IMG/VR virus record: IMGVR_UViG_3300045988_154609
Span: 94,285-158,284 of that record
DNA: 64,000 bases
Origin: a virus
Direction: 5' to 3' (one strand)
Shown: piece by piece, positions 1 to 64,000 of the stretch
Numbering within the stretch: position 1 is the first letter of the stretch
Layout of the letters: each line of letters opens with the position of its first letter
Program-made: the position numbers and the translations under genes
Notes under the pieces: generated by a model
What the model saw: only the letters and a program-made list of their open reading frames with translations
Told to the model about the DNA's origin: nothing
The model's database searches: none

Positions 1-2298
1 TCTTAAAGTAAGGCTCAAGAGTTTTCTGCTCTTCTTCGGTAAGACCAAATTTTGTCATTTCATCATACCATAACTGAATGTTTTGTTTAAAACGATAATA
101 TTTATCCATCGGGCGTTCTTCTCCATCTTCGCCCATAAGTCTCATTAGACCATTCGCATCCGCCATTTCCAATACATTCTGAGGTTTTAATTTCTTTGCA
201 ACCTGCGCGCCAACCTGAGAATCGAACTGGAAAGTATTAATAACAGATACTTTACCCAATGCGTCCCAAATCTTCTGATCATTTAAAGGTAAAACATTAG
301 GATGAAAATATTTATCATAGACTTCCCGCAAACTTAATTCTGGCTCAATTTCATTATCCTCTTGGAGTAATTGAATAGTTTGAACCAACTTATCTTGAAC
401 CTCAGTTACAAGAAAATCATATTTTGTTAATCCCATATATTCTGCATCATGCAAATCAAACTGAGTAGTAATTTCACCTTTTGGAGTTTTCATAAAAGCA
501 CTATGCTCAAATGGGTCATCTCCAAATAAAATTACACCAGATGCATGAGAACCTCTATGGTTTACAAGACCTTCAATAGCTACAATAATATCCAATAAAC
601 CTGGATATTTATTTACTTCATTTACAAATGTCTTAACAGGCTTACGACCTTTTTCTGGATTCCCATAAACAACTTCTTTAATTGTCCATAAAAATCCTCT
701 TTCCTCTGGGATTAATGAACTCATATACTGAGCTTCATCAACATCAATTCCTTCTGGATAATCCTCACTTCTATAACCTCTACAAGCTGTTTGAATTGCA
801 GATTTAGTTCCTTCTGTACCAAATGTTGCTACAAGAGTACATCCAAGATTTTTCTTCGCCCATTCCATGATATTATCATAGAACATCTTTCCACGCTCTT
901 CTTTAATCTTACGAAGAATTTCTGGACGCTTAGATGGACATATATCAATATCAATATCACCAAGTTCAATTCTCTCTTCATTAAGGTAACGGAAGAAAGG
1001 TAAATCCCACTCGATAGGGTCCAACTGAGTAATTCCCATAAGGTAATGATTAAGTGCGGCACAACTGGAACCACGACCAGCACCTACCATTGAACCGCAA
1101 TCCCAAATCATATCAATATAATGCTGAAGTGTATTTGGATAACAGAACATATTTGTTTCAAGTTTTTCACTAATGATACTTTTAACTCGTGCTTCTTCTT
1201 CAAGCTCATCAAGATAACGTTTATCATTGATTTTCTCAAGTTTTTCAAGCTGATTTAAACACTCATTTACCCAATAACGATTCTGAATATCATCATCCAT
1301 TAACATCGCAGATAAATGTGGATACTGTTTAAATCCTCTTACTTTTGGATAATCTTTAACTTCTACATATGGAATATCTTGCTTATGAAAAAGACTATAA
1401 TATTCAATTTTATTCTGTAAATCTAAAGTGTTCTCAAAAATTACATCTACGTATCCTTCTGGAAAACATGGAGATAATAATTCTTCTACTTCATCACTAT
1501 CCATAAGTCTTGCAAATTCATAAAAGTCATCAACTTCACGCTCTCCACCCTTTGAATTAAGATATGCTTTATGAACCATTCTATCTTCTTTTGTTAAATA
1601 ATGAGAGTCAGTTCCAACAACCATTTTAACATTATATGCAGTTGCGATTTTAAATAACTGAGAATTTACAGTCATTTGATCTTCTTTATTAGATGGAGCG
1701 CATTCAATATAAAAATCATCTCCAAATAAATCCAAAACAAAATCCATAAAATCTTGAATCTTTTTCTGAAAATCTATTGCCATCTTTTGGTCATTTACTT
1801 TTAATGCTTCTGCATATAATAAAGACCATGAAGATAATTCTCCGCCGATACATGCACTTGTTGCAATTAAATGACCTTTATAATGTTTTACAATTTCAGT
1901 TAATTCATCTTTTAAGGTTGGAACTCTTTCCATACCTCTATCCATATATGAATAATACCAAGCTGTAGAACTTAACTCTCTTAACGCTTTATGACCGATT
2001 GCATCTTTAGCAATCAAAATGAAGTGATAATATTTCTGACCATGATTTCTTGTATCAGTTAAATAAATCTCATTTCCTAACCCAATCACAAAATCAGGAT
2101 TTGTTTCTCTTAATTCTGTTGCAATTTTATTTATTTCAACGTGCGCACAAAGGGCTTCATGGTCAGTTATACAGATACCACTAAGTCCTAATTCGATTGC
2201 TTTATTGATTAAATCTTTTGGGTGATTGGTTGAATCCAAAAGACGTAAGTTTGAATATTCTGTATGGTTATGACAATTAAACCACTTTTTGCTCATTT
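1..2298 (-). CDS. dnaE: DNA polymerase III alpha-like catalytic subunit (DnaE/PolC family), N-terminal PHP domain plus polymerase core. The C-terminus runs off the window edge.
   Basis: My own minus-strand translation starts MSKKWFNCHNHTEYSNLRLLDS...ITDHEAL (PHP motifs). It continues through ...GSSCAALNHYLMGITQLDPI (DnaE palm/fingers signature) with no stop down to position 1. The ORF is absent from the supplied table because it has no in-window stop. Confidence 0.75.
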
Positions 2299-2344
2299 AT
2301 TATTTTCCTCTATCTATACTATTCTCAATTATATAAATATTATA

Positions 2345-2986
2345 TCATATTTTTTCAATACTGTCAAAAGGATATTCTTTTCCTGTGATTTCGCTACAGA
2401 TAGTATTCCATGAATAAAACAATGGTTGATAAACTGGTGGAATCCATTCAAAAGAAGAACAAATAATTAAAACATCTGGGGCATATTTGTCATCTTCTAA
2501 ATTAAAGTCTTTTAAGACATAATCTTCTGTAACATATCTTGCGGCCTCGTTTGGATAAGGGTCAGAATTTTCATTATGAACCCAATAAAAAGTATCAACC
2601 AACTTCTTATCTCTTGCATACTTAACCCAATTACTTAAATCATATTTAAACATTGGGCGCATCCAATTCGCAGACTCCATATCATATCCTAAGTCATGAT
2701 GATGATCAATATTATATAAATCAATCTGTTCATCATGAGGAATCGTTTTAAGAATATCAATTACTTTATCATGGCTATTCACAAAATAAATTTCTTGATT
2801 TTGCTTTGCCGCACGTACAATATAGCGAGTTAGATAATCATAAATATATAAATTGGCAGGGATATTTGTAAGAAATGAAAATTTATCTACATAATCTTTC
2901 ATTGGGTCTTCAATATCCACCATATTATTATAAAAACTAATACTTGGTTCCATAATAATATCAAAATCTATTGTAACTACATTCAT
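2345..2986 (-). CDS. hypothetical protein (weak DHH-like motifs: DFD...IDHHHD)
   Basis: 213-aa ORF lying between dnaE and the helicase gene. Contains NIDHHHD and an N-terminal IDFD motif. No confident family assignment. Confidence 0.45.
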   Translation of the reverse strand: MNVVTIDFDIIMEPSISFYNNMVDIEDPMKDYVDKFSFLTNIPANLYIYDYLTRYIVRAAKQNQEIYFVNSHDKVIDILKTIPHDEQIDLYNIDHHHDLGYDMESANWMRPMFKYDLSNWVKYARDKKLVDTFYWVHNENSDPYPNEAARYVTEDYVLKDFNLEDDKYAPDVLIICSSFEWIPPVYQPLFYSWNTICSEITGKEYPFDSIEKI

Positions 2987-2987
2987 A

Positions 2988-4169
2988 TTATTTTCTCCTT
3001 ACAATTACTTTTTCAGATGCTCTGGTTATCGCAGTATAAAGCCATCTTGCATGCTCTAATCTTACTCTTGGATAAGCTTCTTCAAGAACTAAAACTTTAT
3101 CCCATTCAGAACCTTGAGATTTGTGTCCAGTAATACCATATCCATAAGTAAAACATTTTGGAACTAAATCTCCAACTCTTTCACGATATTTACCTATCTT
3201 ATATATATCTCTATCATCAAGACATCTACTTCCATGAGTAAGCATAGTTTTATCTAAGTATAAATCTTTATATAAATCCCCTGATTCAGTTTCTATATCA
3301 CATTGAATTGCCTGTACCGATGGGACTGAAGCTCTAATCCAATATGGGAAATAAACAAATTTATTTTTAGGGTTTTTAAGATAACCAATAGTTCCATTAA
3401 CTAAAGCATTGTGATTATCGCTAATGTCATCCCAATAATTTTGTCTACAAAGAATCTTATCTCCATCTTCTGGAAATGGGCTTCTTCCTAATAGATTTCT
3501 CGCATAAGTATTAATTTCTTCAACTGCGGCATTGGTTCCACAAATAATCTGGTCAGCCCAAAGAACCATACCAGCTTCATAATCCTTTTGGTCAATTACC
3601 TGAACATTCTCTCCTTTAAATAACTCTAAAGGTTTCATCTCTCGAATATCAATACTTAATCTAATGATTTCAGAATCTGCAGCTTGCCGCATAATTTCAT
3701 CCAAAAAAATATGAGGATGCTCAAGTAAATGATTATCCTTATCTTTCTCTATTGGAGGAATCTGGAATGGGTCTCCTAAGCAAATAACATACACTTTATG
3801 TTTAAAAAGCTGTTGCATCATGTCTACTGGAACCATTGAAATTTCATCAACCACAATAATACTATATTCAATAGTAGTTTTTGGTTTTCTAAAAAAACCT
3901 CCGCCTGGTCTTGGGATATGCTCATAAAGTAATTTATGTAAAGTGCAAGCATTTTTATTTCCCTTCTTACGGAGAACTTCTGCAGCCTTGCCAGTAAAAG
4001 CCGCATATGCGACTTTGCTTGGTTCGACGTCAAGAGCCTCGATGATGAACTTTACAAGGGTGGACTTACCAGTACCTGCGTAGCCAGAAATCACAGTATA
4101 TTTTTCATTATTGTGAAATCTTTCAACTGCAATTTTCAATCCTTCTTCTTGTTTTTTAGTTAATTCCAT
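2988..4169 (-). CDS. SF1B ATP-dependent DNA helicase, Dda/RecD-like
   Basis: Walker A GYAGTGKST, DEISMV Walker B, and a C-terminal ...TAITRASEKVIV motif typical of the RecD/Dda family. Confidence 0.8.
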   Translation of the reverse strand: MELTKKQEEGLKIAVERFHNNEKYTVISGYAGTGKSTLVKFIIEALDVEPSKVAYAAFTGKAAEVLRKKGNKNACTLHKLLYEHIPRPGGGFFRKPKTTIEYSIIVVDEISMVPVDMMQQLFKHKVYVICLGDPFQIPPIEKDKDNHLLEHPHIFLDEIMRQAADSEIIRLSIDIREMKPLELFKGENVQVIDQKDYEAGMVLWADQIICGTNAAVEEINTYARNLLGRSPFPEDGDKILCRQNYWDDISDNHNALVNGTIGYLKNPKNKFVYFPYWIRASVPSVQAIQCDIETESGDLYKDLYLDKTMLTHGSRCLDDRDIYKIGKYRERVGDLVPKCFTYGYGITGHKSQGSEWDKVLVLEEAYPRVRLEHARWLYTAITRASEKVIVRRK

Positions 4170-4419
4170 TTATTTCATTACTCTCTTTCATATACATTAA
4201 TCTGATCATTTGCTGCTTAAATGGCGTTGGAATTCTATGATAATGCCAATATAAACATACTCGCTCTTTTTTAAATCCCATTATCTTAAAATTTCCATTC
4301 CATAAATATGAACTTTTCATATACGTTTTCATGGAAATTGAGAATATATCGCTTTTAGTTAATTTAAAAGCTCTAATTGAGTTATTATTTGTTTGATCGA
4401 AGTGGGTGATCTTCTGCAT
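4156..4419 (-). CDS. hypothetical protein
   Basis: 87-aa ORF, minus strand, tightly packed between neighbours. Confidence 0.3.
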   Translation of the reverse strand: MQKITHFDQTNNNSIRAFKLTKSDIFSISMKTYMKSSYLWNGNFKIMGFKKERVCLYWHYHRIPTPFKQQMIRLMYMKESNEINGIN

Positions 4420-4690
4420 GAGCTTCTAATATCTCCTCTAATACTTTATAAAAATGCATACACTGACTCTCTTCCCAATTTTTACGGGAAAAATGTCTAC
4501 CTTCTTTTAATGCTTCTCTTTCTTTATATTCACTAAGTTCTTTGATAGCCATAGCATATCGAAAATATAAACTATCAAAAGCAAAATTAAGTCTTTCAAG
4601 TAAAATTTTATTTAACTGGTCTCTATTAATTACTGTTACGTCTAATTTATTTTTTAATTCTTCAGCTTCTCTTGTCATAATATATACCAT
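4385..4690 (-). CDS. hypothetical protein
   Basis: 101-aa ORF preceded by the conserved promoter box at about 4690-4740. Confidence 0.45.
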   Translation of the reverse strand: MVYIMTREAEELKNKLDVTVINRDQLNKILLERLNFAFDSLYFRYAMAIKELSEYKEREALKEGRHFSRKNWEESQCMHFYKVLEEILEAHAEDHPLRSNK

Positions 4691-4879
4691 CCCTTTTGAT
4701 TATATAAATATTATACCATTTTTTAAGTAAAAAATCAATATAAGGCATTTTTGGTGAAAAATTTCTAAGACCACTTTTTGTTTTGGATTACGGTTGTTAG
4801 GACCCATCACCGCCGGAAGACCTGCTATTCTCGCATATGGGTACAAAAATATGGCGTACATTATATACGCCATATAATT

Positions 4880-6673
4880 TTAAAAATAATATTTAGTCTC
4901 TCCTGTAATTTCATAATCACTAACTTTAATCTGAGGAGTTATACGACCATTCCACTCATTAATTGCACAAGTTCCTATAACTGTAATATTTTTACTACCA
5001 ATAGCATTAGTAGGAAGTAATGAATCAAATTCTTCATCAGTAATTTTAAACTTAATTAAGCTTGTTCCATTAGGTAAAGTAATTTTAAATGAAGGACATC
5101 TACCACCTTTTCCCATATAAGATAAATTATCTTTGGTTACTTTGATATTTTTAATTACAATAATCGGTTCCGCGAGCTCTTGTCCCCAAATAGTATTTAA
5201 TTCAGCTAAATCAATAATATCATTTGCTTTAAAGTCATTTGCATCCCAGATAAAATCAACTTTCTGACATGGAGTAAATGAACATTCTTTTAAAGCTTCA
5301 TTTGAATACTGAATAAAATCACTGAACTTTTCTTCTGGAATGGCTGCACCAAATGCATTAGGATGACCTTCTGCGAGACTGGCATAACCGCTATCTCGAA
5401 TAAATGTTCTCAAATCATTAAAATTAGAGGTTTCATAACTTCTACCAGAACCTTCTAAGCTAATACTACCGTCTTCTTGTGGATGTTCCATAAGAATAAG
5501 AAAAGGATGATTATATTTAGCCATTAACTGGTTTGCAATGAGTCCAGTTAAATTTTTATTTATTGCTCCAGCAGCAAGCTTAACCGCAATAATTTTATTT
5601 TCTTCAAGAGATTTATCTTTTATAATTCTTTCAATCGTTTGAAGACTTGCATCAATAGCTTTAGATTGATTTCGTTTAATATTTGTGCAATTTCGGCAAG
5701 CCTGCTCTACACGAGTTTCAAACTGGCCTTTACATCCTCTTTTGGTAGAAGGAATTTGGTCATAAGCCTTAAAATCTAACATAGATTCAAAAAGCATAAG
5801 CTTCTCATTTGCAGAACCCATACGAATAGTTCCATTTATTTGCGGCGCAATATAAAAGCTAACTGCAAATGGACATAATCCTCCTGCTCTACTAATGGAA
5901 TAGTCTTGCACTTTTACCATTTCTTTAAAAAATGGGTTTTCAACAGATGCTAAACCAAGATTAATAATTTCTCTTGTTTCAAAATCTCTAATATCCATCA
6001 TATCTGCAATGATTCCAAGTGCCGCCAAATCAAGATAGTAATTTGCCCAATCTGTTCCCATGATTGAATCAAAATAAGAGCAAAATTTATAAACCATACC
6101 TACACCAGATAAAGATTTAGTTGGATAATCGCATAATTGATTATTTATTACACATGCATCCTCTGAAACTTTTTCAGCTTCATGGTGGTCAATAACCAAT
6201 ACATCAATTCCAAGCTCTTTAAGTTTTTTATGTACTTCATAATTATTACTTGATGAATCTGGTGCAATAATTAATTTATAATCTTCATTTATAAAATCTG
6301 GAATAAATTCTTCATAAAGTCCATGTTGTTTACCAGAATGTAATCCATATGAAATTTTTGTTTGAGTATATCCTGGAAATAATCGGTTTAAATAATTAAT
6401 AAGGAATGCCGCAGATGTAAAACCATCGCAGTCACTATCTACTTGAATATAAATCTTATCCTGTTGGCTAATATGTCTTGCTAACATTCTTACTCCTTCA
6501 TCTATATTCATAATTAAACCAGGGTCTAAAATATCTTCTTTAGTTGTATTAAGATAATGAGGAATATCTTTTGGATCTACTCCTCTTATTGCAAATACCC
6601 GCTCTACCACTGTATATTCATTTTTAATTGGGAGCAATGGCGTTTTAAGTTGATAATCCATATTTGATTTCAA
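4880..6673 (-). CDS. recJ: RecJ-like single-strand DNA exonuclease (DHH/DHHA1 phosphoesterase)
   Basis: DHH motifs VDSDCDG and IDHHEAE, with a DHHA1-like GSGRS region. Confidence 0.8.
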   Translation of the reverse strand: MKSNMDYQLKTPLLPIKNEYTVVERVFAIRGVDPKDIPHYLNTTKEDILDPGLIMNIDEGVRMLARHISQQDKIYIQVDSDCDGFTSAAFLINYLNRLFPGYTQTKISYGLHSGKQHGLYEEFIPDFINEDYKLIIAPDSSSNNYEVHKKLKELGIDVLVIDHHEAEKVSEDACVINNQLCDYPTKSLSGVGMVYKFCSYFDSIMGTDWANYYLDLAALGIIADMMDIRDFETREIINLGLASVENPFFKEMVKVQDYSISRAGGLCPFAVSFYIAPQINGTIRMGSANEKLMLFESMLDFKAYDQIPSTKRGCKGQFETRVEQACRNCTNIKRNQSKAIDASLQTIERIIKDKSLEENKIIAVKLAAGAINKNLTGLIANQLMAKYNHPFLILMEHPQEDGSISLEGSGRSYETSNFNDLRTFIRDSGYASLAEGHPNAFGAAIPEEKFSDFIQYSNEALKECSFTPCQKVDFIWDANDFKANDIIDLAELNTIWGQELAEPIIVIKNIKVTKDNLSYMGKGGRCPSFKITLPNGTSLIKFKITDEEFDSLLPTNAIGSKNITVIGTCAINEWNGRITPQIKVSDYEITGETKYYF

Positions 6674-6691
6674 CCTCCTTTCATTTGTCCA

Positions 6692-6925
6692 TTACACTCC
6701 CTTATCATCAAAATCAATTTTATTTACTGAACTAACCTCTTTTCCATATCCAGCTTTTTCTTCAATGGATTTTTTCATTTCATTTAACATACCTACAAAT
6801 TCATTAAACTCCCAATAATCTTGAAAAGTAAAACTAATCGTATTTGCATCAATAATATTTAATACTTCCCTATGCGCCCGAGAAAATTTACATCTGGCGC
6901 CATATCTATCTCCATGAATAGGCAC
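6692..6925 (-). CDS. hypothetical protein
   Basis: 77-aa ORF. Confidence 0.35.
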   Translation of the reverse strand: MPIHGDRYGARCKFSRAHREVLNIIDANTISFTFQDYWEFNEFVGMLNEMKKSIEEKAGYGKEVSSVNKIDFDDKGV

Positions 6926-6987
6926 TTCTATACTAAAGCTAGCATAGTCTCTTAATGGGTATTTATTAGGGTTAAAAGGTTCATCTA

Positions 6988-8097
6988 CTATCGTAATAAA
7001 ATCCTTTCTTTAAATAATGTGAGAAATTTTTCAGATCCTTCGTCTATTGGACTTGCTTTATATCCAGTAATCATATTCTTATCAAATATAAAACTAATAT
7101 TTACATCATTCTTATATTTGTCATTAATTCTTGTAAGATTTCTTGTTAAGTGTTTAAATTCTTTATCTCCAATTTCTTGAAACTGTCTATCAAAAGCAAT
7201 AATAATTTCTTTTGCTCCAGCATCTTTTAATAATTGAATTTGCCTTGCGGACAAGCTTGAACCGCAACAAGCAACTGAGATATTATTATCCCAACCAAAA
7301 TAACTTGCATACATTAATACAGATTTTTCAGATTCAAAAACAATAGCTTTTCCCATTGTTTTAATATTATCTTTGCTCCAATTTAAACCATATAGATTCA
7401 TTCCAAGAGGATGATTATATAATAACTTATTAATTCGCATAGGTCTATATTTTCCATATATCTCAGCTTCGTCCGTAATTAAAGTTCGACCTCTTAAACC
7501 AATAAACCTACCATTAACATCGAAATGTGGAATTGTAATTTGGTCCGCTCCTGGATAATAACCTATCTGAGCAAGTTTCATAACTTCATTAGTTATTCCC
7601 TCTTTTATCCAAGGCATAATAAGAACATTATAATTAAATCGTGTTAAAATGTCTGTATTAAATTCTTTTAATTCTATCTTATTTTCTTTTAATTCTATTT
7701 CTTTTATTTTTTCATAATTTGCTAAAAGTTTCCAATCTTCAATTTTATCATCAGATTCAGAACCATCTTCATTTCTTCCTGCGATACCGAATCTTCTTGC
7801 AACCCATCGCACCGCATCATTTAGGTCATATTCCTCTGACCATTGAATCTTAGCAACTTTTCTGGTTAATTCAAAAATATCGAAATAACTATCACAACCA
7901 GTATAACATCTAAACAAACCTGAATTATTATAATAATATAGTTTACGACTTCCTTCTCCTGGTTCATTATGACATATAGTAGAAGAGAGGATTCCAAAGC
8001 CAGTGTACTCTGGGTCTCCTCCCCACTCTTGCAATAACTCAAATATATTTTCTAATTCTAAAGCTTCTCTAATTTCACTCTTATCATAATTAATCAT
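6988..8097 (-). CDS. dnaG: DnaG-like DNA primase (zinc-binding domain plus TOPRIM)
   Basis: CHC2-type zinc finger ...CHNEPGEGSRKLYYYNNSGLFRCYTGCDSYFD. TOPRIM region AIVFESEKSVLMYASYFG ... IIAFDRQ. Confidence 0.75.
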   Translation of the reverse strand: MINYDKSEIREALELENIFELLQEWGGDPEYTGFGILSSTICHNEPGEGSRKLYYYNNSGLFRCYTGCDSYFDIFELTRKVAKIQWSEEYDLNDAVRWVARRFGIAGRNEDGSESDDKIEDWKLLANYEKIKEIELKENKIELKEFNTDILTRFNYNVLIMPWIKEGITNEVMKLAQIGYYPGADQITIPHFDVNGRFIGLRGRTLITDEAEIYGKYRPMRINKLLYNHPLGMNLYGLNWSKDNIKTMGKAIVFESEKSVLMYASYFGWDNNISVACCGSSLSARQIQLLKDAGAKEIIIAFDRQFQEIGDKEFKHLTRNLTRINDKYKNDVNISFIFDKNMITGYKASPIDEGSEKFLTLFKERILLR

Positions 8098-8286
8098 TTA
8101 CTTTTCACTTTCTGGCCAAAAGAATGTTAAATCTGTTATTGCGGTCAAATCTATTCCAGTTTGTTCTTCAAACTCTTTCATTGGACCGGTTATCTTATAT
8201 TCGTCTGCTGACAGAGTTAATTTTCTGCCAGCAACGAATTTATCCTGTCCCATAAGTCGAAGAATTGTTATTTCTTGCTTATCCAT
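8098..8286 (-). CDS. hypothetical protein
   Basis: 62-aa ORF. Confidence 0.3.
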   Translation of the reverse strand: MDKQEITILRLMGQDKFVAGRKLTLSADEYKITGPMKEFEEQTGIDLTAITDLTFFWPESEK

Positions 8287-8290
8287 AATA

Positions 8291-8593
8291 TTAACCTGGG
8301 ATAACTCTTACACAAGTTCCAAGCAATCCAAACTGCTCATTTACCCAATTGCAAAGATATACCTGAGCTTCGCCGCCATCTTTCTTACACTCTTTAAGAA
8401 TGTCCTCATACATAGGAATAGGCATTTTATATTCAAACTGCATGCCAGCTCTGATTTCTTTTGGAGCTACATACTGACGAGCAACTTTTGCTACTCTACT
8501 TTCTTTCTTTTTCGTTTTCTTCTTTGTAAAATTGTTTACCTTATAATTTTTCTCACTATAATTTTTTTCACTCTTCATCATCGTCCCAAGCAC
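8291..8593 (-). CDS. hypothetical basic protein
   Basis: 100-aa ORF with a Lys-rich N-terminus. Confidence 0.4.
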   Translation of the reverse strand: MLGTMMKSEKNYSEKNYKVNNFTKKKTKKKESRVAKVARQYVAPKEIRAGMQFEYKMPIPMYEDILKECKKDGGEAQVYLCNWVNEQFGLLGTCVRVIPG

Positions 8594-10109
8594 CTTTCTC
8601 TACAATAATTTTTATATCATCCATGTTAATAAGTTCATAATCATATGTAGTACAGAACATAGGCTGTATTCTACAAGTACCTAAATCTGCTTTACACCAC
8701 ATAATAATTCCTTTATATCTACCGCGTCTATTCTTGTAAACAGACATTTTAATAGTAGGCTTTTCAAAAATATTTGAAGAAAGAATTGAATCAAGAGCAT
8801 CAATGTCTTCTTCTTTAACACTTAATAAAATTGAACCATAGTCAATCTTATCAGCAATAGATTTTGCACCACGAAGTAAATTCTGGTCAGGAGTTTTAGC
8901 TTCTTGATAGTCTCCATTTAACTGCGTTGCAGACATAATAAAGACTCCATACTGATTACAAATATCTTTTAATTTATTTGATAACATAAATAAGATATTA
9001 TCTTCACGAAGTTTTACTCCACCACTTCTTTTTGTGATTTCTTCCAAAATTTTCAAACTGGTATGAATATAATCGTGAAAAATATATTTAACATCATGGT
9101 CACGAATATTTTTCTTAATTACATTTTCAACATCTTTCAATGAAAAATCTGGTAATTCTTCTACATATAATGGACTACTTTCAAGAATCTCTCCAGCTTT
9201 AATGACTCGCTCTTCTTCATCGCCCTCATATTCACCATTAATGATATGCTCTTCATTTACGTTGGAAAGAAAAGCTAACATCATTGTTTGGATTTCTTCA
9301 AGTTCCTGCTCTGTTGTAATAAACAACGTTGGCTCAGATGTACCATTTTTAATCCATCCAAAAGATTCATCATAGATCTTATTACAAGCTATATTACAAG
9401 CATCCGCAATCATTGAACGAGTCTTTCCTATACCAGTTGCCGCAGAACGTAAATAAAACTTCTTTAATCTTGCTCCACGAGTAACTGTATTTACTAATCT
9501 TCCATAAAGAGGAACTCCTACTTCTGGATGATCTTTAAATTTTTGGATTAATTGTAAAACACCTTTTCCAGCTTGAATAGCTTCTCCAGTAGTATCATCA
9601 ACATATTTTAAACGAATATCGCTTATCTTACGGTCAACCCTATCCGCAATTTCCTCTAAAGAAGAATTATCTAACAAGTCTTCTTGAAGTTGTTTCTTTT
9701 TTATATCTAAGATATTATCTGGGTCGTAGATATCAGAAACATCTACTCCATAGTTATCATATGCTCTTAATAATGTCATCTTTTTTAATCTGTTATAATA
9801 GAAATCAAAAGACAACTGAGATGCGATATCAGCTACTTTTAATAGCCATTTATCACCATCATTTTTCTTATATATTGCCGCAGATTTTGGTCTTGAACTT
9901 AAAAAATCCGCTAAGTTTTCTAACGTGATAGTTTTTGCTCCAAGTTCATAAACTTTATAAATAGCACCAAATACAGTTCTATGAAATTCATCTGGAAAAT
10001 CTTCATCTGTAATAGTATATTTATCTTCAAACTCCAAAATCTGAGGATTATTATAAACACATCCAATTACATGCATTATTGCAGTCACATCGACATACTT
10101 ACTCGCCAC
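8568..10109 (-). CDS. dnaB: DnaB-like replicative DNA helicase
   Basis: DnaB N-terminal domain followed by a RecA-like core with Walker A SAATGIGKT. Length is 513 aa. Confidence 0.8.
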   Translation of the reverse strand: MASKYVDVTAIMHVIGCVYNNPQILEFEDKYTITDEDFPDEFHRTVFGAIYKVYELGAKTITLENLADFLSSRPKSAAIYKKNDGDKWLLKVADIASQLSFDFYYNRLKKMTLLRAYDNYGVDVSDIYDPDNILDIKKKQLQEDLLDNSSLEEIADRVDRKISDIRLKYVDDTTGEAIQAGKGVLQLIQKFKDHPEVGVPLYGRLVNTVTRGARLKKFYLRSAATGIGKTRSMIADACNIACNKIYDESFGWIKNGTSEPTLFITTEQELEEIQTMMLAFLSNVNEEHIINGEYEGDEEERVIKAGEILESSPLYVEELPDFSLKDVENVIKKNIRDHDVKYIFHDYIHTSLKILEEITKRSGGVKLREDNILFMLSNKLKDICNQYGVFIMSATQLNGDYQEAKTPDQNLLRGAKSIADKIDYGSILLSVKEEDIDALDSILSSNIFEKPTIKMSVYKNRRGRYKGIIMWCKADLGTCRIQPMFCTTYDYELINMDDIKIIVEKGAWDDDEE

Positions 10110-10626
10110 TTTCAGCTTCCTCCTCGTCTAAAAATACAAATAATTTCCGTTTTCTCAAATTCCTTTTTGGGGGTTCGATTTTTATAACTTTTTCTTTTGA
10201 AACAAACTCTTGAACATCTTTATCCTGATTTTTTTGATTCGCTTCCCAAATGGAATAATAATAATTAAAAGCATCTTTATAAACATAAGGAACGATACCT
10301 ATGCCGCCATTTGCCTTTTCTGTAGAATTACCTTTTATCTCATAAAAATAAACTAAAGCTTTTCTAATTCCTGAATAAGTATATTGGTATTGTTCAATGT
10401 ATGTATTTATTTGTTTTCTAACTCTTGGAGTTATAAAGTCATCGCCCAACAATTTAATGATATATTCTTCTAAAGCTATTTTATCAGCTTCTTCTTGTTT
10501 TAATCGACTTTGCTCTTTACTTGCACATTCAGTATGAGCATATCTTCTTGGTGAGACTTGAACAAAAGAATATTTATCTCTATCAAACGTTTGATGACAA
10601 TATATACATTTTACTTTATGTGCCAA
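10099..10626 (-). CDS. hypothetical zinc-finger protein
   Basis: N-terminal CxxC...H..C motif (KCIYCHQTFD...YAHTEC) and an acidic C-terminus. Confidence 0.45.
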   Translation of the reverse strand: MAHKVKCIYCHQTFDRDKYSFVQVSPRRYAHTECASKEQSRLKQEEADKIALEEYIIKLLGDDFITPRVRKQINTYIEQYQYTYSGIRKALVYFYEIKGNSTEKANGGIGIVPYVYKDAFNYYYSIWEANQKNQDKDVQEFVSKEKVIKIEPPKRNLRKRKLFVFLDEEEAESGE

Positions 10627-10729
10627 ATATTCTTACTCCTTTCTCCTAATCTATAATAATATTATATCATTTTTCAATAAAAAAGTCAATCCAAGAATAT
10701 AACTTGGATTGACTTTAAGATTATATATC

Positions 10730-11749
10730 TTAGCTATGCATTAATTCATCTTCAATCTCAGTTACAATTAAGTTAATCATCTCAACTTGCTCTGGAGTTG
10801 CATCTGCAATTTTACGACCTTTACCAAGATATTTATCAATAATCTTCGTAATCTTAGGTCCATTAGCTTCAGAAGCTTGCATTAAATTACCAACTAACTC
10901 CTGGAACTTATTCATTAATGCATCATAATTTAATTCCTCTTTCTCAACAGGCTTTTCACGTTCATTTGTAACATACTGATTACCATGCTCAAGAGCTTCT
11001 TTATCAATGGCTTTATGGATTTCTTCTACAAGATTATCATAACTCATTGGAAACTCACTTGCGATATATTTAAAACGACCACCACAGCTAATAGAATCAT
11101 CTGGACAACGAAGTGTTAATACAGACATTTCATTCTTATTAGACTGATGAGCATATCCATAAATATCAGCCATACCTTCAATGACCTGTCTTGTTGAGTT
11201 ACTAAGCGCAGGACGAATTACAATTCTTTCTGTTCCATCATCATTTGTAATTGTCTGCTCTTTGTGGTGACCGATGAAAAATACTGCGTATCCTAACTGA
11301 GTTAAACCTCTAAATACATCATTAAATTCATCTTTAAAAGCAGTCCAGCCTTTTCCATATCCAAGGTCTCCAAGAGCTTCAATACCTTTTTGCTGACAGA
11401 TATATTTCTGACAAAAATCAGAAGCAATATCAATAGTATCAACAACTACGGCATCAAAATTAGCCTTAACTTCTGGCTTTTTAAGCTCTCTCATAACCTG
11501 TTTCATATCTCCCCAAGAAGTAACATCCTGAGCGATTACACCAGGTAATGCATTATATCCACGTTCAAAAGCGAGTAAAAGTGTTTTTGGCATTTGAACT
11601 GCTAAAGTTGTTTTTCCTGTTTTAGGAGCTCCATAGATATAAGTGATATATCCACTTAAATCTTTACTAACCTTATGTGGCTCAATATTTAATAAATTAA
11701 TTCCCATTCTTTTCTCCTTCTTGCGGCATTGGCATCCGACCACCCGCAA
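10730..11749 (-). CDS. Sak4-like recombination ATPase (AAA_24/RecA-fold)
   Basis: N-terminal IYGAPKTGKTTLA Walker A, AVVVDTID Walker B, and the general layout of phage Sak4/AAA_24 proteins. Confidence 0.6.
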   Translation of the reverse strand: MRVVGCQCRKKEKRMGINLLNIEPHKVSKDLSGYITYIYGAPKTGKTTLAVQMPKTLLLAFERGYNALPGVIAQDVTSWGDMKQVMRELKKPEVKANFDAVVVDTIDIASDFCQKYICQQKGIEALGDLGYGKGWTAFKDEFNDVFRGLTQLGYAVFFIGHHKEQTITNDDGTERIVIRPALSNSTRQVIEGMADIYGYAHQSNKNEMSVLTLRCPDDSISCGGRFKYIASEFPMSYDNLVEEIHKAIDKEALEHGNQYVTNEREKPVEKEELNYDALMNKFQELVGNLMQASEANGPKITKIIDKYLGKGRKIADATPEQVEMINLIVTEIEDELMHS

Positions 11750-11930
11750 TTTTTATTTTAATCAATTCTTACAACATTTTTTAAAATTTCACAATTAGGA
11801 TTTGCACTGTCACCATTATAAAATTCATTTTGTATATAAATATCTTCTTTTGATATAATTCCCATATCATTTACTACAATCGCATCTTTTGGATACGATT
11901 GTAGTAAAATAATTAATTCAGAAACTGTCA

Positions 11931-12878
11931 TTAGAAGTTAAATGCGCCGCCGCCCTTTGCAGGAGTTGCAGAAGTTGGAGCAGCTGCCTGTCCTTTAGAA
12001 GCCTTATACTCATCCTGACGTTTCTTCACATCAGCAAGATAAACTTCTCTGTTAGCAAGAGCTTCAGTCAGCTCTGCCGCAGTAATTGTGCTTTCATCAT
12101 CCCATACATATGGATCTGGAAGAGCCCAAGTAATAACCCAATCTTTTCTATTGGATTGAACTGTTCTTACATAAGGCTCACCAAATGCAGACTCTTCAGT
12201 AATTGTACGAGTAATTACTTCAGACACCTGACGACCTTTTACTTTTGTAAATACAGGTTCTTTTGCAGATGCGCCAAGTCCTTCAAAATAAGAGATAGCT
12301 CCTGGATTAATTGCTGAAAATTCAACAGGAAGAACTGCGCCTCTGAAGTCAAAAATCGCACCTTTAATAATAGCTTTCTCAGGAGTATTCTGCTCTTCAT
12401 TTGCATCAATAGTTCTTACATTTGTGATAAGAATATCAGCTTCAAAAGTATTTCTCATTTTCTCGTCTTCATTCAAATCAACACAAGTATGAACGAATCC
12501 GCCTTCATTTCTTTTTACAGAAACAAGCTGTTCCTCACCATTTCTATCAGAATAAAACTCATTTAAACCAATTGCAGAATCAATACGAACTTTTGCGGCA
12601 TTTTCTTTACCATGTTCCATTACAGAACCAAGCTCTCCATTGATAATCTGATTAAGAATACCAAATGTTGCATTTGTATTTCCTTTTGCAGTTGTTGCTG
12701 TTACATATGTAAAATGAACAGGTACAATATTTGTCATATCATTATCAGTGGCAATACTAAGATTACCCATGATAAATTTAGTTCCTGGATGTTTTGAATT
12801 TGCACCAGACTCTCTTAACTGTAAGTCATGCTCATAAATAAACCCTTCCAAATGTGTACGATTCACCATACTCTTCAT
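11931..12878 (-). CDS. putative single-stranded DNA-binding protein
   Basis: N-terminal OB-like pattern (VNRTHLEGFIYEHDLQLRESG) and a low-complexity C-terminal tail ending GGAFNF. Sits downstream of the Sak4-like gene, as is usual in phages. Confidence 0.45.
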   Translation of the reverse strand: MKSMVNRTHLEGFIYEHDLQLRESGANSKHPGTKFIMGNLSIATDNDMTNIVPVHFTYVTATTAKGNTNATFGILNQIINGELGSVMEHGKENAAKVRIDSAIGLNEFYSDRNGEEQLVSVKRNEGGFVHTCVDLNEDEKMRNTFEADILITNVRTIDANEEQNTPEKAIIKGAIFDFRGAVLPVEFSAINPGAISYFEGLGASAKEPVFTKVKGRQVSEVITRTITEESAFGEPYVRTVQSNRKDWVITWALPDPYVWDDESTITAAELTEALANREVYLADVKKRQDEYKASKGQAAAPTSATPAKGGGAFNF

Positions 12879-12920
12879 ATTATTCTATTCTCCTTAATTA
12901 TATTTATTCTTTTTATTTAA

Positions 12921-13304
12921 TTAGTCATTAATATTAACTGTTTTTCCATTATCTGTTAAAGCATAGACAACTGGGTCTGACCCAATCTTCTCAATATATC
13001 CATCTTTAACAAGTTTCTGAATTGCACCAGATACAGTTCTTGAAGAAACAAACATTCCTTCTGCAATATCTTTTGCTTTACCCATTGGCATATCAGAAAC
13101 ATGCTCCTGCATATATTTTAAAATCATTTTTCCATTATCAGTAAATAATGGTTTATCAGAAGTACCTTTTCCTTTAAAAGCCTCCCAATAAGCAATTACA
13201 TCTGGGTCAATATCTGCCATATCTAAATCTGCAAATAATGAATCTATACATTCAATAAATTTTTCTTTTTTACTCATTCTCTTTAACTCGCTTTCATCTT
13301 TCAT
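12921..13304 (-). CDS. putative winged-helix DNA-binding protein
   Basis: C-terminal ...RTVSGAIQKLVKDGYIEK resembles a MarR-type recognition helix and wing. Confidence 0.4.
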   Translation of the reverse strand: MKDESELKRMSKKEKFIECIDSLFADLDMADIDPDVIAYWEAFKGKGTSDKPLFTDNGKMILKYMQEHVSDMPMGKAKDIAEGMFVSSRTVSGAIQKLVKDGYIEKIGSDPVVYALTDNGKTVNIND

Positions 13305-13351
13305 CTTATAAGTATATTATAACATTTTTTTAAATAAAAATCAATACTGTT

Positions 13352-13756
13352 TTACTTACTTTCTGTTGTATTGTTATCTATAAAGATAAAATCATCAGAA
13401 TAAGGTAAAGAATGAGCAAATTTAATGAAACTTTCATTGATAAACTCTTCGCCATCTCCAGACCATTCTGTAAGTTTATGATGACATCTCTGATGAACCA
13501 TAGCTAGAATATTTTCATAATTCATTGTGACAGTTCTTGTCTGAAGCCAAGACTCTGGTAACCAACGAACAAGTTCTTTCCAGTAGCGTTTATCTTTAGT
13601 TGTAATATATTGATAGCGAAGTTCTTCTAAATATTCAATAAGCATATTTGGAAAAATATAATCTTGTCCATCTCTATTATAAGTGGCTTTTTCCTCATTG
13701 TAATCTCCGACTTCAAAGCAATCTAAAGTAATTGGTTTACTTGTGAGTTTATGCAT
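13352..13756 (-). CDS. thyX: ThyX-like flavin-dependent thymidylate synthase family protein, 3' exon. Exact 5' boundary unresolved.
   Basis: ...YNEE..YIFP...LPESWLQTRTVTMNYENILAMVHQRCHHKLTEW aligns to the ThyX C-terminal region (LP...T....N.R.L..F..LR...HAQ.EI). Confidence 0.55.
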   Translation of the reverse strand: MHKLTSKPITLDCFEVGDYNEEKATYNRDGQDYIFPNMLIEYLEELRYQYITTKDKRYWKELVRWLPESWLQTRTVTMNYENILAMVHQRCHHKLTEWSGDGEEFINESFIKFAHSLPYSDDFIFIDNNTTESK

Positions 13757-14859
13757 TGTAGAAGTTGAATTAGCGGTAGTACCTACTTTATAAGTATCAA
13801 ATTCCTTCCCATTTGTGGACTATCTTTTACCCCTTTTTTCTATAAAGGAGGATACCATTTCGACATTTAACTAACTTCGTTACCTAAAATTAGACTACGT
13901 ATCAATAGTAGCTCTACTTCCCTGCCCAAAAGGCTTAGGGAATAGTCTCTACAGGTTCTAATTATATTAAATCTTCAATAGTAAAATTTTGGTCATATTT
14001 AATAATTTTCAATGGAATATTATGCTTTTCACAATATTCTTTTTTTCTCTTATCATTTTCAATAAGATTATCCCATTCTTTGCCCCAACTTCCTTCAGGT
14101 CTTAAATAATGTTGTAATCCATTAAATTCAATAAGACTTTTTAATTCTCCATTAGAAAATATTGCAAAATCGAATCTTAATCTTTTTCCACCAATACCGT
14201 TTAAATCAGAAAAAGTATATTGTGTAGAAAATTCATAATTTCCATCAATAAGCATTTTAGTAATTTTTTGTTCTCCTAAAGAATGAAGACATCCACAAGA
14301 TTGTATACCTACAGAACGTATATTACTTCCTTTTGTTGTAAAAATATTTCCACAATGCTTACAAATACACTTCCAATAGGCGATTCCTTGCGGAGATGAG
14401 CCATCTCTTTCAAGAACTTTAAAATTATCATCTTCATAACCAGTCATATCAACAACATTTTGAGCGGCTTTTTCTTTTTGTAAACATCCGCATGATTGAG
14501 TATGATTAGAGTTAAGATTTCTTGTATCTACATCTACTTCATTACCACAATCACAAATACAATGCCATTTACCACCTTTTATATAATATTGAGGTGTTAA
14601 TCGACCAAATTTTTTACCTGTTAAATCAACTCTTGGTTTAGATTTTCTTGTTTGTTTTTCCATATTAAATTATCTCCTTACTTTTTATCATTCTATTATA
14701 TCTAAAAAGTATCCAAGTATAATTTAATAAGTTTGACACGATTTTTTATAATTAGTTTCCCACGGGATTCCAATGGGTGGTTCCCCGTTAGCTATATTTT
14801 ATAAAAATATAACCCTCGCTGATAGGCGAGCAAAGTATTTCATTGGCAGAAAGAATTCT
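13757..14859 (-). mobile_element. group I self-splicing intron (phage IA-like) interrupting thyX, carrying an endonuclease ORF
   Basis: On the minus strand: a P-like AACGGGGAACCACCC and a complementary Q-like GGAATCCCGTGGG (P4 pairing). An R-like GTAGAGACTAT sits immediately after the internal ORF stop. An S-like AAGATAGTCC lies about 60 nt before the exon 2 ORF. Exon 1 ends in a U that can pair with the GCCA in the first 20 intron nucleotides. Confidence 0.65.
13962..14663 (-). CDS. intron-encoded putative homing endonuclease with tandem Cys4 zinc-ribbon repeats and a C-terminal nuclease-like domain
   Basis: Two repeats of W.C.C.CG...SCGC, then a C-terminal ...RFDFAIF...IEFNG.QHY segment. 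The ORF lies entirely within the intron, between the Q-like and R-like elements. Confidence 0.55.
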   Translation of the reverse strand: MEKQTRKSKPRVDLTGKKFGRLTPQYYIKGGKWHCICDCGNEVDVDTRNLNSNHTQSCGCLQKEKAAQNVVDMTGYEDDNFKVLERDGSSPQGIAYWKCICKHCGNIFTTKGSNIRSVGIQSCGCLHSLGEQKITKMLIDGNYEFSTQYTFSDLNGIGGKRLRFDFAIFSNGELKSLIEFNGLQHYLRPEGSWGKEWDNLIENDKRKKEYCEKHNIPLKIIKYDQNFTIEDLI

Positions 14860-15262
14860 ACCAGTAAAGTGGGGCTGTAATGTCAACTGTTACCATAATT
14901 TGTCTTAAAAATTTTCTATGCTCGGAACCGCCATTAATAAGAGCTTTAGCAAGCTTCATATCATTCGGACCAATAAAAGCGACATTAGCCAATTGATGGT
15001 CAAAATTAATTTCAAGAATACCATTATTTAAAAGCCATCTATCATATTCCTCTTGAGCCATAAGAGCTTCATTATCTGCATCAGATGGATAATTAGGAAA
15101 TTTCTTCTGAACCCACTCTTCAGCAACTTCATAATCATGCTCATCATCATCTATATTGATAAGTCCAAAATAGCTATCGCTTAAATTCCAAGAATTTTTT
15201 GGATTTCTCATTCCTCTTAAAGCATTTTCAAAATTATAAACTTTTATATTTTCAAATTTCAT
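14860..15262 (-). CDS. thyX: ThyX-like protein, 5' exon
   Basis: ...ALRGMRNPKNS... and ...GGSEHRKFLRQIMVTVDITAPLYW align to the ThyX N-terminal half (aARV...; gHE.p.EH..FTF.v.aPiFv). The in-frame TAG at 14858-14860 coincides with the intron start. Confidence 0.55.
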
Positions 15263-15265
15263 TCT

Positions 15266-15589
15266 TTATTTACCTCTGGTTTTTGTATCATAACTAATTG
15301 AATATGGTTTCATATCTTCTGCTTTAATTGATAAACTTCCAGTAGTAGTTGTTACTTTTGGTGTACTAATTTTATCATTAGTTGTAACATCTGGATTGTT
15401 TAACAAAGTTACATTACCGTTTGCCGCAGTAGTCCAATAGTAAAGATTTGGACGATTAGGATAAGTTTGTATAGGTCTGTTTCCCTCGTTATAACCTTCC
15501 CAATAAGCTTCATTTAAAAGCTCTTGAAGCTCTTTCTGCGTTAAAGTAATATAACCTTTTTGGTCAGTTGTAAATACTTTAATCTTCAT
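15266..15589 (-). CDS. hypothetical protein
   Basis: 107-aa ORF. Confidence 0.4.
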   Translation of the reverse strand: MKIKVFTTDQKGYITLTQKELQELLNEAYWEGYNEGNRPIQTYPNRPNLYYWTTAANGNVTLLNNPDVTTNDKISTPKVTTTTGSLSIKAEDMKPYSISYDTKTRGK

Positions 15590-15872
15590 TTGATACTGTA
15601 AATCCTTTCAACTTAAAATGATTTTTCATTAATATATAATAAGAAAATTGTTCAATATTATCAACAAAGACATCTTTAGCTGTGTCAGATATGTCTCCTG
15701 CGGTAAGGGCTTCTTGATAACTAATAAAATCAATGCCAGTTATTCCATAAGAATAAGCTCTTTCTCTCATACCTTGCGGACACTGGCAAATAATCGGAAC
15801 ACCGGCTTCTTTTGCAAGTAAAAATAATCGAGAAGTCTTTCCTGTTCCTCGTCCATCAATAATTCTATACAT
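15579..15872 (-). CDS. hypothetical small P-loop protein
   Basis: N-terminal GRGTGKTS motif. Confidence 0.4.
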   Translation of the reverse strand: MYRIIDGRGTGKTSRLFLLAKEAGVPIICQCPQGMRERAYSYGITGIDFISYQEALTAGDISDTAKDVFVDNIEQFSYYILMKNHFKLKGFTVSNED

Positions 15873-15886
15873 AACAATTTTCTCCT

Positions 15887-16879
15887 TTATTTTATACTAT
15901 AACCAAATTCTTTTGCTTTAAAAAAATCTTGCCAATAATCTTCTCTATCATTTAATTGAGATTTTGTACATTCTTCAATAATTTCAAATGAAAAATTTTC
16001 AACTCCAACAGTCTGCATAATAGGATAAAGTTTATTGCGGGTCGGAGTATCTGCGCCCAATCCACGCTTAATATGCTGTTTCCAACGTTCAGCAATATTC
16101 GTACTCTGTCCGACATAACACATATTATTTTGTAAATTTGTGATTTTATAAATACCACAATGAACACCAGAACCAATTACTCTACCAATTAAATCAGTAT
16201 AGGGTTTCTCATAATATGTTTTCCATATAACCTTATTAACAGGTTCAGGATTTCTAAAATGAGAAATAATTTTCCTTAATTCACAAATTTCATTTAAATC
16301 ATCTTGAGTTAAATTTAATTTGTAAAAATCAGTTTTATTCTTATTCTCTTCATTGCGTTTATCATATGCAACTGCGGCCTCTACCTTATGCCGCAAATCT
16401 TCTAACTGAGACTCTTCAAATTGAATCTTTTCATTTAATTTTTTTATCTTTTGGATACTTTCTTGCTCTTTGTCCAAATAATCCTGTACTAAATCTTTAG
16501 CTAATTCTTCATAACTATCTTCTAAACTATGTTTTGTGTCCATAAAAATAGCATAAATTTCTTCTGTATCAGTATGAAATTTTTGTTTATAAAAATCAAG
16601 CATTTGTTGATAATATTTTTTCACACTTTCTTCTGAAGCCTTATATTCCTTATCAACATCTTGTTTTAATTGTTTATATTCTTGCAATTTTTGTTTATAT
16701 TGTTCTTTTAAGTAATCCGTTCTTTGCTCCATTGCTTGTAACTCAAATTGAACGGCTTTATTCTTTTCAAGAATTTCTTTATCTTCCTTTTGAGTAACTT
16801 TGACTTTTGGTCGCATAAACAGATATACTAACCCAGCCCCCAATATAAGACAAAAAATTGCTATAATTACAGTAATCAT
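15887..16879 (-). CDS. membrane-anchored coiled-coil protein with C-terminal GIY-YIG (T5orf172-like) domain
   Basis: N-terminal TM helix, about 200 aa of K/E/Q-rich coiled coil, then a C-terminal GIYKITN...YVGQS...RWKQH...EIIEE nuclease motif. Architecture resembles DUF4041-T5orf172 proteins. Confidence 0.55.
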   Translation of the reverse strand: MITVIIAIFCLILGAGLVYLFMRPKVKVTQKEDKEILEKNKAVQFELQAMEQRTDYLKEQYKQKLQEYKQLKQDVDKEYKASEESVKKYYQQMLDFYKQKFHTDTEEIYAIFMDTKHSLEDSYEELAKDLVQDYLDKEQESIQKIKKLNEKIQFEESQLEDLRHKVEAAVAYDKRNEENKNKTDFYKLNLTQDDLNEICELRKIISHFRNPEPVNKVIWKTYYEKPYTDLIGRVIGSGVHCGIYKITNLQNNMCYVGQSTNIAERWKQHIKRGLGADTPTRNKLYPIMQTVGVENFSFEIIEECTKSQLNDREDYWQDFFKAKEFGYSIK

Positions 16880-16945
16880 ATTTTGTTAAAAAAAGAGATA
16901 AGTATTACCTTATCTCTTTTAATTTATATTACAAAAATAATTTAA

Positions 16946-17221
16946 TTACTCAGCTTCATCTTCAGCGTCTGGGTCGAAGCTCATGCCAGCTGGTGTAAGA
17001 GACAAGAACTTAACTGCCTTATGACTTCCGTCCTCAAGCTCAACTTCTGCAGGAGTACGAACTCCAAGACCTTTTCTCTGAATAGCGGAAGTAAAGATTC
17101 CATCTACACGTTTCTTCTCAATTCCGAGTGCCTCTGCTACATCTGCTGCTGTAACCTTTGCATCTCCGATAGTCTTTAAATACTCAAATACTTTACGTGA
17201 ATTTTCTTTCATTTTTGCCAT
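16946..17221 (-). CDS. hypothetical protein, possible HTH, acidic C-terminus
   Basis: 91-aa ORF. Confidence 0.4.
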   Translation of the reverse strand: MAKMKENSRKVFEYLKTIGDAKVTAADVAEALGIEKKRVDGIFTSAIQRKGLGVRTPAEVELEDGSHKAVKFLSLTPAGMSFDPDAEDEAE

Positions 17222-17319
17222 AATAACAAATCTCCTTTAATTAAATAATTTTATTGTTTGTGTAATTTTCTAAGCTCTCTTAGCTTATGTAATTATTATA
17301 TCAAAAAAATATTTTTAAG

Positions 17320-17514
17320 TCAAGAATTATTTTTTAAAATTTTTTGAACCATCTCATCGACACGTTCTATTTCCTCTAATGAGGAGAGCTTACTAGATAA
17401 AGCAATTATTGTATCCATCGCATATTTTCTTTCCTTTTGATCAGTGGAATTCTGAATAGTTGATTCAGCTTTTGCGATTTGTTTAGCTAAATTCTTGATT
17501 TCTTTCTTATTCAT
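17320..17514 (-). CDS. hypothetical protein
   Basis: 64-aa ORF. Confidence 0.35.
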   Translation of the reverse strand: MNKKEIKNLAKQIAKAESTIQNSTDQKERKYAMDTIIALSSKLSSLEEIERVDEMVQKILKNNS

Positions 17515-17568
17515 ATTTTTTTTCTATCCTTATCTTTATTACAATTTAATTATAACATTTTTTTTAAA

Positions 17569-19524
17569 TTAAGTCAAAAACTTTTGTATGAAATTCTGTT
17601 CCGAAAGAATAGGAATCTCAAGCTTTTTTGCTGCTAAGTTTTTAGAAGATGTTGAATTTATATCATTGTTAATAAGATACTTTACATTCTTGCTAATAGA
17701 ACCTACTACTTTACCACCAGCAGATTCAATAGCAGACTGCAATGCCGCACGATTCTTAAACATAGTTAATTTACCTGTAATAACTACTGTAACACCATCA
17801 AGAGTCTGTGCCGCAGATTCTTCAACTTCTTCTACTTCTGGAATAGAAATATAATTATTATAAATTCTATCTGCTTCAGAATAATCAAACTTCCAAATAG
17901 CTAAAGTCTTACTATCTGCAAAGCCTTCAAATTGAGCAAAATCGAATTTATTATTAACTTTATCTCTAAAATCAGAATATGACTTAATATATTTTGTGAG
18001 TTCTTTCGCTACACTATTTCCAATTAATGGAATACCAAGAGCCGCAATAAATTTATCCAAAGAAACCTCTTTAGATTTTTCTATTGCATTTAAAATATTA
18101 TCAACAGATTTTACACCAAATCCTGGTTTCTTAATCCACTCTTCTCTATACTGTTTTAATTCAAAGATATCTCCAATAGAATTAATCCAGCCCCAATCAA
18201 TTAATTTTTCAATAGTAGCTTTTGAAACTCCTTTTATATCTAAACCTTTTTTGCCTGCAAAATGGTCTAACCGAGTAGATAATTTTCCTTCACAATTTGG
18301 ATTTGGACAATATACATTTTCTACGCCCGAATCAGATTCTTTAACAGTTAATGGTTCATCACAACATGAGCATCTTAACGGCATGCGAATACGATATTTA
18401 GCTTCAATATGTTCAGGATGTTCTGCCCATGTAACTTGCGGGATAATCATATTCATTTTTGCTACTTTAATTTTTTGTCCTCTAAAAGGAGTTTTTAAAA
18501 CTTCTTTTAAGACACTTAAATTATGTAAACTTGCTCTTGAAATAACAGAACCGTCCGCATCGACAGGTTCAAAAATAGCTACAGGAGTATATACACCAGT
18601 TCTACCCATACTCCATTCAATACCTTCAAGAGTAGTTTCATATTCTTCATCATAAAACTTAAAAGCATATGCCGCACGAACATGATGTATAGTTTCTCCT
18701 AAACTTTGACCATATGCAATATCATCAAATCTTCCAACTAATCCATCTATTGGATAGCCAAGAGTCTTAGCCAATTCAATAAGATATTCTCTTGCATCCC
18801 AGTCAAAACTTGGAGTAAATGGAACAATAGTAAAGCCTAAATTTCTTGCAGATTCAAGTTTTTTCATAAAAGAATTTTCTTCATCAAATCCTTTTATAAC
18901 GTTCCAAGCTACAAAAGTTAAGTTACGCTTTTTACATTCATTGGCGTCCAAAAGACGAATACTTCCAGATGCGAAGTTACGAGGATTTTTATATTCATCT
19001 TCAAAAGGTTTGAAATCTTTATATGTGCAAATTACTTCACCATCAATTATAAATTCATCTTTATAATCAATAGTTTGCGGGATAGACCTTAATGTGCGGG
19101 CATTATGAAGAATATTCTCGCCAATGATTCCATCTCCACGGGTTTCCGCAGATACAAGTTTACCATCGACGTATTTTAAACTACAGGTTAATCCATCCAT
19201 TTTCAGCATTCCGCAAACATCTTTAAATGGATTAAGCTTAGCAAAATATCCAATAAATTCATCCCAGTCTTTAGTTTTATCCAAAGACAACATTTTATGA
19301 TTGTGTTTAACTTTCTGTAACTCAGATATTACTTCATATGAAATACTATTTGTAGGAGAATTAGGAAGAACAATACCTGTTTCTTTTTCCATCTCTTTTA
19401 ATTTAAAGTATAATTCATCCCACTCTTTATCTGATACTTTTGGTTTTCCTTCATCATACGCTTTTGTCCAATCATTCAAAACTTGAATAATATTATACAT
19501 TTCATTTTCATCTAAAAAATCCAT
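17569..19524 (-). CDS. ligA: NAD-dependent DNA ligase
   Basis: Adenylation motif KMDGLT, Zn finger CPNPNCEGK, HhH region and a C-terminal BRCT-like segment. Length is 651 aa. Confidence 0.9.
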   Translation of the reverse strand: MDFLDENEMYNIIQVLNDWTKAYDEGKPKVSDKEWDELYFKLKEMEKETGIVLPNSPTNSISYEVISELQKVKHNHKMLSLDKTKDWDEFIGYFAKLNPFKDVCGMLKMDGLTCSLKYVDGKLVSAETRGDGIIGENILHNARTLRSIPQTIDYKDEFIIDGEVICTYKDFKPFEDEYKNPRNFASGSIRLLDANECKKRNLTFVAWNVIKGFDEENSFMKKLESARNLGFTIVPFTPSFDWDAREYLIELAKTLGYPIDGLVGRFDDIAYGQSLGETIHHVRAAYAFKFYDEEYETTLEGIEWSMGRTGVYTPVAIFEPVDADGSVISRASLHNLSVLKEVLKTPFRGQKIKVAKMNMIIPQVTWAEHPEHIEAKYRIRMPLRCSCCDEPLTVKESDSGVENVYCPNPNCEGKLSTRLDHFAGKKGLDIKGVSKATIEKLIDWGWINSIGDIFELKQYREEWIKKPGFGVKSVDNILNAIEKSKEVSLDKFIAALGIPLIGNSVAKELTKYIKSYSDFRDKVNNKFDFAQFEGFADSKTLAIWKFDYSEADRIYNNYISIPEVEEVEESAAQTLDGVTVVITGKLTMFKNRAALQSAIESAGGKVVGSISKNVKYLINNDINSTSSKNLAAKKLEIPILSEQNFIQKFLT

Positions 19525-19569
19525 TATTTATTCTCCTTTTAGAAAAGATAAGTGGGAAATAAATCCCAC

Positions 19570-21948
19570 TTAAATTTTTGTCACAGAAGTAATTTCACCA
19601 TTTTTAATTAACTGATTACCTGTTGCAATTCTACTTGTAAGAGGAATGTCTTTTGCGGAAATACAAATTGAACTTAATTTGCCAACAACAAGAATATTAT
19701 CCTCGTCCGCAACTAAAGCACCAGAAATAACTGTTCCTGTTTCATCTGTTGGTTTATAAATAATCAAACCTTTTCCCGCACGTTTCTGAAGAACTAATTC
19801 ATCCATTTCAATCTTCTTTCCAAGACCTTTAGATGAAAAGATTGCAATGTAATCTGTCTTATCACGAACTGGTAATGCAGCAACTACAAAATCATCTTTC
19901 TTCAAAGTGATTCCTTTAACACCTGCTGTTGCTCTACCAGAAGCTGAAATCTCTCCAGAATTAATCTTAATTCCCATACCGTTAGAGGTTAAGAGGACTA
20001 AATCTTCATCTTTAACAAGATTTACAGATACTAATGTATCATCCTCTTTAAGATTAATAGCAATAATTCCAGTCTTTTTCTTTGTATTTGTATATTCCTC
20101 TAAGGAGGTTTTCTTTGTGATTCCGTTTTTTGTTACAAATAATAAATATTTTGCATCAGTATCTCTATAAATAGAATAAATTAAATTAGGTTCTTCATCA
20201 GTATCCATTGCAATTAAAGACTTAATTGACTGACCTTTAGATACATTTGTACCTACTGGAATATCATTTACAAGGATACGATACATTTTTCCTTTTGTTG
20301 TAAATACCATAAGAGAATCAATAGTATTTGTGCGGATGGTAGTTTTAACAACATCACCTTGTGTTTTAACGCCTTTTCCGTTTCTTCTCTGAGTTCTAAA
20401 GCTAGTAGAAGGAATACGTTTAATCAAACCATCTTCTGTCATTACAACAACACATTTTTCAGGTTCTACATATTCAATCTCTTTTTCTTCTTTTGTGACA
20501 TTTATCTGTGTGATTGTGGTTCTACGAGCATCTCCATATAAGGTTTTAATCTCTGTGAAGTTTTTTTTCATCTCTGGAACTGGATTTAAAAGAATCTGAT
20601 TTAATTCAGCTTCTTTTTTAAGTAAATTATCTTTTTCAGTCTGAATTTCAACTGATTCCAAACGAGCCAATTTACTCAATTTCATATCAAGAATTGCTTT
20701 TGCCTGTGCTTCACTAAGATTATACTTATTCATTAAAGCTTCTTTTGCGGCAGCCGCACTAGCAGATTTCTTAATTAAAGCAATAATATTATCAATATCT
20801 TCAAGTGCAATTAACAATCCTTCAAGAATATGAATTCTTGCTTGTACTTTTTCAATATCGAATTTAGTCTTTCTTAAAAGAACATCTTTCTGATGCTCAA
20901 TATAATTTTCTAAAAGCTGTTTAATATTCAGCAGTCTTGGTTTTTTATCAACCAGCGCAACCTGATTGAATGAATATGTATCTTCAAGACGTGTAGATTT
21001 GAATAATTTTGCGATAATCGGTGCCGCAGATATTCCTTTACCAAGTTCAATTACAAAACGTACACCATCTCTGTTGGATTCATCTCTAATAGCTGTTACG
21101 CCATTAAGTTCTCCTTCTTCACAGAGTTTATCAATCTCGACTGTTAATGTTTCTTTAGATACCTTATAAGGAATTGAAGTAAAAACAATACTATCTCCGC
21201 TTTTGGAAGATTCGATTGTATATTCACCTCTTAATCTTGCACGACCTTTTCCTGTAAGATAAGCTGTCTCAAGTTCATCTTTATTAATAAGTAATCCACC
21301 TGTTGGAAAATCTGGACCTTTAATATAGTTTAAGAGTTCCCTAATATCACATTCTGGATTTTCCAAAAGATAAATAGCTGCATCCATAACTTCTGATAAA
21401 TTGTGCGGTGCAAATGAACAAGCCATTGCCCATGCAATTCCAGAAGTACCATTTACAATAAGGTTTGGAATGCGGCCAGGTAAATAAATTGGCTCCTGCT
21501 CCTCATCTGTATAAGCATTCATCCAATCTACTGTATTCTTTTTAATATCAGCAAGCATTTCTTCTCCGAGTTTAGAAAGCTTACATTCTGTATATCTATA
21601 CGCAGCCGGTTCATCACCATCTCGGCTTCCGTTATTACCATGCCAAGAAATGAGTGGATATCTCATGTTCCATTCCTGTGACATCCATACTAATGCACCA
21701 TAGATAGAACTATCACCATGCGGATGAAATCTACCCATTGTATCTCCGACTGGCTGAGCACACTTTACAAATTTCTTATTGTTCATAAAACCTTTATCAA
21801 ACATATCATATAAGATACGTCTATTAACAGGTTTTAATCCATCCTCTGCTGAAGGTAAAGCTCGATCTGAAATGATACTCATTCCATAATCAAGTAAACT
21901 CTGTTCAATTTCATCTTTAATATTTACTTGAATAATATTCTCACTCAT
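19570..21948 (-). CDS. gyrA: type IIA topoisomerase subunit A (GyrA/ParC-like)
   Basis: Active-site region AAYRYTECKL (catalytic Tyr). GyrA-box-like C-terminal beta-pinwheel repeats. Length is 792 aa. Confidence 0.9.
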   Translation of the reverse strand: MSENIIQVNIKDEIEQSLLDYGMSIISDRALPSAEDGLKPVNRRILYDMFDKGFMNNKKFVKCAQPVGDTMGRFHPHGDSSIYGALVWMSQEWNMRYPLISWHGNNGSRDGDEPAAYRYTECKLSKLGEEMLADIKKNTVDWMNAYTDEEQEPIYLPGRIPNLIVNGTSGIAWAMACSFAPHNLSEVMDAAIYLLENPECDIRELLNYIKGPDFPTGGLLINKDELETAYLTGKGRARLRGEYTIESSKSGDSIVFTSIPYKVSKETLTVEIDKLCEEGELNGVTAIRDESNRDGVRFVIELGKGISAAPIIAKLFKSTRLEDTYSFNQVALVDKKPRLLNIKQLLENYIEHQKDVLLRKTKFDIEKVQARIHILEGLLIALEDIDNIIALIKKSASAAAAKEALMNKYNLSEAQAKAILDMKLSKLARLESVEIQTEKDNLLKKEAELNQILLNPVPEMKKNFTEIKTLYGDARRTTITQINVTKEEKEIEYVEPEKCVVVMTEDGLIKRIPSTSFRTQRRNGKGVKTQGDVVKTTIRTNTIDSLMVFTTKGKMYRILVNDIPVGTNVSKGQSIKSLIAMDTDEEPNLIYSIYRDTDAKYLLFVTKNGITKKTSLEEYTNTKKKTGIIAINLKEDDTLVSVNLVKDEDLVLLTSNGMGIKINSGEISASGRATAGVKGITLKKDDFVVAALPVRDKTDYIAIFSSKGLGKKIEMDELVLQKRAGKGLIIYKPTDETGTVISGALVADEDNILVVGKLSSICISAKDIPLTSRIATGNQLIKNGEITSVTKI

Positions 21949-22226
21949 TAAAACTCTCCCTTATCAAATAATTCTTTATAATATTGCATTTTTACATCCA
22001 TCAAACTTTCATCTATAACTCTTTCTATAAAATTATAAATTGAATCAGCACTAACAACAACATCTTCTGATGGAACATATAAATAACCAGAACCAGTATT
22101 TAAAAGAGGATTTTGTTTATGATATTCTTTCATATATTTATCATATTCTTCTTTTGTTATAGGTTCTTCAACTGATTTAACAAATTGTAGTAATTGTTTT
22201 TTTAATTGTTCTTTATTCTTATCCAT
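21948..22226 (-). CDS. hypothetical protein
   Basis: 92-aa ORF. Confidence 0.4.
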   Translation of the reverse strand: MDKNKEQLKKQLLQFVKSVEEPITKEEYDKYMKEYHKQNPLLNTGSGYLYVPSEDVVVSADSIYNFIERVIDESLMDVKMQYYKELFDKGEF

Positions 22227-22250
22227 ATATAATATATTACCATAAAAAAA

Positions 22251-22697
22251 TTAAATTGTCAAATAGTTACCAGGTTTGACCTTGCCAGTTGCCAGATTAT
22301 CTGCCAGCTCATTAAATGGATTTTTAGAGTGTCCTTTTACTTTTACAAAAGTGATTTCAATCATTTTGGATACTTCAAAAAAAGCCTGCACAATTTCTAA
22401 ATTTTCAGGTACTTTTCCATCTCCTTTAATCCATCCATTTTTTTCCCAATTATACATCCAGTTTGAAAAAGTATTAATTGCATATGCAGAATCAGAGTAA
22501 ATTAATACGTCTTCTTTAGCTAATACTCCTTGACAGGCTGCATAAAGAATAGCTTTCATTTCTTGTTCATTATTAGTCGTATTATCCTGTCTACTGGAAT
22601 ATGTACTTAAAATATTACCTTCTGTATCTATTTGAACAACTCCAAAACCACCTGGACCTGGATTTGGACTCGCAGAACCGTCTGTATAAAATATCAT
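22251..22697 (-). CDS. rnhA: ribonuclease HI
   Basis: MIFYTDGSASPNPGPGGFGVV ... ELADNLA, the classic RNase H fold motifs. Confidence 0.85.
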   Translation of the reverse strand: MIFYTDGSASPNPGPGGFGVVQIDTEGNILSTYSSRQDNTTNNEQEMKAILYAACQGVLAKEDVLIYSDSAYAINTFSNWMYNWEKNGWIKGDGKVPENLEIVQAFFEVSKMIEITFVKVKGHSKNPFNELADNLATGKVKPGNYLTI

Positions 22698-22699
22698 AT

Positions 22700-22939
22700 T
22701 TACTCTTTTACTTCAATGCCTGTATTACACAAATCTCCAATTACATCATTATATGGAAAACATTGCTGCCATAGGTTAAATTGCTGAGCAATAGTATCTA
22801 TATCTAAATCATATTTCTTTATATCGAAATGTAAAATCACTTTATCACCATCTTTTATAGGAGTTATTTTGGTAATTGCGGCCATGTCTGGTTTTTGAGA
22901 AAAATCTCCAGCTAATTCAATTATCTTTTTTTCTTCCAT
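22700..22939 (-). CDS. hypothetical protein
   Basis: 79-aa ORF. Confidence 0.35.
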   Translation of the reverse strand: MEEKKIIELAGDFSQKPDMAAITKITPIKDGDKVILHFDIKKYDLDIDTIAQQFNLWQQCFPYNDVIGDLCNTGIEVKE

Positions 22940-23280
22940 TCTGGTACCTCTTTTAAAACTGTGCGTTTTTCAACTTCAATAATATTATCATCAAAGTCAT
23001 AATCATCTTCTTGCATTTCTGTTAAACCTCTATCATAACAAACAGAAAAATAGCGTCCATTAATACAAACAACTCCTTCTACAATTTGATTCCATCTACG
23101 AGGTTTATCATATGACTCATCTGATAATCCATACTCCCATATAAGAAATTGAGTTATTGTACTATAATTATAAGCCTCATTAAAATTATTTTTAGGCTTG
23201 CCCGCGTCATACCATTTTAAAAATTGGGATTCAAAGTGTTCTGACTCTTCTGGTACAAATTCAAATATTTTTGTTTCCAT
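22921..23280 (-). CDS. hypothetical protein
   Basis: 119-aa ORF. Confidence 0.4.
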   Translation of the reverse strand: METKIFEFVPEESEHFESQFLKWYDAGKPKNNFNEAYNYSTITQFLIWEYGLSDESYDKPRRWNQIVEGVVCINGRYFSVCYDRGLTEMQEDDYDFDDNIIEVEKRTVLKEVPEWKKKR

Positions 23281-23376
23281 TTAATAACCTCTTTAGCTTT
23301 TAAATATTCTTTCCACACTTTTGGAGTTACGCGTATCCAGCCGTCTTCAACTCCAACGGCCAGATACATTGCATCA

Positions 23377-25317
23377 TTATACGTCAATATTTGCTCTCCA
23401 CGCATTCTCTTCGATAAATTTCTTTCTATAAACAACTGACTCACCCATCAATCCCATGAAAGTTTTAGCAGCTTCTTCTGCATCTTCCATACATATCTGT
23501 TTAAGAGTTCTGGTTTCTGGATTCATAACTGTTTCAGCCATTTCGGACGGGTCCATCTCGCCAAGACCCTTCATACGACCCAGCTCAAAAGACTTTTTAG
23601 CTGTCTTTCTGAACTCCTCAAGAGCCGCATCATCCTTCAGATAAGTAATCTTAGTTCCCTGCGTAACTTTATAAAGTGGAGGAACTGCCGCAAAAATATA
23701 TCCATCTTCAATTAACTGCGGAGCAAATTTCCAAATAAAGGTTAAGAACAATGCTCTAATGTGACTACCATCAACATCCGCATCGGCTGTAATAACAATT
23801 TTACCGTAACGCAATTTATCTTTATTTACAATTACTTTTCCATCCTTAATTTCAAGTCCAAAAGCAGTAATCATACCATCAATTTCTGCATTCTTTAATG
23901 CCTTCGCGAGGTCTGCCTTCAATACGTTAAGAATCTTACCTCGAACGGGGAACACAGCCTGGGTAGCTCTATCTCTGGCTTCTTTTGTTGAACCGGCCGC
24001 AGATTTTCCCTCTACAATAAATACTTCACAAGAAGCTCTATTTCGAGAACTTGCATCTGCTAATGTACCAGGCATTACTGCTCTTTTCTTTATATCCGCT
24101 TTACGAACTGTTTCTTTAGCTTTTTTAGCTTTTTCTCTTGCGGCACGTGCTAATAAAGCTTTATTGATAATTGCTTTTGCGTCATTAGGATGGCTGTCAA
24201 GCCAAATTGTGATTTCTTTTGATACCAGCTTCTGGACCATTGTACGTCCTTCACTTGAATCAAGTTTCTCTTTTGTCTGACCTGAAAAGACTGGGTCTGG
24301 CATCACAAAAGAAAGAACTAATACAAGACCTTCTTTTAACTCATCACCTACGATATTAGAGTCCTTCTCTTTAAGAAGTTTATTCTCTCTTGCATAATTA
24401 TTAATTGCAGAAGTTAATGCAGTTCTAAATCCAGTAAGATGAGTTCCAGCTGTATTTGGAATTGAGTTTGTATATAATTTATAAGTATCAGTATAACTAT
24501 CGTTATACAGCATTGCTAATTTTACACCAATTCTATCCTCGGAAGCTTCGGCATAAAAAACAGATGTAATAGCATTTTTCTTTTTATTCAAATCTTGAAT
24601 ATAATCCAGAATACCATTCTGAGAAACAATTACATCTTCAGCTTTGTCTTTATATTTTAATGTAAAAGTCAATCCAGGAGAAAGATATGCTAATTCCTGA
24701 ATCTGTCTTTTTAATTCTTCATAATCAAGTGAAATTCCCTCTTTAAAAATCTCAATATCAGGATGAAAAGTAATAGTTGTTCCAGTATCTTTTCCCGCAT
24801 ACTTTTCAACTTTAAAATCTTTTCTTTCACCTTTTTCAAATGTCATTGTTGCAATTTTACCATCTCTTTTGGAAGTGACAATAAATTTATCAGACAATGC
24901 ATTTGTTGCTTTTGCACCAACACCATTCATACCACCAGATGTATTATATCCAGTTTTACCAGAACTATCAAATTTAGCTCCTGTATGAAGTTTAGTAAAA
25001 ATATTTTCAAGAGTTTCTGAACCATCTGCTGCTTTTCCAAAAGGAACACCACGTCCATCATCTACTACTGTTACAACATCATTTTCTGTTACTTCAATAT
25101 TACACTTTGTACAATATCCATTTAAGTATTCATCAATTACATTGGAAATAATTTCAAGAGTAATATGTCTAACTCCAGCAGGTCCAACACTACCGATGAA
25201 CATACCAGGCCTAATACGAATTGCTTCTATGCCCTCTAATGTTCTAATATCTTTTACGCCGTAATCTTCTTTTCCTTTTTTTAATAAAATTTCTTCACTC
25301 AATCTAAATACCTCCAA
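23377..25317 (-). CDS. gyrB: type IIA topoisomerase subunit B (GyrB-like)
   Basis: GHKL ATPase N-terminus (IRPGMFIGS), TOPRIM EVFIVEGKSAAGS, and a PLYK... tail. Length is 646 aa. Confidence 0.9.
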   Translation of the reverse strand: MEVFRLSEEILLKKGKEDYGVKDIRTLEGIEAIRIRPGMFIGSVGPAGVRHITLEIISNVIDEYLNGYCTKCNIEVTENDVVTVVDDGRGVPFGKAADGSETLENIFTKLHTGAKFDSSGKTGYNTSGGMNGVGAKATNALSDKFIVTSKRDGKIATMTFEKGERKDFKVEKYAGKDTGTTITFHPDIEIFKEGISLDYEELKRQIQELAYLSPGLTFTLKYKDKAEDVIVSQNGILDYIQDLNKKKNAITSVFYAEASEDRIGVKLAMLYNDSYTDTYKLYTNSIPNTAGTHLTGFRTALTSAINNYARENKLLKEKDSNIVGDELKEGLVLVLSFVMPDPVFSGQTKEKLDSSEGRTMVQKLVSKEITIWLDSHPNDAKAIINKALLARAAREKAKKAKETVRKADIKKRAVMPGTLADASSRNRASCEVFIVEGKSAAGSTKEARDRATQAVFPVRGKILNVLKADLAKALKNAEIDGMITAFGLEIKDGKVIVNKDKLRYGKIVITADADVDGSHIRALFLTFIWKFAPQLIEDGYIFAAVPPLYKVTQGTKITYLKDDAALEEFRKTAKKSFELGRMKGLGEMDPSEMAETVMNPETRTLKQICMEDAEEAAKTFMGLMGESVVYRKKFIEENAWRANIDV

Positions 25318-26048
25318 ATATAATTTTTATGAGAATTTCTTTTTCCTCTACATACAGCAGATATTGTTGAAGAATTTCCACCACAGAATTGAGCAGCTAA
25401 TTGAAGACTATCAAATTCTTGAATTAAGTTATTATCCTTATCATATGCTCCAACTCTACGGCTAGTTTTTGTAATTCTATTACTTTGAACTTGATTCACC
25501 TTTGCTTTTGGTTCAATAATTTGATTTTCATCATCTAAAAATCTAAATGTTCTATTACCAGTTGTTAATCTCGTTCCATTACAAACATTACTAATTTTAA
25601 AACGGTCTAATCCAGTATCTTCACCAGCTTCAGCTAAAGAATTCCAAATATTAAGAATATTTTTTGTTGAGTCAATTTCACAAACTCGCTTTCCATATTT
25701 CTCTCTTTTGGTATCACTCATTTTCTTAGCAATAGCTGGGTCAAACATGGGGCTGTCAGTTTTATCCGTTTGATTATAACCATTTGGAACAACACAATTT
25801 TCTTTGAGAATCCAATTATGCTCTGCTTCAATCATTGCTTCCCAAGTTGGTAAAGTATCAATCACTTCAAAAGTGAAGTTTGCGATACCAAATTCTCTAA
25901 AAGCAACCATTAAAGGATAATTATAATGATGATCTTTTTCGTTAATAGATGCTTCTTTATGTTGTCTCCATCTACGTTCAACTTCAATCGATGAACCAAT
26001 ATAGACCATTCCATTTTTTTGATTAGTTATTTTATAAATTTGATACAT
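25299..26048 (-). CDS. GIY-YIG homing endonuclease (Seg/I-TevI-like, free-standing)
   Basis: N-terminal MYQIYKITNQKNGMVYIGSS...RRWRQH and a C-terminal DNA-binding region. The 3' end overlaps the gyrB start by 19 nt. Confidence 0.75.
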   Translation of the reverse strand: MYQIYKITNQKNGMVYIGSSIEVERRWRQHKEASINEKDHHYNYPLMVAFREFGIANFTFEVIDTLPTWEAMIEAEHNWILKENCVVPNGYNQTDKTDSPMFDPAIAKKMSDTKREKYGKRVCEIDSTKNILNIWNSLAEAGEDTGLDRFKISNVCNGTRLTTGNRTFRFLDDENQIIEPKAKVNQVQSNRITKTSRRVGAYDKDNNLIQEFDSLQLAAQFCGGNSSTISAVCRGKRNSHKNYIWRYLD

Positions 26049-26145
26049 AGAAATTCACCTTATCTTTCTATTATATCATAAAAATTAATAAAAATAAATT
26101 TTCCATTCCGGACCAATTCCGGGGCAAAATCAGTGAAACAAATAT

Positions 26146-26250
26146 TTATTTATCTAGTAGACATGTTGCTACAAATATTCCAGCACGTAATCGAATCGCT
26201 TCAATACCTTCCAAAGTTTTTATGTCTTTTACACCATAGTTCTCAGACAT
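26146..26250 (-). pseudogene. duplicated gyrB 5' fragment (34 codons) upstream of the GIY-YIG gene
   Basis: Minus-strand translation MSENYGVKDIKTLEGIEAIRLRAGIFVATCLLDK* closely matches the real GyrB N-terminus (EDYGVKDIRTLEGIEAIRIRPGMFIG), and the two share about 75% DNA identity. Confidence 0.55.
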
Positions 26251-26405
26251 ATAAATCTCCTTTCAACTTTAAAATCATCATTTTTTTCTTATCATACATA
26301 TATTATAGCATAAAAAAATAATAAAATCAATTCTTAAAATTTTAGTTACGGTCAAAAAAAAATACCCTAAAAGAGAAAATCTTCTCTTTTAGGGTTAAAA
26401 ATCAA

Positions 26406-26807
26406 TTATCCTTTAGCTTTATCTTCATCAATTTGACGCATTGCTGCTTCATATGTAATACCACCTGCGGTATTCTCTTTTGCGGACTTCAATGCATAGA
26501 CCGCATATCCTACGACCTCACTCACGACCGCACCTATTAATGCTACTAATGGAGTAAAGTCTGGATTCGCCATAGTAAGAGTTGTTAAATCAAGGCTTTT
26601 TAAAGTTACAAAGCCTGTGAAAAGTTCTATAATTGTGCAATTTATAAACAAGAAAATAATAAGGAGTTTTGAAGTAGATATTTTAGGAAGGAATTGTTTT
26701 TTAAATTCTCTTTTTTCTTGTTTTAATTTATACTTTCTTTCAAGAACTTCTTTTTCTCTTTGCCAGCGATGTTCTTTAATAGTTATATCACGTTCTTCTT
26801 TAGTCAT
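26406..26807 (-). CDS. putative holin (2 TM helices)
   Basis: Two predicted TM segments and a charged N-terminus. Lies immediately downstream of the lysin gene. Confidence 0.4.
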   Translation of the reverse strand: MTKEERDITIKEHRWQREKEVLERKYKLKQEKREFKKQFLPKISTSKLLIIFLFINCTIIELFTGFVTLKSLDLTTLTMANPDFTPLVALIGAVVSEVVGYAVYALKSAKENTAGGITYEAAMRQIDEDKAKG

Positions 26808-26809
26808 AA

Positions 26810-28537
26810 TTATTTACGTAAATATGTGCTTGAAGCGAATCCTGTATAAGTTACGTTCTTATATGTGAATTGGACATACAGCCATTTACAACCATTACTA
26901 ACTGAGTAATATCCATAATTAGCTACTTTTGTTCCTTTTGGAATTGTAACCATAAGAGCCTTAGATGTACCTGCTCCATGGCGGATATTTAAATCAGCTG
27001 TTGTACGATATATACCTGCAAGAGATTTATTAAAGTCAGTTGCGCCCTCATTTGCAGTCATACTTTTACTACTGGATGGTTTTGGTTTAGTGGTTGTAGG
27101 AGCTTTCTTTTTAGCTACATATGAATAATAAGTTTTAGTAGAATTAGAAGTATAAGCATAACCGCATGAAGCACCTGGCCATACAATTTTATACCAACCA
27201 TTAGATAAAATCTCTAATACTTCTACTTTAGTTCCTTTAGAAATAGTTCCATAAGAAGAGCTATTTGTATTGGAATTACTTCTAATATTCATCTCAGTTT
27301 TTGCAGTTGCAGTACCAATTCCTTTTCCAACATAAGTAGTATTAGTTTTTTCTGGAGCTGGGCTTTGTTGTAGTGAGTTAGAATTAGCTGCTAAACGCCC
27401 TCTTGTAACATTTGTTGCTGTATGATGGGCATCATTAAGTAAAATATCTCCAGGAAGTAAATAATCATATCCAGAAAGATATTTATCTGCTGTTAAAACA
27501 GTGAATCCAGCAGCTTTAAAACCGGCTCTCATATCACCAGTGTAACTTGCACTAATATTTTGTAAAGCTGGAATGCCAAGTAAATATCCTACTGCTCTAA
27601 TATTAGCAATTACACCTGCAGAACAGTCTGCTTCACATGCGATAGTAATTTGAGCAGGGTCATAGTTAGATGCTTTTAAATGAGCCCAATAAGTATCTCT
27701 TTCATATTGGTCATAACCAACTAAATTATTAAGAGCTGCGGCACAGCTTAATTCAGCCATTTTTTGACCAACTCTTGGGTCTTTTTCATATCTTAATACG
27801 CAGTTCCATGGTCTATTATACCAAGAACGTAAGTACCATTCTCTACCAGTCTGGTCACCAGCTCTTCCACTATGATATCCACCATTTTCATCTGAACCTG
27901 AATTAGAAATATAATGAGTACCAGTAGAATTAATATATTGATTATAATTTGCCACTATTGAGTTCCCTCCTTTATTAGATGCATATGCATCATAATACCT
28001 CTGACCATATTTAGCTCTTGTTGCTTTAACAGTTTCACCTGTATTAGCAGGACATTCAAAACGAGTTAAGACTATATCAGAAGCTTGTCTTACGCTTGTT
28101 GCATTTTTTAAAGTTGATAAAACTGTAGAATAATTATTTTTTAATTCAGTCATAAGCCATTGCAATTGAATTAATTCATTACCAATAGAAGCTTGTTTCA
28201 TTTTTGCTAAATCATATAATCCTGCTTTACGACCTGGACTAGTCCATTGGCAAAGCCCATATCCATATTGCTTATTAGGTAGTGGATGCAGAAAAGTTTC
28301 TCTTGAAATTTTTCCATTATCAACTGCCGCAGTATAAGTAGAATCATTCCATACTTGACCATGTTCTTTTAATCTGTTTAAGCATAAAACTTCTACTCTA
28401 TTTGGAATCATACCAGACTCAGCATAGATGTTACCCATTAATCCGGCAACACCATATGGATTATTAATTTCTTTAATTAGATAATCCCAAATATTTTTTT
28501 CAATTGAAGCCATATTTATATAAACCTCCTTTTCCAA
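26810..28537 (-). CDS. multidomain cell-wall hydrolase (endolysin or tail lysin): N-terminal phage tail lysozyme-like domain, central Cys/His peptidase-like domain, C-terminal SH3b-like repeats
   Basis: N-terminal GLMGNIYAESG (phage-lysozyme2-like), a central ...CSAGVIANIR...HHTATN region, and C-terminal YKIVW/YV repeats. Confidence 0.6.
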   Translation of the reverse strand: MEKEVYINMASIEKNIWDYLIKEINNPYGVAGLMGNIYAESGMIPNRVEVLCLNRLKEHGQVWNDSTYTAAVDNGKISRETFLHPLPNKQYGYGLCQWTSPGRKAGLYDLAKMKQASIGNELIQLQWLMTELKNNYSTVLSTLKNATSVRQASDIVLTRFECPANTGETVKATRAKYGQRYYDAYASNKGGNSIVANYNQYINSTGTHYISNSGSDENGGYHSGRAGDQTGREWYLRSWYNRPWNCVLRYEKDPRVGQKMAELSCAAALNNLVGYDQYERDTYWAHLKASNYDPAQITIACEADCSAGVIANIRAVGYLLGIPALQNISASYTGDMRAGFKAAGFTVLTADKYLSGYDYLLPGDILLNDAHHTATNVTRGRLAANSNSLQQSPAPEKTNTTYVGKGIGTATAKTEMNIRSNSNTNSSSYGTISKGTKVEVLEILSNGWYKIVWPGASCGYAYTSNSTKTYYSYVAKKKAPTTTKPKPSSSKSMTANEGATDFNKSLAGIYRTTADLNIRHGAGTSKALMVTIPKGTKVANYGYYSVSNGCKWLYVQFTYKNVTYTGFASSTYLRK

Positions 28538-28617
28538 AATGTCTTCTTCAAAGGTTTTAACATGTTTCCATTATAAATAAAAAAACCAGAAGAGATATTA
28601 ATCTCTTCTGGTTTATA

Positions 28618-29865
28618 TTACATTTTTTCTGCAATTTTAGCAATTTTAGAACGATGAATCATTTTTAATTCAATTTCACCATATATATCTTCGCCTCGAT
28701 AGACCTTTGATACTCGTCTCATACCATTATTATTTCCGGCAAATGCAATATCATCAACTTGCGCTTTTTCATCTCCATCTATAATACATATGCTATCTTC
28801 ACCAATTCTTTGTAAAGCAAGTTTCATAAGTGTAATATCAAGGTTTTGAGCTTCTGAAATATATATCCCAGCATTCATTCCAGTAGTATCATAACCTCTA
28901 ATATCAGAGAATGGAAGTAAAACAATTTGTTCTTCATCCATTAATCTTTCTAACTCAATTCGACTTCCTATTTTACTTGCAAGAACATTTCCAATTTGTG
29001 AATCTAAAAGTTTTTCATCTTTAGTGCCTGGTAAATATCCTAATTTAGCAGAATTTTTTGTAGCAACTGTATTACAGAAAATAATAATTTTATTAATCTT
29101 ACCACGTTCTAATTGACTCATTAAGTATCCAAGAGATAGGTATGTTTTACCTGAGCCCGCAGGTCCTTTTACCAGAGTTATTTTATTATTTGTAAAACTA
29201 TCTGCGACAAGTGTCTGATAAATATCCCCTTTAAGTGGCTTAACTTCACCGAACCATTTAGAATTAAAGCTTCTAAATTGAGTATGGCGATATTCAGAAC
29301 CTGTCCATACGGCAGAATCAACTGGTTTCCCATCTTGGTTTTTTACAATGATATATTCATTTACTTTTAAACCATAAATATTTTCAGTAGGATTAGAATA
29401 AAAATCAGACATCATTTCATCATCCATTGTAATCTCTTTATATCCACTGTAATCATCTTTTGGAGGATACATAGACATAATACATTGTACTGGTAAAAAT
29501 GCGGTGGCAGTAACTTTTAAAGTTAAATCATTTGTTACAAAGAAAAAATTTTCTCTTTCACTTATTTTTAAATTATTGAAATAAGAATATGCAGTCGCTA
29601 AAATTTTAATATCATTATTTACTTCAAATCCTTTTTCAGTAAAAGGACAAATAAAAAATGTTTTATATAATACAACTTCATATTTCGCTGGATTCGCATT
29701 TAAAAAAGATAGGATTTTTCTTGCAATATATTTAACTTCAGAATCTTTAGAAGTTGATGTTTTAATCTTCTCAAGTTCCGCTAATGTAATAGAAGATATA
29801 ATGAACTTCTCTTCTGGCATAGTTTCAAAGTTATCTAATAATGCACATGTGTCATAAAATTTCAT
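28618..29865 (-). CDS. phoH: PIN-domain PhoH-like ATPase (YlaK-like)
   Basis: N-terminal PIN (MKFYDTCALLDN...), then a PhoH core with Walker A GPAGSGKTYLS and ...GDEKAQVD. Confidence 0.8.
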   Translation of the reverse strand: MKFYDTCALLDNFETMPEEKFIISSITLAELEKIKTSTSKDSEVKYIARKILSFLNANPAKYEVVLYKTFFICPFTEKGFEVNNDIKILATAYSYFNNLKISERENFFFVTNDLTLKVTATAFLPVQCIMSMYPPKDDYSGYKEITMDDEMMSDFYSNPTENIYGLKVNEYIIVKNQDGKPVDSAVWTGSEYRHTQFRSFNSKWFGEVKPLKGDIYQTLVADSFTNNKITLVKGPAGSGKTYLSLGYLMSQLERGKINKIIIFCNTVATKNSAKLGYLPGTKDEKLLDSQIGNVLASKIGSRIELERLMDEEQIVLLPFSDIRGYDTTGMNAGIYISEAQNLDITLMKLALQRIGEDSICIIDGDEKAQVDDIAFAGNNNGMRRVSKVYRGEDIYGEIELKMIHRSKIAKIAEKM

Positions 29866-30110
29866 TCGTCTTCCTCTTCTTCCTCTGGTTCATTATTTTG
29901 TACTACAAACCCAATGGCGTGTGTATTTTCTGGCTCAAGTTCTTCTGCCATCTTTTGGATTTGTATATTATATTTAGAAATTGTCATGTTTAGTTTACCT
30001 TTGGCAACCTCTAAAGCAGTGACAATTACTATTGTTAGAGCCTCTATTACAGGAATTATTAATTCAATAAAAATTATTCCTAAAATAAAAAATATTAAGT
30101 TTTGAATCAT
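29862..30110 (-). CDS. small membrane protein with acidic tail
   Basis: TM-rich N-terminus and a C-terminal EEEEEDE. Confidence 0.35.
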   Translation of the reverse strand: MIQNLIFFILGIIFIELIIPVIEALTIVIVTALEVAKGKLNMTISKYNIQIQKMAEELEPENTHAIGFVVQNNEPEEEEEDE

Positions 30111-30158
30111 TCATTCCTCCTTTTTAACTCCTTATATATATATTTGAAAATAGAGAGA

Positions 30159-30617
30159 TTAAATTGAAGGTTTTTGTCCTACATCGTCCTTTTTTGTTCT
30201 ATTGGCTCTAATTTTTTGATAGAATTTTTCTTTTTCAGAAATATACTGTTTAAGTTTTTGTTTAGTATTAGTTAACAAATCACGAACTGTATCTAAGTCA
30301 GATTCTATTTGATATAAGTTTCTTTGTAAAGATCTATTTTCGTAAGATTTTGGATTAAACTTTTTACTATACTTCATTTCATCCAATACTTTTTTTAATG
30401 CTTTAAGAGCTGGCTTTAACTCATTATCACGAATATGAGTATAATATTTAATTTCTGCTCTCCACAAAGCAATTTGATATCCAGTCTTTTCATTAGCCAT
30501 ATCCATATCATCTGGATGTACACTGGCAATACCTGTAAATATATTATTTCCATCTGCTAAAATGCAAGTTGCAGTTTTAGTAGTATCATCCCAGTAGAAC
30601 TTAGGTTCTTGTTTCAT
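30159..30617 (-). CDS. hypothetical protein
   Basis: 152-aa ORF. Confidence 0.4.
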   Translation of the reverse strand: MKQEPKFYWDDTTKTATCILADGNNIFTGIASVHPDDMDMANEKTGYQIALWRAEIKYYTHIRDNELKPALKALKKVLDEMKYSKKFNPKSYENRSLQRNLYQIESDLDTVRDLLTNTKQKLKQYISEKEKFYQKIRANRTKKDDVGQKPSI

Positions 30618-30763
30618 ATCAAGTCCTCCTTATATTATATAAAAATATTATATCACAAAAATAAGGGAAAATCAAAAAGGGGACATTTTGCTAAAAAAAA
30701 TTGGTAGGTGCGATTTTTAAGCGGCAACGACCGCTGAGGGCGCCTACGAGCCCGAATTTTCTG

Positions 30764-30796
30764 GCACAAAAAAATAGAGTCTTTTAAGACTCTATT
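30764..30796 (-). terminator. rho-independent terminator
   Basis: Hairpin ATAGAGTCTT-TTAA-AAGACTCTAT overlaps the stop of the 30784-31170 ORF. On the minus strand it is followed by TTTTTTT. Confidence 0.6.
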
Positions 30797-31170
30797 TTAT
30801 CTTCTCGTTTAGGTTCCCAGTGTTCAAATTCATCCCAGCCCGCAAACCAGTATCCTAAATTTTCTTCAGTATAAGGTTTAAAAGGGCAACCAAATCTTCC
30901 GAATACTTCATTATTTTCATTTGGCTCTCTAATAAATTTAGAATTTAAAATACAAGGACAGTTTTTCTCAACCCATTCTTTTGGAGCTGTAACGCAATAA
31001 TTTAATGACATATCAATTATTGTTTCAACCACAATAATTTTATTTTCAATCAACCATTGCTCTTTTCTAAAAGTTAAATTATCAATACTTAACAAAGTAT
31101 TAAATGGTTCACAATCTGGAAAATCTCTTCCTGCGCTCCAATCATTAACTTCAAAATAAATAATTTCCAT
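30784..31170 (-). CDS. hypothetical protein
   Basis: 128-aa ORF. Confidence 0.45.
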   Translation of the reverse strand: MEIIYFEVNDWSAGRDFPDCEPFNTLLSIDNLTFRKEQWLIENKIIVVETIIDMSLNYCVTAPKEWVEKNCPCILNSKFIREPNENNEVFGRFGCPFKPYTEENLGYWFAGWDEFEHWEPKREDKIES

Positions 31171-31223
31171 ACTTAATCCTTTTCTTATAAAAAAAGAGGA
31201 GCTTAAAAGCTCCTCCCAGTTAA

Positions 31224-32756
31224 TTACTCTTCAGTAGGAGCAACAACTGTATCAGCGTTAATGGTTACGCCTTTATTTGCGGCTAAGTTACCACCCATGA
31301 AACCAGCAAGAAGAGTCTTCAGGTCGATTCCAAGAGATTCACTCAGTCCTTCAGATACCTGAGTTACATTGGTCATGATGTCACCAGCAAGCTTAGAGGT
31401 GTCTCCACCGAACATCATAATCTTATCAACATTTGTGTATCCTTTACCAACAGCTTCAGCAATTGCCGGTAACTGCTCGAAGTAGACTTTAAGTGCCTGT
31501 AACTGCATGTCCTGCTTAGCAGCTTCACCATACTGCTTCATAGCCTCTGCCTTCTTCTGAAGACCTTCAGCCTCAGCTTCAAGTTTAGCTCTAATAGCAG
31601 CAGCTTCTGCTTCACCTTTTGCTTTGGCTGCAGCTGCATCAGCTTCACCCTGTGCTTTTACGGCTTCTGCAAGAGCTTTCTTAGCATCTGCATCTCTCTG
31701 TGCTTCTGCAAGAGCAGCTTCTGCCTGTTTTGTTCTCTCGAACAACTCAGCTTCAGATTTCTTCTGAGTCTCATACAATTTAGCATCTGCTCTCTGCTGT
31801 GCTGCATACTTCTCAGCTTCAGCAGTTTTCTTAACTTCAGCTTCCAGAGCACGCTCTTTAATAGCAACTTCTCTTTCTTTCAACTCAATCTGCTTTTCCT
31901 GACGAGCAATATCTGCTTCAGTAGCAGCAACGTCTCTTAACTGACGCTGTTTCTCTTCCTCAATTGCCTGTGCCGCATTAGCCTGAGCTTTTGCAGTATC
32001 AGCAGTCTTTTTGAGGTCTGCCTGCTTCATCTCGAACTCGTTGTTACGAACTGCAATTTCCTCGGCTGCCTGAACTTTAGCATCATTAGATTTCTTTGCG
32101 TTAGCTGCCTCAGCAACAGCGATTTCTCTCTGTGCATCAGACTTAGCGATTGCTGCATTCTTTCTAATCTGCTCAACGTTATCAATACCTAAGTTATCAA
32201 TAACACCGCCCTCATCAGAAAAATTCTGAACATTAAAAGAAACAAGCTCAAGTCCGAATCTGGCAAGATCAGGAACTACATTCTGCTGAACTTTTTCACT
32301 AAACGCTTTTCTATCAGATACCATCTCAGTCAGTTTCATCTGACCAACGATCTCACGGATATTACCTTCCAAGAGGTCATTAATTCTTTCTGCAATTACT
32401 TCACGTTTAATATTTAAGAAGTTCTGAGCCGCAAGTGCAATCATTTCATCAGTTCTTCCAACCTGTACAGAAACAGTAGAATCAACTTTTACGTTAATGT
32501 ACTCTGCTGTTGGAACGGCGGTACGAGTTTTCACATCAATCTGAATCGCACCAAGAGACAATTTATCAAGTTTCTCAAAGAAAGGAATTTTAATACCGGA
32601 TTTACCAATCAAGATTCGAGGTTTCTTGTGCGGACCAGAGATGATGTAAGCTACATCAGGTGAGGACTTCACATATCCTGTCGCAAGGATCACAATCAAC
32701 GCCACTGCAATGATAATTACAGGGATAAATGGAAGAATTGAACTTAAAATATTCAT
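31224..32756 (-). CDS. SPFH/band-7 (flotillin-like) membrane protein with long Ala/Glu/Lys coiled-coil
   Basis: N-terminal TM helix, a prohibitin-like domain, then an AEAEAKAEA-rich coiled coil. Length is 510 aa. Confidence 0.65.
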   Translation of the reverse strand: MNILSSILPFIPVIIIAVALIVILATGYVKSSPDVAYIISGPHKKPRILIGKSGIKIPFFEKLDKLSLGAIQIDVKTRTAVPTAEYINVKVDSTVSVQVGRTDEMIALAAQNFLNIKREVIAERINDLLEGNIREIVGQMKLTEMVSDRKAFSEKVQQNVVPDLARFGLELVSFNVQNFSDEGGVIDNLGIDNVEQIRKNAAIAKSDAQREIAVAEAANAKKSNDAKVQAAEEIAVRNNEFEMKQADLKKTADTAKAQANAAQAIEEEKQRQLRDVAATEADIARQEKQIELKEREVAIKERALEAEVKKTAEAEKYAAQQRADAKLYETQKKSEAELFERTKQAEAALAEAQRDADAKKALAEAVKAQGEADAAAAKAKGEAEAAAIRAKLEAEAEGLQKKAEAMKQYGEAAKQDMQLQALKVYFEQLPAIAEAVGKGYTNVDKIMMFGGDTSKLAGDIMTNVTQVSEGLSESLGIDLKTLLAGFMGGNLAANKGVTINADTVVAPTEE

Positions 32757-32804
32757 GTGCTTAACTCCTTTTTCTCATATAATATTTTATTTAATTTTCA
32801 AGGT

Positions 32805-33074
32805 TCAACAATGATACTCATATTTTACTAACCAATATTCTTTGCCGTTTTCTTTATAAAGAACAGCATGGTCATCATATGGTGTTGTTATCAAACTTTT
32901 AAGTTTTTGAACAGCTTCAGTTTTATTTTTATAAACTGCATTTTTATGAAAAGTTAAATTTCCATGATACCCACTTGATTCTTGCGGGTCATAAGCAAAA
33001 CTGTTTAAATCTCGTAAAATTTGGGATTCTTTTGTAGAGCCGTCATAACTCTTATACCCAATTAAATGGCTCAT
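32805..33074 (-). CDS. hypothetical protein
   Basis: 89-aa ORF. Confidence 0.4.
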   Translation of the reverse strand: MSHLIGYKSYDGSTKESQILRDLNSFAYDPQESSGYHGNLTFHKNAVYKNKTEAVQKLKSLITTPYDDHAVLYKENGKEYWLVKYEYHC

Positions 33075-33622
33075 AGCATATCTTTACACTCCTCATATTT
33101 ATTTTTTATATCTTCAATAACTGTATCTAGTGAAACTGGATAACAGTTATGAGAATCAACTCCTACATGATACATAAAGAAATTATCTTCATAAAAATTA
33201 ACATTCTGATGTGTATGACCAAATAAGTTTAAAGTCATATGATGTAATCCTGAATCATCAACATTACCAGTTAATGTTGGATAATGACTCATATAAAAAT
33301 TATACTTTTTATATTTTAAAACTGTCGAATATCCAAGGCATTCAAGATCATTCTCTTTGTAAAGATTAATTCTTGTATTTGTATCATGGTTTCCAATAAT
33401 AAAATACTTTTTACCATTTAGCTGTTTTAAACATTCGAGTCCATGTTCATTATCTTTCAGCATCAAGTCGCCTAAGATATACACTTCATCTTCTGGCTGC
33501 ACCAGCTCATTCCATCTTTTAATAATTTCTTCGTCATGGTCAACAATATTCGGAAAGCCTCTTGGCTCATAAATGAAACCTTTATCATGACCCAGGTGAA
33601 GGTCTGAAGTCACATAAATCAT
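33071..33622 (-). CDS. calcineurin-like metallophosphoesterase
   Basis: MIYVTSDLHLGHD...GDL...GNHD motifs. Overlaps the kinase gene start and stop. Confidence 0.7.
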   Translation of the reverse strand: MIYVTSDLHLGHDKGFIYEPRGFPNIVDHDEEIIKRWNELVQPEDEVYILGDLMLKDNEHGLECLKQLNGKKYFIIGNHDTNTRINLYKENDLECLGYSTVLKYKKYNFYMSHYPTLTGNVDDSGLHHMTLNLFGHTHQNVNFYEDNFFMYHVGVDSHNCYPVSLDTVIEDIKNKYEECKDML

Positions 33623-34203
33623 TCTACATACTCCTTATCAGCATCTCCTACAATCAAAATATGTTTGTAGGTATATTTTTCATTGTAAGTTGGCTTATCA
33701 AAAGTATAAAACATTCTTCTGATTGTTCCTCTTGGAACATAAGCACGTCCCATTCCTTTTCGATTCTCATTCTGAGCAAGAATTTGAGCAAGCGGTAAAT
33801 TAAATACAACTGGAATAATATCTACTCCATCCAAATCAAGCTTATCAAGAACTCGATTTCTTGCTTTTTCACTCAGATGAGTTGCATCTGCAAAAACTGC
33901 AATATCATCAGTTGCGTCATTTAAAGCATTTTTAATTCTATTGCAGAACTCATCAAAGACATCATCTTCATACTTGAAGATGTTTTTATCATCTTCTTTT
34001 AAGAATTCAGCTCTTACTTCATCTCTTGACACATGTACACACTTGTAAGTCGTTGCCTGTGCCATTTCCTTCTTGACGTAAGTCGTCTTTCCCGATCCTG
34101 CGGGTCCGCACATAAGAAAGAGAATCTTGTGCTTCATCTTTATACACCCCATTTTTAAAATTTTCTTTAAACTCAAGAACATCCTCATATGATTTACATT
34201 CAA
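33619..34203 (-). CDS. P-loop polynucleotide-kinase-like protein (AAA_33/zeta-like). Likely true start near 34137.
   Basis: Walker A LMCGPAGSGKTTY. Translationally coupled to the phosphoesterase, resembling a split bacterial Pnkp healing module. Confidence 0.55.
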   Translation of the reverse strand: MNVNHMRMFLSLKKILKMGCIKMKHKILFLMCGPAGSGKTTYVKKEMAQATTYKCVHVSRDEVRAEFLKEDDKNIFKYEDDVFDEFCNRIKNALNDATDDIAVFADATHLSEKARNRVLDKLDLDGVDIIPVVFNLPLAQILAQNENRKGMGRAYVPRGTIRRMFYTFDKPTYNEKYTYKHILIVGDADKEYVE

Positions 34204-34369
34204 TATGGTTTACTTCTTGTTTGCAGAATACACAGTACATTTTCTTTCTATGAAATCTACCATGTTGATGACTATTACGACGTGGTAAACTCATATTTTT
34301 ATGACCGCAATTCATGCAATAAAAATCATTGATTATCATTTTTCCATTTCTTCGTCCCATTAGTATCAA
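34019..34369 (-). CDS. small Cys-rich zinc-ribbon protein. The 3' part overlaps the kinase ORF in another frame and may be over-extended.
   Basis: CMNCGH...CVFCKQ motifs. Alternative-start ORF that follows a promoter box. Confidence 0.35.
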   Translation of the reverse strand: MILMGRRNGKMIINDFYCMNCGHKNMSLPRRNSHQHGRFHRKKMYCVFCKQEVNHIECKSYEDVLEFKENFKNGVYKDEAQDSLSYVRTRRIGKDDLRQEGNGTGNDLQVCTCVKR

Positions 34370-34390
34370 TTCCTTTTAATTATTTATTAC

Positions 34391-34425
34391 ATATATATTA
34401 TATAATATTTTTTATAAAATATCAA
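34391..34425 (-). promoter_or_regulatory. conserved promoter box, downstream copy of a tandem pair
   Basis: Same about 45-bp motif as in 20 or more other intergenic regions. Confidence 0.55.
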
Positions 34426-34475
34426 TTAAGATATTTTATTGAGTATCGGAAAGGATTTTTAAAATCCTTTCCTTA

Positions 34476-34518
34476 ACTTTCTATATATATTATATAATAT
34501 TTTTTATAAAATATCAAT
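34476..34518 (-). promoter_or_regulatory. conserved promoter box, upstream copy of a tandem pair
   Basis: AACTTTCTATATATATTATATAATATTTTTTATAAAATATCAA, a near-identical duplicate of 34391-34425. Confidence 0.55.
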
Positions 34519-34742
34519 TAAATATCAATTTCTGCATCTAACATAAAATTTTCAGCCTTAATTTTTTCCCAAGCCTCTTCTCTTTTCTTTTTTCGATGAA
34601 ATATAGATTTAACTTTCATGACTTCTGATATTGCTTCTGCACTGATCATAGCATCAAGCATTGACCATTGCCCATCACAAGCTCGTTTATTGGCCCATTC
34701 AGAGAACTCATCAAATGTAACGTCTTTCATTTCTTTCTTCAT
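34518..34742 (-). CDS. hypothetical protein
   Basis: 74-aa ORF. Confidence 0.4.
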   Translation of the reverse strand: MKKEMKDVTFDEFSEWANKRACDGQWSMLDAMISAEAISEVMKVKSIFHRKKKREEAWEKIKAENFMLDAEIDI

Positions 34743-34744
34743 TT

Positions 34745-35923
34745 TTATCTCCTCTGCATTATTCCAAAAGGATTGTCACTATAATAGTCTCCTTCAATTT
34801 GCGGAGTGTATTCATTACAATGTGTAATAATGATTTTTTTAGAAAATCTTGTATCAAGTTTGACTTTTTCAAAATCATTATCGATTCGAGTAATTACATC
34901 ACTCTTTTTCATTACACCATATCTTAATCCACCCTGGAAATCATTATGTACATTTGTTTTATCAAACATCTCTGTATTGATTTCTTTTTTCTGAGCTTCT
35001 TGCTCAATAGGGCCAACCCCATGTCTGGTTACATATGAACGCATTACATAGCAAGCATCAACTGAAATGTCTTTTTTATCTGCTAAAATCTCAAAAGGAT
35101 ATGTTACTCCTGTGCGGGAAGTGGTATGCCAAACATCATCATAATAGAAATCAAGTCCTAATCCCTGACCATTCTCAAAAATAAAACTATCAAACTTATG
35201 ATAAAGATTGTCAAAAGTGATAATTTCATTTCTCTCAAGGAAAAATAATATATCACTTCTAAAATTACAAATTAAAGACTGTCTACCAACGGAATGTTTA
35301 TCAAAATATTCTCTGTAAGTAGTAATTTTATCAAGCTGTACTCCACGCTTAAAAAGAATTACAAGACAATCTCTCCAAATTTCTTCCATATGGAAAAGAT
35401 ATTCTTCATCTGTCCAGCTTGCAAAATCAGCAACTGTAAAATGAGTCTTCATTGTAGGATCGCCATATCTATCCTCAATAGCACACCAAGAGCCAAAGCC
35501 GCAAGAACCATATTCTCTTTCACCATTCTGCTCGGCAATCCAATTTTCTGTAATATGATCAATCATCATATCAAAAGGAGTAATTACTTTTGCTTCTGGA
35601 TCAACGTATCCTTTTAAATTCAAAGGAAATAAATGCTGTTCCAATAACTCATAATACTCTTTTGTATAAGTCATAGGATGAATAAAAAAGGTTTTCGCAA
35701 AAAAAGTTGGAACTCCTTCTGCGGTGCCGCTTCCAAAATGATGGTAGACATGCCGCAATTTAGTTGTATAATCAACTGTATGACCACGCTGAGCCGTTCC
35801 ATTGTGAAAGATTACTACTGGTTTTAAACCTCGATTAAGAGCATCTTCACAAAAATGATTTGTTACAAGACCTTTTCCTTCATCTCCAAAGTTTGCTCCA
35901 ATAACAATTTTACTTTCTTTCAT
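34745..35923 (-). CDS. divergent adenylosuccinate synthetase (PurA) family enzyme; candidate PurZ-like nucleotide-modifying enzyme
   Basis: VIGANFGDEGKG (PurA P-loop GDEGKGK), GTAQRGHTV (GHNAGHT His), FENGQGLGLD (Q224 region) and SYVTRHGVGP are present. The TTGRRRR loop is replaced by GGLRYGV. Length is 392 aa, shorter than cellular PurA. Confidence 0.7.
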   Translation of the reverse strand: MKESKIVIGANFGDEGKGLVTNHFCEDALNRGLKPVVIFHNGTAQRGHTVDYTTKLRHVYHHFGSGTAEGVPTFFAKTFFIHPMTYTKEYYELLEQHLFPLNLKGYVDPEAKVITPFDMMIDHITENWIAEQNGEREYGSCGFGSWCAIEDRYGDPTMKTHFTVADFASWTDEEYLFHMEEIWRDCLVILFKRGVQLDKITTYREYFDKHSVGRQSLICNFRSDILFFLERNEIITFDNLYHKFDSFIFENGQGLGLDFYYDDVWHTTSRTGVTYPFEILADKKDISVDACYVMRSYVTRHGVGPIEQEAQKKEINTEMFDKTNVHNDFQGGLRYGVMKKSDVITRIDNDFEKVKLDTRFSKKIIITHCNEYTPQIEGDYYSDNPFGIMQRR

Positions 35924-35924
35924 T

Positions 35925-36236
35925 TTAGTCTAACCTTTCATCACAATATTTATCTACAAAAGTTTCAAAGCCCATTCTCGCACAAATTACATCAAGTTCA
36001 TCGGCTGTTTCTTTAACAGAGTCTTTAATAGAATAAATAATCCAATTATATTCCTGCTCAACAATTTCATCTTCATCATTTAACCCAAAAGATTCAGCAA
36101 CATTATAAGCCATTTCATAGCCATAATCATTGGCTTCTTCAATATCATCTACCTCTACAACTTGACAATTATAGATTCCATGTAATCCCTGATAAGTACC
36201 TTCTGTTGCATAAATATAAACTCTCATAAAAAACAC
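35925..36236 (-). CDS. small highly acidic protein (possible DNA mimic)
   Basis: About 100 aa, very D/E-rich, with its own promoter box and a strong SD. Confidence 0.4.
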   Translation of the reverse strand: MFFMRVYIYATEGTYQGLHGIYNCQVVEVDDIEEANDYGYEMAYNVAESFGLNDEDEIVEQEYNWIIYSIKDSVKETADELDVICARMGFETFVDKYCDERLD

Positions 36237-36244
36237 CTTCCTTA

Positions 36245-36286
36245 ATTTTCTATATATATTATATTATATTTTTAATAAAAAATCAA
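36245..36286 (-). promoter_or_regulatory. conserved promoter box
   Basis: aattttctatatatattatattatatttttaataaaaaatcaa. Confidence 0.55.
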
Positions 36287-36314
36287 AGGAGGACTATTAT
36301 CCTCCTTTTATATT

Positions 36315-37235
36315 TTAAATGTCCCAGCTCACTTCAGAAGAAGCTGTATCATTGTCATTAATATCAATTTTAACTGGACCAGTTTCAAAAGCTGTTCCTG
36401 TTTTACTTCCATGATTAATTACAATATCTGTAATAATCTTTGCAAGACCATTTAAACCAGATACAAAGTAATGGTCATTTCCTACAAGTTTTCTCCAAGA
36501 CTCATCAAAGTCTGGGTGTCTACTGCATAACCATTTATAAGAGCTTTCATTATCATCAATAGAGATATGGTAAACATCAAATTTTTCAAAAACTTCTTTC
36601 TGTAAATCTTCTGTTTCAACATCTCCCTGGAGAGAATCTCCAGTACATTCAGCTAATCCCCATTTTGGTAAATAAGGATTTGGCTTTTCATCTCCCATTG
36701 TAATGATAATGCCTTTCTGACCTCTGTTCCAGCAGTCAAGTTTACAATGATTTAATCCCATATACCAAGCGGCTGTATAAGACTCAAAACTATTACCACC
36801 ACCGCCGCCTTCAAAATACATCTTATCAAGCTGCTCTGCAATTCTAATATCAGATTCAAACTGAGACATCTGAATTGGCGCTCTGTCATAAGCAAGGTCT
36901 CCGATTCCCATTACACAGAACTCAACATCCTTAATAGAGTTGTCTGCATAAATATCAGTCATAATCTCATTCAGCTTCTTAGCAACCTGAACTGCGGCGC
37001 CGCCCATAGAACCAGTTACATCAAGTGCCAGAATAACTGGAACTGTATGCGGATGCTCCTCAGAATCGCAACATTCACGCATTACTCCTTTTGGATTTAA
37101 AGCTGCGTCAAGTTTACGAGATGTATAAAACTCCTGTGCTGAAAAAGCCATTGTATCAAACTCGTCAAGAGAAACTCCTCTTGAATGAGATGTATAATCA
37201 CTAAATGCTTTAGTTGTCCAACTTCCTCCACCCAT
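36315..37235 (-). CDS. von Willebrand factor A domain protein
   Basis: MIDAS motif LALDVTGSMGG. Translationally coupled to the upstream Met-rich ORF. Confidence 0.6.
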   Translation of the reverse strand: MGGGSWTTKAFSDYTSHSRGVSLDEFDTMAFSAQEFYTSRKLDAALNPKGVMRECCDSEEHPHTVPVILALDVTGSMGGAAVQVAKKLNEIMTDIYADNSIKDVEFCVMGIGDLAYDRAPIQMSQFESDIRIAEQLDKMYFEGGGGGNSFESYTAAWYMGLNHCKLDCWNRGQKGIIITMGDEKPNPYLPKWGLAECTGDSLQGDVETEDLQKEVFEKFDVYHISIDDNESSYKWLCSRHPDFDESWRKLVGNDHYFVSGLNGLAKIITDIVINHGSKTGTAFETGPVKIDINDNDTASSEVSWDI

Positions 37236-37996
37236 TAGTCTTCGTCCTCCTCATCATCATCTGTGCTAACTACCGAAGCATCACCAAAATCAAAAGCTCC
37301 CTCAAACATATTCTCAAACATGTTTCCGCCATTTCCCATCATCATAAACATCATAGGATTAATACCGCCCATGTTCATAGAACCGCCTGTGTTATTTCCA
37401 TTAAACATCTGGCTCATCATCATCATACTCATCATAGAAGACATAGAACCATTATCCTTAGTCATATTCATAAACGGACTGAAAATCTTACCATAGCAGT
37501 ATGTTTTTCCCATAAAGACATGATGCTCTGGAATAGTCTCCTGGATAGTGGAGTCTTTATAACTGAAAGTCTTGATAGAATTTTTTCCTACCTCAATGAC
37601 TGCTCTTGGCTCGTTATTAACCAGGATAATGTCACCAACAGCAACTTTAAATGTAGGAACTACCCAAAATGCTCCATCCATATCAAAAGCGAAATTATCG
37701 CAGTTTGTAAGTTTCATTGTCTTAACATTGAAAGTTTTGTAGCCATTCTGCACCTTAATGGCAATCTTACCATTAGCGCCCATTTTGCAATAACCTTTTG
37801 CTACTGGTTTAAACATTCCATTAAACATATTTCCAAAATCAAACATATTTTCTTCTTTCCTTTCCTTTAGCTTTTTTTCTGTATTTCTAACAATAGCCCA
37901 ATGATCCATTATATCACCTATATTTCTTAAAGCCTTATCTACAGCTTCTGAAAAGCTTGGATCATCAATATCAAAAGCATATCCATTTGTTATCAT
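37235..37996 (-). CDS. protein with Met/Gly/Asn-rich low-complexity C-terminal region
   Basis: C-terminal ...MSSMMSMMMMSQMFNGNNTGGSMNMGGINPMMFMMMGNGGNMFENMFE...DDDEEDED. Confidence 0.5.
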   Translation of the reverse strand: MITNGYAFDIDDPSFSEAVDKALRNIGDIMDHWAIVRNTEKKLKERKEENMFDFGNMFNGMFKPVAKGYCKMGANGKIAIKVQNGYKTFNVKTMKLTNCDNFAFDMDGAFWVVPTFKVAVGDIILVNNEPRAVIEVGKNSIKTFSYKDSTIQETIPEHHVFMGKTYCYGKIFSPFMNMTKDNGSMSSMMSMMMMSQMFNGNNTGGSMNMGGINPMMFMMMGNGGNMFENMFEGAFDFGDASVVSTDDDEEDED

Positions 37997-38053
37997 TTCT
38001 TTTACTTTCTATATATATTATATTATATTTTTTTTATTTTATCAATTTACATA

Positions 38054-38371
38054 TTACTTATCCTCATCATCGTAACAATAAAAATGTTCATCAGGATCTT
38101 TTCTTACAGCATCCATACATCCATTAGTAGCTTCAAGAGCTTGAACAGGAGTTAAATCTCCATATAAAGTCTGATACCATTTTGGATGATAACATTTAAG
38201 ATAAGCAGGATCGCTTACACAATCTTTATATCCTCTTGGGCATACCGGATTGTATGCCCGAAACTGAGAATACTGAGGTACTTCTGCATATATAGGATTT
38301 TCTCTGCATTTAATGCAAAGATCTTTTGGAGCTACACATTTATCACATCTTGTCATTTTATTAGTCCTCAA
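38054..38371 (-). CDS. Cys-rich hypothetical protein
   Basis: 105 aa with multiple CxxC motifs. Confidence 0.4.
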   Translation of the reverse strand: MRTNKMTRCDKCVAPKDLCIKCRENPIYAEVPQYSQFRAYNPVCPRGYKDCVSDPAYLKCYHPKWYQTLYGDLTPVQALEATNGCMDAVRKDPDEHFYCYDDEDK

Positions 38372-39116
38372 AAATGCTATTTACGTCAAATAATACATTT
38401 TGTTCCCAAGTATCCAAATCAATTAATGGTAAATTTCCTGTAAAAAAACATCCTCCATCAATATCAATTTTATGAGCTTTACCCGCAGAATCTTTGCAAT
38501 AGAAATATGCTCCAGGAGAAGCTTTCTTTCCGCTCATCTTACACATATACTCATAACAATAATGACCTAAAAGGGGAACTGGAGTGTGTCCATGAACAAA
38601 AATTACATTATCCATTCCACCTTTTTCATCCCATTCATCATCAAAATGCTCTCGATTCCAAATAAAATCATCTTCAAACTCTGGAAATCCTAAGTGCGGG
38701 CCAGGTGTAAAACCTGAATGAGATAAAATTACAACTTCTCCATTTTTATTATCATAACGATACCACTTAGGCAAGTTGTCGATAATATCAATGTATTTTC
38801 TATCACTTCCATCTGCTTTCCATTCATCAAAAGTAGATTGACCACCATTAGCACAATGAAGTCTTGTGCAATGCTTTATCCGCATAGAATCTGCAAACAT
38901 CTGTTCATGGTTGCCGCAGATTAAGAAGAAATGTTCAGAATCTTCAAGAACCTCTTTTAAAATTTTGAATCCTTCTGGACCCCTATCTACACAATCACCT
39001 AAAATGTAGCAAAAACTATTGTCTGCATATACAATATTTTTTACCATTTCCCATAAATCATACTGACCATGAAGATCAGAACAACAATATACATGACTCA
39101 TATTTTTACACCTCAT
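38361..39116 (-). CDS. PPP-family Ser/Thr phosphatase (lambda phosphatase-like)
   Basis: GDCVDRGPEG and GNHE motifs, with an N-terminal DLHG. Confidence 0.75.
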   Translation of the reverse strand: MRCKNMSHVYCCSDLHGQYDLWEMVKNIVYADNSFCYILGDCVDRGPEGFKILKEVLEDSEHFFLICGNHEQMFADSMRIKHCTRLHCANGGQSTFDEWKADGSDRKYIDIIDNLPKWYRYDNKNGEVVILSHSGFTPGPHLGFPEFEDDFIWNREHFDDEWDEKGGMDNVIFVHGHTPVPLLGHYCYEYMCKMSGKKASPGAYFYCKDSAGKAHKIDIDGGCFFTGNLPLIDLDTWEQNVLFDVNSIFED

Positions 39117-39145
39117 ATCTTTTATAATAATTATTTGTTGTTTAT

Positions 39146-39331
39146 TTAAAAGGATGTTACTAAAAGTCCTTCATTCTTTAATAAAGCAACAATTTCGTCT
39201 TCTGGAATTTCATACCATCCAGGATTTTGATACTGAAGAACTTGATAAGCTAAAGACTCTAAAGCGTCTTCCAATTCGCATCTATCACAACCACCAAATT
39301 CAATCATTTTTATTTTTCCTTTCTCTTTCAT
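39146..39331 (-). CDS. hypothetical protein; near-leaderless with respect to the upstream promoter box
   Basis: Its ATG lies about 11 nt after the TATAAT of the promoter box. Confidence 0.4.
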   Translation of the reverse strand: MKEKGKIKMIEFGGCDRCELEDALESLAYQVLQYQNPGWYEIPEDEIVALLKNEGLLVTSF

Positions 39332-39333
39332 TT

Positions 39334-39370
39334 GATATATATATTATATAATATTTTTTATAAAAAATCA
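39334..39370 (-). promoter_or_regulatory. conserved sigma70-like promoter box (TTGATT-N16-TATAAT on minus strand)
   Basis: Minus strand reads cattgaTTGATTttttataaaaaatattaTATAATatatatatcaaATG. Confidence 0.6.
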
Positions 39371-39547
39371 ATGCCCTATCTTTTTGATAGGGCATTACGT
39401 TAATAATGTATTATATTTAAAATAATTTGTGCGATCCCGCCAAAAATAAAACCTGTTATATAGATATGACTTGGCTCATTAAATTTAGTGCTTAAAATAG
39501 CACCTGTCACACAAACTACGATAAATAGAATAAAAAAGATAATATTT

Positions 39548-40087
39548 TTAATCCAATGTTTGAAAGTCAAAAGTGCCACCTCTTTCTTTCATTTCAGCCT
39601 GGTATACATTCCTATCATAAGATCCATGCGCACAGGCTGCAGTCATTGCTTTTTGATGACAAATATCACATCTACAAGATCCAACAGTACCAATACTTGT
39701 TGGATAAAACATATATGTATATCCGCCACCTGAGCAACCATGATATCCATGCGGGTTTCCATGAACCTCAGTATCATGTTTCTTTTTCCAATCTCTGATA
39801 GCTACACTTTCCTTCTCAGTAATCGGAAAACCTCTCCACATATCAGCCAATGCTGCATCTCTTTGTCTCTTCATATCCTGCATTTCTTTAGTTGTGTATG
39901 CTTCTTTTTCAAAATTATCTATCTTTTCTCTCAAATATTCAATAGTTTTCTGCTTGTCCAGAAGGTTGACTTTAATATTGTCAAGGTATTCATCAATAGT
40001 TTCTTCTCTATTTAAAATAGGGATAGAATGACTTAGAGACTTACCATCTTTAAATCTGAACATTGTTCCATCGGGACTATTAAACAT
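39548..40087 (-). CDS. Cys/His-rich hypothetical protein
   Basis: 179-aa ORF with a CSGGG...CRCDICH...CAHG motif. Confidence 0.45.
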   Translation of the reverse strand: MFNSPDGTMFRFKDGKSLSHSIPILNREETIDEYLDNIKVNLLDKQKTIEYLREKIDNFEKEAYTTKEMQDMKRQRDAALADMWRGFPITEKESVAIRDWKKKHDTEVHGNPHGYHGCSGGGYTYMFYPTSIGTVGSCRCDICHQKAMTAACAHGSYDRNVYQAEMKERGGTFDFQTLD

Positions 40088-40097
40088 ATATAACCTC

Positions 40098-40559
40098 CTA
40101 CTGGTTCAAAAGTTCAGTAAGAACTTTATTAATAAGTTTTCCATCTGCTTTGCCTTTAAGTTTAGGCATAATATTTTTCATAACCATACCTTTCATTTTT
40201 GGTCCAATAGGCTCAGTAACAACCTGAGTAAGCTCAATTAACTCTTCATTAATAAAAGCTCGAATTTCATCCTCTGTCATAAGAGTTGGAGCAAATTCTT
40301 TAATTACTTCAAGTCTATACTTATAAGATTCCAAAAGGTCTGTTCTTGCAGCAGGGCAAGTATCAATCATTTCCTGTACGGTTTTCTGCTCTTTTAAGAT
40401 AACTGCATCAACCATGTCTTCTGAAATGTTATTTCGGCAATTTTTATCAATAGCCGCCTTTTTAATAGCATCAACAAGACTGGAAATAACATCTTTTCGA
40501 GCCTTGTCTTTAGCCTTCATTGCGGTAACCATCTCTTTCATAACTGTATCAAGTGTCAT
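40098..40559 (-). CDS. GatB/YqeY-domain protein
   Basis: The overall pattern matches YqeY-like proteins (..LK.KDK.R..VI..L..AIK.A.ID... through ...MGKVMK..MPKLKGKADGKLI..VL.ELL). Confidence 0.55.
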   Translation of the reverse strand: MTLDTVMKEMVTAMKAKDKARKDVISSLVDAIKKAAIDKNCRNNISEDMVDAVILKEQKTVQEMIDTCPAARTDLLESYKYRLEVIKEFAPTLMTEDEIRAFINEELIELTQVVTEPIGPKMKGMVMKNIMPKLKGKADGKLINKVLTELLNQ

Positions 40560-40560
40560 T

Positions 40561-40857
40561 TTAATTCTCTCCTTTATAATATTCTTTTACAAAATCTTCT
40601 ACTGGTATAAAAGCTTTATAAGTTGACGATAATGTAACTAATTCTTTTACTCCTACAATCCCTGGAATATTTAAAAGTTCTTTAATTGCTAATGTTTCAT
40701 TCGGAAACTGTTGTCTTTCAATATGACATTCCAAATCATCTTCATTTAAATCTGGAATAAAAACATATCTCCAAGTATTAAACATATTATCTTTTGAAAT
40801 ACAAAGTTTTCGATATGAATTTTTATTATCTTTTGAAATATGTAATTCAAGAAACAT
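40561..40857 (-). CDS. hypothetical protein
   Basis: 98-aa ORF. Confidence 0.35.
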   Translation of the reverse strand: MFLELHISKDNKNSYRKLCISKDNMFNTWRYVFIPDLNEDDLECHIERQQFPNETLAIKELLNIPGIVGVKELVTLSSTYKAFIPVEDFVKEYYKGEN

Positions 40858-41111
40858 TATTTTCCTAACCTCTCTTCAAAAATAGTAATAAAATCTTCAA
40901 CGTTTCTCTTTGGAGAAGCTGTTAAAAGAATTTCTGTAATGTTTGGATATTTTCGTAAATCTCTAATAGCATCTAATTCTGATGCAAAAGTGCATTTACA
41001 AATATGATGCTTAGTAAGATTTATATAACGATATTTCTGGAGATTCTTATCAAAAAGAATCTCCACTTCCTGCGGATCTTTATCTGAATAAAAGATTTTA
41101 AAATGGAACAT
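40857..41111 (-). CDS. hypothetical protein
   Basis: 84-aa ORF. Confidence 0.35.
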   Translation of the reverse strand: MFHFKIFYSDKDPQEVEILFDKNLQKYRYINLTKHHICKCTFASELDAIRDLRKYPNITEILLTASPKRNVEDFITIFEERLGK

Positions 41112-41302
41112 TAATATTTCTCCTTTCTTAAAATCCTATCCATTTTTTGTCTGCGGTTATCCGTCCTTGCGGGCTTGCCACCTGGCTTAGCCCGATATGT
41201 TTTGCAAGTCTGGCAATGACCGTAGAAGTCAGCCTCTTTGCCCAAATCACATTTTCCGTTACATACATAATGAATACAAGCGATTTCTCGTGTCTTTGCC
41301 AT
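41111..41302 (-). CDS. small Cys-rich protein
   Basis: 63 aa, C.....CNGKC...C..C. Confidence 0.35.
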   Translation of the reverse strand: MAKTREIACIHYVCNGKCDLGKEADFYGHCQTCKTYRAKPGGKPARTDNRRQKMDRILRKEKY

Positions 41303-41533
41303 TTCCTTTACTCCTTTTTATTTATTTCTTAAAGTCATCTATAGTCATTATTAGATTCAAAATAAAACAAACTCCCCAACATATAGCACAAAAGATTGAA
41401 GTTCCAATCTTAAAATTTGTTGTAGCGAGTACAGCTTGTACTATAAAAAGAATACAAACTACTAAATCTAAAAGTGCTATTATAAGATATAAAAATCTCA
41501 TAGTATTTGCTCCTTTCTTAGAAGTTCCATTCC

Positions 41534-42715
41534 TTAAGAATGGAACTTCAATAAAAATTCATTGGAAACCGCCTTAAAGGACTGAACGCCATCCTGAGAA
41601 CGGAATACAAGACCTTCACGCATCTTTCCATCTATCACAGAATCACCTGTCGCAATAGCAAGAAGTTCATCAACTGTATCTGGAAGGATAAAGTTTTCAT
41701 CCACAATCGGCACCCATGGAATACCATACTCCATCATCAACTTGCTTGCCCGTTTAGAATCCCAACGACCTTCCGCAGAAGTGATGAAGTTAAATCCCAT
41801 AAAGTTATGCTCTTTCAGAGAGTATTCTCTCTTCTGGATACCCTGACCATAAGTTTCACCCTGAAGTGTTACCCATTCAAGGTCTGGACGATTTCTGAGA
41901 ATCTTCTGGAGAGTTGCTTCAACATTGTACTTTTCTGCCATTTCAACGTAAACGTTGGTATCATAAAAACAAGACTTATCCGGCTTATCAAATACTACAT
42001 TACGAGAGCAGATATAAAACTCAAATTTTTCTTTCTTCAAGAAACGAGTCTTAACTCTTTTCATTGTAAAGGTAGTAGAAGTACCATCAATTTTTTCAGT
42101 TGCAACCCATGGATTTTTATTCTCAAGAATCCAAGGCATATTTTGTACACGCTCTTCATCTGTTTTAGAAACCCATGCCGGCCATCCGGTTTTCTTATCA
42201 GAAGTTTTACCGAAGAACATGAATAAAATTTTCTTACCCCAAGTTCTACGCATTAACCATCTAAAAGGCTGATGAGAGAACAGTTTTCCATGTCTCTGAG
42301 CCATCTTTTTATATTTATCCACAGAAGATGCTTTACGAGCATTATCTTCTTTAACTGCATAAATTACTTTTAATTTCTGAGTTAAAAAGTCACCAAGTTT
42401 ATAAGCGTCCTTTTCCCAACCGAAGTCTTCAAAGCTCATAAGTAAACCCTGAGAAATTACAGTGCCTTTAAAATATTTCTGAGTTTTAATTTTAAAATGT
42501 TTCGGCTCAAGGAACATAAATGGCTCTTCTGCTGGAACTTTAGAATCAATCTCAAAGTAAACAGCTAAATCACCTGGCTTAAACTGGTCTTTACGAACCA
42601 TAATATGCCAACCATTTACGATAGCTACTTCTACTCTGTCAGCTCCTTCAATAGGACGAATCTCGTCAACTTTGACAACATAAGCAAGCTCTCTTTCTTT
42701 CTTTTCATTCAGCAT
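41534..42715 (-). CDS. ATP-dependent RNA ligase (Rnl family) with N-terminal OB/tRNA-binding-like domain
   Basis: Nucleotidyltransferase motif I TEKIDGTST (KxDG). The N-terminal ...VVKVDEIRPIEGADRVEVAIVNGW resembles a Myf/tRNA-binding OB fold. Confidence 0.65.
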   Translation of the reverse strand: MLNEKKERELAYVVKVDEIRPIEGADRVEVAIVNGWHIMVRKDQFKPGDLAVYFEIDSKVPAEEPFMFLEPKHFKIKTQKYFKGTVISQGLLMSFEDFGWEKDAYKLGDFLTQKLKVIYAVKEDNARKASSVDKYKKMAQRHGKLFSHQPFRWLMRRTWGKKILFMFFGKTSDKKTGWPAWVSKTDEERVQNMPWILENKNPWVATEKIDGTSTTFTMKRVKTRFLKKEKFEFYICSRNVVFDKPDKSCFYDTNVYVEMAEKYNVEATLQKILRNRPDLEWVTLQGETYGQGIQKREYSLKEHNFMGFNFITSAEGRWDSKRASKLMMEYGIPWVPIVDENFILPDTVDELLAIATGDSVIDGKMREGLVFRSQDGVQSFKAVSNEFLLKFHS

Positions 42716-42772
42716 ACCTATTAATCTCCTTTATTTATTGTAAATATATTATATAAAAATTTTAAAAGTAAA

Positions 42773-43348
42773 TCAATTAAGGTCTGTTTCTTTCAAACAT
42801 TCGTGATAAATCTTAATGAGATTTTTCTTATTTAAAAGTGCCTTATATCCAACATTATGCTCTTCTCTCCATGCTAAACGAGATAATACTTTATCTATAA
42901 AAGCTTTAGTCGCAGGATGCATAGCAATAGGATTCTTAATCTTATTCTGCCACCACTTATATTCTCCTTGATATGTAAAATTTTTTCCCATATAAGCCCG
43001 TCCCGCACCTAAATAATCACAAAGTAGCTCCAAAAGATACTTGTCTGGCATTGGGAGTGCGGTGCCACCTTTATCGAAGTTATCCTGCCAGTACTCATAG
43101 TGGTGTCGATTCCGACCTTTATGATGCTGCCAAGCAAAGGACATTCCATTTTCCTCTTTACAAGCATCTATCGGAGAACGAGTCCCCTGCCAATATTTGA
43201 CACCTTCCCAAAATTCAACAGGAGAAAATTTGGATAAATCGTGTGTAATTCCCTGCTTATAAAGACCAATTTTAAAGCAGTATTTTCCTACCCAATATTT
43301 ATGTTTACATACCGTTTTTAAGTGTCCAAAAAAGTTTTTAATTTTCAT
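42773..43348 (-). CDS. hypothetical protein (possible HD-like motif ITHDLSKF)
   Basis: 191-aa ORF. Confidence 0.4.
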   Translation of the reverse strand: MKIKNFFGHLKTVCKHKYWVGKYCFKIGLYKQGITHDLSKFSPVEFWEGVKYWQGTRSPIDACKEENGMSFAWQHHKGRNRHHYEYWQDNFDKGGTALPMPDKYLLELLCDYLGAGRAYMGKNFTYQGEYKWWQNKIKNPIAMHPATKAFIDKVLSRLAWREEHNVGYKALLNKKNLIKIYHECLKETDLN

Positions 43349-43351
43349 ATT

Positions 43352-43738
43352 TTATTCCTCTAAATATTTATACTCTATTTTATGTAAAGAATCATCTTTT
43401 TTATAGTAAATATAGGTACATTGTACCTGTATCTCATCTCCTTCTTTAATCGCATTAAATATAGAAGAAGAAACATTTACTTTTTCATTATTTACGCCAT
43501 ATAAATAATATGAATGATTTGTAATAGGAATAAGAACTTTCCCGCTTATTACAAAAGAATGATCTACATCATCTTCTTTATTTATAACTTCAACTGCTCT
43601 TACTTCAGTTTTTAAATAAAATTGGTCATAATACTTCCTTATCCCAGCTATAATTCCAATGCAAACTGCGATAATAAGTACCACAACTACAATGTGCTTT
43701 ATAATTTCTTTTAATCTTTGTCTTCTCCAATATTCCAT
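43352..43738 (-). CDS. hypothetical membrane-anchored protein
   Basis: N-terminal TM helix. Confidence 0.4.
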   Translation of the reverse strand: MEYWRRQRLKEIIKHIVVVVLIIAVCIGIIAGIRKYYDQFYLKTEVRAVEVINKEDDVDHSFVISGKVLIPITNHSYYLYGVNNEKVNVSSSIFNAIKEGDEIQVQCTYIYYKKDDSLHKIEYKYLEE

Positions 43739-44067
43739 TACTCAACTTTCCAACCAGCTTCCTTACAAACTCTTTTCATATTCTGAACTCCAACAGGATT
43801 CATACTATGAAATTTAAAAGTTGCATAAATATGCCAACCCCGCAGTTTTTGGCAACATTCAAGCCAGTCAAGAATTTTAATATAGTCTCCACCTTTCTCA
43901 TAATATTCACCGGCATCATGATCTAAATTAATTTCATTAACTTCAAGAATGTCTCCTTCTGGTCTAACAAGAGTAGTAAGACACATTTCTGCGTCCCAAA
44001 CACTCTTAATCCAAATATAAGATTCATCTGGCGCGGGCCGCATATCATCAATCCAAAGTTTAATCAT
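43738..44067 (-). CDS. hypothetical protein
   Basis: 109-aa ORF. Confidence 0.4.
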   Translation of the reverse strand: MIKLWIDDMRPAPDESYIWIKSVWDAEMCLTTLVRPEGDILEVNEINLDHDAGEYYEKGGDYIKILDWLECCQKLRGWHIYATFKFHSMNPVGVQNMKRVCKEAGWKVE

Positions 44068-44885
44068 TATTTTACCTCAAATTTCCAATAGTAGAAGTTG
44101 TACTGTTTCTTTGTATTATAGGATTTTTTAATCCTTTTGGCAATATTGTGGACATTTACAGTCGGATTATTTCTCATGCTCTTATCATATGATTTAACAT
44201 ATTCAACTGCTTCTTTAAGATTCTCAAATTTCTTAGTTCTTTCTTCTTCAAAATTTTTAGTAGGACAACAAAAAACATCAAAACGAGTATCTTCATATTC
44301 AATCTGGTCGGTTGTAATTTCCTTATACTCCATAAATACATTTGCATCTACTTCAGAAGCTTTTTCATTTTTACAGCCTTCATAAACTTCTTTTAACATC
44401 TTTGCATCGTCAAGAGAATTATGAGTCTGAACAATTTCTTCTCCTCTAAAATATTCGCAAACTTTAGCGAGGTTAATCAGTTTGATTAAGCCGAAATGAA
44501 CCTTAACAGCAGGAGCAAAATCCTTCATATCTGTATTCATATAACCAAGAATTGCTTTTGCTTTAAAACTATTTGTTTTGCGGAAGGTTGCTTTGATAAA
44601 ATCTGTATCACAATTCCCATAACAATAAAATTCAGGAATGTCATCGCCGCAATCTTCAAAACAAAAATCAAAGAACTCATTGAATACCTCTTCTGGAGAA
44701 GGAGCTGCTTCAACCATTTCTGTGGTAATACCTGTTAAATCAGTAATAAACTTAGAAACATTCTTATTTGTATTCTCTGGAGTATGCACAAGAGAATAAA
44801 ATTCTTTTCCATCTTCTCGAACACATCCAACAGAAATAATGTAATTGGAAAACTGCATTGCTTCAAAATCAATAAAATATTTCAT
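44067..44885 (-). CDS. DEDD-family 3'-5' exonuclease (DnaQ-like)
   Basis: Exo motif I FIDFEAM and a later H.SLDDA motif. Confidence 0.55.
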   Translation of the reverse strand: MKYFIDFEAMQFSNYIISVGCVREDGKEFYSLVHTPENTNKNVSKFITDLTGITTEMVEAAPSPEEVFNEFFDFCFEDCGDDIPEFYCYGNCDTDFIKATFRKTNSFKAKAILGYMNTDMKDFAPAVKVHFGLIKLINLAKVCEYFRGEEIVQTHNSLDDAKMLKEVYEGCKNEKASEVDANVFMEYKEITTDQIEYEDTRFDVFCCPTKNFEEERTKKFENLKEAVEYVKSYDKSMRNNPTVNVHNIAKRIKKSYNTKKQYNFYYWKFEVK

Positions 44886-44903
44886 AATGTATCAATCCTC
44901 TCT

Positions 44904-45086
44904 TTAGTCAAGTCTTACTTTTTTAGTATAAAGTTTCTTTTCAACAATACTTCCACAATCTGGACATCTGAAATAGGAAAAAATAGAATTTCGACATTCA
45001 TCTTGTGATGCAATAAATACACAATGACATTTTGAACATTTTAACCGATAACCATATTTGTCACCAGGTTTAAGAATTTTAATCAT
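44904..45086 (-). CDS. zinc-ribbon protein
   Basis: 60 aa, C..C...C.DC. Confidence 0.35.
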   Translation of the reverse strand: MIKILKPGDKYGYRLKCSKCHCVFIASQDECRNSIFSYFRCPDCGSIVEKKLYTKKVRLD

Positions 45087-45105
45087 TTCTTTTTATCCTT
45101 TCCTT

Positions 45106-45149
45106 AACTTTCTATATATATTATATTATAATTTTAATAAAAAATCAAT
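45106..45149 (-). promoter_or_regulatory. conserved promoter box
   Basis: aactttctatatatattatattataattttaataaaaaatcaat. Confidence 0.55.
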
Positions 45150-45160
45150 AAAGGAAAAAC

Positions 45161-45949
45161 TTATTCAGTTTTTCCTTTATTAAAATTAGGAGATTTTCTA
45201 AAATAAGTTGGAAGTAAATAATTTTGATCATTCCATCTTTTCCATATCTCTTCTAAATCTTCGATTGCTTTAAAATATTGTTCAACATGCGGGCGCTCCA
45301 TTCTATCTGCGTGAAAGTGACCAAAAAGCCAAACACCCCAATTAATCTTATCTTTAAAAGAATCAAGCCAAACTTCCATAGAATCATCTACAGTAGACTG
45401 GTCAATCATAGATAAAAATAAGTCAGTTGGTTCCCAGCTTAATGGACAAGTATGAGTAAAAACAAAATCAAAACTTTGTCCCGCATACATTGCTTCAATA
45501 GCCTGCATTTCTGCTTCTGTTAATTGTTCGTTTGGATACCAAGTATAATGATTTTCAAGTCTATACCATTTATCCACAGAATAAGCTCCACCTATTACAA
45601 GTGTATTATGACCAAGAAAATCATAATTAGAGCCATCCATAAGATAATGGATATGAGGATAACCGGGTTCAATGAAAACATAATTCGCAACATCATCATC
45701 CCAAACCTCTTCAATGCCTTTAACATCTTCTGGACGAGCTTCATGATTTCCCCTTACCAAATAAAATGTACATCCATATTGCTCAAGTTGCATCTTAATA
45801 TCATGTCGCCTTGCCGCACTTTTATAAAAATTTACACCTGCATCTCCTAAGATAATAATACCAGTCTCTTTTGGATTTTGTATTTCAAGCCATGCAAAAC
45901 GATCCATACAGCCATGTGTATCTCCTGTTACAAAAAACTGTTTAATCAT
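45161..45949 (-). CDS. calcineurin-like metallophosphoesterase
   Basis: FFVTGDTHG, LGDAGVN and RGNHE motifs. Overlaps the downstream nucleotidyltransferase gene by 4 nt. Confidence 0.7.
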   Translation of the reverse strand: MIKQFFVTGDTHGCMDRFAWLEIQNPKETGIIILGDAGVNFYKSAARRHDIKMQLEQYGCTFYLVRGNHEARPEDVKGIEEVWDDDVANYVFIEPGYPHIHYLMDGSNYDFLGHNTLVIGGAYSVDKWYRLENHYTWYPNEQLTEAEMQAIEAMYAGQSFDFVFTHTCPLSWEPTDLFLSMIDQSTVDDSMEVWLDSFKDKINWGVWLFGHFHADRMERPHVEQYFKAIEDLEEIWKRWNDQNYLLPTYFRKSPNFNKGKTE

Positions 45950-46767
45950 TTCTTTTCCTCCAACTCAAAAGCAATACTTTTCTTCATAATTTCTGCTTGA
46001 ACTTCTTGAAGAAGATTTTCAGCTTCTTCATCAGTATAGTTAAATTCAGAGTCTTTTGTATATGGGGCACAAATTTTATCAATATGAGCCATATGCTCAT
46101 CCGCAACTTTAATAGCTTCTTCTTTTGAATAAAGACCAGTTTTAATGTCTTTTAAATATTGCGGGTTAGCTGGACACAAACATTCTTTATATGGCGCTCC
46201 AGCAATATATTTATCGAGATATTCATCAATTCTCACAAGCTGATAAAGCTGTTTTGGGTCATAATTAAACTTTTCAAATGTTTCTTTATGAGCTTCTGTT
46301 TCTTTAGTAAGAGCATATCTTTTTCCAAGAGCAATGCCAGACATAGCTTTTACTGCGAAATAAGGATTATAATGTGCAATAACTTCATTTTTCGCAATCA
46401 ATTTATTCCACTCTTTTTCATACATTGGATTAATGATTTTATAATTAGTGAAAAGAATTTCAATAAAATTTAGATTCTGTTTGCGGAAAGTATCAAACAT
46501 AAGCCTAATATCTTTAAAGTCAATATGTTCCCCATTAGCCCTGAAATGAGTTGTAGACATAGGTTTACGATTATAAATAAAATCATTTAATGTCGGAGTG
46601 GTAATAAGTTTTGTATCAATATCAGAATCTTCAGTATCAAGACCATAATTTTGACTACCTTGTAGAAAAATACCTACAATATTATTCTTAGCAAAGTATT
46701 GTTTAGATTCAAGATAATGCTCTTGAATACCATTCGCAGTTTTAATTATTGTATTAAGGTCTGCCAT
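45946..46767 (-). CDS. pol-beta superfamily nucleotidyltransferase
   Basis: GS...D.D motif IFLQGSQNYGLDTEDSDIDT. Confidence 0.5.
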   Translation of the reverse strand: MADLNTIIKTANGIQEHYLESKQYFAKNNIVGIFLQGSQNYGLDTEDSDIDTKLITTPTLNDFIYNRKPMSTTHFRANGEHIDFKDIRLMFDTFRKQNLNFIEILFTNYKIINPMYEKEWNKLIAKNEVIAHYNPYFAVKAMSGIALGKRYALTKETEAHKETFEKFNYDPKQLYQLVRIDEYLDKYIAGAPYKECLCPANPQYLKDIKTGLYSKEEAIKVADEHMAHIDKICAPYTKDSEFNYTDEEAENLLQEVQAEIMKKSIAFELEEKK

Positions 46768-46785
46768 ACTTTCTCACCTTCCTTT

Positions 46786-46828
46786 AACTTTCTATATATA
46801 TTATAATAAATTTTTAATAAAAAATCAA
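46786..46828 (-). promoter_or_regulatory. conserved promoter box
   Basis: aactttctatatatattataataaatttttaataaaaaatcaa. Confidence 0.55.
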
Positions 46829-46859
46829 AAAAAGGGAGAAAGTATTTAAACTTTCTCCC

Positions 46860-47216
46860 TTAATCATCGGTTGCCCATTGTCCCTTTTTAACCAATCTTA
46901 CAAGTTCATAATCATGCTGGGTTGGTTCAACATAAAATTTATATTTCGCAGAAGCATATTCAGGAATATCAAAATGATGATTTGCGTCCCATACATAATC
47001 TAAACAATCAATAACAGCTTGTTGTTTATCTTTATCAGTTCCATTTGTATTTGCAGAAATATAAGCTAAAATTTCTTCTTCTTCACTTCCCCAATCATAA
47101 GATGGAAAAATTTGCATCTTTTCCGCAGGTTTAGGTCGAAAAAACATATTTAAAGATGTAAATAATACACATAAAAGAATAATTAAAAACATTTTTTCTT
47201 TCCAGTTAAAAATCAT
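46860..47216 (-). CDS. hypothetical protein with N-terminal TM/signal
   Basis: 118-aa ORF. Confidence 0.4.
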   Translation of the reverse strand: MIFNWKEKMFLIILLCVLFTSLNMFFRPKPAEKMQIFPSYDWGSEEEEILAYISANTNGTDKDKQQAVIDCLDYVWDANHHFDIPEYASAKYKFYVEPTQHDYELVRLVKKGQWATDD

Positions 47217-47230
47217 ACATGAATCCTTTC

Positions 47231-47659
47231 TTATAAGAAATAATGTAATACAGGAATATATTTATCCCGCAATTTTTCTGTAAGTGTATCAGTTAAAGTC
47301 ATATGATCTTTCATGTCTGCCTGTTTAACGATGAAAGCATAATCATCTTTTGCATCAAGAATTTTATGAATATAATCTTCATATTTTTCTTGAGGGTCTT
47401 TTGTTAAAAGAACCACAGAATCATAAGCTACCATGCCCAAAGTGGACATTAAATCCTCTTTTGGACAATCAGTATCTTCTAATAGGTCATGTGCCAATGC
47501 AATCATATAAGCCTTTGTTATATCCATTTTTAAACGATCAGCTTTTGCGGTCGCATATTCAGCAACCCGCAAAGCATGAGCTAATTTTTTCTTAGGATAA
47601 TATTGAACTGCCAAATTAAATAATTTATTCACTTTTGTAATATCATAATTACAGCCCAT
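47231..47659 (-). CDS. HD-domain phosphohydrolase, RelA/SpoT-hydrolase-like (candidate alarmone or nucleotide hydrolase)
   Basis: LAHALRVAEYA ... ALAHDLLEDT ... LGMVAYDSVVLLTKD closely resembles the SpoT/Mesh1 HD hydrolase core. Confidence 0.65.
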   Translation of the reverse strand: MGCNYDITKVNKLFNLAVQYYPKKKLAHALRVAEYATAKADRLKMDITKAYMIALAHDLLEDTDCPKEDLMSTLGMVAYDSVVLLTKDPQEKYEDYIHKILDAKDDYAFIVKQADMKDHMTLTDTLTEKLRDKYIPVLHYFL

Positions 47660-47697
47660 TAACGTCCCTCCTCGAAAATGCTATATCCCCTTATCAT

Positions 47698-48604
47698 TTA
47701 TTCTTCTCCTATGTAAATTAAATCATCAACATATTTGCGGTCTTCACCTTTTAAAATAGGCATATTTTTATCAATAACCCAGATAGGTCTTTCTTCAATA
47801 ATTGTAGTTGTAACTTTATCTTCTCCAAAAGGTTGTGGTTCTCTTTTTATATTTTCAGTTACTTTTGTTGCGACTTTAATACATGCGGTACCTCGTTTAC
47901 ATGGTATTGTAAAATCATTCCAATTAATACCATATTTAGTCATTAACATATCTTGAATCATATTACAAGTTTTATCTTGAAGTTCATCATGTGAAAAATG
48001 AGCTTGTCCGACCATTTGAATACTATTTCTTGTTGCATCAAGTTGCCGCCAATAGATTAGGTTAGTTACCTCTTCTTTTGGAATGTTAAAACATCTGGCA
48101 TCAAACAATGCTCCTTTCTTAATTGCTTTAGAATAAATTTCAGACAATTTCCACTCTGGTGAATTTGTTACTTCTGGATCATTAGTACCACCTTCATACC
48201 ATTCATATCCAAAAGTTTCAACGCCCCATTTATCCACTTCTTGAGCGAAGAATCTGTTAAAAGCCATAGTTGCCATTGAAGCAGAAATACTACATATTTT
48301 CTGAACTTCATAATCGAACCATGCAGAAGAAGTGAATTTCTGATAATCCACTAAAATCAGAGTAATTTCATCTGATTGTGTATATCCAAAAACGCAACCT
48401 TGAATATTTTCACATAAATATTTCATTGTTTGTTGCATTGTATCCATTAGCACAAAATCAAAGGGTTTTTGAAAACTTCTTGTAAAAGTATGAAACGCCT
48501 TACCGTCAAAGACGTATCGCTACTGGTGTTCTTCTCATAAGAACAGTTTTACTAACTTTTTCATAATTTTTCATTCTGTTAGCTAAATCACTTCTATTCA
48601 TAAC
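47698..48604 (-). CDS. Thg1-like protein (tRNA-His guanylyltransferase-like 3'-5' polymerase), interrupted by a +1 frameshift near 48510
   Basis: The N-terminal 31 codons (MNRSDLANRMKNYEKVSKTVLMRRTPVAIRL*) end at a TGA. The next frame continues FDGKAFHTFTR...YTQSDEITLIL... (Thg1 RMK.YE, P..IRLDG.aF and SDE motifs). One extra T sits in the CTTTGACGG run. Confidence 0.6.
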
Positions 48605-48620
48605 GATGTATAACTCCTTT

Positions 48621-49646
48621 CTATTTAAAATATTCTTGAAATTTTTCTTTTATCTTTTCTTGTTCTTCTTTATTAAAGTCTTTATAATACCTAAAATAAG
48701 AATTATCTCGCATCTTTCTTCTCCCTGATTTTACACTTGAAATCATTGAAGAAGATAAATTTAATTTTTTAGCTGCATCTGCCCCAGATTCATATATGTT
48801 AATATAATTACCATCCTCAGATAAATGAATAATAACATTTTGCAATTTTTTATTTGGGGATTTATATAAATTATTTTTAATTAAATAATGTTTTACTATA
48901 TTTGGTTCAATGCCATATTCTTTAGCAATAGCATAATATGTCATACCTTTTTTATATTTTTCACAAAAATCCTTTTCTTTATCAGTATGACTTTGTGGTA
49001 TAGCATTAATATATTCTGCAATCTCCCATTTATATTTATAATCTTCAAAAGGACATTCTCCAATATAGTCTAAGAAAGCTTTTTCTTTTCTATGAGGAAT
49101 ATATATATAATATTGCTGTTCACCATTACTTCCTAAATCAGCTTTCATAAGAGTAGCTTCAAAATCACTTAATTGAGGAATTAAAATTTTTTCTTGCTCC
49201 TCTTTTAAAAAACATTGAGTTGATAATTTAATATTCTCACTTCGTTTATTATGACAAATTCCGCCATCTCCTATATACCATATTAAGCAAGTTAAAGGTG
49301 TTAATGTTAAATCTTCAGGCAAATGTTTTTTACCATCAATATACCAATGATAATATTCTTTAGTAAAACTAGAATTTGTATAAGTCTTTACTTGAGAATG
49401 AAAATATTCTTTATTGGTACGTTTATCTATATAGCTGGTATCTTTAATTCCTTCTCCAGACCAATACTCTTTAAAATATTCGGCTACAAAACTTACATGC
49501 TGTTTTGATTTAGACAAATATGTAAATTGAGCGTTTATACCATTTTTATGTTTAATTAAACTTCCATCTCCCAATAAAGCACCATATAATACTTCTTTTT
49601 GAGTTTTAGTAAAAATAATTTCTTCTGTTAGCTGTGCTTGTGCCAT
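48621..49646 (-). CDS. LAGLIDADG-family homing endonuclease (two motifs) with C-terminal HTH-like tail
   Basis: LYGALLGDGSL and WYIGDGGI, the two LAGLIDADG motifs. Confidence 0.6.
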   Translation of the reverse strand: MAQAQLTEEIIFTKTQKEVLYGALLGDGSLIKHKNGINAQFTYLSKSKQHVSFVAEYFKEYWSGEGIKDTSYIDKRTNKEYFHSQVKTYTNSSFTKEYYHWYIDGKKHLPEDLTLTPLTCLIWYIGDGGICHNKRSENIKLSTQCFLKEEQEKILIPQLSDFEATLMKADLGSNGEQQYYIYIPHRKEKAFLDYIGECPFEDYKYKWEIAEYINAIPQSHTDKEKDFCEKYKKGMTYYAIAKEYGIEPNIVKHYLIKNNLYKSPNKKLQNVIIHLSEDGNYINIYESGADAAKKLNLSSSMISSVKSGRRKMRDNSYFRYYKDFNKEEQEKIKEKFQEYFK

Positions 49647-49767
49647 TTTTATTCTCCTTTATTTGTAAAATATGAAAGTTTTTATCTTTCTACTCTTATA
49701 TAAAAGTAGAGAAAAAGAAAATTCTATATTTTGACCACATTTTACAAATAAATCATAATAAAAATTT

Positions 49768-50073
49768 TTATTTACCTCTTTCTTTCCATTCTTTTAAAGT
49801 TTTTATACACTTATAATAATAATCATATTCGCTTTTTCTTATCCTACCTTTATGCCATAAAATTTGATATGGCTTTAAATGCCCGCAAGCCCAAAAATCA
49901 TAAGTATATTCACCATCATACCACATTAAATGCGGACAAAATACTTCATTTAATCTTGCAGGAATGTATTTTATTTTTACTTTTATAGGATGCTTAATCT
50001 TAGCTTTAATAGCTTCGATTAAGCAATTACTATAAAAATATTCAGAGATATATGTCATAATTTTGGACACCAA
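49768..50073 (-). CDS. hypothetical protein
   Basis: 101-aa ORF. Confidence 0.35.
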   Translation of the reverse strand: MVSKIMTYISEYFYSNCLIEAIKAKIKHPIKVKIKYIPARLNEVFCPHLMWYDGEYTYDFWACGHLKPYQILWHKGRIRKSEYDYYYKCIKTLKEWKERGK

Positions 50074-50264
50074 TCTGGAATGTCAGTATATCTTCTTAAA
50101 TGCCAATCGTCTCCTGCAACTAATTTGTCATATCCATTTACATCTTTAACAAGTTTACAATAACATCCTTCCTCATGGTCCCAAGAATCTGGAGTATAAA
50201 TAGGACGAATATAATGGTCTGGGCAATCAAGGCAATTTGTAATTGTGATAGTAAAAGAATTCAT
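50055..50264 (-). CDS. hypothetical Cys-containing protein
   Basis: 69-aa ORF. Confidence 0.35.
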   Translation of the reverse strand: MNSFTITITNCLDCPDHYIRPIYTPDSWDHEEGCYCKLVKDVNGYDKLVAGDDWHLRRYTDIPDWCPKL

Positions 50265-50265
50265 A

Positions 50266-51075
50266 TTAATTCTCCTCTAACAGCTCATCAAACATATTTT
50301 GAAATTTACTATAATTGACAGAATCATCGTTAATGATAGGAATTGCGAAAATTACTTTCTTAAATTCAGTTGCATAATCTGTAACTAACAGATTGATAAA
50401 AATTTCTGCAACATCATCTGCATCCTGTCCAAATACTCCGCATCCAAAAGCCCCTAAAATAAGAGTATCAACTTGATTCTGCTTTGCTACTTCAAAAATA
50501 AATCGAATTCTTGATTCAAGAACTTTTTTATTTTCTTCTCTATCTACGTTGCAATACTTTGCAGCGGCAGTAAAATTAGGTGCGGCGCAAGTAATTACAT
50601 CGCAGTATTTTTCAATGCCAGAATGCTCAAATCTGATATTTGGAGAATAAATTGCTCTATTCTCATACAAAGCACGATTCTTGTGTTTTTCATTCCAATC
50701 ATAATAATTTGGAATTTGGCTTAATACGTTGTAAAGAAAAGATTCATGGCACAGACACTCTTCCTGAGCACGTGAACCTCTAATAAACATTCCGCCAGGA
50801 TTCTTATATGAAGCAAAATTAAGAACTGCAACTTTTCCATCTGTAGAATCGCAAGCTACAATAGCTTCAACGCTTCCAACAGCATCAAGAGCAATATCTG
50901 CTTCTTTTAATTTTCTTGCGGGCGTTGTTGCTTTAAAATCTTTGCTATAAATTTTACTATTCATTACGCTTTCCGCAATCTTACTTGCAAATTGCTCATT
51001 CATTTGCTTAGTATGCTCTTGTGCAATAACTGCTCTTTGAGCTTTATCTGCCCAATAATAACTAATATCTTTCAT
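50266..51075 (-). CDS. macrodomain protein of the bacterial-type PARG / DUF2263 (TIGR02452) family
   Basis: VLNFASYKNPGGMFIRGSRAQEECLCHESFLY matches the family signature (vLNFAs..pGGG...GA.AQEE.LC..S.LY). Confidence 0.6.
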   Translation of the reverse strand: MKDISYYWADKAQRAVIAQEHTKQMNEQFASKIAESVMNSKIYSKDFKATTPARKLKEADIALDAVGSVEAIVACDSTDGKVAVLNFASYKNPGGMFIRGSRAQEECLCHESFLYNVLSQIPNYYDWNEKHKNRALYENRAIYSPNIRFEHSGIEKYCDVITCAAPNFTAAAKYCNVDREENKKVLESRIRFIFEVAKQNQVDTLILGAFGCGVFGQDADDVAEIFINLLVTDYATEFKKVIFAIPIINDDSVNYSKFQNMFDELLEEN

Positions 51076-51096
51076 TTTTATTTATCCTCTTTCTCA

Positions 51097-51140
51097 TTTT
51101 TCTATATATATTATATAATATTTTTTATAAAAAAACAAAT
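51097..51140 (-). promoter_or_regulatory. conserved promoter box
   Basis: ttttctatatatattatataatattttttataaaaaaacaaa. Confidence 0.55.
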
Positions 51141-51243
51141 ATAGGGTATTTTGCTATGAAAAATAGTAAATGCCTTTTGAATTTTGAGATTACGGAGTCC
51201 AGGTTTGTCGCCGGCCGGAAGTTCTGTTAAAGGCAATATGGGT

Positions 51244-51280
51244 ACAAAAAAATGGGAAGGTTATATATAATAACCTTCCC
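51244..51280 (-). terminator. rho-independent terminator
   Basis: Hairpin GGGAAGGTTAT-ATATAA-TAACCTTCCC followed on the minus strand by TTTTTTT. Confidence 0.65.
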
Positions 51281-51404
51281 ATAAAATTATAATAAAGATA
51301 AAACTACTTCTCGTAAATTACTAATGTTTGGAACATCTTTTGGAGTATATCTACTATTTTCTTGAGATAATAGTCTTACCCAAATTCTTACTAAGCCACT
51401 ATTT

Positions 51405-51704
51405 TCATTGAACATCTTTCGTCCCCTCCCCCATTGCGATTGTTAATTCCGCAATAGCAGAATCAATTTGATTTTGATACTCAGCAAATAGAGTTGTTAA
51501 TTCTCCTATTGCTTGTTCTTGCTCTGGTATGATTTGTTTAAAATATTCTTCAAAAGTTAATTGGATTTCATCATATTCCCAATATGGATTATTATCTTCA
51601 TCTGTCTTTTGAATAATATTTTTTCTTATATATACTGTATCTATATTTAACTCAAGAGGTAAAACTTTTTCCTGAGTTCCTCGAACTTTTTCATACTGAA
51701 CCAT
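51405..51704 (-). CDS. hypothetical acidic protein downstream of the DGR reverse transcriptase
   Basis: 99-aa ORF, immediately 3' of the RT gene. Confidence 0.4.
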   Translation of the reverse strand: MVQYEKVRGTQEKVLPLELNIDTVYIRKNIIQKTDEDNNPYWEYDEIQLTFEEYFKQIIPEQEQAIGELTTLFAEYQNQIDSAIAELTIAMGEGTKDVQ

Positions 51705-51706
51705 AT

Positions 51707-52924
51707 TTACCCTCCTTTTTTATGAATTATATTATGCCAATTCTTATTATAATATTTTTTATTATTTATCTTTTTTCGATTTGGCGTTATGAATTGATAA
51801 GACGCTTTTTTATATTTACTCTTTTTATATAAAGAATAATAAGTATTAATAATAGGAATACTATCTTCATAATACTTTTTATAAAAATGTTTTGAATCAC
51901 ACCATTGAATCCATCCTAAAGAAGAAACCCAAGCACACCATTCTTTATCTGTTGGAAGTTTATATTCTTTGCTATATTTTTGCATTTTTATAGCAGTTTG
52001 TTTAAAAGTTTTTAAAGTAGTTTTTCTTAATAATTTATATCCTCTAAAATGTCTATATCCAACAAAATCTACTCCTCTTGCATCAACGGGGAAAATTTGA
52101 TAATTAGATTTTATTTCTAAATCTAATTCTGATAATAAATATTCTCTTATTAAAAATAACCACTCTTGTAACTGCTCTTTTGTTTCTCCAAAAATAACAA
52201 TATCATCCATGTATCTTACAACATAATGACAATGTAAAACTTCTTTTAACCAATGATCAAAAAATGTTAAATAATAATTTGCTAAATATTGAGATAAATA
52301 AGACCCAACTGGAATTCCCTTTCCAGGTCTTAAATATAATTCTTTTTCTTCTTGTGGTAAATCAATTTTAGAAATATCACAATTGTCCATACTATCAATT
52401 ATTTTATCTAATTCAATTAATAGATCTTTATCTTTAAATTTTCTTCTTAATAATTTTTTTAAAATTTTTCTATTAATACTGGGATAAAATTTTTTAATAT
52501 CTAATTTTAAACAATATTTAGTTCTCTTAGGATCTGAATTTATCCATTTATCAACTAATTCACTAGCTTGGTGAATACCTCTTCCAGGTATAGATGCACA
52601 AGTGAAATCTGTCATAGTTTTTCTAAATATTGGTTCTATTTGTAGCATAATTGCCCATTGAATAATTCGATCTGGATAGTAAGGAAGTTTAAATAAAATT
52701 CTTTTTTTATTTTTGTCTTGAATAAGACTTGTTTTATAAGGACTTACTTGGTATGTATGATTCTTTAACATTTTTTGTATTTTTTGAGATCGCTCATCTA
52801 AATTATTTGAAGTTTTTACTACAGCTGAATAAAAACTTTTATCTTTCTTTGCATTTAGATGAGCTCTTTTTATATTATCTATGTCAATAATATCAGAATA
52901 TATGTTTCCTGACCTTTTTGGCAT
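51707..52924 (-). CDS. diversity-generating retroelement reverse transcriptase
   Basis: RT motifs LDIKKFYPSI and YVVRYMDDIVIFG (YxDD). IPVGSYLSQ fits the DGR-type (I/L)GxxxSQ signature. Adjacent to the TR/VR pair. Confidence 0.8.
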   Translation of the reverse strand: MPKRSGNIYSDIIDIDNIKRAHLNAKKDKSFYSAVVKTSNNLDERSQKIQKMLKNHTYQVSPYKTSLIQDKNKKRILFKLPYYPDRIIQWAIMLQIEPIFRKTMTDFTCASIPGRGIHQASELVDKWINSDPKRTKYCLKLDIKKFYPSINRKILKKLLRRKFKDKDLLIELDKIIDSMDNCDISKIDLPQEEKELYLRPGKGIPVGSYLSQYLANYYLTFFDHWLKEVLHCHYVVRYMDDIVIFGETKEQLQEWLFLIREYLLSELDLEIKSNYQIFPVDARGVDFVGYRHFRGYKLLRKTTLKTFKQTAIKMQKYSKEYKLPTDKEWCAWVSSLGWIQWCDSKHFYKKYYEDSIPIINTYYSLYKKSKYKKASYQFITPNRKKINNKKYYNKNWHNIIHKKGG

Positions 52925-53130
52925 AGAGGAACCTTCTTTCTATCTATTTTTTTTATTATTTTATACTTTTTTCTTTTATTTTTTTATTGTAAAAAAGAAA
53001 ACTTTTTAGAGCAAACGTTCAAAATATTTTTACTAGTACACTCCTCAAAAATTTGCTAATGTTTTGCCAAGAGGCATGGTAAAAATTTTGGTTGGATTTA
53101 AAAAATCAAAAACTAAAAATAGATAAAAAC

Positions 53131-53258
53131 GCGTGTGCCAATATTCACATTCGTATTAGAGGCTGTATTATTCGCATTCAAATAGAAAGGACTGGTATTC
53201 GATCTATTAGTCCAATGACTACTGAATTTCAAAACGTGATCTGAATACAGATAACTGT
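53131..53258 (-). repeat. DGR template repeat (TR)
   Basis: 128 bp, about 73% identical to 53342-53469. Every one of about 35 mismatches falls at a T on the plus strand of this copy, which is an A on the minus/coding strand. Confidence 0.85.
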
Positions 53259-53326
53259 TAAATAAATATTTTTTAATCATTTTATAGCCTTAATAATGAC
53301 ACAAAAATTTTTACCAAAATATATTT

Positions 53327-54934
53327 TTATAGGTACATAAGGCGCGCGCCAACAGACACAATCGCAGCAGAGGCCGTACCAGCCGCACGCAAATAGAAAG
53401 GACCGGCACTCGATCCATCAGCCCAACGACCACCGAATAGCAAAACGCGATCCGAATACAGATAACCGTAATCACAGAAAAATGTAGTACCACTACCTTT
53501 GTATTCTACATTCATAAAACCGGTTTCTGTAGTTCCTGACACGTTAGAAACATAACCACTGGAATTTGATGTTAATCCAGATGAAAAAGTAAAATTCTCT
53601 TGATCATTTTCTTTATTATAATCCCAATTAGTAATTATATTCCAATTACTATCTATAATAAGGCCATCAATCCATTCCCATATATTTCCCCAGAAATCTT
53701 CTATTCCGGCAAATTTAACATGACCAAGTTTAGCAGTTTCATATTCTGCACTTGATCCAGAATTTGAAGTATTTCCATAATACATTTTTTTACCAGCATC
53801 AAAAGTTAAAGTTCCTCCGGTTACCAAAGGACCATAATTTGATTCTTCACGTTTATCACTTCTACCACAAATTCCTTGACCTAAAGCGGCTTGACCATTT
53901 AAATTCCCATATTTAATTAAATATAAACATTGAATTGCAATTAATTGGAAATAAGAAGTAATAGTATATCCATTTCCATTATTTTGGGCACAAGTCTTAA
54001 AGGCGCCAATTGTTTTAGAGTTAGCGGATTGTTTATTTGGAATTGAACGTAATTTTCCTTCTGCGTCCAATGATCCTTTAAAAGCTCCCCAATAAAAATA
54101 ATCTTTATCTCCTTCTTTACTTTTACTAAAAGCATAATATTTATAATTATTTTGTTCTGCATAATCATTATTATTAGTAATTGATACTCGAAGAATTTTA
54201 TTGTCTTGTGGGTCTTTCCAAATTTTATAAGCAAATTTTGGAAATTCTATCATAACGTCTCCATCAGTGCCATCTAAAACTGCATTTTCTCCAGAAGCTT
54301 TCTTAGTAAAATCATTTTTATTAAGATAATAATTGACTATACCATTTTTAAAAACACAAGGCTTTATATCTCTAAAAATAAATTCATTATCCCAATCATC
54401 TGATCCTTTTTTCATATTTTCAGCATCATCTTCATATGTTATACAAGTTAATGGATTTGAATTGTTTAAATCAATCTTAACAGTATAAACTTTTGAAGTG
54501 GTGTAAGTAGCAGAAATTTGATATATTTTTCCTGGAGTAGTAATTTCAACTGTTCTAATTGAAGAAATTGCTCCCGCAGATTGATATGCAATTTTAAAAA
54601 TTCCATAAGAAGTTACATTTAAAATTGCAATTCCAGCACTATCTGTAGTTGCTGTATAGACATCATGAGAACTGCTATTTGTTAAAGTTACAGTCGCTTC
54701 TGTTGCAGGAGTAATTGTTACAATTACTTGAGCCGCATTATTTGAATCTAATAATAATTTAGAAGCAACCTTTTGAACATATCCAGTAGTCGCAATTTGA
54801 TTAGAATTATTAGTAGTTTCTGCGGTTGGAGCAGTTGGAACACCAGAAAAAGAAGGGCTTTCTAAGTTAGCTTTTTTTAAATCAATTTTATTTATTATTC
54901 TTTTAAGCCCATTTTCATTTAAAAATTTATCCAT
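53327..54934 (-). CDS. DGR target protein: tail-fibre-like receptor-binding protein with C-terminal FGE/C-type-lectin-fold variable domain
   Basis: C-terminal ...EDFWGNIWEWIDG... (FGE-sulfatase-like GN.WEW motif). The VR lies in the last 48 codons. The N-terminus is fibre-like and Thr/Ser-rich. Confidence 0.8.
   Translation of the reverse strand: MDKFLNENGLKRIINKIDLKKANLESPSFSGVPTAPTAETTNNSNQIATTGYVQKVASKLLLDSNNAAQVIVTITPATEATVTLTNSSSHDVYTATTDSAGIAILNVTSYGIFKIAYQSAGAISSIRTVEITTPGKIYQISATYTTSKVYTVKIDLNNSNPLTCITYEDDAENMKKGSDDWDNEFIFRDIKPCVFKNGIVNYYLNKNDFTKKASGENAVLDGTDGDVMIEFPKFAYKIWKDPQDNKILRVSITNNNDYAEQNNYKYYAFSKSKEGDKDYFYWGAFKGSLDAEGKLRSIPNKQSANSKTIGAFKTCAQNNGNGYTITSYFQLIAIQCLYLIKYGNLNGQAALGQGICGRSDKREESNYGPLVTGGTLTFDAGKKMYYGNTSNSGSSAEYETAKLGHVKFAGIEDFWGNIWEWIDGLIIDSNWNIITNWDYNKENDQENFTFSSGLTSNSSGYVSNVSGTTETGFMNVEYKGSGTTFFCDYGYLYSDRVLLFGGRWADGSSAGPFYLRAAGTASAAIVSVGARLMYL
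53342..53469 (-). repeat. DGR variable repeat (VR) within the 3' end of the target gene
   Basis: Partner of the TR. The GC-rich end GGCGCGCGCC (candidate IMH) differs from ACGCGTGTGCC in the TR. Confidence 0.85.
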
Positions 54935-55284
54935 TTTAGTAGTTTTTACTCCTTTCTTTTTAAATATCTTTCTCTAATATTATAAAGGATTAAAAATATA
55001 TTCTTTTTATTTTTGTCCAAAATAAAAAAGGAGTAAGAATAAATCTTACTCCTTAAATCTATTGTTATTATTTGATATAAGCATAACGCTCAGTATCAAG
55101 TTTCTCCATCATCAGGTCATATCCGTCTTTACCAGAAAGAATTGTTTCTATCATATTCAATAATCTTCATCATCAAGAGCTGCGATTGCCATTTCTAACG
55201 CTTCTTTAATTTTTTCTCTTTTATCTATATCTTCAAATGAAATATGAAGATTTTTTAACACCTCAATAGCTTCTTTAATTGTCA

Positions 55285-55485
55285 TTATTTTACCTCATAT
55301 TTAGAATCCATTAGCATTTCTAAAGTAATATTTTCTTTTTCCCAATATGGGATTCTAACTAATGGAATATTATTTGCGGCCGCCCAATCATTTTTCTTTT
55401 TGTCTCTTTCTTGTCTATCTTGTTCAAACGAAACGGACTGGAAGAAAATTTCCAGTCCGCATATTAATTTTCTTACTGGATACAA
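55285..55485 (-). CDS. hypothetical protein
   Basis: 66-aa ORF. Confidence 0.3.
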   Translation of the reverse strand: MYPVRKLICGLEIFFQSVSFEQDRQERDKKKNDWAAANNIPLVRIPYWEKENITLEMLMDSKYEVK

Positions 55486-56996
55486 GAGTATCTTTCAGAA
55501 TCGAGCTTCTTCATCATGAGAGAGTAGCCATCTTCTCCAGAGAGAATTTCTTCTACCATCGTCATTGAGAATCCAGATACATAGGAGAATCTTCCGCCAA
55601 GGGCTGGAATGTTATTCTGTCTTGCATCAAGATTCCAGAAGATTACTTTTGGTAATTCATAGCCATAAGCCATCCACTTCTGAGCAATGTTCTCAAGCAG
55701 AGTATTGATTTCACCAATACCACCGGTAATACGGTTTCCATAGCTCCAACGCTCTCTGGAAGGACGTCCAAAGGACATACAACCATTAAACTCCATATCA
55801 GAGAAGATATAAAGAGTTTTTGGCATCTCAGAAGCAGGAACTTTATTTTTAAGAGCGACGTTTAACATAAGGTCAAAAGTTGCCTCAATGTTTGTGCTTC
55901 CACCCCAGTCGGCAGAACGTGCTCTCTGGAATTTATCATAAATATCTACTCCATCGAATCTAACAAACTGAGGATTGCTGGAGAATGTGATGAAATGGTT
56001 CTGGAAAGGACCTTTACCACGCTCTGCGATATAAGCACCCATAGATACTGCTGCATTCATTGGAGTACCACTCATAGAGCCAGATACATCGACGATTGCA
56101 ATTCCGTTCTCCTCACGACCATTGTAGTAGTCTTTAAGGTTTGCCCAATATTTATCCCACATCAAACGCTCAGTCTGAGTTGGAGTACCGTAGTATCCAC
56201 CATAACCAAAAATCTGACTTGCGATATCTACTGGATTCAGGACTGCCGCATTAACAGTCTTAGTTTCATCCTTAGCAAAGTCCGCATAAGTCTGTGCTCC
56301 AGCCTTTGCACGCTCAATGTCGTGTCTTGCGAAAGCGTTCTTATACTTCATACCTGCTTTAGATGGAATCTTATCGAACTCAATTTCATCCCAACGATTC
56401 TCAGACATTAAACGCTCAAGAACGTTAATACGAGCACGAAGGATAGAAAGAGTCTTACGATACTGCTTTGCAGTCATTCCAAAATATTTACGAGTTACTT
56501 TTCCAAGTCTGCGAGACTCATGAGAAGAAGTATTCTCAGATTTCAGCCATTTTGCAAGCAGAGATGGAGTTTTGCACTGAACATCAAGTGCAAGCTGGTC
56601 TTTCATAATCTTCAGAGCATCTCCCTCAAGAGCTGTTCCTACGAATACATACAAGTCATCCCAACGACCAAACTCTGGTACATGAATCAAGTTTCTACGT
56701 ACCGCTTCTTTATCGACAGCAACCAGATCTTTGATTGCTACACGGAAAAATCTACGCTCACCCTGTCCACCACGCACGTCACGCAGATAGAACAAACATT
56801 TCAGAGCGTAAACAGGATTCTCTCTGAAAGCATTTCTTACAAGTGTTTTTACATCATCATCGCTTCTGTTACGATATGCTCCACCAAGTGCGAACATATC
56901 CAACAAATCTGACTTAGTTGTCTTATGTGTAATAGCACCATTTTCAGTTGTTGTGAAGTTTGTAGCTGCTTTCATTCCATTCATAAAACTATTCAT
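55473..56996 (-). CDS. TROVE/Ro60-like protein with C-terminal vWA domain
   Basis: N-terminal helical domain (...YALKCLFYLRDVRGGQGERRFFR...), then a vWA MIDAS motif IVDVSGSMSG in the C-terminal half. Domain order matches Ro60/Rsr. Confidence 0.55.
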   Translation of the reverse strand: MNSFMNGMKAATNFTTTENGAITHKTTKSDLLDMFALGGAYRNRSDDDVKTLVRNAFRENPVYALKCLFYLRDVRGGQGERRFFRVAIKDLVAVDKEAVRRNLIHVPEFGRWDDLYVFVGTALEGDALKIMKDQLALDVQCKTPSLLAKWLKSENTSSHESRRLGKVTRKYFGMTAKQYRKTLSILRARINVLERLMSENRWDEIEFDKIPSKAGMKYKNAFARHDIERAKAGAQTYADFAKDETKTVNAAVLNPVDIASQIFGYGGYYGTPTQTERLMWDKYWANLKDYYNGREENGIAIVDVSGSMSGTPMNAAVSMGAYIAERGKGPFQNHFITFSSNPQFVRFDGVDIYDKFQRARSADWGGSTNIEATFDLMLNVALKNKVPASEMPKTLYIFSDMEFNGCMSFGRPSRERWSYGNRITGGIGEINTLLENIAQKWMAYGYELPKVIFWNLDARQNNIPALGGRFSYVSGFSMTMVEEILSGEDGYSLMMKKLDSERYSCIQ

Positions 56997-57256
56997 AGAT
57001 AAAATCTCCTTTTTCTCTTAACCTTGTTACAAGGTCGTAATTGATTTTTAACAAGATCCTTTTTGGTTAGAGCGTTTTAATTTTTCCCACTTAAACTACA
57101 GAATTACTTCTGACTGGATATGGACCAGCATTCCCTTTACTTTCGTTTATACCTACCACAGTATAAAAATATTTTTTTTTAGCTGTAAGAACCTTTCTTT
57201 ATCTTACATATATATTATATTATATTTTTATTTAAAAATCAATTAAGATTTTTAAG

Positions 57257-57330
57257 AGGCGGGAAGGGGATTCGAACCCCTGAATAGCGGTTTTGCAGAC
57301 CGCCGCCTTAACCAACTTGGCTACCCCGCC
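57257..57330 (-). tRNA. tRNA-Cys (GCA)
   Basis: Hand-folded cloverleaf: acceptor GGCGGGG/TCCCGCC, anticodon stem GCGGT/ACCGC with loop CTGCAAA, T-arm AGGGG-TTCGAAT-CCCCT. Confidence 0.85.
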
Positions 57331-57794
57331 TGAAACTCTTCTATCGGATACCCATTCTCCGCAAACCACTCTTGAATTGGTTCACGTTCTGAACAATGAT
57401 TTCCAAAAGCCTCATGCACAATTAAAATTACAACTGGCTCCTCTTGGAATTTTTCTCGTTCTTTAACAGCATATCCAATAGACTCAATTCTTGAAAGAAT
57501 ATTTTGAAAATCTAAATGCTCTAATTGCATTTTGTATGTTTTTAAAAACATACAATCATTTGCGGTGCTTGCACATCCTTTTGGACCAGAACATAATCCT
57601 TCACATAAAGGACCTGGCGCAAATGGTTCTGCTCTTAAACCATTCCATACTCCATTTTTATCTTTAAATTGATAATCTTGACCTTGGTTTCTATGAAACC
57701 ATTTAGGATCCCATTTAGCTGTACTAAGAGGAATCATATAAGGTTTAAAAAATCTAATTTGATAAAAATAAGATGTCATAATTTTCATATTCAT
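57321..57794 (-). CDS. hypothetical protein between tRNA genes (weak DUF488-like C-terminus)
   Basis: 157-aa ORF whose 3' end overlaps tRNA-Cys by about 10 nt. Confidence 0.4.
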   Translation of the reverse strand: MNMKIMTSYFYQIRFFKPYMIPLSTAKWDPKWFHRNQGQDYQFKDKNGVWNGLRAEPFAPGPLCEGLCSGPKGCASTANDCMFLKTYKMQLEHLDFQNILSRIESIGYAVKEREKFQEEPVVILIVHEAFGNHCSEREPIQEWFAENGYPIEEFQAG

Positions 57795-57806
57795 TCTCCT
57801 TTAAAA

Positions 57807-57881
57807 AGTGTGCCAGGCGGGACTTGAACCCGCGACTCTCAAATTAAAAGTTTGATACTCTACCAACTGAGTTACTGGCAC
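57807..57881 (-). tRNA. tRNA-Lys (TTT)
   Basis: Acceptor GTGCCAG/CTGGCAC, anticodon stem TCAAA/TTTGA with loop CTTTTAA, T-arm GCGGG-TTCAAGT-CCCGC. Confidence 0.85.
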
Positions 57882-57883
57882 AA

Positions 57884-57910
57884 AAAAGGGGCAAAATGCC
57901 CCTTTTTTCA
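57884..57910. terminator. bidirectional-looking hairpin with flanking A/T runs next to tRNA-Lys
   Basis: AAAAAGGGGCAAAATGCCCCTTTTTT. Confidence 0.5.
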
Positions 57911-58191
57911 AGGCATAATAATCATCCTTTTTCAAAAATATGTTTTATTCTCATATAATAAAATATTTGCTTGAATTTAATCAACGATTGCTGTTTATGC
58001 CTTAATGTAAATTATAAAACCATTAAAAATTAAATAGATGCTTCTTTTTACTAATACTGCTTTATATATCAAGAGCCCAGCCTATTTAGTCTACTGAGAA
58101 GCATTGCATCATCATATTTTAATATGTATGTAATTTTATTAATAATATCCATTTAAAGATATAAATTATTTTGCAGTTTACGGCTCTTTAG

Positions 58192-58263
58192 AGCGGATAA
58201 CGGGATTTGAACCCGTGACACATGCTTGGAAGGCACGTATGTTGCCAACTACACCACACCCGC
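58192..58263 (-). tRNA. tRNA-Gly (TCC)
   Basis: Acceptor GCGGGTG/TATCCGC (two GU pairs), anticodon stem CGTGC/GCATG with loop CTTCCAA, T-arm ACGGG-TTCAAAT-CCCGT. Confidence 0.75.
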
Positions 58264-58373
58264 ATATTTAGCAAATGTTTAAAACATTTGCTATTTTTAA
58301 GAGGAAATTTAAAAAGAGGAAAGTTCTTTAACTTTCTATATTTATTATATCAAAAAATTTTATAAAAATCAAA

Positions 58374-58700
58374 TCATTTCATTTTATACCATTTGTACCA
58401 CTGTCTATAAGTTTCTTTTTTGTCTGGATATTTACAATACTTAGATTTCTTTGCTTCAGGAAAATTCATTTTAAACCAATAATAATGTCTAATTTCACTT
58501 TCCCAATATTCTTCCCAAGTCATTTTATATCCATAATCACAAATATCCCAAGTTTCATAAATTTTTTTAAAATCACTTTTTGAAAGTTTTACATCTGGAT
58601 GCTGTTTCAGCCAAGAACGAACTGTCTGATTTGCAATCCGTTTTTTTATTTTGCCTTTTTTGTCTCCAGCCCAAGGCGTTTTTTTATAACTTCTACTCAT
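58374..58700 (-). CDS. hypothetical basic Trp/Tyr-rich protein
   Basis: 108-aa ORF. Confidence 0.4.
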   Translation of the reverse strand: MSRSYKKTPWAGDKKGKIKKRIANQTVRSWLKQHPDVKLSKSDFKKIYETWDICDYGYKMTWEEYWESEIRHYYWFKMNFPEAKKSKYCKYPDKKETYRQWYKWYKMK

Positions 58701-58794
58701 TATCTAAATCCTCCTTTCCAAGGACTTAGAAGACTGTACCAATATGATAGAACATATATTATCCCTCCTATTGATTTTTTAGTGAATAGTTAAA

Positions 58795-58877
58795 TAGCTC
58801 CTATGGGACTCGAACCCATAAGTCTCGAAGACGTGCGATCTTAAGTCGCATGCGTTTACCAGTTTCGCCAAGGAGCC
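58795..58877 (-). tRNA. tRNA-Leu (TAA)
   Basis: Acceptor GGCTCCT..AGGAGC, anticodon stem TGCGA/TCGCA with loop CTTAAGA, long variable arm, T-arm ATGGG-TTCGAGT-CCCAT. Confidence 0.8.
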
Positions 58878-58884
58878 TTTTTAT

Positions 58885-59511
58885 TTATAATAATTCGCCT
58901 AATCGAATATTATATTTAGCAATAATTTCATTTGCTCTTGTATAATTTCCGCCTTTTGCAGCTAAACCTAACTTCAAAAGAGCTTGACGAATATTTTTTG
59001 AAGTTTGAAGTGCTTGAACAAAATCTTCATCTGGAACAGCATTTCTTTTTTCTTTTTCAACAGAAATATTTTTATTTCTATAATTCTCTGTTTGAGCATG
59101 ACAATTTGGACATAATAATTGAAGGTTTTCTAATACATTATTTAATCTATCTCCATCCATATGATGAACTTCCAAAGGAATTAATTGCCCTTGCCATTCT
59201 GTATTGCCACATTTTTCACATTTATGACCTCTTAAATGAATAAGATGATTTTTCATTTTTTCAGATTTAATAGCTTTGCCATAAACAAAATCAGATTGGT
59301 CATCTAATTTTTTAATAGCTTCAGAACTTCCGTTTAAATCTAAAAAATGAGAAGTATCAAAATTATAATACTCAATCATTTGTCTTATTGCTAAAGCTCC
59401 AGAGCCACTTTTTTCTGCATATCCACATAAAGATGCTACTTGAGCAATAGAAGTTGATTGTTCTACAAATTCTTTTAATTGCTCTTTACTAAAATTTTCC
59501 CATTTCTTCAT
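58885..59511 (-). CDS. HNH endonuclease
   Basis: HHMDGDRLNNVLENLQLLCPNCHAQTE, the HNH/His-Me motif. Confidence 0.7.
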   Translation of the reverse strand: MKKWENFSKEQLKEFVEQSTSIAQVASLCGYAEKSGSGALAIRQMIEYYNFDTSHFLDLNGSSEAIKKLDDQSDFVYGKAIKSEKMKNHLIHLRGHKCEKCGNTEWQGQLIPLEVHHMDGDRLNNVLENLQLLCPNCHAQTENYRNKNISVEKEKRNAVPDEDFVQALQTSKNIRQALLKLGLAAKGGNYTRANEIIAKYNIRLGELL

Positions 59512-59796
59512 AACTATTCTCCTTTTTAAGTTTTTTCGTTCTATTCTAAATAAAATTTAACTTAAAACTTTTAACTTAAAAAGTCCAAAATTTTTTTAAT
59601 ACTCCTCACACTCCGGTGAGGAGTTTATCTTGAATAGTTTATCAAGACACTTTATTTTTCATTTGAGGGATTTGAACCCTCTAAAAATCATTCACAACAC
59701 AATTTTATTATCCATTTTCTTTAATTGCTGAGAAAGTGTCTTTTTTAATTTATATATAAATTATAACATATATTTTTTTTAAAAGCAAATTTTTAT

Positions 59797-60915
59797 TTAA
59801 AGAGCATAATGAAGATTTTTTGCTCCAGCTCTACGGAGAGAAATATAATCTACCTCTCTTTCCTGACGTTTTTTAAGAGCCGCAATTTCTTCATCATTAT
59901 CATCATAGTATTTAGGCAACCAGTTAAGACTAACCTTTTTACCATCAATAATCATGCCGCCCCTATCATAATCATAGGCTATATCGCCAGATTCAAATGA
60001 AGCATAAAAATTAAAACCATTCTCATCATAGCAATCCATGGTAATAGTCTCTTCTTCAAATAAATCAAGATAAACAGTTCTTTTAACATGTCCACCATCT
60101 TTAAAATAAAGAATTGCGTTATAAGTTTCTTTTTCAATACGAATGATATTTAAGTCTTTAATTGCATCTTCGAAGGTAGAGCCAAGAGTAAGCTCAAAAG
60201 CGATTGCCCGCAAACAGTCATAATTAAGATTAACCTTGTGACTAAATGCAATTACTTTATTAATTTCACTATACATACACTCTGGAACCTGATCTTCAAG
60301 ATAAGATTTTACTTCCATATCTGTTGGATATTCAAAGCGAATGTGATAATGAAAACGACCAGGTCTATTGACAAGATAGTCATTCAATCCTCTTAACTCA
60401 TTACAAGTAATTACAAAAAGTTTCTTTCCTTGACTTAATCCATCAAAAAGTGTAAGCATTTCTGTCTGCGGATCGTCGATAGAATTTGATTCATCTCTTT
60501 TGCCAGAAAATGTTTTATCAAACTCATCGAAAAGAACTACAACTTCCTGCTGGATTGAAGAAAGAAAATCCGCAATTCCTGGATAGTAACAATTCACAAT
60601 AATAAGTGGATAGCCTTCTTCTATACCCCTTGCCGCTAGTAATTTAGCAAAAAGAGATTTTCCAATGCCCTTATCGCCAGATAAAATTACGCCAAGATTT
60701 CTATTAACAAGTTTGAAAGAACCTAATACCTTCTGGACTTTCTGAAGATGAACTCCATAAATCTTTTCAGAGATTTTAATATCATCATATTTAGTTAAAT
60801 AGAATCCTGCTTGCGGATTAAAATCTACCTGATAACACTGGGCAGGTAATTTATCTGAAGTTTGAACACTGTTGTCATAAATTCTATAAATACTTCCTGT
60901 GTTTACAATTTGCAT
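59797..60915 (-). CDS. AAA+ ATPase
   Basis: Walker A GDKGIGKS, Walker B VVLFDEFD, and the sensor region LVNRPGRFHYHIRFEYP typical of classical AAA proteins. Confidence 0.6.
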   Translation of the reverse strand: MQIVNTGSIYRIYDNSVQTSDKLPAQCYQVDFNPQAGFYLTKYDDIKISEKIYGVHLQKVQKVLGSFKLVNRNLGVILSGDKGIGKSLFAKLLAARGIEEGYPLIIVNCYYPGIADFLSSIQQEVVVLFDEFDKTFSGKRDESNSIDDPQTEMLTLFDGLSQGKKLFVITCNELRGLNDYLVNRPGRFHYHIRFEYPTDMEVKSYLEDQVPECMYSEINKVIAFSHKVNLNYDCLRAIAFELTLGSTFEDAIKDLNIIRIEKETYNAILYFKDGGHVKRTVYLDLFEEETITMDCYDENGFNFYASFESGDIAYDYDRGGMIIDGKKVSLNWLPKYYDDNDEEIAALKKRQEREVDYISLRRAGAKNLHYAL

Positions 60916-60932
60916 TTATTTATCATTCTCTC

Positions 60933-60982
60933 TTTCTTTATCTTATAAATATATTATATAATATTTTTAAAATAAAATCAAT
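60933..60982 (-). promoter_or_regulatory. conserved promoter box
   Basis: tttctttatcttataaatatattatataatatttttaaaataaaatcaa. Confidence 0.55.
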
Positions 60983-61610
60983 TTACCATCCATTGTTTTG
61001 GAAATCCATCTTCATGAACAACTCGCATTTGTTCTTCATTGTTATACCAATCTCCAATAGGCAAATGTTTTTCATAATCAGTTGAAAAATTCTGCCATAA
61101 TTCTTTCCATATATATTCATCATTAATGCGGAAATCACCATTAAAATTATCAATAATTTCCTTTCCTTTTAAGAAACTTTGAAAATCATTTTCAAAAATA
61201 ATGATTCCACCATTCGCACTATGAGGAGGATGTGCGGCGGGGTAAGCACTACCCGCAGGAAAATCTAAATAATGATCACAGTTTTTAATAAAGTATATAT
61301 CTGAATCAACTAAGCATAATTTGATTCCTACTGGCACTTGAAAAGCATAAATTTTATTTATTGTATATTTAATCCTTTCATCTCTGTCTAAATTAGGAAC
61401 GTTTAAAAGATTAAAATTTGCAATAAAAACATCTTTTTCAGGAAAGATTTTTTTTATATTATCTATATTTATGTTGCTAGCTAATAAAATAAAAAAATCT
61501 TTTTGATAAATACTATTGACAGTTTTTAAGCTGTCATATAAACGTCTTGCTCCTAAAGCATAATCTTCAGTAGCTAACATTGTTCCGAACATCTTTTTCA
61601 TATTTATCAT
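60978..61610 (-). CDS. hypothetical protein, possible nucleotide-sugar glycosyltransferase (DxD motif LVDSDIYF)
   Basis: 210-aa ORF. The assignment is weak. Confidence 0.35.
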   Translation of the reverse strand: MINMKKMFGTMLATEDYALGARRLYDSLKTVNSIYQKDFFILLASNINIDNIKKIFPEKDVFIANFNLLNVPNLDRDERIKYTINKIYAFQVPVGIKLCLVDSDIYFIKNCDHYLDFPAGSAYPAAHPPHSANGGIIIFENDFQSFLKGKEIIDNFNGDFRINDEYIWKELWQNFSTDYEKHLPIGDWYNNEEQMRVVHEDGFPKQWMVN

Positions 61611-61910
61611 CTCCTTATTTTTCTATAATAATTATATAATATTTTTTATAAAAAATCAAATTGATTTTTTAATTAAAAATGTGGTATAATTATATATATT
61701 GAGGAGAATTTAAAAAATAGTTTGCTGGTTAATAAAAAAATCCAGTCTTAATAATAAGATTGGATTTTTTGTTTTTCTTTTCGTTCACGTTTATCTCTTT
61801 CGATTTTACGCATTTCTTTTAATCGTTTACAATTATTGCATCCATGATGGTTACAATTACAATCCCAACAGCCATCAGTATCTAACCAAAACCAATTTGG
61901 TGGTTGCGGC

Positions 61911-62192
61911 TTAGGCTTGCGAAAAATCTTTTTCTTGCTCATCCATACTCTCCCATCTGCGACGGTCCATTCGACACCAATTACGTTTGCCCGCACTATA
62001 ATGTCCTTTTGGATTTGTTTTAAATTGACCAGAGCAACATTCACATGAACAAAAAACCTTATTTTTACTATAGGCATGAAGATTTCTATACCATCCATCT
62101 TCCCATCCATATACTACTTCAGCAATATATCTTTTGTGTTTTGCTTTTTTGATAGATTGTTTTCTTCTAATTCCTCTGGCATTTCTTCGCAT
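61911..62192 (-). CDS. highly basic Cys/Trp-rich protein
   Basis: Strong RBS AGGAGG 6 nt upstream of its ATG. Confidence 0.45.
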   Translation of the reverse strand: MRRNARGIRRKQSIKKAKHKRYIAEVVYGWEDGWYRNLHAYSKNKVFCSCECCSGQFKTNPKGHYSAGKRNWCRMDRRRWESMDEQEKDFSQA

Positions 62193-62213
62193 ATGAAACC
62201 TCCTATATTAAAA

Positions 62214-62236
62214 ATATAAGGGGCATATGCCCCTTT
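62214..62236 (-). terminator. rho-independent terminator
   Basis: Palindrome AAGGGGCATATGCCCCTT followed on the minus strand by ATATTTTT. Confidence 0.55.
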
Positions 62237-62239
62237 ATA

Positions 62240-62590
62240 TTAAAGTGTTTTCTCAATAGCCGCAACATTGGCTTTTGCTACATTACAAGCCTCATTTGCG
62301 TCTAAAAGATATTCCTGCATTTTTGCAAGATGCTTCTGAGCTTCTGCAAGCTCCTGGAGTGCCTCAGAAACCTTACTTGTAGCTCTCTTAGCTCTTTTTT
62401 CTGCAATCTTTGCGTTACAACGGGCAATAGCCAGCTCAGTACCTTTCTCTATATCAAAGGTATCTCTTGGATCTGCCTTTGCATAGCCTTTTACATTTTT
62501 ACCTGCATAAGTACTTACTGCAATTACCTTCCGCTGATTCTGGTCTACAAATACCCGATATTTCTCTTTACCAAAAGTAGTTTTCATCAT
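62240..62590 (-). CDS. hypothetical coiled-coil protein
   Basis: 116-aa ORF. Confidence 0.45.
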   Translation of the reverse strand: MMKTTFGKEKYRVFVDQNQRKVIAVSTYAGKNVKGYAKADPRDTFDIEKGTELAIARCNAKIAEKRAKRATSKVSEALQELAEAQKHLAKMQEYLLDANEACNVAKANVAAIEKTL

Positions 62591-62610
62591 TTTTTAAATC
62601 TCCTTTATCT

Positions 62611-62660
62611 CTTATCTTTAATATAAATATATTATATAATATTTTTATTAAAAAATCAAA
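62611..62660 (-). promoter_or_regulatory. conserved promoter box immediately downstream of the tRNA-like element
   Basis: cttatctttaatataaatatattatataatatttttattaaaaaatcaaa. Confidence 0.55.
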
Positions 62661-62712
62661 GCCGAAGATGAGACTCGAACTCATTTTATATATGTACCAA
62701 CTACACTTCAGC
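62660..62712 (-). ncRNA. tRNA-like element lacking an anticodon arm (acceptor stem + D-arm + T-arm only)
   Basis: Minus strand GCTGAAG-TG-TAGTTGGTACA-TATATAAA-ATGAG-TTCGAGT-CTCAT-CTTCGGC-T. The acceptor halves GCTGAAG/CTTCGGC and the T-arm ATGAG/CTCAT pair perfectly. It is only 52 nt long and has no anticodon stem-loop. Confidence 0.45.
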
Positions 62713-62717
62713 AAAAT

Positions 62718-62743
62718 GCTAAGAAAGATAAATCTTTCTTAGC
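62718..62743 (-). terminator. intrinsic terminator hairpin after the tail-fibre-like gene
   Basis: Perfect 11-12 bp inverted repeat GCTAAGAAAGAT-TTA-TCTTTCTTAGC, followed on the minus strand by ATTTTG. Confidence 0.55.
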
Positions 62744-62756
62744 TTAATATTTTTAA

Positions 62757-63368
62757 TTATGCAAATAAAGCATCAATTTCCTCATTTGTCATAGCTACAA
62801 AATCAGTTTTTTGAGCATATCCAGAAAGGTCAATTACAGTGCCAAGAGCATCCCATGTTTTAGATTCTGCAATATAACCATAGTTCATTCCACTATCAGT
62901 TACATTATAAACATCTCCATCAGCAGCATCTTTTGGTAATGCATCAAAAGTATCTACAGAGCCTTTGAAATGATAAACTCCAGTTAATTTTGCTTCAACT
63001 GCTGATAATTCTGCGCTTGTTGCAAGATGAGCAGCTTCTAATGAAGTTGAAAAAGCATTTGAAACATCTTGCTGAGTTAAAATAGTTGGTTTATTTTGTA
63101 CATTTGCCCAATCTACAGCATCAGCAGATAAAGTACCATCTTCAGAAACTTGCAGTCCAGTACCAACTTTAACTCCACCGAGAGTATCTGCACTTGCTTT
63201 TGTAAGGGTATAATTTTGTAAGCCCGCAAGTTTTTGTTTTTCCTCTGCGGTATAGTCATTAGAAGAAAGTCCTTTTCCCTCTTCGACAGAAACTTTTCCT
63301 TGTAATTTTTCATCAAGTTTAGTTTTAAATCTGGTTAAATTTTCTTTTGTTACAAAAGTATTTGCCAT
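62757..63368 (-). CDS. tail-fibre-like protein
   Basis: Contains DWANVQNKPT, a common phage tail-fibre repeat. Confidence 0.5.
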   Translation of the reverse strand: MANTFVTKENLTRFKTKLDEKLQGKVSVEEGKGLSSNDYTAEEKQKLAGLQNYTLTKASADTLGGVKVGTGLQVSEDGTLSADAVDWANVQNKPTILTQQDVSNAFSTSLEAAHLATSAELSAVEAKLTGVYHFKGSVDTFDALPKDAADGDVYNVTDSGMNYGYIAESKTWDALGTVIDLSGYAQKTDFVAMTNEEIDALFA

Positions 63369-63382
63369 AATTAATTTCCTCC

Positions 63383-63769
63383 TTATTTAAACATTTCGTC
63401 GATTTCACTATCTGACATTACATTTATGCCTAAGTCAGAACTTGTTAAATCGCCATTAATTTTAGTTCCATTTACTGTTGGAATATCAGAAAGAGATGAA
63501 TAGCTTAGTTTTGGTGAAGCAGAAACACCGGTATCCTTACCTTTTACGAACCAATTACCATTGTCGCCAATTTCAGGAGTAGCTCCTTCTGGTCCAATTA
63601 AACTATTTAACCAATCTGATTCAGTGCCTATAAAGCCATTTTGTTTAGCGACTTCATAAGCTGAAAGGCCTTTTTCACCTTTTAAACCTCCTGCACCTGC
63701 GAGAGAAGCTTCAACATATTTTTTTGCTAATGCTAAAGTAACTATATCCATATGTGCATTACACCTCAA
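63383..63769 (-). CDS. tail-fibre-like protein with collagen-like/fibre motif
   Basis: GEKGLSAYEVAKQNGFIGTESDWLNSLIGPEG is a motif widespread in phage tail fibres. Confidence 0.5.
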   Translation of the reverse strand: MRCNAHMDIVTLALAKKYVEASLAGAGGLKGEKGLSAYEVAKQNGFIGTESDWLNSLIGPEGATPEIGDNGNWFVKGKDTGVSASPKLSYSSLSDIPTVNGTKINGDLTSSDLGINVMSDSEIDEMFK

Positions 63770-63941
63770 TCCATTCTTTTGAGCTGTTTAACATATAAAC
63801 AGTGCCAGTACTAATAACAAACGCTGTGCTTCCCATTTGAATGCCAGAGGTTGGAAGATTCTTAATATCTTCTTGAGTATCTACAACATATTCTTTTAAA
63901 TTATATGTAGATTTTCCGTTTTCGGATAAAACTGAAATCAT
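63759..63941 (-). CDS. hypothetical protein
   Basis: 60-aa ORF. Confidence 0.3.
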   Translation of the reverse strand: MISVLSENGKSTYNLKEYVVDTQEDIKNLPTSGIQMGSTAFVISTGTVYMLNSSKEWIEV

Positions 63942-64000
63942 AAAAGATTACTCCTTTCTCCCTCTTTTTATTCTCATGTATAATAAGAAAAAAGTTTGAT

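Follow-up and report, generated by a model that had tools for sequence, protein, structure and literature searches.

Adenylosuccinate synthetase (AdSS, PurA) relies on Asp13, Lys16, His41, Gln224, Thr239 and Arg143 to bind a purine nucleoside monophosphate and to phosphorylate its O6 with the γ-phosphate of an NTP, and in the known structures of E. coli AdSS the active site encloses small substrates. A vWA protein usually has an NTPase as its partner, which acts on the target bound by the vWA protein, as in RavA-ViaA, CbbQ-CbbO and BchI-BchD. Phage-borne members of the PurA superfamily include PurZ and PurZ0. PurZ uses aspartate (PMC8342488). The position of PurA Asp13 is Ser in 147/147 phage PurZ/PurZ0, and this P-loop Ser accommodates the 2-amino group (PMC12884076). 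Only 147 of 481 phage PF00709 proteins are PurZ/PurZ0 (PMC12884076), so the premise of a first-pass annotation of the locus studied here, that the PurA homologues so far known from phages are enzymes of the PurZ type, is not correct.

The PurA-like protein in relation to PurA and PurZ

We analyzed a 64-kb stretch (the window) of a 196-kb viral genome, in which an ATG-started ORF of 392 residues on the minus strand (34745..35923) encodes a PurA-like protein, as judged from Pfam, fold, tree and NCBIfam scores. The motifs quoted in the first-pass annotation were all located in the translation, with GDEGKG at 13-18, RGHT at 46-49, FENGQG at 249-254 and TRHGVGP at 299-305. The loop swap that it described is also there, FQGGLRYGV (329-337) standing in place of GATTGRRRR of E. 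coli PurA, as is the shortening by about 40 residues relative to the 432 of the E. coli protein. The Pfam match to PF00709 has E = 1e-18 and covers positions 1-283 of 416 of the profile only. An AlphaFold model (pLDDT of 85.7) retrieved 43 PurA/PurZ-family chains with Foldseek at E <= 0.001 (TM of 0.5-0.68), and together with the Pfam match it establishes homology to adenylosuccinate synthetase far beyond chance. The core residues are retained in the P-loop GDEGKG (D14), H48, Q253, T267 and R152, alongside the family signatures GSCG (C141), TRHG (H301), FQGGLRY (Q330, R334) and THCNE (H368, N370). Judged by its sequence, the ORF is a real, very divergent adenylosuccinate synthetase relative, belonging to its own phage-dominated third branch of the superfamily.

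The family to which this ORF belongs comprises 2,139 matches at 90% clustering and 4,567 representatives at 50% clustering, 1,005 of the latter at E <= 1e-30, and is found at 511 IMG/VR loci. Carrier phages have hosts among the Actinobacteria, Proteobacteria and Clostridia, and chromosomal copies are present in Saccharibacteria. Cultured members occur in cluster C mycobacteriophages (Catera gp252, Bxz1 group), Rhizobium phages RHph_TM/Y65 and Vibrio phages Va1/phiKT1024.

The headline option of the first-pass annotation was a PurZ-type enzyme, which would condense dGMP with aspartate toward dZTP in a phage that has 2-aminoadenine in its DNA. The ORF is indeed a phage-encoded PF00709 protein, is included in PHROG 1211, labelled '2-aminooxy adenylosuccinate synthetase', and has Asn at the D333 position, like ATP-using PurZ. 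Against this, the Asp13 column of our per-residue table holds Asp in 154/154 family members and Ser in 5/5 PurZ/PurZ0 references, the Ser being universal in that group. The earlier annotation had proposed a phylogeny, and in our neighbor-joining tree of 35 sequences, the archaeal short PurA not among them, the family sits neither with PurZ nor inside cellular PurA: it forms its own clade in 200/200 bootstraps, outside cellular PurA and outside PurZ and PurZ0, which group together in 200/200. With a cut-off of 300, the NCBIfam PurZ model (NF038379) gives the ORF 15.2 bits. A phmmer search of the PDB found bacterial PurA and zero PurZ chains at E <= 1, and tblastn with phiVC8 PurZ left the ORF unmatched even at E < 10. 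Nor does the window hold the partners of a Z cluster, since tblastn of phiVC8 DatZ, phiVC8 DpoZ and ZP6 MazZ against these 64 kb gave nothing below E = 5; the absence of a MazG-like gene reported earlier is borne out, and no DatZ-like gene was found in the window either. Cultured carriers of the PurA-like family and carriers of PurZ are almost entirely separate sets of phages. In an enrichment study, most phage contigs whose PF00709 proteins do not have the PurZ Ser were associated with unmodified (dA) DNA (bioRxiv 10.1101/2025.10.22.683976), an indirect argument for the reading proposed below. We regard PurZ activity as extremely unlikely. Of the three options first offered for this gene (PurZ type, different-substrate variant or plain auxiliary metabolic gene, AMG), the first falls away and the second fits the remodelled amine loop described below.

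The distance from cellular PurA is also large. The ORF scores 51.5 bits in the purA equivalog model TIGR00184 (cut-off of 395.55) and 46.4 bits in NF002223 (cut-off of 402). Across 154 diverse members, the catalytic and nucleotide residues are kept, namely the P-loop Asp13, Lys16, His41, Gln224, Thr239 and the trans-subunit Arg143, and the purine-monophosphate residues (Gln224, Thr239, Arg143 and the N38/Q34 positions) are 92-100% conserved. The changes lie in three sites. In the amine (aspartate) loop, where alignment between branches is unreliable and less certain than in the core, T300 is replaced by an aromatic residue, T301 by Gln (100%), R303 by Ser/Thr and R304 by Leu family-wide, giving a consensus of aromatic-Gln-Gly-Ser/Thr-Leu-Arg-Tyr; of Thr300, Thr301, Arg303 and Arg305 only R305 is retained, in 94% of the family. 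Next to the ribose C2', V273 is replaced by His in 100% of members. The guanine motif TKLD of PurA becomes THCN in the ORF (K331 to His, D333 to Asn), the family having H in 87% at the K331 position and N in 64% or D in 30% at the D333 position. Further changes are T129C and the replacement of R131 by a hydrophobic residue. The TTGRRRR arrangement is also absent from PurZ in the branch alignment, and since PurZ nevertheless uses aspartate, loss of R303 is no proof of a new amine.

A cassette built around a vWA protein

The PurA-like gene is the last gene of a mobile phage cassette of which a vWA gene is the constant member, and this conserved gene directly upstream is the decisive context for the enzyme. 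In the window it encodes a 306-residue vWA/MIDAS protein (36315..37235, minus strand) with the N-terminus MGGGSW and a MIDAS-type LDVTGSMG motif. With the enzyme as query, the vWA gene was directly upstream in 86/89 loci; with the vWA protein as query, the PurA-like gene was directly downstream in 77/80. Rare loci have one gene only: L092, a vWA gene without a PurA-like gene within 6 kb, and L069, a PurA-like gene without a vWA gene. In cultured phages the counts of enzyme and vWA are identical (Mycobacterium 202, Rhizobium 10, Vibrio 6), and in four distant lineages the cassette genes are the only genes in common within 7-10 kb. A survey of 85 loci found only three gene families in about 75 or more, the next commonest occurring in 20. 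An 'adenylosuccinate synthase' and a vWA protein are each listed for Vi01-like phages, which were not among the tblastn matches.

The vWA protein is more conserved than the enzyme, with 53-60% identity in linked loci versus 33-38%. Its MGxGxW N-terminus is nearly invariant across lineages (G2 in 89/90, G4 and W6 in 88/90), and residues 1-3 have pLDDT < 50 in the structure prediction and are predicted to be disordered and exposed. Set against the MIDAS pattern DxSxS ... T ... D, the residues D72-V-T74-G-S76 are invariant, as is D182 in the GDE after the fourth strand. The Rossmann-like vWA fold was found by a fold search of the predicted structure; sequence searches matched neither a model in Pfam or NCBIfam nor a sequence in the PDB. 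None of the three cassette proteins matched a defense system in PADLOC, and our literature search found no published PurA-vWA pairing or counter-defense role of a phage PurA-like protein.

Gene 1 (37235..37996, minus strand) abuts the vWA start, and its conserved part runs from M51 (37846). It is composed of a small β-rich (KOW-like) domain, a low-complexity stretch rich in Met, Gly and Asn, the tail NMFENMFEGAFDFGD and an acidic end. The gene was found next to the vWA start in 75/85 loci (gap of -19 to +5 nt) and, by composition and tail, in about 145 of about 155 loci. Vibrio Va1 and the Rhizobium phages have distant counterparts of it. Searches of Pfam, PHROG, NCBIfam and the PDB gave no match, except that GPKOW_C was hit weakly in 4/15 members. 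The first cassette gene comes in two kinds, either this Met/Gly-rich protein, which ends in D-(L/M/I)-F-x-G-(L/M/I)-F-D repeats, or a J-domain-pseudokinase fusion. The fusion (Catera gp249, L045, L178, L180-L182) has HPD in 6/7 and hits Pfam DnaJ below the gathering score, with E from 9e-5 to 0.03, and its kinase-like domain lacks the catalytic Asp (HGA catalytic loop). A Pfam search found no J-domain in gene 1 of the window. One or two [DEN][IMLVF]F motifs, such as DMFDGMFDF, lie in the last 70 residues of 61/63 distinct gene-1 proteins; the G/F region of E. coli DnaJ has DFSDIFGDVFGDIF, a comparison that involves a short motif in low-complexity sequence.

Other features of the window are less constant. 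A small acidic ORF of 100-103 residues (35925..36236, minus strand), with no Pfam or PHROG match, lies between the vWA and PurA-like genes, is confined to the lineage of the window and does not count among the conserved cassette genes. The 74-residue ORF (34518..34742, minus strand) two bases downstream of the PurA-like gene is lineage-specific as well. Two genes upstream of the cassette, a metallophosphoesterase of the NinI-like Ser/Thr phosphatase family (38361..39116, minus strand) may be an accessory gene; in L092 it is adjacent as well, and a minority of loci have it near the cassette. A terminator-like hairpin (36285..36308, minus strand) follows right after the vWA stop codon, such sites numbering 9 against 2.3 expected, and is followed by a promoter-like site (36258-36286). 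A second promoter-like site (38017..38045, minus strand), just upstream of gene 1, matches the consensus at 11/12 positions; the promoter-like sites are consensus matches only, and their regional count is not above shuffled expectation. The hairpin and the promoter-like site behind it suggest that the cassette may be read as two transcription units in this phage.

The largest ORFs of the window encode GyrA (792 residues), an NAD-dependent ligase (651 residues) and GyrB (646 residues). The thyX-like gene and DnaE-type polymerase of the first-pass annotation were not found among the about 55 ORFs scanned. Its HD ORF (47231-47659) is real (Pfam HD, 1.4e-5), its PHROG match being to a longer phosphohydrolase, of which it covers the HD part alone. 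Considered as a DatZ, it showed no tblastn similarity to phiVC8 DatZ; its position beside a Pol-β nucleotidyltransferase and a Thg1-like gene makes it look like a member of a tRNA-repair/CCA-adding set. An AAA_33 kinase (33619-34203) and a Metallophos_2 protein (33071-33622), which look like a split polynucleotide kinase-phosphatase, were considered as cassette members and rejected, being present in only 14-20/85 loci. RNA-repair genes dominate the surroundings of the cassette in the window, and this could hint at a different role.

In some other genomes, the cassette lies among genes for NAD and purine salvage. The neighbors of the Saccharibacteria chromosomal copies are the regulator NrtR, pncA/pncB and nadD/nadE, together with a Ham1-like ITPase, a PfkB kinase, NT5C and AdoHcyase. 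Rhizobium phages with the cassette have Nampt-like and Nmnat/NUDIX genes nearby, and a PARG-macro gene is present in the window. Of 5 chromosomal contexts, 3-4 have such an NAD neighborhood, as does one phage lineage; NAD genes are not beside the cassette in Vibrio Va1, where the neighbor is an anaerobic RNR, nor in L180.

Proposed function and alternatives

We propose, at slightly better than even odds (about 0.55), that this third-branch PurA family with its vWA cassette is a chaperone-linked purine-nucleotide ligase that serves adenine-nucleotide/NAD supply and not DNA base replacement. The catalytic and nucleotide-holding residues kept in the 154 members point to the two-step reaction of PurA, in which an IMP-like nucleotide would be phosphorylated at its 6-oxo group at the expense of an NTP before an amine displaces the phosphate, yielding an N6-substituted adenine nucleotide. 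The three remodelled sites (amine loop, V273H and guanine motif) suggest ATP, not GTP, as the probable phosphate donor, a nucleotide substrate that is probably of the ribo type and lacks a 2-amino group, and an amine that may be something other than free L-aspartate. The enzyme would work within a protein complex organized by the vWA adaptor, for which the near-obligate linkage is the sole argument, and the J-protein-like gene 1 suggests that this complex probably engages the host Hsp70 (DnaK). The NrtR/pnc/nad, Nampt/Nmnat/NUDIX and PARG-macro neighbors point to a role in how the infected cell manages its adenine nucleotides, NAD and ADP-ribose, possibly one that counteracts depletion.

The gene could instead be a plain AMG encoding a working adenylosuccinate synthetase (IMP, L-Asp and NTP), which would raise AMP, ATP and dATP while the vWA and gene 1 proteins regulate, stabilize or fold it. 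The catalytic core and the IMP-phosphate contacts are compatible with this, as are R305, kept in 94%, and the precedent of PurZ, in which a diverged Asp loop still binds Asp (PMC8342488). An IMP-to-AMP step would also fit the Saccharibacteria cassettes amid purine and NAD salvage genes. However, the Thr-Thr tip of the Asp-using branches (PurA ATTG, PurZ TTVT) has become (F/Y/W)-Q with an invariant Gln and R303 is lost, the purA equivalog model gives 51 bits where 395 is the cut-off, and a housekeeping-type enzyme offers no reason why it should be linked near-obligately to a vWA protein with higher conservation than its own. We rate this reading as possible, with the balance clearly against it. 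Doubtful to a slightly greater degree is a new phage and Saccharibacteria system, in which the PurA-derived ligase, MIDAS-vWA protein and Hsp70-coupled gene 1 would make a novel product, either a non-aspartate N6 adenine nucleotide (a metabolite, signal or inhibitor in an NAD/ADP-ribose conflict) or a purine nucleotide linked to Gly2 of the vWA protein.

If the ligase were directed at protein, the attacking amine would be the N-terminal glycine of the vWA protein (MGxGxW minus Met) or another protein amine, and the product a protein with an N6-linked adenine nucleotide. The nearly invariant vWA N-terminus, which is predicted to be disordered and exposed, the loss of positive charge from the aspartate loop and the tight enzyme-vWA linkage all lend themselves to this scheme. 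The argument is purely one of context, however, and a precedent for such a modification was not found in the literature; L092 retains MGSGSW with no PurA-like gene within 6 kb, and a PurA active site closes over small substrates. We therefore hold it to be improbable. Still less plausible, and in our judgment very improbable, is that the PurA-like protein is an NTPase only, a SIMIBI-type nucleotide switch that would remodel a target together with the vWA adaptor in parallel to MoxR-vWA. Pairs such as RavA-ViaA, CbbQ-CbbO and BchI-BchD, in which the NTPase acts on the target (compare PMC9489729), and the chaperone-like features of gene 1 favor the parallel, but a pure switch would not need the purine-monophosphate residues (Gln224, Thr239, Arg143 and the N38/Q34 positions) at their 92-100% conservation.

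Implications and comparison with known systems

Many RefSeq records label the cultured members '2-aminooxy adenylosuccinate synthetase', a name that the Asp13 test and the tree, both comparisons of sequences, contradict. Hundreds of phage records (RefSeq cluster C mycobacteriophages, Rhizobium phages) carry this label, which implies Z-DNA, and surveys of Z-genome phages by PF00709 or PHROG 1211 will thus over-count. The scale is considerable, with >1,000 clusters at 50% identity in the family and a vWA partner for which we found no published note. The enzyme, MIDAS adaptor and J-protein-like gene make up a delimited set of three proteins amenable to expression and assay, and the cultured carriers (Catera/Bxz1, Va1 and RHph phages) are available for genetics. 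Should the product be something other than adenylosuccinate, the cassette would bring a new metabolite of nucleotide type, or a new modification of protein, into phage-host conflict; should it be adenylosuccinate, a textbook enzyme would turn out to have an unexpected layer of chaperone and adaptor.

Comparison with E. coli AdSS (TIGR00184, PF00709) reveals a shared fold (Foldseek TM of 0.60-0.68), the GDEGKG P-loop and Asp13, His41, Gln224, Thr239 and Arg143. Cellular PurA differs in having only 15-21% identity to the PurA-like protein, whose C-terminal segment is shorter, and in the absence of a vWA link from cellular purA genes, whereas the PurA-like gene is almost always vWA-linked. PurZ and PurZ0 (phiVC8, S-2L, Gordonia phage Archimedes) are likewise phage-borne members of the PurA superfamily without a canonical TTGRRRR loop, and the Asn at the D333 position is common to the ORF and ATP-using PurZ. 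However, the P-loop of the PurA-like family has Asp and not Ser, its clade is separate, the Z-cluster partners are lacking and the solved PurZ/PurZ0 structures show 10-15% identity to the PurA-like protein in Foldseek. The carriers also differ, being large myovirus-type genomes (130-215 kb) compared with 38-48 kb for the PurZ phages listed.

The closest cultured relatives, the genes of Catera/Bxz1, RHph_TM/Y65 and Va1/phiKT1024, are 25-31% identical to the ORF and have the vWA gene directly upstream. The Catera-type enzyme differs from that of the window in its 442 residues, its GDAGKG P-loop and its retained PurA-like C-terminus, and gene 1 of Catera is the J-domain-pseudokinase whereas that of the window is the Met-rich protein. 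In gene arrangement, the cassette may be likened to MoxR-vWA (RavA-ViaA, CbbQ-CbbO), BchI-BchD and the TerY-P triads, where a MIDAS-vWA gene adjoins the gene of a P-loop NTP-using enzyme. The kinase-like gene of the Catera type, or the phosphatase of the window, near the cassette may further recall the vWA-kinase-phosphatase triads (TerY-P). Unlike in the NTPase and vWA pairs, the NTP user here appears to be a PurA-type ligase and not an AAA+ ATPase, the vWA fold being all that is held in common.

The PurA-like protein and the PurZ option

The window, from a 195,681-bp contig of a human-gut metagenome, has a G+C content of 28–38% and carries nearly all of its annotated genes on the minus strand, among them the PurA-like ORF (34745..35923, ATG start, 392 aa). 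The ORF listing and translation confirmed its position and all the motifs quoted in the first-pass annotation (GDEGKG, residues 13–18; RGHT, 46–49; FENGQG, 249–254; TRHGVGP, 299–305; FQGGLRYGV, 329–337). E. coli PurA has 432 residues. Pfam PF00709 matches the ORF with E = 1e-18, over profile positions 1–283 of 416 only, and PHROG 1211 ("2-aminooxy adenylosuccinate synthetase") with 1e-37. An AlphaFold model, computed with 56 relatives as input (pLDDT 85.7), retrieved PurA-superfamily structures only in Foldseek, with long bacterial and eukaryotic PurA at the top (TM 0.60–0.68, 15–21% identity), followed by PurZ0 (7VF6), PurZ (7ODX/6FKO) and Pyrococcus PurA (TM 0.55–0.60, 10–15% identity).

The family is large. 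A 90%-clustered protein collection held 2,139 members at E <= 1e-3, of which the top 120 are full-length and 47–92% identical, and 50% clustering gave 4,567 representatives, with 1,005 at E <= 1e-30, mostly of 370–445 aa. IMG/VR contributed 511 confirmed loci on contigs of typically 90–215 kb. For the window's own subfamily, MAG bins and three genomes of isolates (L114, L148, L171) point to Lachnospiraceae, Oscillospiraceae and Ruminococcus as the apparent hosts.

The first-pass annotation had considered a PurZ-like enzyme of the 2-aminoadenine pathway. In a 2026 survey only 147 of 481 phage PF00709 proteins were PurZ/PurZ0, and all 147 have Ser in place of the catalytic Asp13 of PurA (PMC12884076). 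In our alignment this column is Asp in the query, in 154/154 family members and in 3/3 PurA, and Ser in 5/5 PurZ/PurZ0. A neighbour-joining tree (200 bootstraps) separated the family from PurZ plus PurZ0 (200/200 for each clade) and also from E. coli, Listeria and Staphylococcus PurA. Against NCBI curated models the ORF reached 51.5 bits with purA, where the cut-off is 395.55, and 15.2 bits with PurZ, where it is 300; phmmer against all PDB sequences found bacterial PurA at E of about 1e-5 and no PurZ chain at E <= 1. When phiVC8 PurZ, DatZ and DpoZ and Alteromonas phage ZP6 MazZ were searched against the window by tblastn, nothing fell below E = 3.9. With Asp13 kept, a clade of its own, a PurZ score far below cut-off and no match to a Z-pathway partner in the window, the PurZ option was not borne out, and the ORF is almost certainly not PurZ.

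Cultured carriers of the family infect Mycobacterium (202), Rhizobium (10), Vibrio (6) and a few others, whereas those of PurZ/PurZ0 are phages of Arthrobacter, Microbacterium, Acinetobacter and Gordonia and phiVC8-like Vibrio phages; the two sets are essentially different. RefSeq and Pharokka-style records give the family the PurZ name "2-aminooxy adenylosuccinate synthetase" despite Asp13, in many cluster C mycobacteriophages and Rhizobium and Vibrio phages (for example NC_008207.1, Catera gp252; NC_070966.1; PP083314.1). This label probably reflects annotation transfer via PHROG 1211.

Residues kept and changed

We aligned 154 diverse family members with PurA and PurZ/PurZ0 references and compared them residue by residue in E. 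coli numbering. The P-loop (G12, D13, E14, G15, K16, G17), G40, H41, T42, G132, R143, E221, Q224, G225, T239, T271, R272 and G274 are 92–100% kept, and R305 is 94% kept. In E. coli AdSS these residues serve Mg-NTP binding, proton abstraction, phosphoryl transfer to IMP O6 and holding of the IMP 5'-phosphate, the last of which Arg143 contacts from the second subunit. Retention of Arg143 therefore suggests that the PurA-like protein would still be a dimer.

Other positions have changed throughout the family: Q34 to N (96%), N38 to Q (98%), A39 to R (81%), T128 to S (90%), T129 to C (89%), R131 to a hydrophobic residue, T226 to L (98%), S240 to P (70%) and V273 to H (100%). In the guanine motif K331 is replaced by H (87%) and D333 by N (64%, query included), with D retained in 30%. 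ATP-using PurZ likewise has Asn at the D333 position, and we infer that the NTP-base pocket of the query has lost its guanine specificity. In PurA, R303 contacts the 2'-OH. The ribose-C2' neighbour in PurZ is a Val that excludes the 2'-OH (PMC8342488). At this position (V273) the family has a hydrogen-bonding His, which may substitute for R303 and would favour a ribonucleotide. The loop differs family-wide as well, with N for G298 (96%), F/Y/W for T300, Q for T301 (100%), S/T for R303, L for R304 and Y for R306, the amine-loop alignment between branches being the least secure part of the comparison. The tip of the aspartate loop is ATTG in PurA and TTVT in PurZ, both Asp-using, whereas the family differs and has lost charge.

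The vWA partner and gene 1

Directly upstream lies the vWA gene (36315-37235, 306 aa), whose product had no match in Pfam, NCBIfam or PDB sequences. Homologues occupy the same place in three unrelated cultured phage lineages, represented by Rhizobium phage RHph_TM2_3B (32% identity, 2e-42), Vibrio phage Va1 (34%, 4e-53) and Mycobacterium phage Catera gp250 (32%, 6e-40). Loci retrieved with the enzyme had a same-strand upstream vWA gene in 86/89 cases, usually 18–130 nt away, with one exception at a contig end; the reciprocal search of 185,579 species genomes placed a PurA-like gene directly downstream in 77/80, two exceptions being contig ends. Host counts of the two proteins in cultured phages are identical. 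Four distant lineages have the cassette genes alone in common over 7–10 kb of flank, and only three gene families recur in >75 of 85 loci, the next being found in 20. The partner is also more conserved than the enzyme (53–60% versus 33–38% identity to the window's proteins). Functional coupling of the two is likely.

Rare exceptions exist. Locus L092 combines gene 1 with vWA but has no PurA-like gene within 6 kb; its order (4444-7749) is phosphatase, gene 1, vWA, a Zn-ribbon ORF and an ORF with a HEWCH zinc-protease-like motif. Locus L069 (3000-7100) has a PurA-like gene without vWA or gene 1. In some cluster C phages, namely the Mycobacterium phages Sauce and Quasimodo (H94, H99; BFVD A0A3G3M5V4), the vWA protein is 595 aa long and annotated "HNH endonuclease", and the tblastn match to it ends at query residue 206; an inserted endonuclease looks to interrupt or extend the gene.

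Gene 1 is of two kinds. The first is that of the window (37235-37996), shared by about 145 of about 155 loci; it encodes about 200 aa with a small beta-rich domain (weak GPKOW_C matches), a Met/Gly/Asn-rich low-complexity stretch, a D-(L/M/I)-F-x-G-(L/M/I)-F-D tail and an acidic end. Its stop codon adjoins the start of vWA (gap −19 to +5 nt), and distant counterparts of identical layout are present in Vibrio Va1 and the Rhizobium phages. The second kind (Catera gp249, the low-GC phage locus L045 and five chromosomal loci) joins an N-terminal J-domain, with HPD in 6/7 and Pfam DnaJ E = 9e-5 to 0.03, below gathering, to a kinase-like domain whose catalytic loop, in the 6/7 where it was located, reads HGA(V/I)(L/T)P, not HRDLKP, and thus lacks the catalytic Asp. 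The first-kind tail is similar to the DIF repeats found in the G/F region of E. coli DnaJ, ADFSDIFGDVFGDIFGGG. Both kinds would therefore bear Hsp70 co-chaperone features, which is suggestive only; an Hsp70 link of the cassette is plausible at somewhat under even odds.

Surroundings and proposed role

In the window, accessory genes surround the cassette over a long stretch. Those of RNA/tRNA-repair type form a dense set (33071-34203 and 40098-48453) that comprises a split Pnkp-like pair of AAA_33 PNK-like kinase and Metallophos_2 phosphoesterase (33071-34203), an RNA ligase with OB domain (41534-42715), an RNase T-like exonuclease (44067-44885), a Pol-beta nucleotidyltransferase (45946-46767) paired with an HD phosphohydrolase (47231-47659), a Thg1-like 3'-5' polymerase (47698-48453), a DUF5662 ORF and a YqeY-like protein. 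A microbial-type PARG catalytic domain fused to a macro domain (50266-51075) is a candidate ADP-ribose-removing enzyme, possibly countering ADP-ribosylating defences. A 510-aa SPFH/Band 7 (flotillin-like) protein (31224-32756) lies close to the cassette, as does a Band 7 gene in a related contig (L006).

The replication module (2988-25317) encodes SF1 and DnaB helicases, a RecJ-like exonuclease, Toprim primase, AAA_24, RNase H, NAD-dependent DNA ligase, GyrA and GyrB. The DnaE-type polymerase and thyX-like gene reported earlier were not recovered: the window ORFs scanned included no DnaE-size ORF and no thyX. At least five homing-endonuclease-type ORFs (HNH, GIY-YIG twice, LAGLIDADG with NUMOD, HNH; 13962-14663, 15887-16879, 25299-26048, 48621-49646, 58885-59511) are spread over the replication and accessory regions. 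A complete diversity-generating retroelement (51707-54934) consists of a reverse transcriptase (51707-52924, minus strand, Pfam RVT_1, 1.4e-20), a 131-nt template repeat (53128-53258) and a variable repeat (53339-53469) in a tail-fibre-like target ORF (53327-54934, minus strand, PHROG 5302, 1.8e-69); the template and the 3' end of the target share 76% identity, with 30/31 mismatches at template adenines. The region 55473-58877 holds a 507-aa DUF2828/DUF7788 protein (PHROG 850 "RNA-binding protein", 1.6e-128) and, just downstream, four tRNA genes (Cys-GCA, Lys-TTT, Gly-TCC, Leu-TAA).

Elsewhere, Rhizobium phages have a HAD hydrolase, a phosphoribosyltransferase-like gene and an NMN adenylyltransferase/NUDIX gene 3–5 kb from the cassette, and in Va1 an anaerobic ribonucleotide reductase is beside it. 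Catera gp250 also has relatives on large contigs of cellular origin. One of these, 644 kb long and from Candidatus Saccharimonadaceae (L178), carries a J-kinase, vWA and PurA-like triad (8764-12504) flanked by pncB, pncA and a histidine phosphatase to one side and by NrtR, nadE and nadD to the other; its vWA protein is 70% identical to gp250, which suggests recent exchange between actinophages and Saccharibacteria/Acidimicrobiia. The chromosomal triads (L178, L179–L182) belong to Saccharibacteria and one Acidimicrobiia MAG, have NrtR as divergent downstream neighbour in 3/5, and encode enzymes with the family signatures GSCG, TRHG and QGxFRY; further neighbours are Ham1-like ITPase, AdoHcyase, PfkB kinase, NT5C, NADAR, NUDIX and 2H phosphoesterase. 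NAD, ADP-ribose and adenine-nucleotide salvage is a recurring, not universal, theme of these neighbourhoods, and an NAD/adenylate role is tentative, rather more doubtful than not.

We propose that the PurA-like protein would have kept PurA-type ligase activity and still activate an IMP-like ribonucleotide, with ATP as the probable NTP and an altered amine pocket. It would act within a vWA-organised complex, perhaps tied to Hsp70, serving adenine-nucleotide/NAD economy and not a DNA-base pathway. That it remains a 6-oxopurine ligase has a probability of about 0.7.

Among the alternatives, a plain AMG making adenylosuccinate would sit with the kept catalytic residues and less readily with the changed aspartate loop and the constant vWA partner; we consider it unlikely. 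A protein-directed ligase, with the N-terminal glycine of the vWA protein as amine, would give that partner a part as substrate and is improbable. An NTPase-only switch, set beside the retained IMP-phosphate residues as well as the P-loop, is very improbable, and PurZ, whose name the records carry and whose Ser the family lacks, is the least credible of all.

In databases the family is "PurA-like" or mislabelled as PurZ, and nothing else. A search of literature outside subscription journals turned up no paper on the vWA partner or on the proteins of gene 1, nor one giving the family a function; the 2026 PurZ survey (PMC12884076) used the family within its outgroup. A known kind of enzyme, PurA-type, here sits in a gene association that appears undescribed.

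Follow-up and report, generated by a model that had tools for sequence, protein, structure and literature searches.

Diversity-generating retroelements (DGRs) acting on a phage fibre are already known as the prototypical kind of this element. In the DGR of Bordetella phage BPP-1 (mtd-avd-TR-brt), the prototype, transfer from TR to VR is adenine-specific, the diversified codons are AAC, and VR occupies the C-terminus of a tail-fibre receptor-binding protein with a C-type-lectin fold. Its 328-aa reverse transcriptase (RT), bRT, is inactive without Avd (bioRxiv 10.1101/2023.10.23.563531). Accessory-less DGRs, known as Architecture A, represent 29% of the 372 catalogued by Wu et al. (2018, PMC5758913), and their Avd-independent mechanism is still without explanation (PMC5758913). 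For the RT motifs of Rfam other than RT-10, a role as DGR parts was only speculation in Weinberg et al. 2017 (PMC5737381). TaqVP, from Thermus aquaticus (5vf4), is a DGR variable protein encoded in a bacterial chromosome, with its variable residues in a C-terminal C-type-lectin fold. Gut phages are rich in DGRs, and several of the human gut (crAss-like phages such as LMMB, Bacteroides and Faecalibacterium phages) carry them on tail-fibre targets.

The locus analysed here is found within a window (the whole stretch of DNA that we examined, 64,000 nucleotides) of a human gut phage of ~196 kb, with an AT-rich genome (32% GC, range 0.28 to 0.33). It shares its ecological setting and the tail-fibre type of target with the other human gut phage DGRs, but the phage backbone is different, and no nucleotide matches to the source phage were found in INPHARED phages, IMG/VR, JGI metagenome contigs or GTDB genomes. 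The relatives of the cassette were obtained through a protein database search. The unit consists of the target gene with VR, TR, a spacer RNA and the RT, in this order and all on the minus strand, as is the small ORF that follows (Table 1). The operon runs from 55054 to 51252, with a terminator at each end (shuffles would give 1.2 terminator-like sites, and four were observed). The original prediction had delimited it to 51405-54934; the ORF coordinates were right, but the unit reaches further, to a 42-aa ORF and the terminator beyond it on one side and to the upstream terminator on the other.

Compared with BPP-1, this cassette has the same adenine-specific transfer, the same position of VR in its target (as proposed from the fold of the latter) and a G/C-rich VR 3' end that differs from TR. 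In contrast, it has no Avd and no stable hairpin after VR, its diversified codons are AAT, its RT is 77 aa longer than bRT, and its spacer motif is of another Rfam family (RT-17 type). The gene order corresponds to Architecture A1 of PMC5758913, i.e., a TR-RT core plus target with no avd, HRDC, MSL or CH1 gene, and no accessory family was found among the Pfam matches listed. This likeness is one of gene content, and the RT may belong to the avd-less Lineage 3 of the same catalogue. The missing Avd, pointed out by the original prediction, is thus a documented and not unusual condition. Compared with that catalogue, the spacer RNA and the fibre-companion genes described below are additional features. 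We are confident that this is a genuine DGR of the Avd-less type, which rewrites the tip of a tail-fibre-like protein, and very probably a functional one, with target, TR, spacer RNA and RT within a single terminator-bounded operon.

Table 1. Positions of the cassette features in the window
Feature	Position	Strand	Description
Intrinsic terminator	55028..55054	-	5' boundary of the cassette transcription unit; 11-pair stem, then T-run; upstream of target gene
Target gene, 535-aa tail-fibre-like variable protein	53327..54934	-	fibre-type N-terminus, beta-rich middle domains, C-type-lectin-fold C-terminal domain
VR	53342..53469	-	last 43-48 codons of target; 30/128 mismatches vs TR, all at TR adenines
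Candidate IMH, GGCGCGCGCC	53341..53350	-	perfect 10-bp G/C palindrome at VR 3' end; invariant in 8/8 VRs
TR	53131..53258	-	non-coding; eight AAT codons when read in VR frame
Structured RNA, divergent Rfam RT-17 type	53003..53086	-	TR-RT spacer; hairpin UGCC-UCUU-GGCA, then AAAC, then UAGUA...GAA stem
DGR reverse transcriptase, 405 aa	51707..52924	-	VGSYLSQ and YMDD motifs; RVT_1 E 1.4e-20; phrog_1423 E 9e-114
99-aa acidic protein	51405..51704	-	pI 4.17; beta head plus one long helix
42-aa ORF	51287..51415	-	overlaps end of 99-aa ORF; phrog_5056 E 3e-11; in all close relatives
Intrinsic terminator	51252..51282	-	closes the cassette; 13-pair stem, then T-run; 5 nt past 42-aa ORF

The repeats and their variation among relatives

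The two 128-bp copies are located as originally described, with VR at the end of the 535-aa ORF, although their identity in an ungapped comparison is 76.6% (98/128) rather than about 73%, and the mismatches are 30 instead of about 35. An independent repeat search recovered the same pair (131 nt at 76%). All 30 mismatches fall on positions that are adenines in TR on the minus strand (22 A>G, 5 A>C and 3 A>T), as had been claimed, while 11 of the 41 TR adenines are unchanged in VR. The hypergeometric probability of placing 30 out of 30 mismatches on these 41 adenines is 2e-20. Read in the VR frame, TR gives NSYLYSDHVLKFSSHWTNRSNTSPFYLNANNTASNTNVNIGTR. A scan of the 64 kb on both strands with the TR adenines wild-carded did not reveal a second VR.

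The base composition invites a different explanation, namely that TR is a decaying duplicate of the 3' end of the gene, drifting towards A/T, next to an unrelated RT. The genome is AT-rich, the GC content of TR is 0.36 compared to 0.57 in VR (0.30 in the remainder of the target gene), and the RT has sub-threshold NCBIfam matches to group II, retron and Drt RTs. However, drift predicts C>T as often as G>A, on both strands, and here it is A in TR every time, without a single T in TR where VR has C. Besides, it is TR that is conserved and the coding VR that varies, and among solved RTs bRT is by far the best match of this one. We give this explanation practically no credit, and the AT-drift duplicate can be discarded by the 30/30 adenine mismatches together with the conservation of TR against the variability of VR.

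The relatives provide a natural record of this process. Variation was compared between loci and relatives (28 full-length proteins, and the DNA of eight independent loci for TR and VR). Among the 28 proteins, the last 48 residues have a per-site divergence of 0.28 and the remainder one of 0.05, and there are no identical VR pairs. Four pairs of proteins are identical along residues 1-487 and differ at 6-13 residues of VR. TR is nearly invariant across the eight loci, and the few polymorphisms that it has at positions other than adenines (GATTG, AATGTC, GCTTCT) reappear in VR at that locus, showing that information passes from TR to VR. In one pair (P0122 and P0131), the differences are confined to the 3' half of VR, as fits homing begun at the 3' end. 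At least 25 more distant members of the family have VR followed by TR, with adenine-specific mismatches. Neither substitutions outside TR adenines nor an invariable VR, the two outcomes that would have contradicted the original prediction, were seen. Related phages from other metagenomes thus show the DGR at work, and the recovery of the same cassette from dozens of human gut assemblies, with differing VRs on identical or nearly identical proteins, amounts to a record of diversification outcomes and makes this a well-documented natural example of an accessory-less fibre DGR.

Present-day activity in the genome of the window itself would follow from these relatives. There are signs of decay in the family: one locus (L029) has a TTA>TAA nonsense mutation at RT codon 123, four others (L030-L033) carry an additional A in the run of A that follows RT codon 2, and the target of this frameshifted lineage (P0136) is identical on seven contigs. 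The exact target protein of the window is also unchanged on seven contigs, so it could be argued that the element is a DGR by descent that has become a frozen relic here. It should be noted that identical contigs are possibly re-assemblies of one sample. In the window, the RT is full length with all its motifs, and TR is intact, as are the spacer motif and the IMH-like end; furthermore, the close relatives with an intact RT have VR-only differences on otherwise identical proteins. A frozen relic is therefore very unlikely, and we favor an element that would still be diversifying.

The VR 3' end carries the palindrome GGCGCGCGCC, a candidate initiation-of-mutagenic-homing (IMH) site by analogy with known DGRs, and its counterpart in TR is GGCACACGCG (53130-53139, in 8/8 TRs). 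The original prediction had located the VR-end element correctly but had given its TR version as it reads on the other strand. The differences between both sequences sit at TR adenines, and thus they are indistinguishable from mutagenesis followed by selection. We did not find a stable hairpin or cruciform, of the G/C-rich kind that follows the IMH in BPP-1, on the 3' side of VR (the DNA fold of 53270-53352 is -6 kcal/mol, with a z-score of -0.01 compared to shuffles), and inverted repeats are present at a VR-proximal position in several distant relatives. Searching for the IMH pattern in other sequence collections gave chance matches only, or nothing.

Reverse transcriptase, spacer RNA and a possible route of mutagenesis

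The RT contains LKLDIKKFYPSI, GIPVGSYLSQ and RYMDDIV, the second and third corresponding to the (I/L/V)GxxxSQ and YxDD signatures of DGR RTs. Its closest relative among PDB sequences is 8ub7_A, i.e., the bRT of BPP-1 (E 6.6e-32), with group II intron RTs reaching 2e-11 at best, which upholds its original assignment to the DGR type and rules out a retron, group II intron or defence RT. Identity to the RTs of human gut phage DGRs is 36-40%, and the closest RT of an isolated phage is that of Psychrobacillus phage Perkons (47%). Catalysis without Avd would be expected of this enzyme.

It had been suggested that the spacer between TR and RT (52925-53130) should be inspected for structured RNA, and we did find a divergent RT-17-type motif there. 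It has the position and elements of Rfam RT-17 (RF03020) and RT-18 (RF03021), i.e., the GCC-loop-GGC hairpin, AAAC and the UAGUA...GAA stem, although the copy in the window has an A/U-rich stretch in place of the inner stem. Its score against RF03020 was 31.1 bits (E 5.7e-4 in a 651-nt search), under the gathering score of 40.4 required for curated membership. Among the relatives, the gathering score was passed at the equivalent position by seven for RT-17 and by two for RT-18, and a covariance model derived from 18 distant relatives had its sole match at the window spacer (39.5 bits, E 1.6e-6). The hairpin shows covariation in three of its four pairs. RNAalifold on the MAFFT alignment recovered the first hairpin alone because the length of the inner stem varies, and the fold of the whole spacer could not be distinguished from shuffles (z-score -0.65). 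Homology to RT-17 is supported by position, by the relatives that pass the threshold and by the family-specific model. The motif is probably an RT-binding and priming element. As for a counterpart of the BPP-1 template:primer duplex, the pairings that RNAduplex found between the TR 3' end and the spacer were long and inconsistent, with no common register. The accessory-less class would in this way be tied to a specific conserved spacer RNA of the RT-17/RT-18 type, for which a DGR role was so far speculative.

Taken together, these components suggest the following route. The operon transcript would supply TR and the structured spacer downstream of it, and the RT would copy TR to cDNA, misincorporating opposite adenines. 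This cDNA would replace VR from its 3' G/C-rich end towards 5', at times only partly. The eight AAT codons, together with a few others that contain adenine, would thereby be randomised on the ligand-binding face of the C-type-lectin-fold domain, and the diversified fibre C-terminus would give a phage population with many receptor-binding variants. The two small ORFs downstream would be part of the fibre module.

The target protein and the small downstream genes

The AlphaFold2 model of the target (pLDDT 90.8) had TaqVP (5vf4) as its best Foldseek match (E 6e-11, probability 1.00, ~400 aligned columns), which places VR inside a ligand-binding scaffold. Sequence identity to TaqVP is only 18%, the modest TM-scores (0.35-0.49) are due to the extra N-terminal domains of the target, and TaqVP does not have a phage-fibre N-terminus; Mtd was only a weak match (E 0.011). 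The C-type-lectin fold originally proposed for the C-terminus therefore stands, while the FGE label attached to it has no Pfam match behind it. The fibre-like N-terminus was borne out by tail-fibre PHROGs that match residues about 19-65.

All this points to the target being a receptor-binding protein of the tail, a role predicted here from homology and from synteny in smaller relatives. In the window, the cassette is surrounded by replication, nucleotide-metabolism, tRNA, Ro/TROVE-like and PARG genes, with no tail module visible, and thus the presence of the target in the virion stays a proposal. This setting, the terminators that bound the cassette like an inserted island and the lack of any Pfam family match to the target could also suit a diversified binding protein of another kind, such as one that acts in or on the host cell. 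Against this, the target matches phrog_5302, annotated as a tail protein, over nearly its full length (residues 43-534, E 1.8e-69), and the N-terminal segment SPxFxGxPTAPTA...QIATTxxV is found in many tail-fibre PHROGs. In smaller relatives, the homologous gene directly precedes those for holin and lysin, where fibre genes are classically found. A function away from the virion seems unlikely to us, and a tail receptor-binding protein is the preferred reading.

The original prediction was right that there is no Avd between target and TR: no ORF is found there, and Avd (PF05635) had no match among the neighbouring ORFs (Pfam, E up to 10), nor was it among the best 25 of the 34 Pfam families matched by the 60 small ORFs of the window. 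The 99-aa acidic ORF that begins 2 nt past the RT stop codon, originally counted with the retroelement, could be imagined as a new accessory factor in place of Avd, in a lineage that does without it although bRT needs it. All close relatives keep a homologue downstream of the RT, as do 34 of the 47 more distant loci. However, in at least eight loci the homologue comes straight after a fibre gene without any RT, and in one of them (L080), the 18 nt between both genes cannot accommodate a TR. In small phages it is followed by a CD1375/XkdX-like gene, holin and lysin, i.e., the position of the fibre module. The protein is acidic, whereas Avd proteins have a mean pI of 9.5 (PMC5758913), and its model has no four-helix bundle and no fold match. 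An accessory role is accordingly quite unlikely; the 99-aa protein is a companion of the fibre gene and not an Avd. No matches were found for it in Pfam, NCBIfam, PDB sequences or named PHROGs, and an XkdW-like identity was a guess without confirmation. The 42-aa ORF occupies the position of the CD1375-like/XkdX-like small genes of the smaller relatives. Its counterpart in relatives matches PF23792/PF09693 and that of the window does not, so its CD1375/XkdX likeness is one of position only.

Sequence context of the TR adenines

Incidentally, TR adenines in a pyrimidine-A-(C/G) context are almost always G in the VRs, synonymous sites included. At four-fold-degenerate third positions, A->G was found in 15 of 16 cases among the eight close loci and in 20 of 21 among 25 distant TR/VR pairs, synonymous cases that come mostly from a few homologous sites. 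These adenines became C or T in no more than 2% of cases. Selection on the protein cannot act at four-fold-degenerate sites, but selection on VR at the nucleic acid level may be an alternative cause of the bias. Otherwise, the change to G could originate in the RT, through a context bias by which the preceding template base is used again, or in the TR RNA, through A-to-I modification. It is possible, though we consider it doubtful, that TR contains two kinds of adenines, those of AAT/AAA being randomised to all four bases and those in pyrimidine-A-(C/G) converted to G in a nearly deterministic way, as a programmed layer of recoding. Should the context rule be intrinsic to the RT, it would bear on DGR template design and on the engineering of DGR-based mutagenesis. 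The TR of this AT-rich phage would then spell essential Gly, Arg and Ala scaffold codons with A, to be delivered as G: AGT AGT for the GG of FGGRW, CAC for Arg and ACG for Ala.

Repeat pair, variable protein and cassette layout

The element seems to be a functional, accessory-less DGR acting on a tail-fibre-like C-type-lectin protein. DGRs of this kind are well known, and the host here is a large gut phage that had not been described before; the link to an RT-17-type spacer RNA and the rule governing adenine context are the parts that merit follow-up. The DGR observation of the original prediction was confirmed and its interpretation supported. The three ORFs were recovered at the coordinates proposed and the RT motifs quoted were present in the sequence. 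In an ungapped comparison of the minus strand, TR and VR were identical at 98 of 128 positions, so that the earlier estimate (ca. 35 mismatches and 73% identity) was slightly off. All 30 mismatches were located at TR adenines, as had been claimed (P = 2e-20 for 30 random mismatches all landing on 41 adenines). From TR to VR they comprise 22 A>G, 5 A>C and 3 A>T changes, with 11 of the 41 TR adenines unchanged, and they fall at first (17), second (10) and third (3) codon positions; read in the VR frame, the TR contains eight AAT codons. No further VR was found within the 64 kb. At its end the VR carries the palindrome GGCGCGCGCC, for which the TR equivalent is GGCACACGCG, and both were unchanged in 8/8 loci. 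They are a plausible IMH/IMH* pair, but the difference could equally well stem from mutagenised adenines. A stable hairpin 3' of the VR was not found.

The target protein had no match in Pfam. Residues 43-534 matched phrog_5302 (“tail protein”) and residues ca. 19-65 several tail-fibre PHROGs. An AlphaFold2 model built with 83 homologues as input (mean pLDDT of 90.8) found its best match among solved structures in TaqVP (5vf4), the DGR variable protein of Thermus aquaticus (E 6e-11), with variants of BPP-1 Mtd appearing lower in the list. The target is the first gene of a cassette delimited by two predicted terminators, followed by TR, RT and two small ORFs.

Features of the cassette, its flanks and the corresponding repeat pair in Psychrobacillus phage Perkons
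Feature	Position	Strand	Basis or remark
DUF2828/TROVE protein, next to tRNA genes	55473-56996 and 57256-58877	-	domain/PHROG matches, tRNA genes
Intrinsic terminator, upstream boundary	55054-55028	-	terminator prediction
Target gene	54934-53327	-	first in cassette
VR	53342-53469	-	ungapped comparison with TR
Target-TR spacer	68 nt	-	between target gene and TR
TR	53131-53258	-	ungapped comparison with VR
TR-RT spacer	206 nt	-	between TR and RT
RT		-	after TR-RT spacer
99-aa ORF	begins 2 nt past RT stop codon	-	
42-aa ORF	overlaps 99-aa ORF	-	last in cassette
Intrinsic terminator, downstream boundary	51282-51252	-	terminator prediction
Genes directly downstream of cassette	50266-51075, 48621-49646, 47698-48453	-	domain matches
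Perkons VR	locus 4462-4613		TR 222 nt downstream

Natural variation and adenine context

A search of ca. 5.8 billion proteins provided two 90%-identity clusters around the target, one of 30 members and one of 20. The variability of the VR, on which the original prediction hinged, was assessed in these natural relatives, and the VR was indeed hypervariable. Among 28 full-length members, single columns within residues 491-528 held as many as 11 different amino acids; the hypervariable columns were those of TR codons containing adenine, and the remaining protein carried sparse, ordinary polymorphism. The all-pairs divergence per site was 0.28 in the last 48 residues versus 0.05 elsewhere. No two of these members had identical VRs, and four pairs were identical over residues 1-487 but 6 to 13 VR residues apart. 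One of these four pairs (P0122 and P0131) also agrees in the opening 26 residues of the VR, and its six differences all fall further on, within the 3' half. This looks like partial VR replacement anchored 3', the pattern expected if cDNA integration begins there and stops at a variable point.

At the DNA level we compared eight independent loci that each carried both a TR and a VR. The TRs differ at a handful of positions, and non-adenine TR polymorphisms recur in the VR of the same locus (GATCG>GATTG and ACC>GTC in L022 and L025; GCC>GCT in L030), which is direct evidence of information flow from TR to VR. Each locus had 19 to 32 mismatches at adenines and 0 to 3 non-adenine differences, a rate inside the range catalogued for DGRs. 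Several assemblies of relatives (L021, whose contig ends 250 nt past the target, L034 and L035) are broken at or just beyond the VR/TR repeat, consistent with assembly graphs tangled by the repeat or by heterogeneous VRs.

Context strongly influenced the outcome at TR adenines. Across the eight close loci, all seven adenines preceding a G had become G in 55 of 56 VR cells, those in a GAT context were retained (16/16), and those of AAT codons gave all four bases. In 25 distant pairs the adenines of CAC, CAG, TAC and TAG appeared as G in 85 to 93% of cases and as C or T in ≤2%, with those of AAT, TAA and GAA distributed across all bases. Put together (the window, L021-L030 and the 25 pairs within L001-L112), TR adenines in pyrimidine-A-(C/G) contexts are G in the VR in 85 to 100% of cases and almost never C or T. 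The always-G sites often code for scaffold residues, e.g., TR AGT AGT against VR GGT GGT (the GG of FGGRW), and there selection would explain the pattern. However, protein selection alone fails to account for it, since it also holds at four-fold-degenerate third positions, with G in 15/16 of the close set (TCA|G and ACA|G) and in 20/21 of the distant set with repeat ends left out, although these synonymous cases come mostly from a few homologous sites and thus represent few independent contexts. Other contexts at such positions gave 5 A, 7 G and 1 T, and at the third position of AGA>GGA the A was kept in 8/8 although any base would code for Gly. Selection at the nucleic acid level, or repair of G:T heteroduplexes, may lie behind the always-G pattern. 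Context-dependent misincorporation is established for bRT, which in vivo most often misincorporates C and has been proposed to use the previous template base a second time (PMC12875486). Its pattern is a different one, though, since G is preferentially inserted in the NAC context, and A>C would be the result.

Reverse transcriptase, spacer RNA and the absence of Avd

The RT, intact in the window, matched Pfam RVT_1 and the phage RT family phrog_1423 (E 9e-114). No solved structure matched it better in sequence than chain 8ub7_A (E 6.6e-32), which we confirmed to be 100% identical to Bordetella phage BPP-1 brt; group II intron and retron RTs reached ca. 1e-11 at best. The alignment with bRT keeps GIP(I/V)GS..SQ..AN.Y and RYMDDIV. 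The C terminus (residues ca. 352-405; 51707-51870, minus strand) is a basic tail rich in Lys, Asn and Tyr (YKKSKYKKASYQFITPNRKKINNKKYYNKNWHNIIHKKGG), missing both from bRT (328 aa) and from distant relatives, in which RTs are 345 to 376 aa long and alignments end at residues 351 to 361. This tail might stand in for Avd by binding nucleic acid, or simply be AT-rich low complexity.

Within the TR-RT spacer, 53002-53081 matched Rfam RT-17 (RF03020) in a local search at 31.1 bits (E 5.7e-4), below the gathering score of 40.4, and at the same position nine loci of more distant relatives had RT-17 or RT-18 above the gathering score. A covariance model derived only from 18 distant relatives had one significant match in the window, at 53003-53086 (39.5 bits, E 1.6e-6; runner-up, E 0.1), and the first spacer hairpin, at 53065-53076, showed compensatory changes in three of four pairs; a UAGUA...GAA stem comes after it. 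RT-10 is found in the equivalent spacer of BPP-1, and other RT motifs have been speculated to serve other DGRs (Weinberg et al., PMC5737381). In BPP-1 the priming nucleotide comes from this spacer, which is also wrapped around the RT (bioRxiv 10.1101/2023.10.23.563531), and by analogy the motif found here would be an RT-binding and priming element.

In agreement with the lack of an obvious Avd remarked on at the outset, no Avd-like ORF was found near the cassette or among the families listed for the window's 60 small ORFs. This absence is no novelty, since the accessory-less Architecture A makes up 29% of 372 catalogued DGRs; an avd-less lineage is also on record, implying Avd-independent homing (Wu et al., PMC5758913). 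The 99-aa protein has recognisable homologues 3' of the RT in every relative, yet it is unlikely to be a DGR accessory. Its pI is 4.17, against an average of 9.5 for Avd proteins (PMC5758913), and, of 47 IMG/VR loci encoding it, 34 have it after an RT, and at least 8 have no RT and place it immediately after the fibre gene, at a distance of 18 nt in L080. In small phages the homologue is followed by a CD1375-like/XkdX-like gene, holin and lysin. We conclude that the 99-aa protein is a fibre-module component and that an insertion of TR-RT separated the fibre gene from its companion genes.

Related elements and genomic surroundings

At least 25 further adenine-specific TR/VR pairs were found among relatives of the target and the small ORF, with the VR always C-terminal and the TR 180 to 340 nt downstream. 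One of them belongs to Perkons, which has the closest RT in INPHARED (47%), with 42 mismatches, 81% at adenines (ends loosely trimmed); its record is annotated only “reverse transcriptase,” with no DGR. Perkons (L001, MT325768.1) is an isolated 137-kb phage, in which ORF176 (“hypothetical protein”) ends with the VR and the TR lies upstream of the RT. Four loci (L075, L078, L087 and L104) have an adenine-specific pair and the fibre-companion ORF and no RT in the stretch fetched; either the RT was lost, leaving an orphan TR, or it is encoded elsewhere. Natural RT-null variants were also seen among close relatives: L029 (4386-5603) has a TTA>TAA nonsense change at RT codon 123, and the four independent assemblies L030-L033 have an additional A in the A-run right after RT codon 2 (ATGCCAAAAAAAG; ca. 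6015-6035 in L030). These variants indicate that the element is sometimes lost, or possibly switched off, and slippage at the A-run could act as an on/off switch. The VR of the frameshifted lineage (target protein P0136) was identical on seven contigs.

A contig of 195,681 bp in the human-gut metagenome of run ERR209456 encodes exactly this target protein, and contigs bearing close relatives measure 193 to 201 kb; no record of the INPHARED collection was similar to the window at the nucleotide level. The GC content of the window is 28 to 38%, and nearly all coding is on the minus strand. It contains four tRNA genes (Cys, Lys, Gly and Leu) and replication and nucleotide metabolism genes, including type II topoisomerase subunits, an NAD-dependent ligase, a RecJ-like nuclease and a DnaB-like helicase. 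An RNase H (PF00075, E 4e-29) is encoded by one of the window's 60 small minus-strand ORFs; it could clear template RNA after reverse transcription, and more probably is a replication enzyme. A protein of 507 aa is encoded directly upstream of the cassette, adjoining the four tRNA genes; it matches DUF2828 (TROVE/Ro-like), DUF7788, phrog_850 (“RNA-binding protein”) and, weakly, vWA. The arrangement resembles Ro60/Y-RNA-type modules; the Rfam scan gave no Y RNA, only weak sRNA-like matches at 57876-57975. The cassette is directly followed by genes for a PARG/macro-domain protein of the microbial type and for a LAGLIDADG homing endonuclease that is free-standing and has NUMOD-like DNA-binding motifs, and in the relatives the next gene there matches Thg1 (PF04446).

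What the first reader, a model, noticed from the sequence alone, without database searches (positions are those of the whole stretch)
62660..62743. tRNA-like element with acceptor, D and T arms but no anticodon arm, sandwiched between a terminator and a promoter box
The minus strand reads GCTGAAG-TG-TAGTTGGTACA-TATATAAA-ATGAG-TTCGAGT-CTCAT-CTTCGGC-T. It has a perfectly paired 7-bp acceptor stem, a D-arm with AGTTGG loop and a canonical T-arm, but 8 nt of AT where the anticodon arm should be. It lies directly after the perfect 12-bp hairpin at 62718-62743 and directly before the promoter box at 62611-62660. The structure resembles the tRNA-mimic modules of bacterial Y RNAs, or a minimal substrate for RNase P, CCA-adding or Thg1-type enzymes. 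It could also be a decayed tRNA or an att-site remnant, though no integrase is present in the window.
Basis: seen in the sequence. Interest (0 to 1): 0.6.

Follow-up and report, generated by a model that had tools for sequence, protein, structure and literature searches.

The report
Anticodon-less remnant of phage tRNA-Thr
A 53-base stretch in a large human-gut phage is a threonine tRNA gene that has lost its anticodon arm but has kept its acceptor and T arms intact in diverged relatives, so it cannot decode and may survive as a cutting signal for tRNA-processing enzymes.

Summary
On the minus strand, 62712..62660 reads as a 7-bp acceptor stem (one G.U), a 4-bp D-like hairpin, an 8-nt A/U linker, a canonical T arm and a discriminator U. 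It lies between a hairpin and a repeated promoter box.

It is not chance. A related contig (L058) carries a full-length tRNA-Thr(AGU) at the same position, after the same upstream gene (81% aa) and a homologous hairpin. That tRNA scores 67.6 bits against the Rfam tRNA model. The element is therefore an internally deleted tRNA-Thr, about 20 nt shorter.

It forms the last 53 nt of a ~1.4-kb three-gene insert that close relatives lack.

Three lineages share the deletion. They differ at 40% of four-fold sites in the neighbouring gene, yet only 1 of 32 paired positions varies, and that change keeps the pair (U-A to U.G). Loops and linker vary freely. This points to purifying selection on the tRNA "top half".

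My best reading is inferred, not shown: a t-element-like RNase P/Z processing signal. A slowly decaying relic is the main rival. The att-site and Y-RNA readings are not supported for this element.

In passing, the window also encodes a Ro60-like protein, a Thg1-like protein, RNA-repair enzymes and a second structured small RNA.

The parts
62660..62712 (-). Whole tRNA-Thr-derived element (53 nt), lacking the anticodon arm and variable loop.
   Evidence: Sequence. RF00005 scores 22.5 bits, below threshold. It is positionally homologous to the full tRNA-Thr(AGU) at L058 1174-1246.
62706..62712 (-). Acceptor stem, 5' strand: GCTGAAG.
   Evidence: Pairs 7/7 with 62667..62661, including U3.G70. Paired in 100% of 9 sequences.
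62693..62705 (-). D-like hairpin TGTA-GTTGG-TACA. It equals the L058 D arm minus 3 nt from each stem strand.
   Evidence: The stem is invariant in all 6 truncated variants. The loop varies (GTTGG, GTCGG, ATTGGA, TAGGAT) but always keeps GG.
62685..62692 (-). A/U linker TATATAAA, in place of the anticodon arm and variable loop.
   Evidence: Its length varies from 5 to 9 nt among variants.
62668..62684 (-). T arm: ATGAG-TTCGAGT-CTCAT.
   Evidence: The stem and T54-A58 are invariant in the truncated clade; only positions 59-60 vary. Three stem pairs show double compensatory changes against full-length tRNA-Thr genes.
62660..62667 (-). Acceptor stem 3' strand CTTCGGC plus discriminator T. No CCA is encoded.
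   Evidence: In L057 and L068, G70 is A70, which restores U-A.
62718..62743 (-). Stable hairpin ending 5 nt (AUUUU) upstream of the element. It could be a weak terminator or a protector of the mRNA 3' end.
   Evidence: Terminator-like site with 11 pairs, -14.5 kcal/mol. The stem is kept by compensatory changes in L058. The same hairpin-then-tRNA layout precedes tRNA-Gly and tRNA-Lys in the window and several tRNAs in relatives.
62631..62659 (-). Repeated promoter box TTGATT-17-TATAAT, driving the 116-aa ORF 62590..62240.
   Evidence: One search finds the same box at 61659, 60981, 58372 and 57242. Homology with close relatives resumes exactly at 62659.
62757..63368 (-). 203-aa head-fibre-like ORF, the last gene of the inserted cassette whose 3' end is the element.
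   Evidence: some homologs carry PF11133. The insert is L036 2315-3709 and is absent from L001, L038 and L047.
63383..64000 (-). The rest of the cassette inside the window: the 128-aa and 60-aa ORFs and their leader. The insert's left end lies about 54 nt beyond the window.

Best explanation
**Origin (shown).** The element is a phage tRNA-Thr gene that has lost about 20 nt: the whole anticodon arm, the variable loop and part of the D stem. It cannot decode.

**Location (shown).** It is the last 53 nt of a ~1.4-kb three-gene cassette. In one sub-lineage of a ~195-kb human-gut phage, this cassette sits in the tRNA region, between a hairpin and the next promoter box.

**Conservation (shown).** Across lineages that share the deletion, the tRNA 'top half' is conserved while loops and linker drift. 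The top half is the acceptor stem, the T arm with its T54-A58 loop core, and a D-like hairpin that keeps GG.

**Mechanism (inferred).**
- The element is transcribed by read-through from the cassette promoter, across the weak hairpin.
- It folds into an acceptor/T-arm minihelix with a D/T-loop elbow.
- It is still recognised by RNase P at G62712 (U at -1), by RNase Z or exonucleases after U62660, and by the CCA enzyme.
- It would then act as a t-element-like punctuation mark. The cut would leave the upstream mRNA ending in its protective hairpin and separate that mRNA from the next transcription unit. A small tRNA-like by-product would be released.
For: **Origin**
- L058 has the same upstream gene (81% aa), a homologous hairpin and a similar promoter box. 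At the same place it carries a 73-nt tRNA-Thr(AGU) that scores 67.6 bits.
- The two share the acceptor GCTGRAG/CTTCRGC, the UG at positions 8-9, the D-loop TAGTTGGTA, the T loop TTCGAGT and discriminator U.
- tRNA-Thr(UGU) genes with the same acceptor occur in related phages.

**Boundary**
- Homology to four close relatives breaks exactly at 62659/62660.

**Selection**
- L036/window, L057 and L068 share the truncated architecture.
- In the adjacent gene, 32 of 79 four-fold sites vary among these three lineages. Only 1 of 32 paired positions in the element varies, and the pair is kept (binomial P=1.4e-6).
- Within the element, paired versus unpaired variable columns give Fisher p=0.008.
- All 108 pair cells of the acceptor and T stems are standard pairs across 9 sequences, and 3 T-stem pairs change on both sides.

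**Layout**
- A stable hairpin ending 0-8 nt before the tRNA 5' end recurs for tRNA-Gly and tRNA-Lys here and for about ten tRNAs in relatives. That leaves no room for a promoter, so those tRNAs must be made by read-through and processing.
- Where the same three ORFs (95% aa) sit in another context (L081), they end in a GC-rich hairpin plus T7 terminator and have no tRNA-like element.

**Precedent**
- Plant-mitochondrial t-elements direct RNase P/Z cuts that create mRNA ends (PMC1920247).
- From my own knowledge, not tested here: acceptor/T-arm minihelices are substrates of RNase P, RNase Z and CCA enzymes.
Against: - There is no transcript or cleavage data of any kind.
- The hairpin followed by AUUUUG could terminate most transcripts before the element.
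- Nearest-neighbour folding prefers a rod-like alternative by 0.5-3.5 kcal/mol. The single-sequence z-score is only -1.64.
- Only three diverged lineages carry the truncated form, so there is no covariation within that clade. The compensatory T-stem changes may predate the deletion.
- The element is dispensable. Most close relatives lack the whole insert, and L081 lacks the element.
- Conservation could reflect a DNA-level role, or recombination of the hairpin/promoter-box module. Overall divergence of the 53 nt, at about 8% plus indels, is similar to that of the surrounding constrained sequence.
Confidence: 0.5

Rival explanations
1. Neutral relic. It is a tRNA-Thr pseudogene that lost its anticodon arm, has no remaining function, and simply has not yet decayed.
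For: - ARAGORN and Rfam reject it as a tRNA.
- Phage tRNA arrays turn over quickly, and other aberrant tRNA-like pieces occur in related phages: L006 343-384, and L072, L075 and L076.
- The insert is absent from most relatives, and the ORFs do without the element in L081.
- A related phage carries a tRNA-Thr(UGU) with the same acceptor, so the copy may have been redundant.
- Total divergence of the element is not lower than that of neighbouring sequence.
Against: - The deletion is shared by lineages that differ at 24-35% of four-fold sites, yet 31 of 32 paired positions are unchanged and the one change keeps the pair.
- Changes cluster in loops and linker (Fisher p=0.008).
- The D stem was shortened on both strands so that a 4-bp hairpin remains, with GG kept in four different loop sequences.
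Confidence: 0.3
2. Stand-alone tRNA mimic. The processed ~53-56-nt RNA is itself the product. It could be a decoy or sponge for host factors that attack or bind tRNA acceptor ends or elbows. It could also be a ligand for the phage's own Ro60-like, Thg1-like or nucleotidyltransferase proteins.
For: - The constraint is on exactly the acceptor, T arm and elbow.
- The window encodes a Ro60-like protein, a Thg1-family protein, a Pol-beta nucleotidyltransferase, RNase T, an RNA ligase and a phosphoesterase.
- Some defence nucleases recognise only the acceptor stem and CCA tail. Cas12a3 cleaves truncated tRNAs (PMC12851939).
Against: - The element travels with one optional cassette, not with the RNA-repair genes.
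- It has no promoter of its own.
- No family of such elements turned up in IMG/VR, the JGI metagenomes or GTDB genomes.
- Nothing links it specifically to any of these proteins.
Confidence: 0.12
3. A structure or DNA-level element unrelated to tRNA enzymes. It could be a second terminator or insulator hairpin ahead of the promoter box, or a recombination handle for cassette exchange.
For: - The acceptor helix is followed directly by UUUGAUUUUUU.
- A rod-like fold is the predicted MFE structure. The hairpin plus element together give z=-3.67.
- The cassette boundary coincides with the element's 3' end.
Against: - The U-run belongs to the promoter box and is present in relatives without the element.
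- A plain terminator does not need the conserved T-loop core TTCGA or the GG.
- The rod-like fold loses pairs in L068, whereas the tRNA-like fold keeps all of them.
Confidence: 0.06
4. An attP-type or integration-scar fragment of a host tRNA gene.
For: tRNA fragments at the edges of inserted DNA are a classic signature of integrative elements (PMC9897764). The element does lie at the edge of an insert.
Against: - Both acceptor strands are present and it is the middle that is missing, the opposite of an att duplication.
- The insert is a phage-in-phage cassette delimited by a shared promoter box.
- The homologous slot in L058 holds a complete phage tRNA.
- No integrase was found among 40 ORFs scanned.
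- No truncated copy exists in GTDB genomes.
- Identity to a host tRNA-Thr 3' half was not directly tested.
Confidence: 0.02

Closest known systems
Plant-mitochondrial t-elements (Hanic-Joyce et al.; Forner et al. 2007, PMC1920247)
   Same: They are degenerate tRNA-derived structures with a well-kept T arm and acceptor stem, embedded next to mRNAs. RNase P and RNase Z cut them to create mRNA 3' and 5' ends. The excised piece can receive C/CA additions.
   Different: Those are organellar and their cleavage has been mapped experimentally. Most keep some four-arm shape. This one is in a bacteriophage, has no anticodon arm at all, and its cleavage is only inferred.
MALAT1/mascRNA and MEN-beta tRNA-like 3' modules (own knowledge)
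   Same: The logic is the same: a stabilising structure sits immediately upstream of a tRNA-like fold. RNase P cleavage 5' of the fold makes the mature 3' end of the upstream RNA.
   Different: Those are eukaryotic nuclear lncRNAs. mascRNA keeps a small anticodon stem, and the stabiliser is a triple helix rather than a hairpin. There is no evolutionary relationship.
Truncated or pseudo tRNA genes in prokaryotic and phage tRNA clusters (e.g. PMC9897764)
   Same: It derives from a real tRNA gene, fails the tRNA detectors and lies in a tRNA-rich, recombinogenic region.
   Different: The usual fragments are 5' or 3' halves created by integration or CRISPR activity. Here the ends are kept, the middle is removed, and the helices appear to be under purifying selection.
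RNase P / RNase Z / CCA-enzyme minihelix model substrates (McClain, Guerrier-Takada and Altman 1987; own knowledge)
   Same: The element is a natural counterpart of the engineered acceptor-plus-T-arm minimal substrates. It has U at -1 and no encoded CCA, like the phage's real tRNAs.
   Different: Those are laboratory constructs. This one also keeps a D-like hairpin with GG that could rebuild the elbow.
tmRNA tRNA-like domain and bacterial Y RNA (YrlA) tRNA-like module
   Same: These are tRNA mimics that keep the acceptor/T-arm/D-loop elbow and lack an anticodon arm.
   Different: tmRNA inserts an mRNA-like domain and pseudoknots. In YrlA the ends lie in a Ro-binding stem and the 'acceptor' is closed by a loop. 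Neither model matches here.
Promoter-early stem-loop (PeSL) cassette shuffling in T4-type phages (Arbiol et al. 2010; own knowledge)
   Same: Optional gene cassettes are bounded by repeated hairpin-plus-promoter modules, and these modules serve as recombination points.
   Different: This explains how the insert arrived, not what the tRNA-like piece does. The box sequences are unrelated.

Membership tests
Canonical tRNA (Rfam RF00005) | 7-bp acceptor stem with a discriminator base. | tested here: met
   GCTGAAG/CTTCGGC plus U: 6 Watson-Crick pairs and 1 G.U.
Canonical tRNA (Rfam RF00005) | T arm: 5-bp stem, G53-C61, and a T54-Psi55-C56-R57-A58 loop. | tested here: met
   ATGAG-TTCGAGT-CTCAT.
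Canonical tRNA (Rfam RF00005) | Anticodon arm: 5-bp stem and a 7-nt loop carrying an anticodon. | tested here: not met
   Only the 8 nt TATATAAA lie between the D-like hairpin and the T arm. The Rfam alignment deletes this region.
Canonical tRNA (Rfam RF00005) | D arm at positions 10-25, preceded by U8 and N9. | tested here: inconclusive
   A 4-bp hairpin with a GG loop exists, but it consumes U8 and G9 and is 6 nt shorter than the D arm in L058.
Canonical tRNA (Rfam RF00005) | Detected by tRNA finders, or scores at or above the gathering score. | tested here: not met
   ARAGORN makes no call. The Rfam score is 22.5 bits against a gathering score of 29.
tRNA-Thr lineage (evolutionary origin) | Positional and sequence homology to a bona fide tRNA-Thr. 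| tested here: met
   L058 1174-1246 is tRNA-Thr(AGU), 67.6 bits, in the same slot. Acceptor, D loop, T loop and discriminator are shared. tRNA-Thr(UGU) genes have the same acceptor.
t-element-like processing signal | A tRNA-like fold with conserved T arm and acceptor, abutting mRNA units. | tested here: met
   It lies 5 nt after the hairpin that follows the 203-aa ORF and 1 nt before the next promoter. The stems are conserved.
t-element-like processing signal | RNA ends created by RNase P or RNase Z at the element's borders. | not testable with these tools
   No transcriptome or enzymology is available.
tmRNA | A tRNA-like domain plus a tag-encoding mRNA-like domain and pseudoknots. | tested here: not met
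   ARAGORN finds no tmRNA. There is no RF00023 hit in 62500-62900 at E<=10. Only 8 nt lie between the halves.
Bacterial Y RNA / YrlA (RF02553) | A terminal Ro-binding stem formed by the 5' and 3' ends, with a tRNA-like module distal to it. | tested here: not met
   The ends form the acceptor stem itself. There is no YrlA hit at E<=10.
Bacterial Y RNA / YrlA (RF02553) | A Ro60/Rsr gene encoded nearby. | tested here: met
   55473..56996 carries DUF2828 and a vWA domain. Its AF2 model matches Ro60/TROVE structures at E 1.7e-7 to 3e-4, with a low TM of about 0.35.
attP / integration-derived tRNA fragment | A partial copy (one end) of a host tRNA at a phage/host junction, with an integrase nearby. 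| tested here: not met
   Both ends are present and the junction is phage versus phage. No integrase was found in 40 ORFs. The truncated form is absent from GTDB genomes. Identity to host tRNA 3' halves was not tested.

The most novel reading that the evidence does not exclude
The element is a purpose-kept minimal tRNA mimic: acceptor stem, T arm and D-loop elbow with no anticodon. It would be released as a small CCA-tailed RNA that acts on tRNA-handling machinery. It could be a decoy for host immune enzymes that attack tRNA acceptor ends. It could also be a dedicated ligand for the phage's own Ro60-like, Thg1-like or nucleotidyltransferase proteins. On this reading it is neither a passive relic nor a simple cut site.
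Probability: 0.12. Interest if true: 0.7.

Novelty: new variant of a known kind. Interest (0 to 1): 0.4.

Why it matters
Phage tRNA arrays are usually read only as codon-supply or anti-defence devices, and broken tRNAs in them are written off.

In this case a tRNA lost everything needed for decoding. Yet for a divergence of about 0.4 changes per neutral site, it kept the half recognised by RNase P, RNase Z, the CCA enzyme and EF-Tu.

If it is processed, it would be a bacteriophage counterpart of organellar t-elements and of the MALAT1/mascRNA arrangement. tRNA-shaped punctuation would then be a general way to set mRNA ends in phage tRNA regions.

It also warns that sub-threshold tRNA hits in phage genomes can be selected elements.

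The surroundings make this phage group a good system for studying viral manipulation of tRNA metabolism. They include a Ro60-like protein, a Thg1-like protein, RNA ligase/kinase/phosphatase genes, an RT and a second T-arm-bearing small RNA.

Tried and rejected
**Searches for more copies of the element**
- No close relative in INPHARED phages (blastn).
- An exact 22-mer of the T arm plus acceptor found nothing in IMG/VR.
- Gapped acceptor/T-loop patterns gave only chance hits in coding DNA or full-length tRNA-Thr genes. They were run against IMG/VR, JGI metagenomes and GTDB genomes.
- The truncated form was therefore found only in ENA/Logan human-gut assemblies, reached through the neighbouring protein.

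**Searches for a class of such elements**
- An Rfam E-value scan of ten related loci is not sensitive to truncated forms.
- A home-made descriptor found one further candidate, L006 343-384. About 0.5 chance hits are expected over all the DNA scanned, so on its own it is weak. Its acceptor matches aberrant 67-nt tRNA-like genes in L072, L075 and L076.

**Readings rejected for this element**
- A chimera of two tRNAs: the two acceptor strands pair 7/7 and match one parent.
- A tRNA with an intron or a split tRNA: nothing is inserted; sequence is missing.
- tmRNA or Y RNA: see the membership test.
- An att remnant: see the rival explanations.

**Other limits**
- Thermodynamic folding alone cannot decide between the tRNA-like and rod-like folds.
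- A sequence search of the Ro60-like protein against PDB sequences found nothing, either as a single sequence or as a profile. Only the fold search did.
- A pattern scan for more copies of the 59.7-kb small RNA returned only the contigs already held.

Full report
**1. What is there**

The minus strand 62712..62660 reads GCTGAAG TGTA GTTGG TACA TATATAAA ATGAG TTCGAGT CTCAT CTTCGGC T.
- The two 7-mers pair 7/7, with one U.G wobble.
- ATGAG/CTCAT closes a textbook T loop (T54 T55 C56 G57 A58, G53-C61).
- TGTA/TACA closes a 5-nt loop carrying GG.
- Eight A/U bases stand where an anticodon arm and variable loop should be.
- Five bases upstream (AUUUU) ends an 11-bp hairpin at 62743..62718. This hairpin follows the stop codon of a 203-aa ORF.
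- One base downstream begins a TTGATT-17-TATAAT box. The same box recurs at 61659, 60981, 58372 and 57242.

ARAGORN finds four real tRNAs 3.8-5.4 kb away (Cys, Lys, Gly, Leu) but nothing here. The Rfam tRNA model aligns the acceptor and T arms and deletes the middle, giving 22.5 bits against a gathering score of 29. A strict descriptor of this architecture hits 0.08 times per shuffled window.

**2. Where it sits**

The window is part of a 195,681-bp contig from a human-gut metagenome (ENA ERZ913873; L036 is 100% identical to the window).

Many ~190-kb relatives carry the downstream 116-aa gene at 96-100% identity. In all of them, homology to the window starts exactly at 62659, the first base after the element.

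Block comparison shows a ~1.4-kb insert (L036 2315-3709) replacing 18 nt of the relatives. The insert contains:
- a terminator-like hairpin and leader;
- three small ORFs of 60, 122-128 and 203 aa, the last being head-fibre-like;
- the 62743 hairpin;
- the element, as its last 53 nt.

In the relatives this neighbourhood is a tRNA array (Pro, Gln, Tyr and others). More distant relatives have a complete tRNA directly in front of the same gene, or of the same promoter box (L006 tRNA-Ser, L008 tRNA-Tyr).

**3. What it came from**

I followed homologs of the 203-aa protein into ENA and Logan assemblies.
- At 90-99% aa identity, the same element is present. It has a T->C change in the D-like loop and a linker of 7, 8 or 9 nt.
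- At 85% and 84% aa identity (L057 and L068), two further variants appear. Their D-like loops are ATTGGA and TAGGAT, the linker is TATAA, T-loop positions 59-60 read AC and AT, and A70 restores a U-A pair.
- At 81% aa identity (L058), the same slot holds a complete 73-nt tRNA-Thr(AGU). It sits between a homologous hairpin, kept by compensatory changes, and a similar promoter box. ARAGORN calls it and Rfam scores it at 67.6 bits.

Removing GCG and ACG from the two strands of the L058 D stem gives exactly the window's TGTAGTTGGTACA.

tRNA-Thr(UGU) genes with the same acceptor occur in other phage contigs. One of them is a 194-kb phage that uses the same promoter box.

The element is therefore an internally deleted tRNA-Thr.

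**4. Relic, or kept for something?**

The three truncated lineages (window type, L057, L068) share the same deletion architecture, so the deletion predates their split.
- In the adjacent gene they differ at 24-35% of four-fold sites pairwise. Among the three, 32 of 79 such sites vary.
- Of the element's 32 paired positions, one varies, and it changes U-A to U.G (binomial P=1.4e-6 against the four-fold rate).
- Within the element, the substitutions fall in the D-like loop, T-loop positions 59-60 and the linker (Fisher p=0.008).
- Unstructured flanks, namely the 5-nt spacer and the stretch between stop codon and hairpin, vary freely.
- Across truncated and full-length sequences, all 108 acceptor and T-stem cells are standard pairs. 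Three T-stem pairs changed on both sides.
- GG is kept in four different D-like loop sequences.

Caveats:
- There are only three diverged lineages.
- No covariation arose after the deletion.
- The total divergence of the 53 nt is similar to that of neighbouring, also constrained, sequence.
- Nearest-neighbour folding slightly prefers a rod-like fold. That fold loses pairs in L068, whereas the tRNA-like fold keeps all of them.

On balance I take selection on the tRNA top half as more likely than not.

**5. How it probably works (inferred)**

The retained parts are the ones RNase P, RNase Z and the CCA enzyme need. The lost parts are the ones they do not need; this rests on established enzymology, not on a test here.

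There is no room for a promoter between hairpin and element. The same hairpin-then-tRNA layout precedes tRNA-Gly and tRNA-Lys in the window, the L058 tRNA-Thr, and about ten tRNAs in relatives. These RNAs must therefore be made by read-through of the hairpin followed by processing.

RNase P cleavage at G62712 (U at -1) would leave the cassette mRNA ending in its hairpin. This is the logic shown experimentally for plant-mitochondrial t-elements (PMC1920247) and, from my own knowledge, for MALAT1/mascRNA.

One contrast fits this reading. In L081 the same three ORFs (95% aa) sit elsewhere. They end in a GC-rich hairpin with a T7 tract, a proper terminator, and have no tRNA-like element.

The same observation also shows that the element is dispensable for the genes themselves.

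I put about 0.5 on this processing-signal reading, 0.3 on a neutral relic and 0.12 on a stand-alone mimic or decoy. The remainder goes to a terminator or DNA-level role (0.06) and an att scar (0.02).

**6. The other interpretations**

Y RNA module: the topology is wrong because the ends lie at the acceptor stem, and there is no YrlA hit. The idea is not baseless for this genome, though.
- The 507-aa DUF2828/vWA protein at 55473..56996 models as a Ro60/TROVE fold. The top eleven PDB matches are all Ro60/Rsr, at E 1.7e-7 to 3e-4, although TM is only about 0.35.
- A different, promoter-driven ~95-nt RNA at 59742..59650 is a better partner candidate. It has a 10-bp terminal stem enclosing a T-arm-like hairpin and is conserved with compensatory changes in a distant relative.

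att remnant: both ends of the tRNA are present, the junction is phage versus phage, no integrase was found among 40 ORFs, and no truncated copy exists in GTDB genomes.

Thg1 or CCA substrate: a Thg1-family gene and a Pol-beta nucleotidyltransferase gene are indeed in the window. However, the element travels with an optional cassette, not with those genes.

**7. Verdict**

This is a real feature, correctly described, and its origin is now settled: a tRNA-Thr with the anticodon arm deleted. It is a new variant of known kinds (tRNA pseudogene, or t-element-like tRNA mimic) rather than a new class.

Interest is moderate. The evidence for selection on a non-decoding tRNA top half in a phage is the notable part, and it can be tested directly with end-mapping or an RNase P assay.

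Noticed in passing
window 59650-59742 (minus strand); promoter-like site ~59790-59762; terminator-like hairpin 59624-59601: A candidate ~95-nt small RNA. A 10-bp terminal stem (AAGACACUUU/AAAGUGUCUU) encloses a T-arm-like hairpin, GAGGG-UUCAAAU-CCCUC. The fold z-score is -2.74. It is conserved in the distant relative L008, directly before tRNA-Leu, with compensatory changes in both the terminal stem and the T stem. ARAGORN and Rfam do not recognise it; the only hit is a faint tmRNA match of 13.9 bits. It may be a Y-RNA-like partner for the Ro60-like protein.
   Followed up: partly
window 55473-56996 (minus strand): A 507-aa DUF2828 + DUF7788/vWA protein. Its AlphaFold model (pLDDT 74, pTM 0.50) matches Ro60/TROVE structures (9kop, 2nvo, 1yvr, 9nen) as the top 11 PDB hits, at E 1.7e-7 to 3e-4 and TM of about 0.35. 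Sequence searches against PDB found nothing. It lies just downstream of tRNA-Cys and a promoter box.
   Followed up: partly
window 33619-34203, 41534-42715, 44067-44885, 45161-45949, 45946-46767, 47698-48453 (all minus strand): A gene set that looks like RNA or tRNA repair: an AAA_33 kinase-like protein, an RNA ligase (PHA02142 OB fold + RNA_ligase), an RNase T-type exonuclease, a calcineurin-like phosphoesterase, a weak Pol-beta nucleotidyltransferase match, and a Thg1-family protein (54.8 bits).
   Followed up: no
window 51707-52924 (minus strand) and 53002-53081 (minus strand): A reverse transcriptase (RVT_1, E 1.4e-20) with a sub-threshold Rfam RT-17 RNA match immediately upstream (31.1 bits against a gathering score of 40.4). 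A PARG/macro-domain protein lies nearby at 50266-51075.
   Followed up: no
window 62659, 61659, 60981, 58372, 57242 (minus strand); also 34521-34465, 34429-34387, 39372-39316: A ~50-nt promoter box (TTGATT-17-TATAAT plus a conserved leader ending in AAAGGAG) repeated many times. It is shared with distant relatives and marks the cassette breakpoints, which suggests module shuffling by recombination in the boxes.
   Followed up: partly
window 58293-58269 before tRNA-Gly, and ~57911-57882 before tRNA-Lys; several loci: A recurrent layout: a stable hairpin ending 0-8 nt before a tRNA 5' end, with no room for a promoter. It appears for about 12 tRNAs in this phage group.
   Followed up: partly
window 57321-57330: The 157-aa ORF (57794..57321) ends inside tRNA-Cys (57330..57256). 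Its stop codon lies within the tRNA's 5' acceptor strand.
   Followed up: no
L036 1383-1823 (same contig, beyond window base 64000): In the window's own genome a 140-aa PDDEXK_5 ORF is inserted into tRNA-Tyr. The break falls at L001 2422/2423, which is about position 36 of the tRNA, in the anticodon loop. ARAGORN no longer calls the tRNA. This may be an intron or homing-endonuclease insertion.
   Followed up: partly
L006 343-384; L072 1388-1454, L075 4128-4194, L076 1838-1904: Other aberrant tRNA-like pieces in related gut phages. One is a 42-nt acceptor-plus-T-arm minihelix with an 11-nt linker (L006). The others are 67-nt elements with perfect acceptor, D and T arms but a degenerate 18-nt 'anticodon' region, which ARAGORN does not call. 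All share the acceptor GCGAATA/TATTCGC.
   Followed up: partly
L058 1174-1246: A full-length phage tRNA-Thr with anticodon AGU (A34). From my own knowledge this is unusual for bacterial-type tRNAs. It also has a C27.A43 mismatch.
   Followed up: no
L006 4744-5329, L012 5285-5878, L013 4866-5455; L007 1971-2071; L005 1261-1389, L008 1336-1452: Three features in the tRNA regions of relatives. There are ROOL RNAs at 290-323 bits, a sub-threshold YrlA (Y-RNA-like) hit in L007 (30.8 bits against a gathering score of 69), and tRNA-model hits 117-129 nt long that suggest insertion- or intron-bearing tRNAs.
   Followed up: no
L001 2473-2931 and L036 1910-2314 (just beyond the window end); L059 ~1700-1930: A conserved ~460-nt non-coding stretch between tRNA-Tyr and the insert or promoter box. 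It has GC-rich motifs (GAACCGCAAACCCAAAA), and a similar motif lies upstream of the fibre-gene trio in another phage. It may be a structured RNA. There is no Rfam hit.
   Followed up: no
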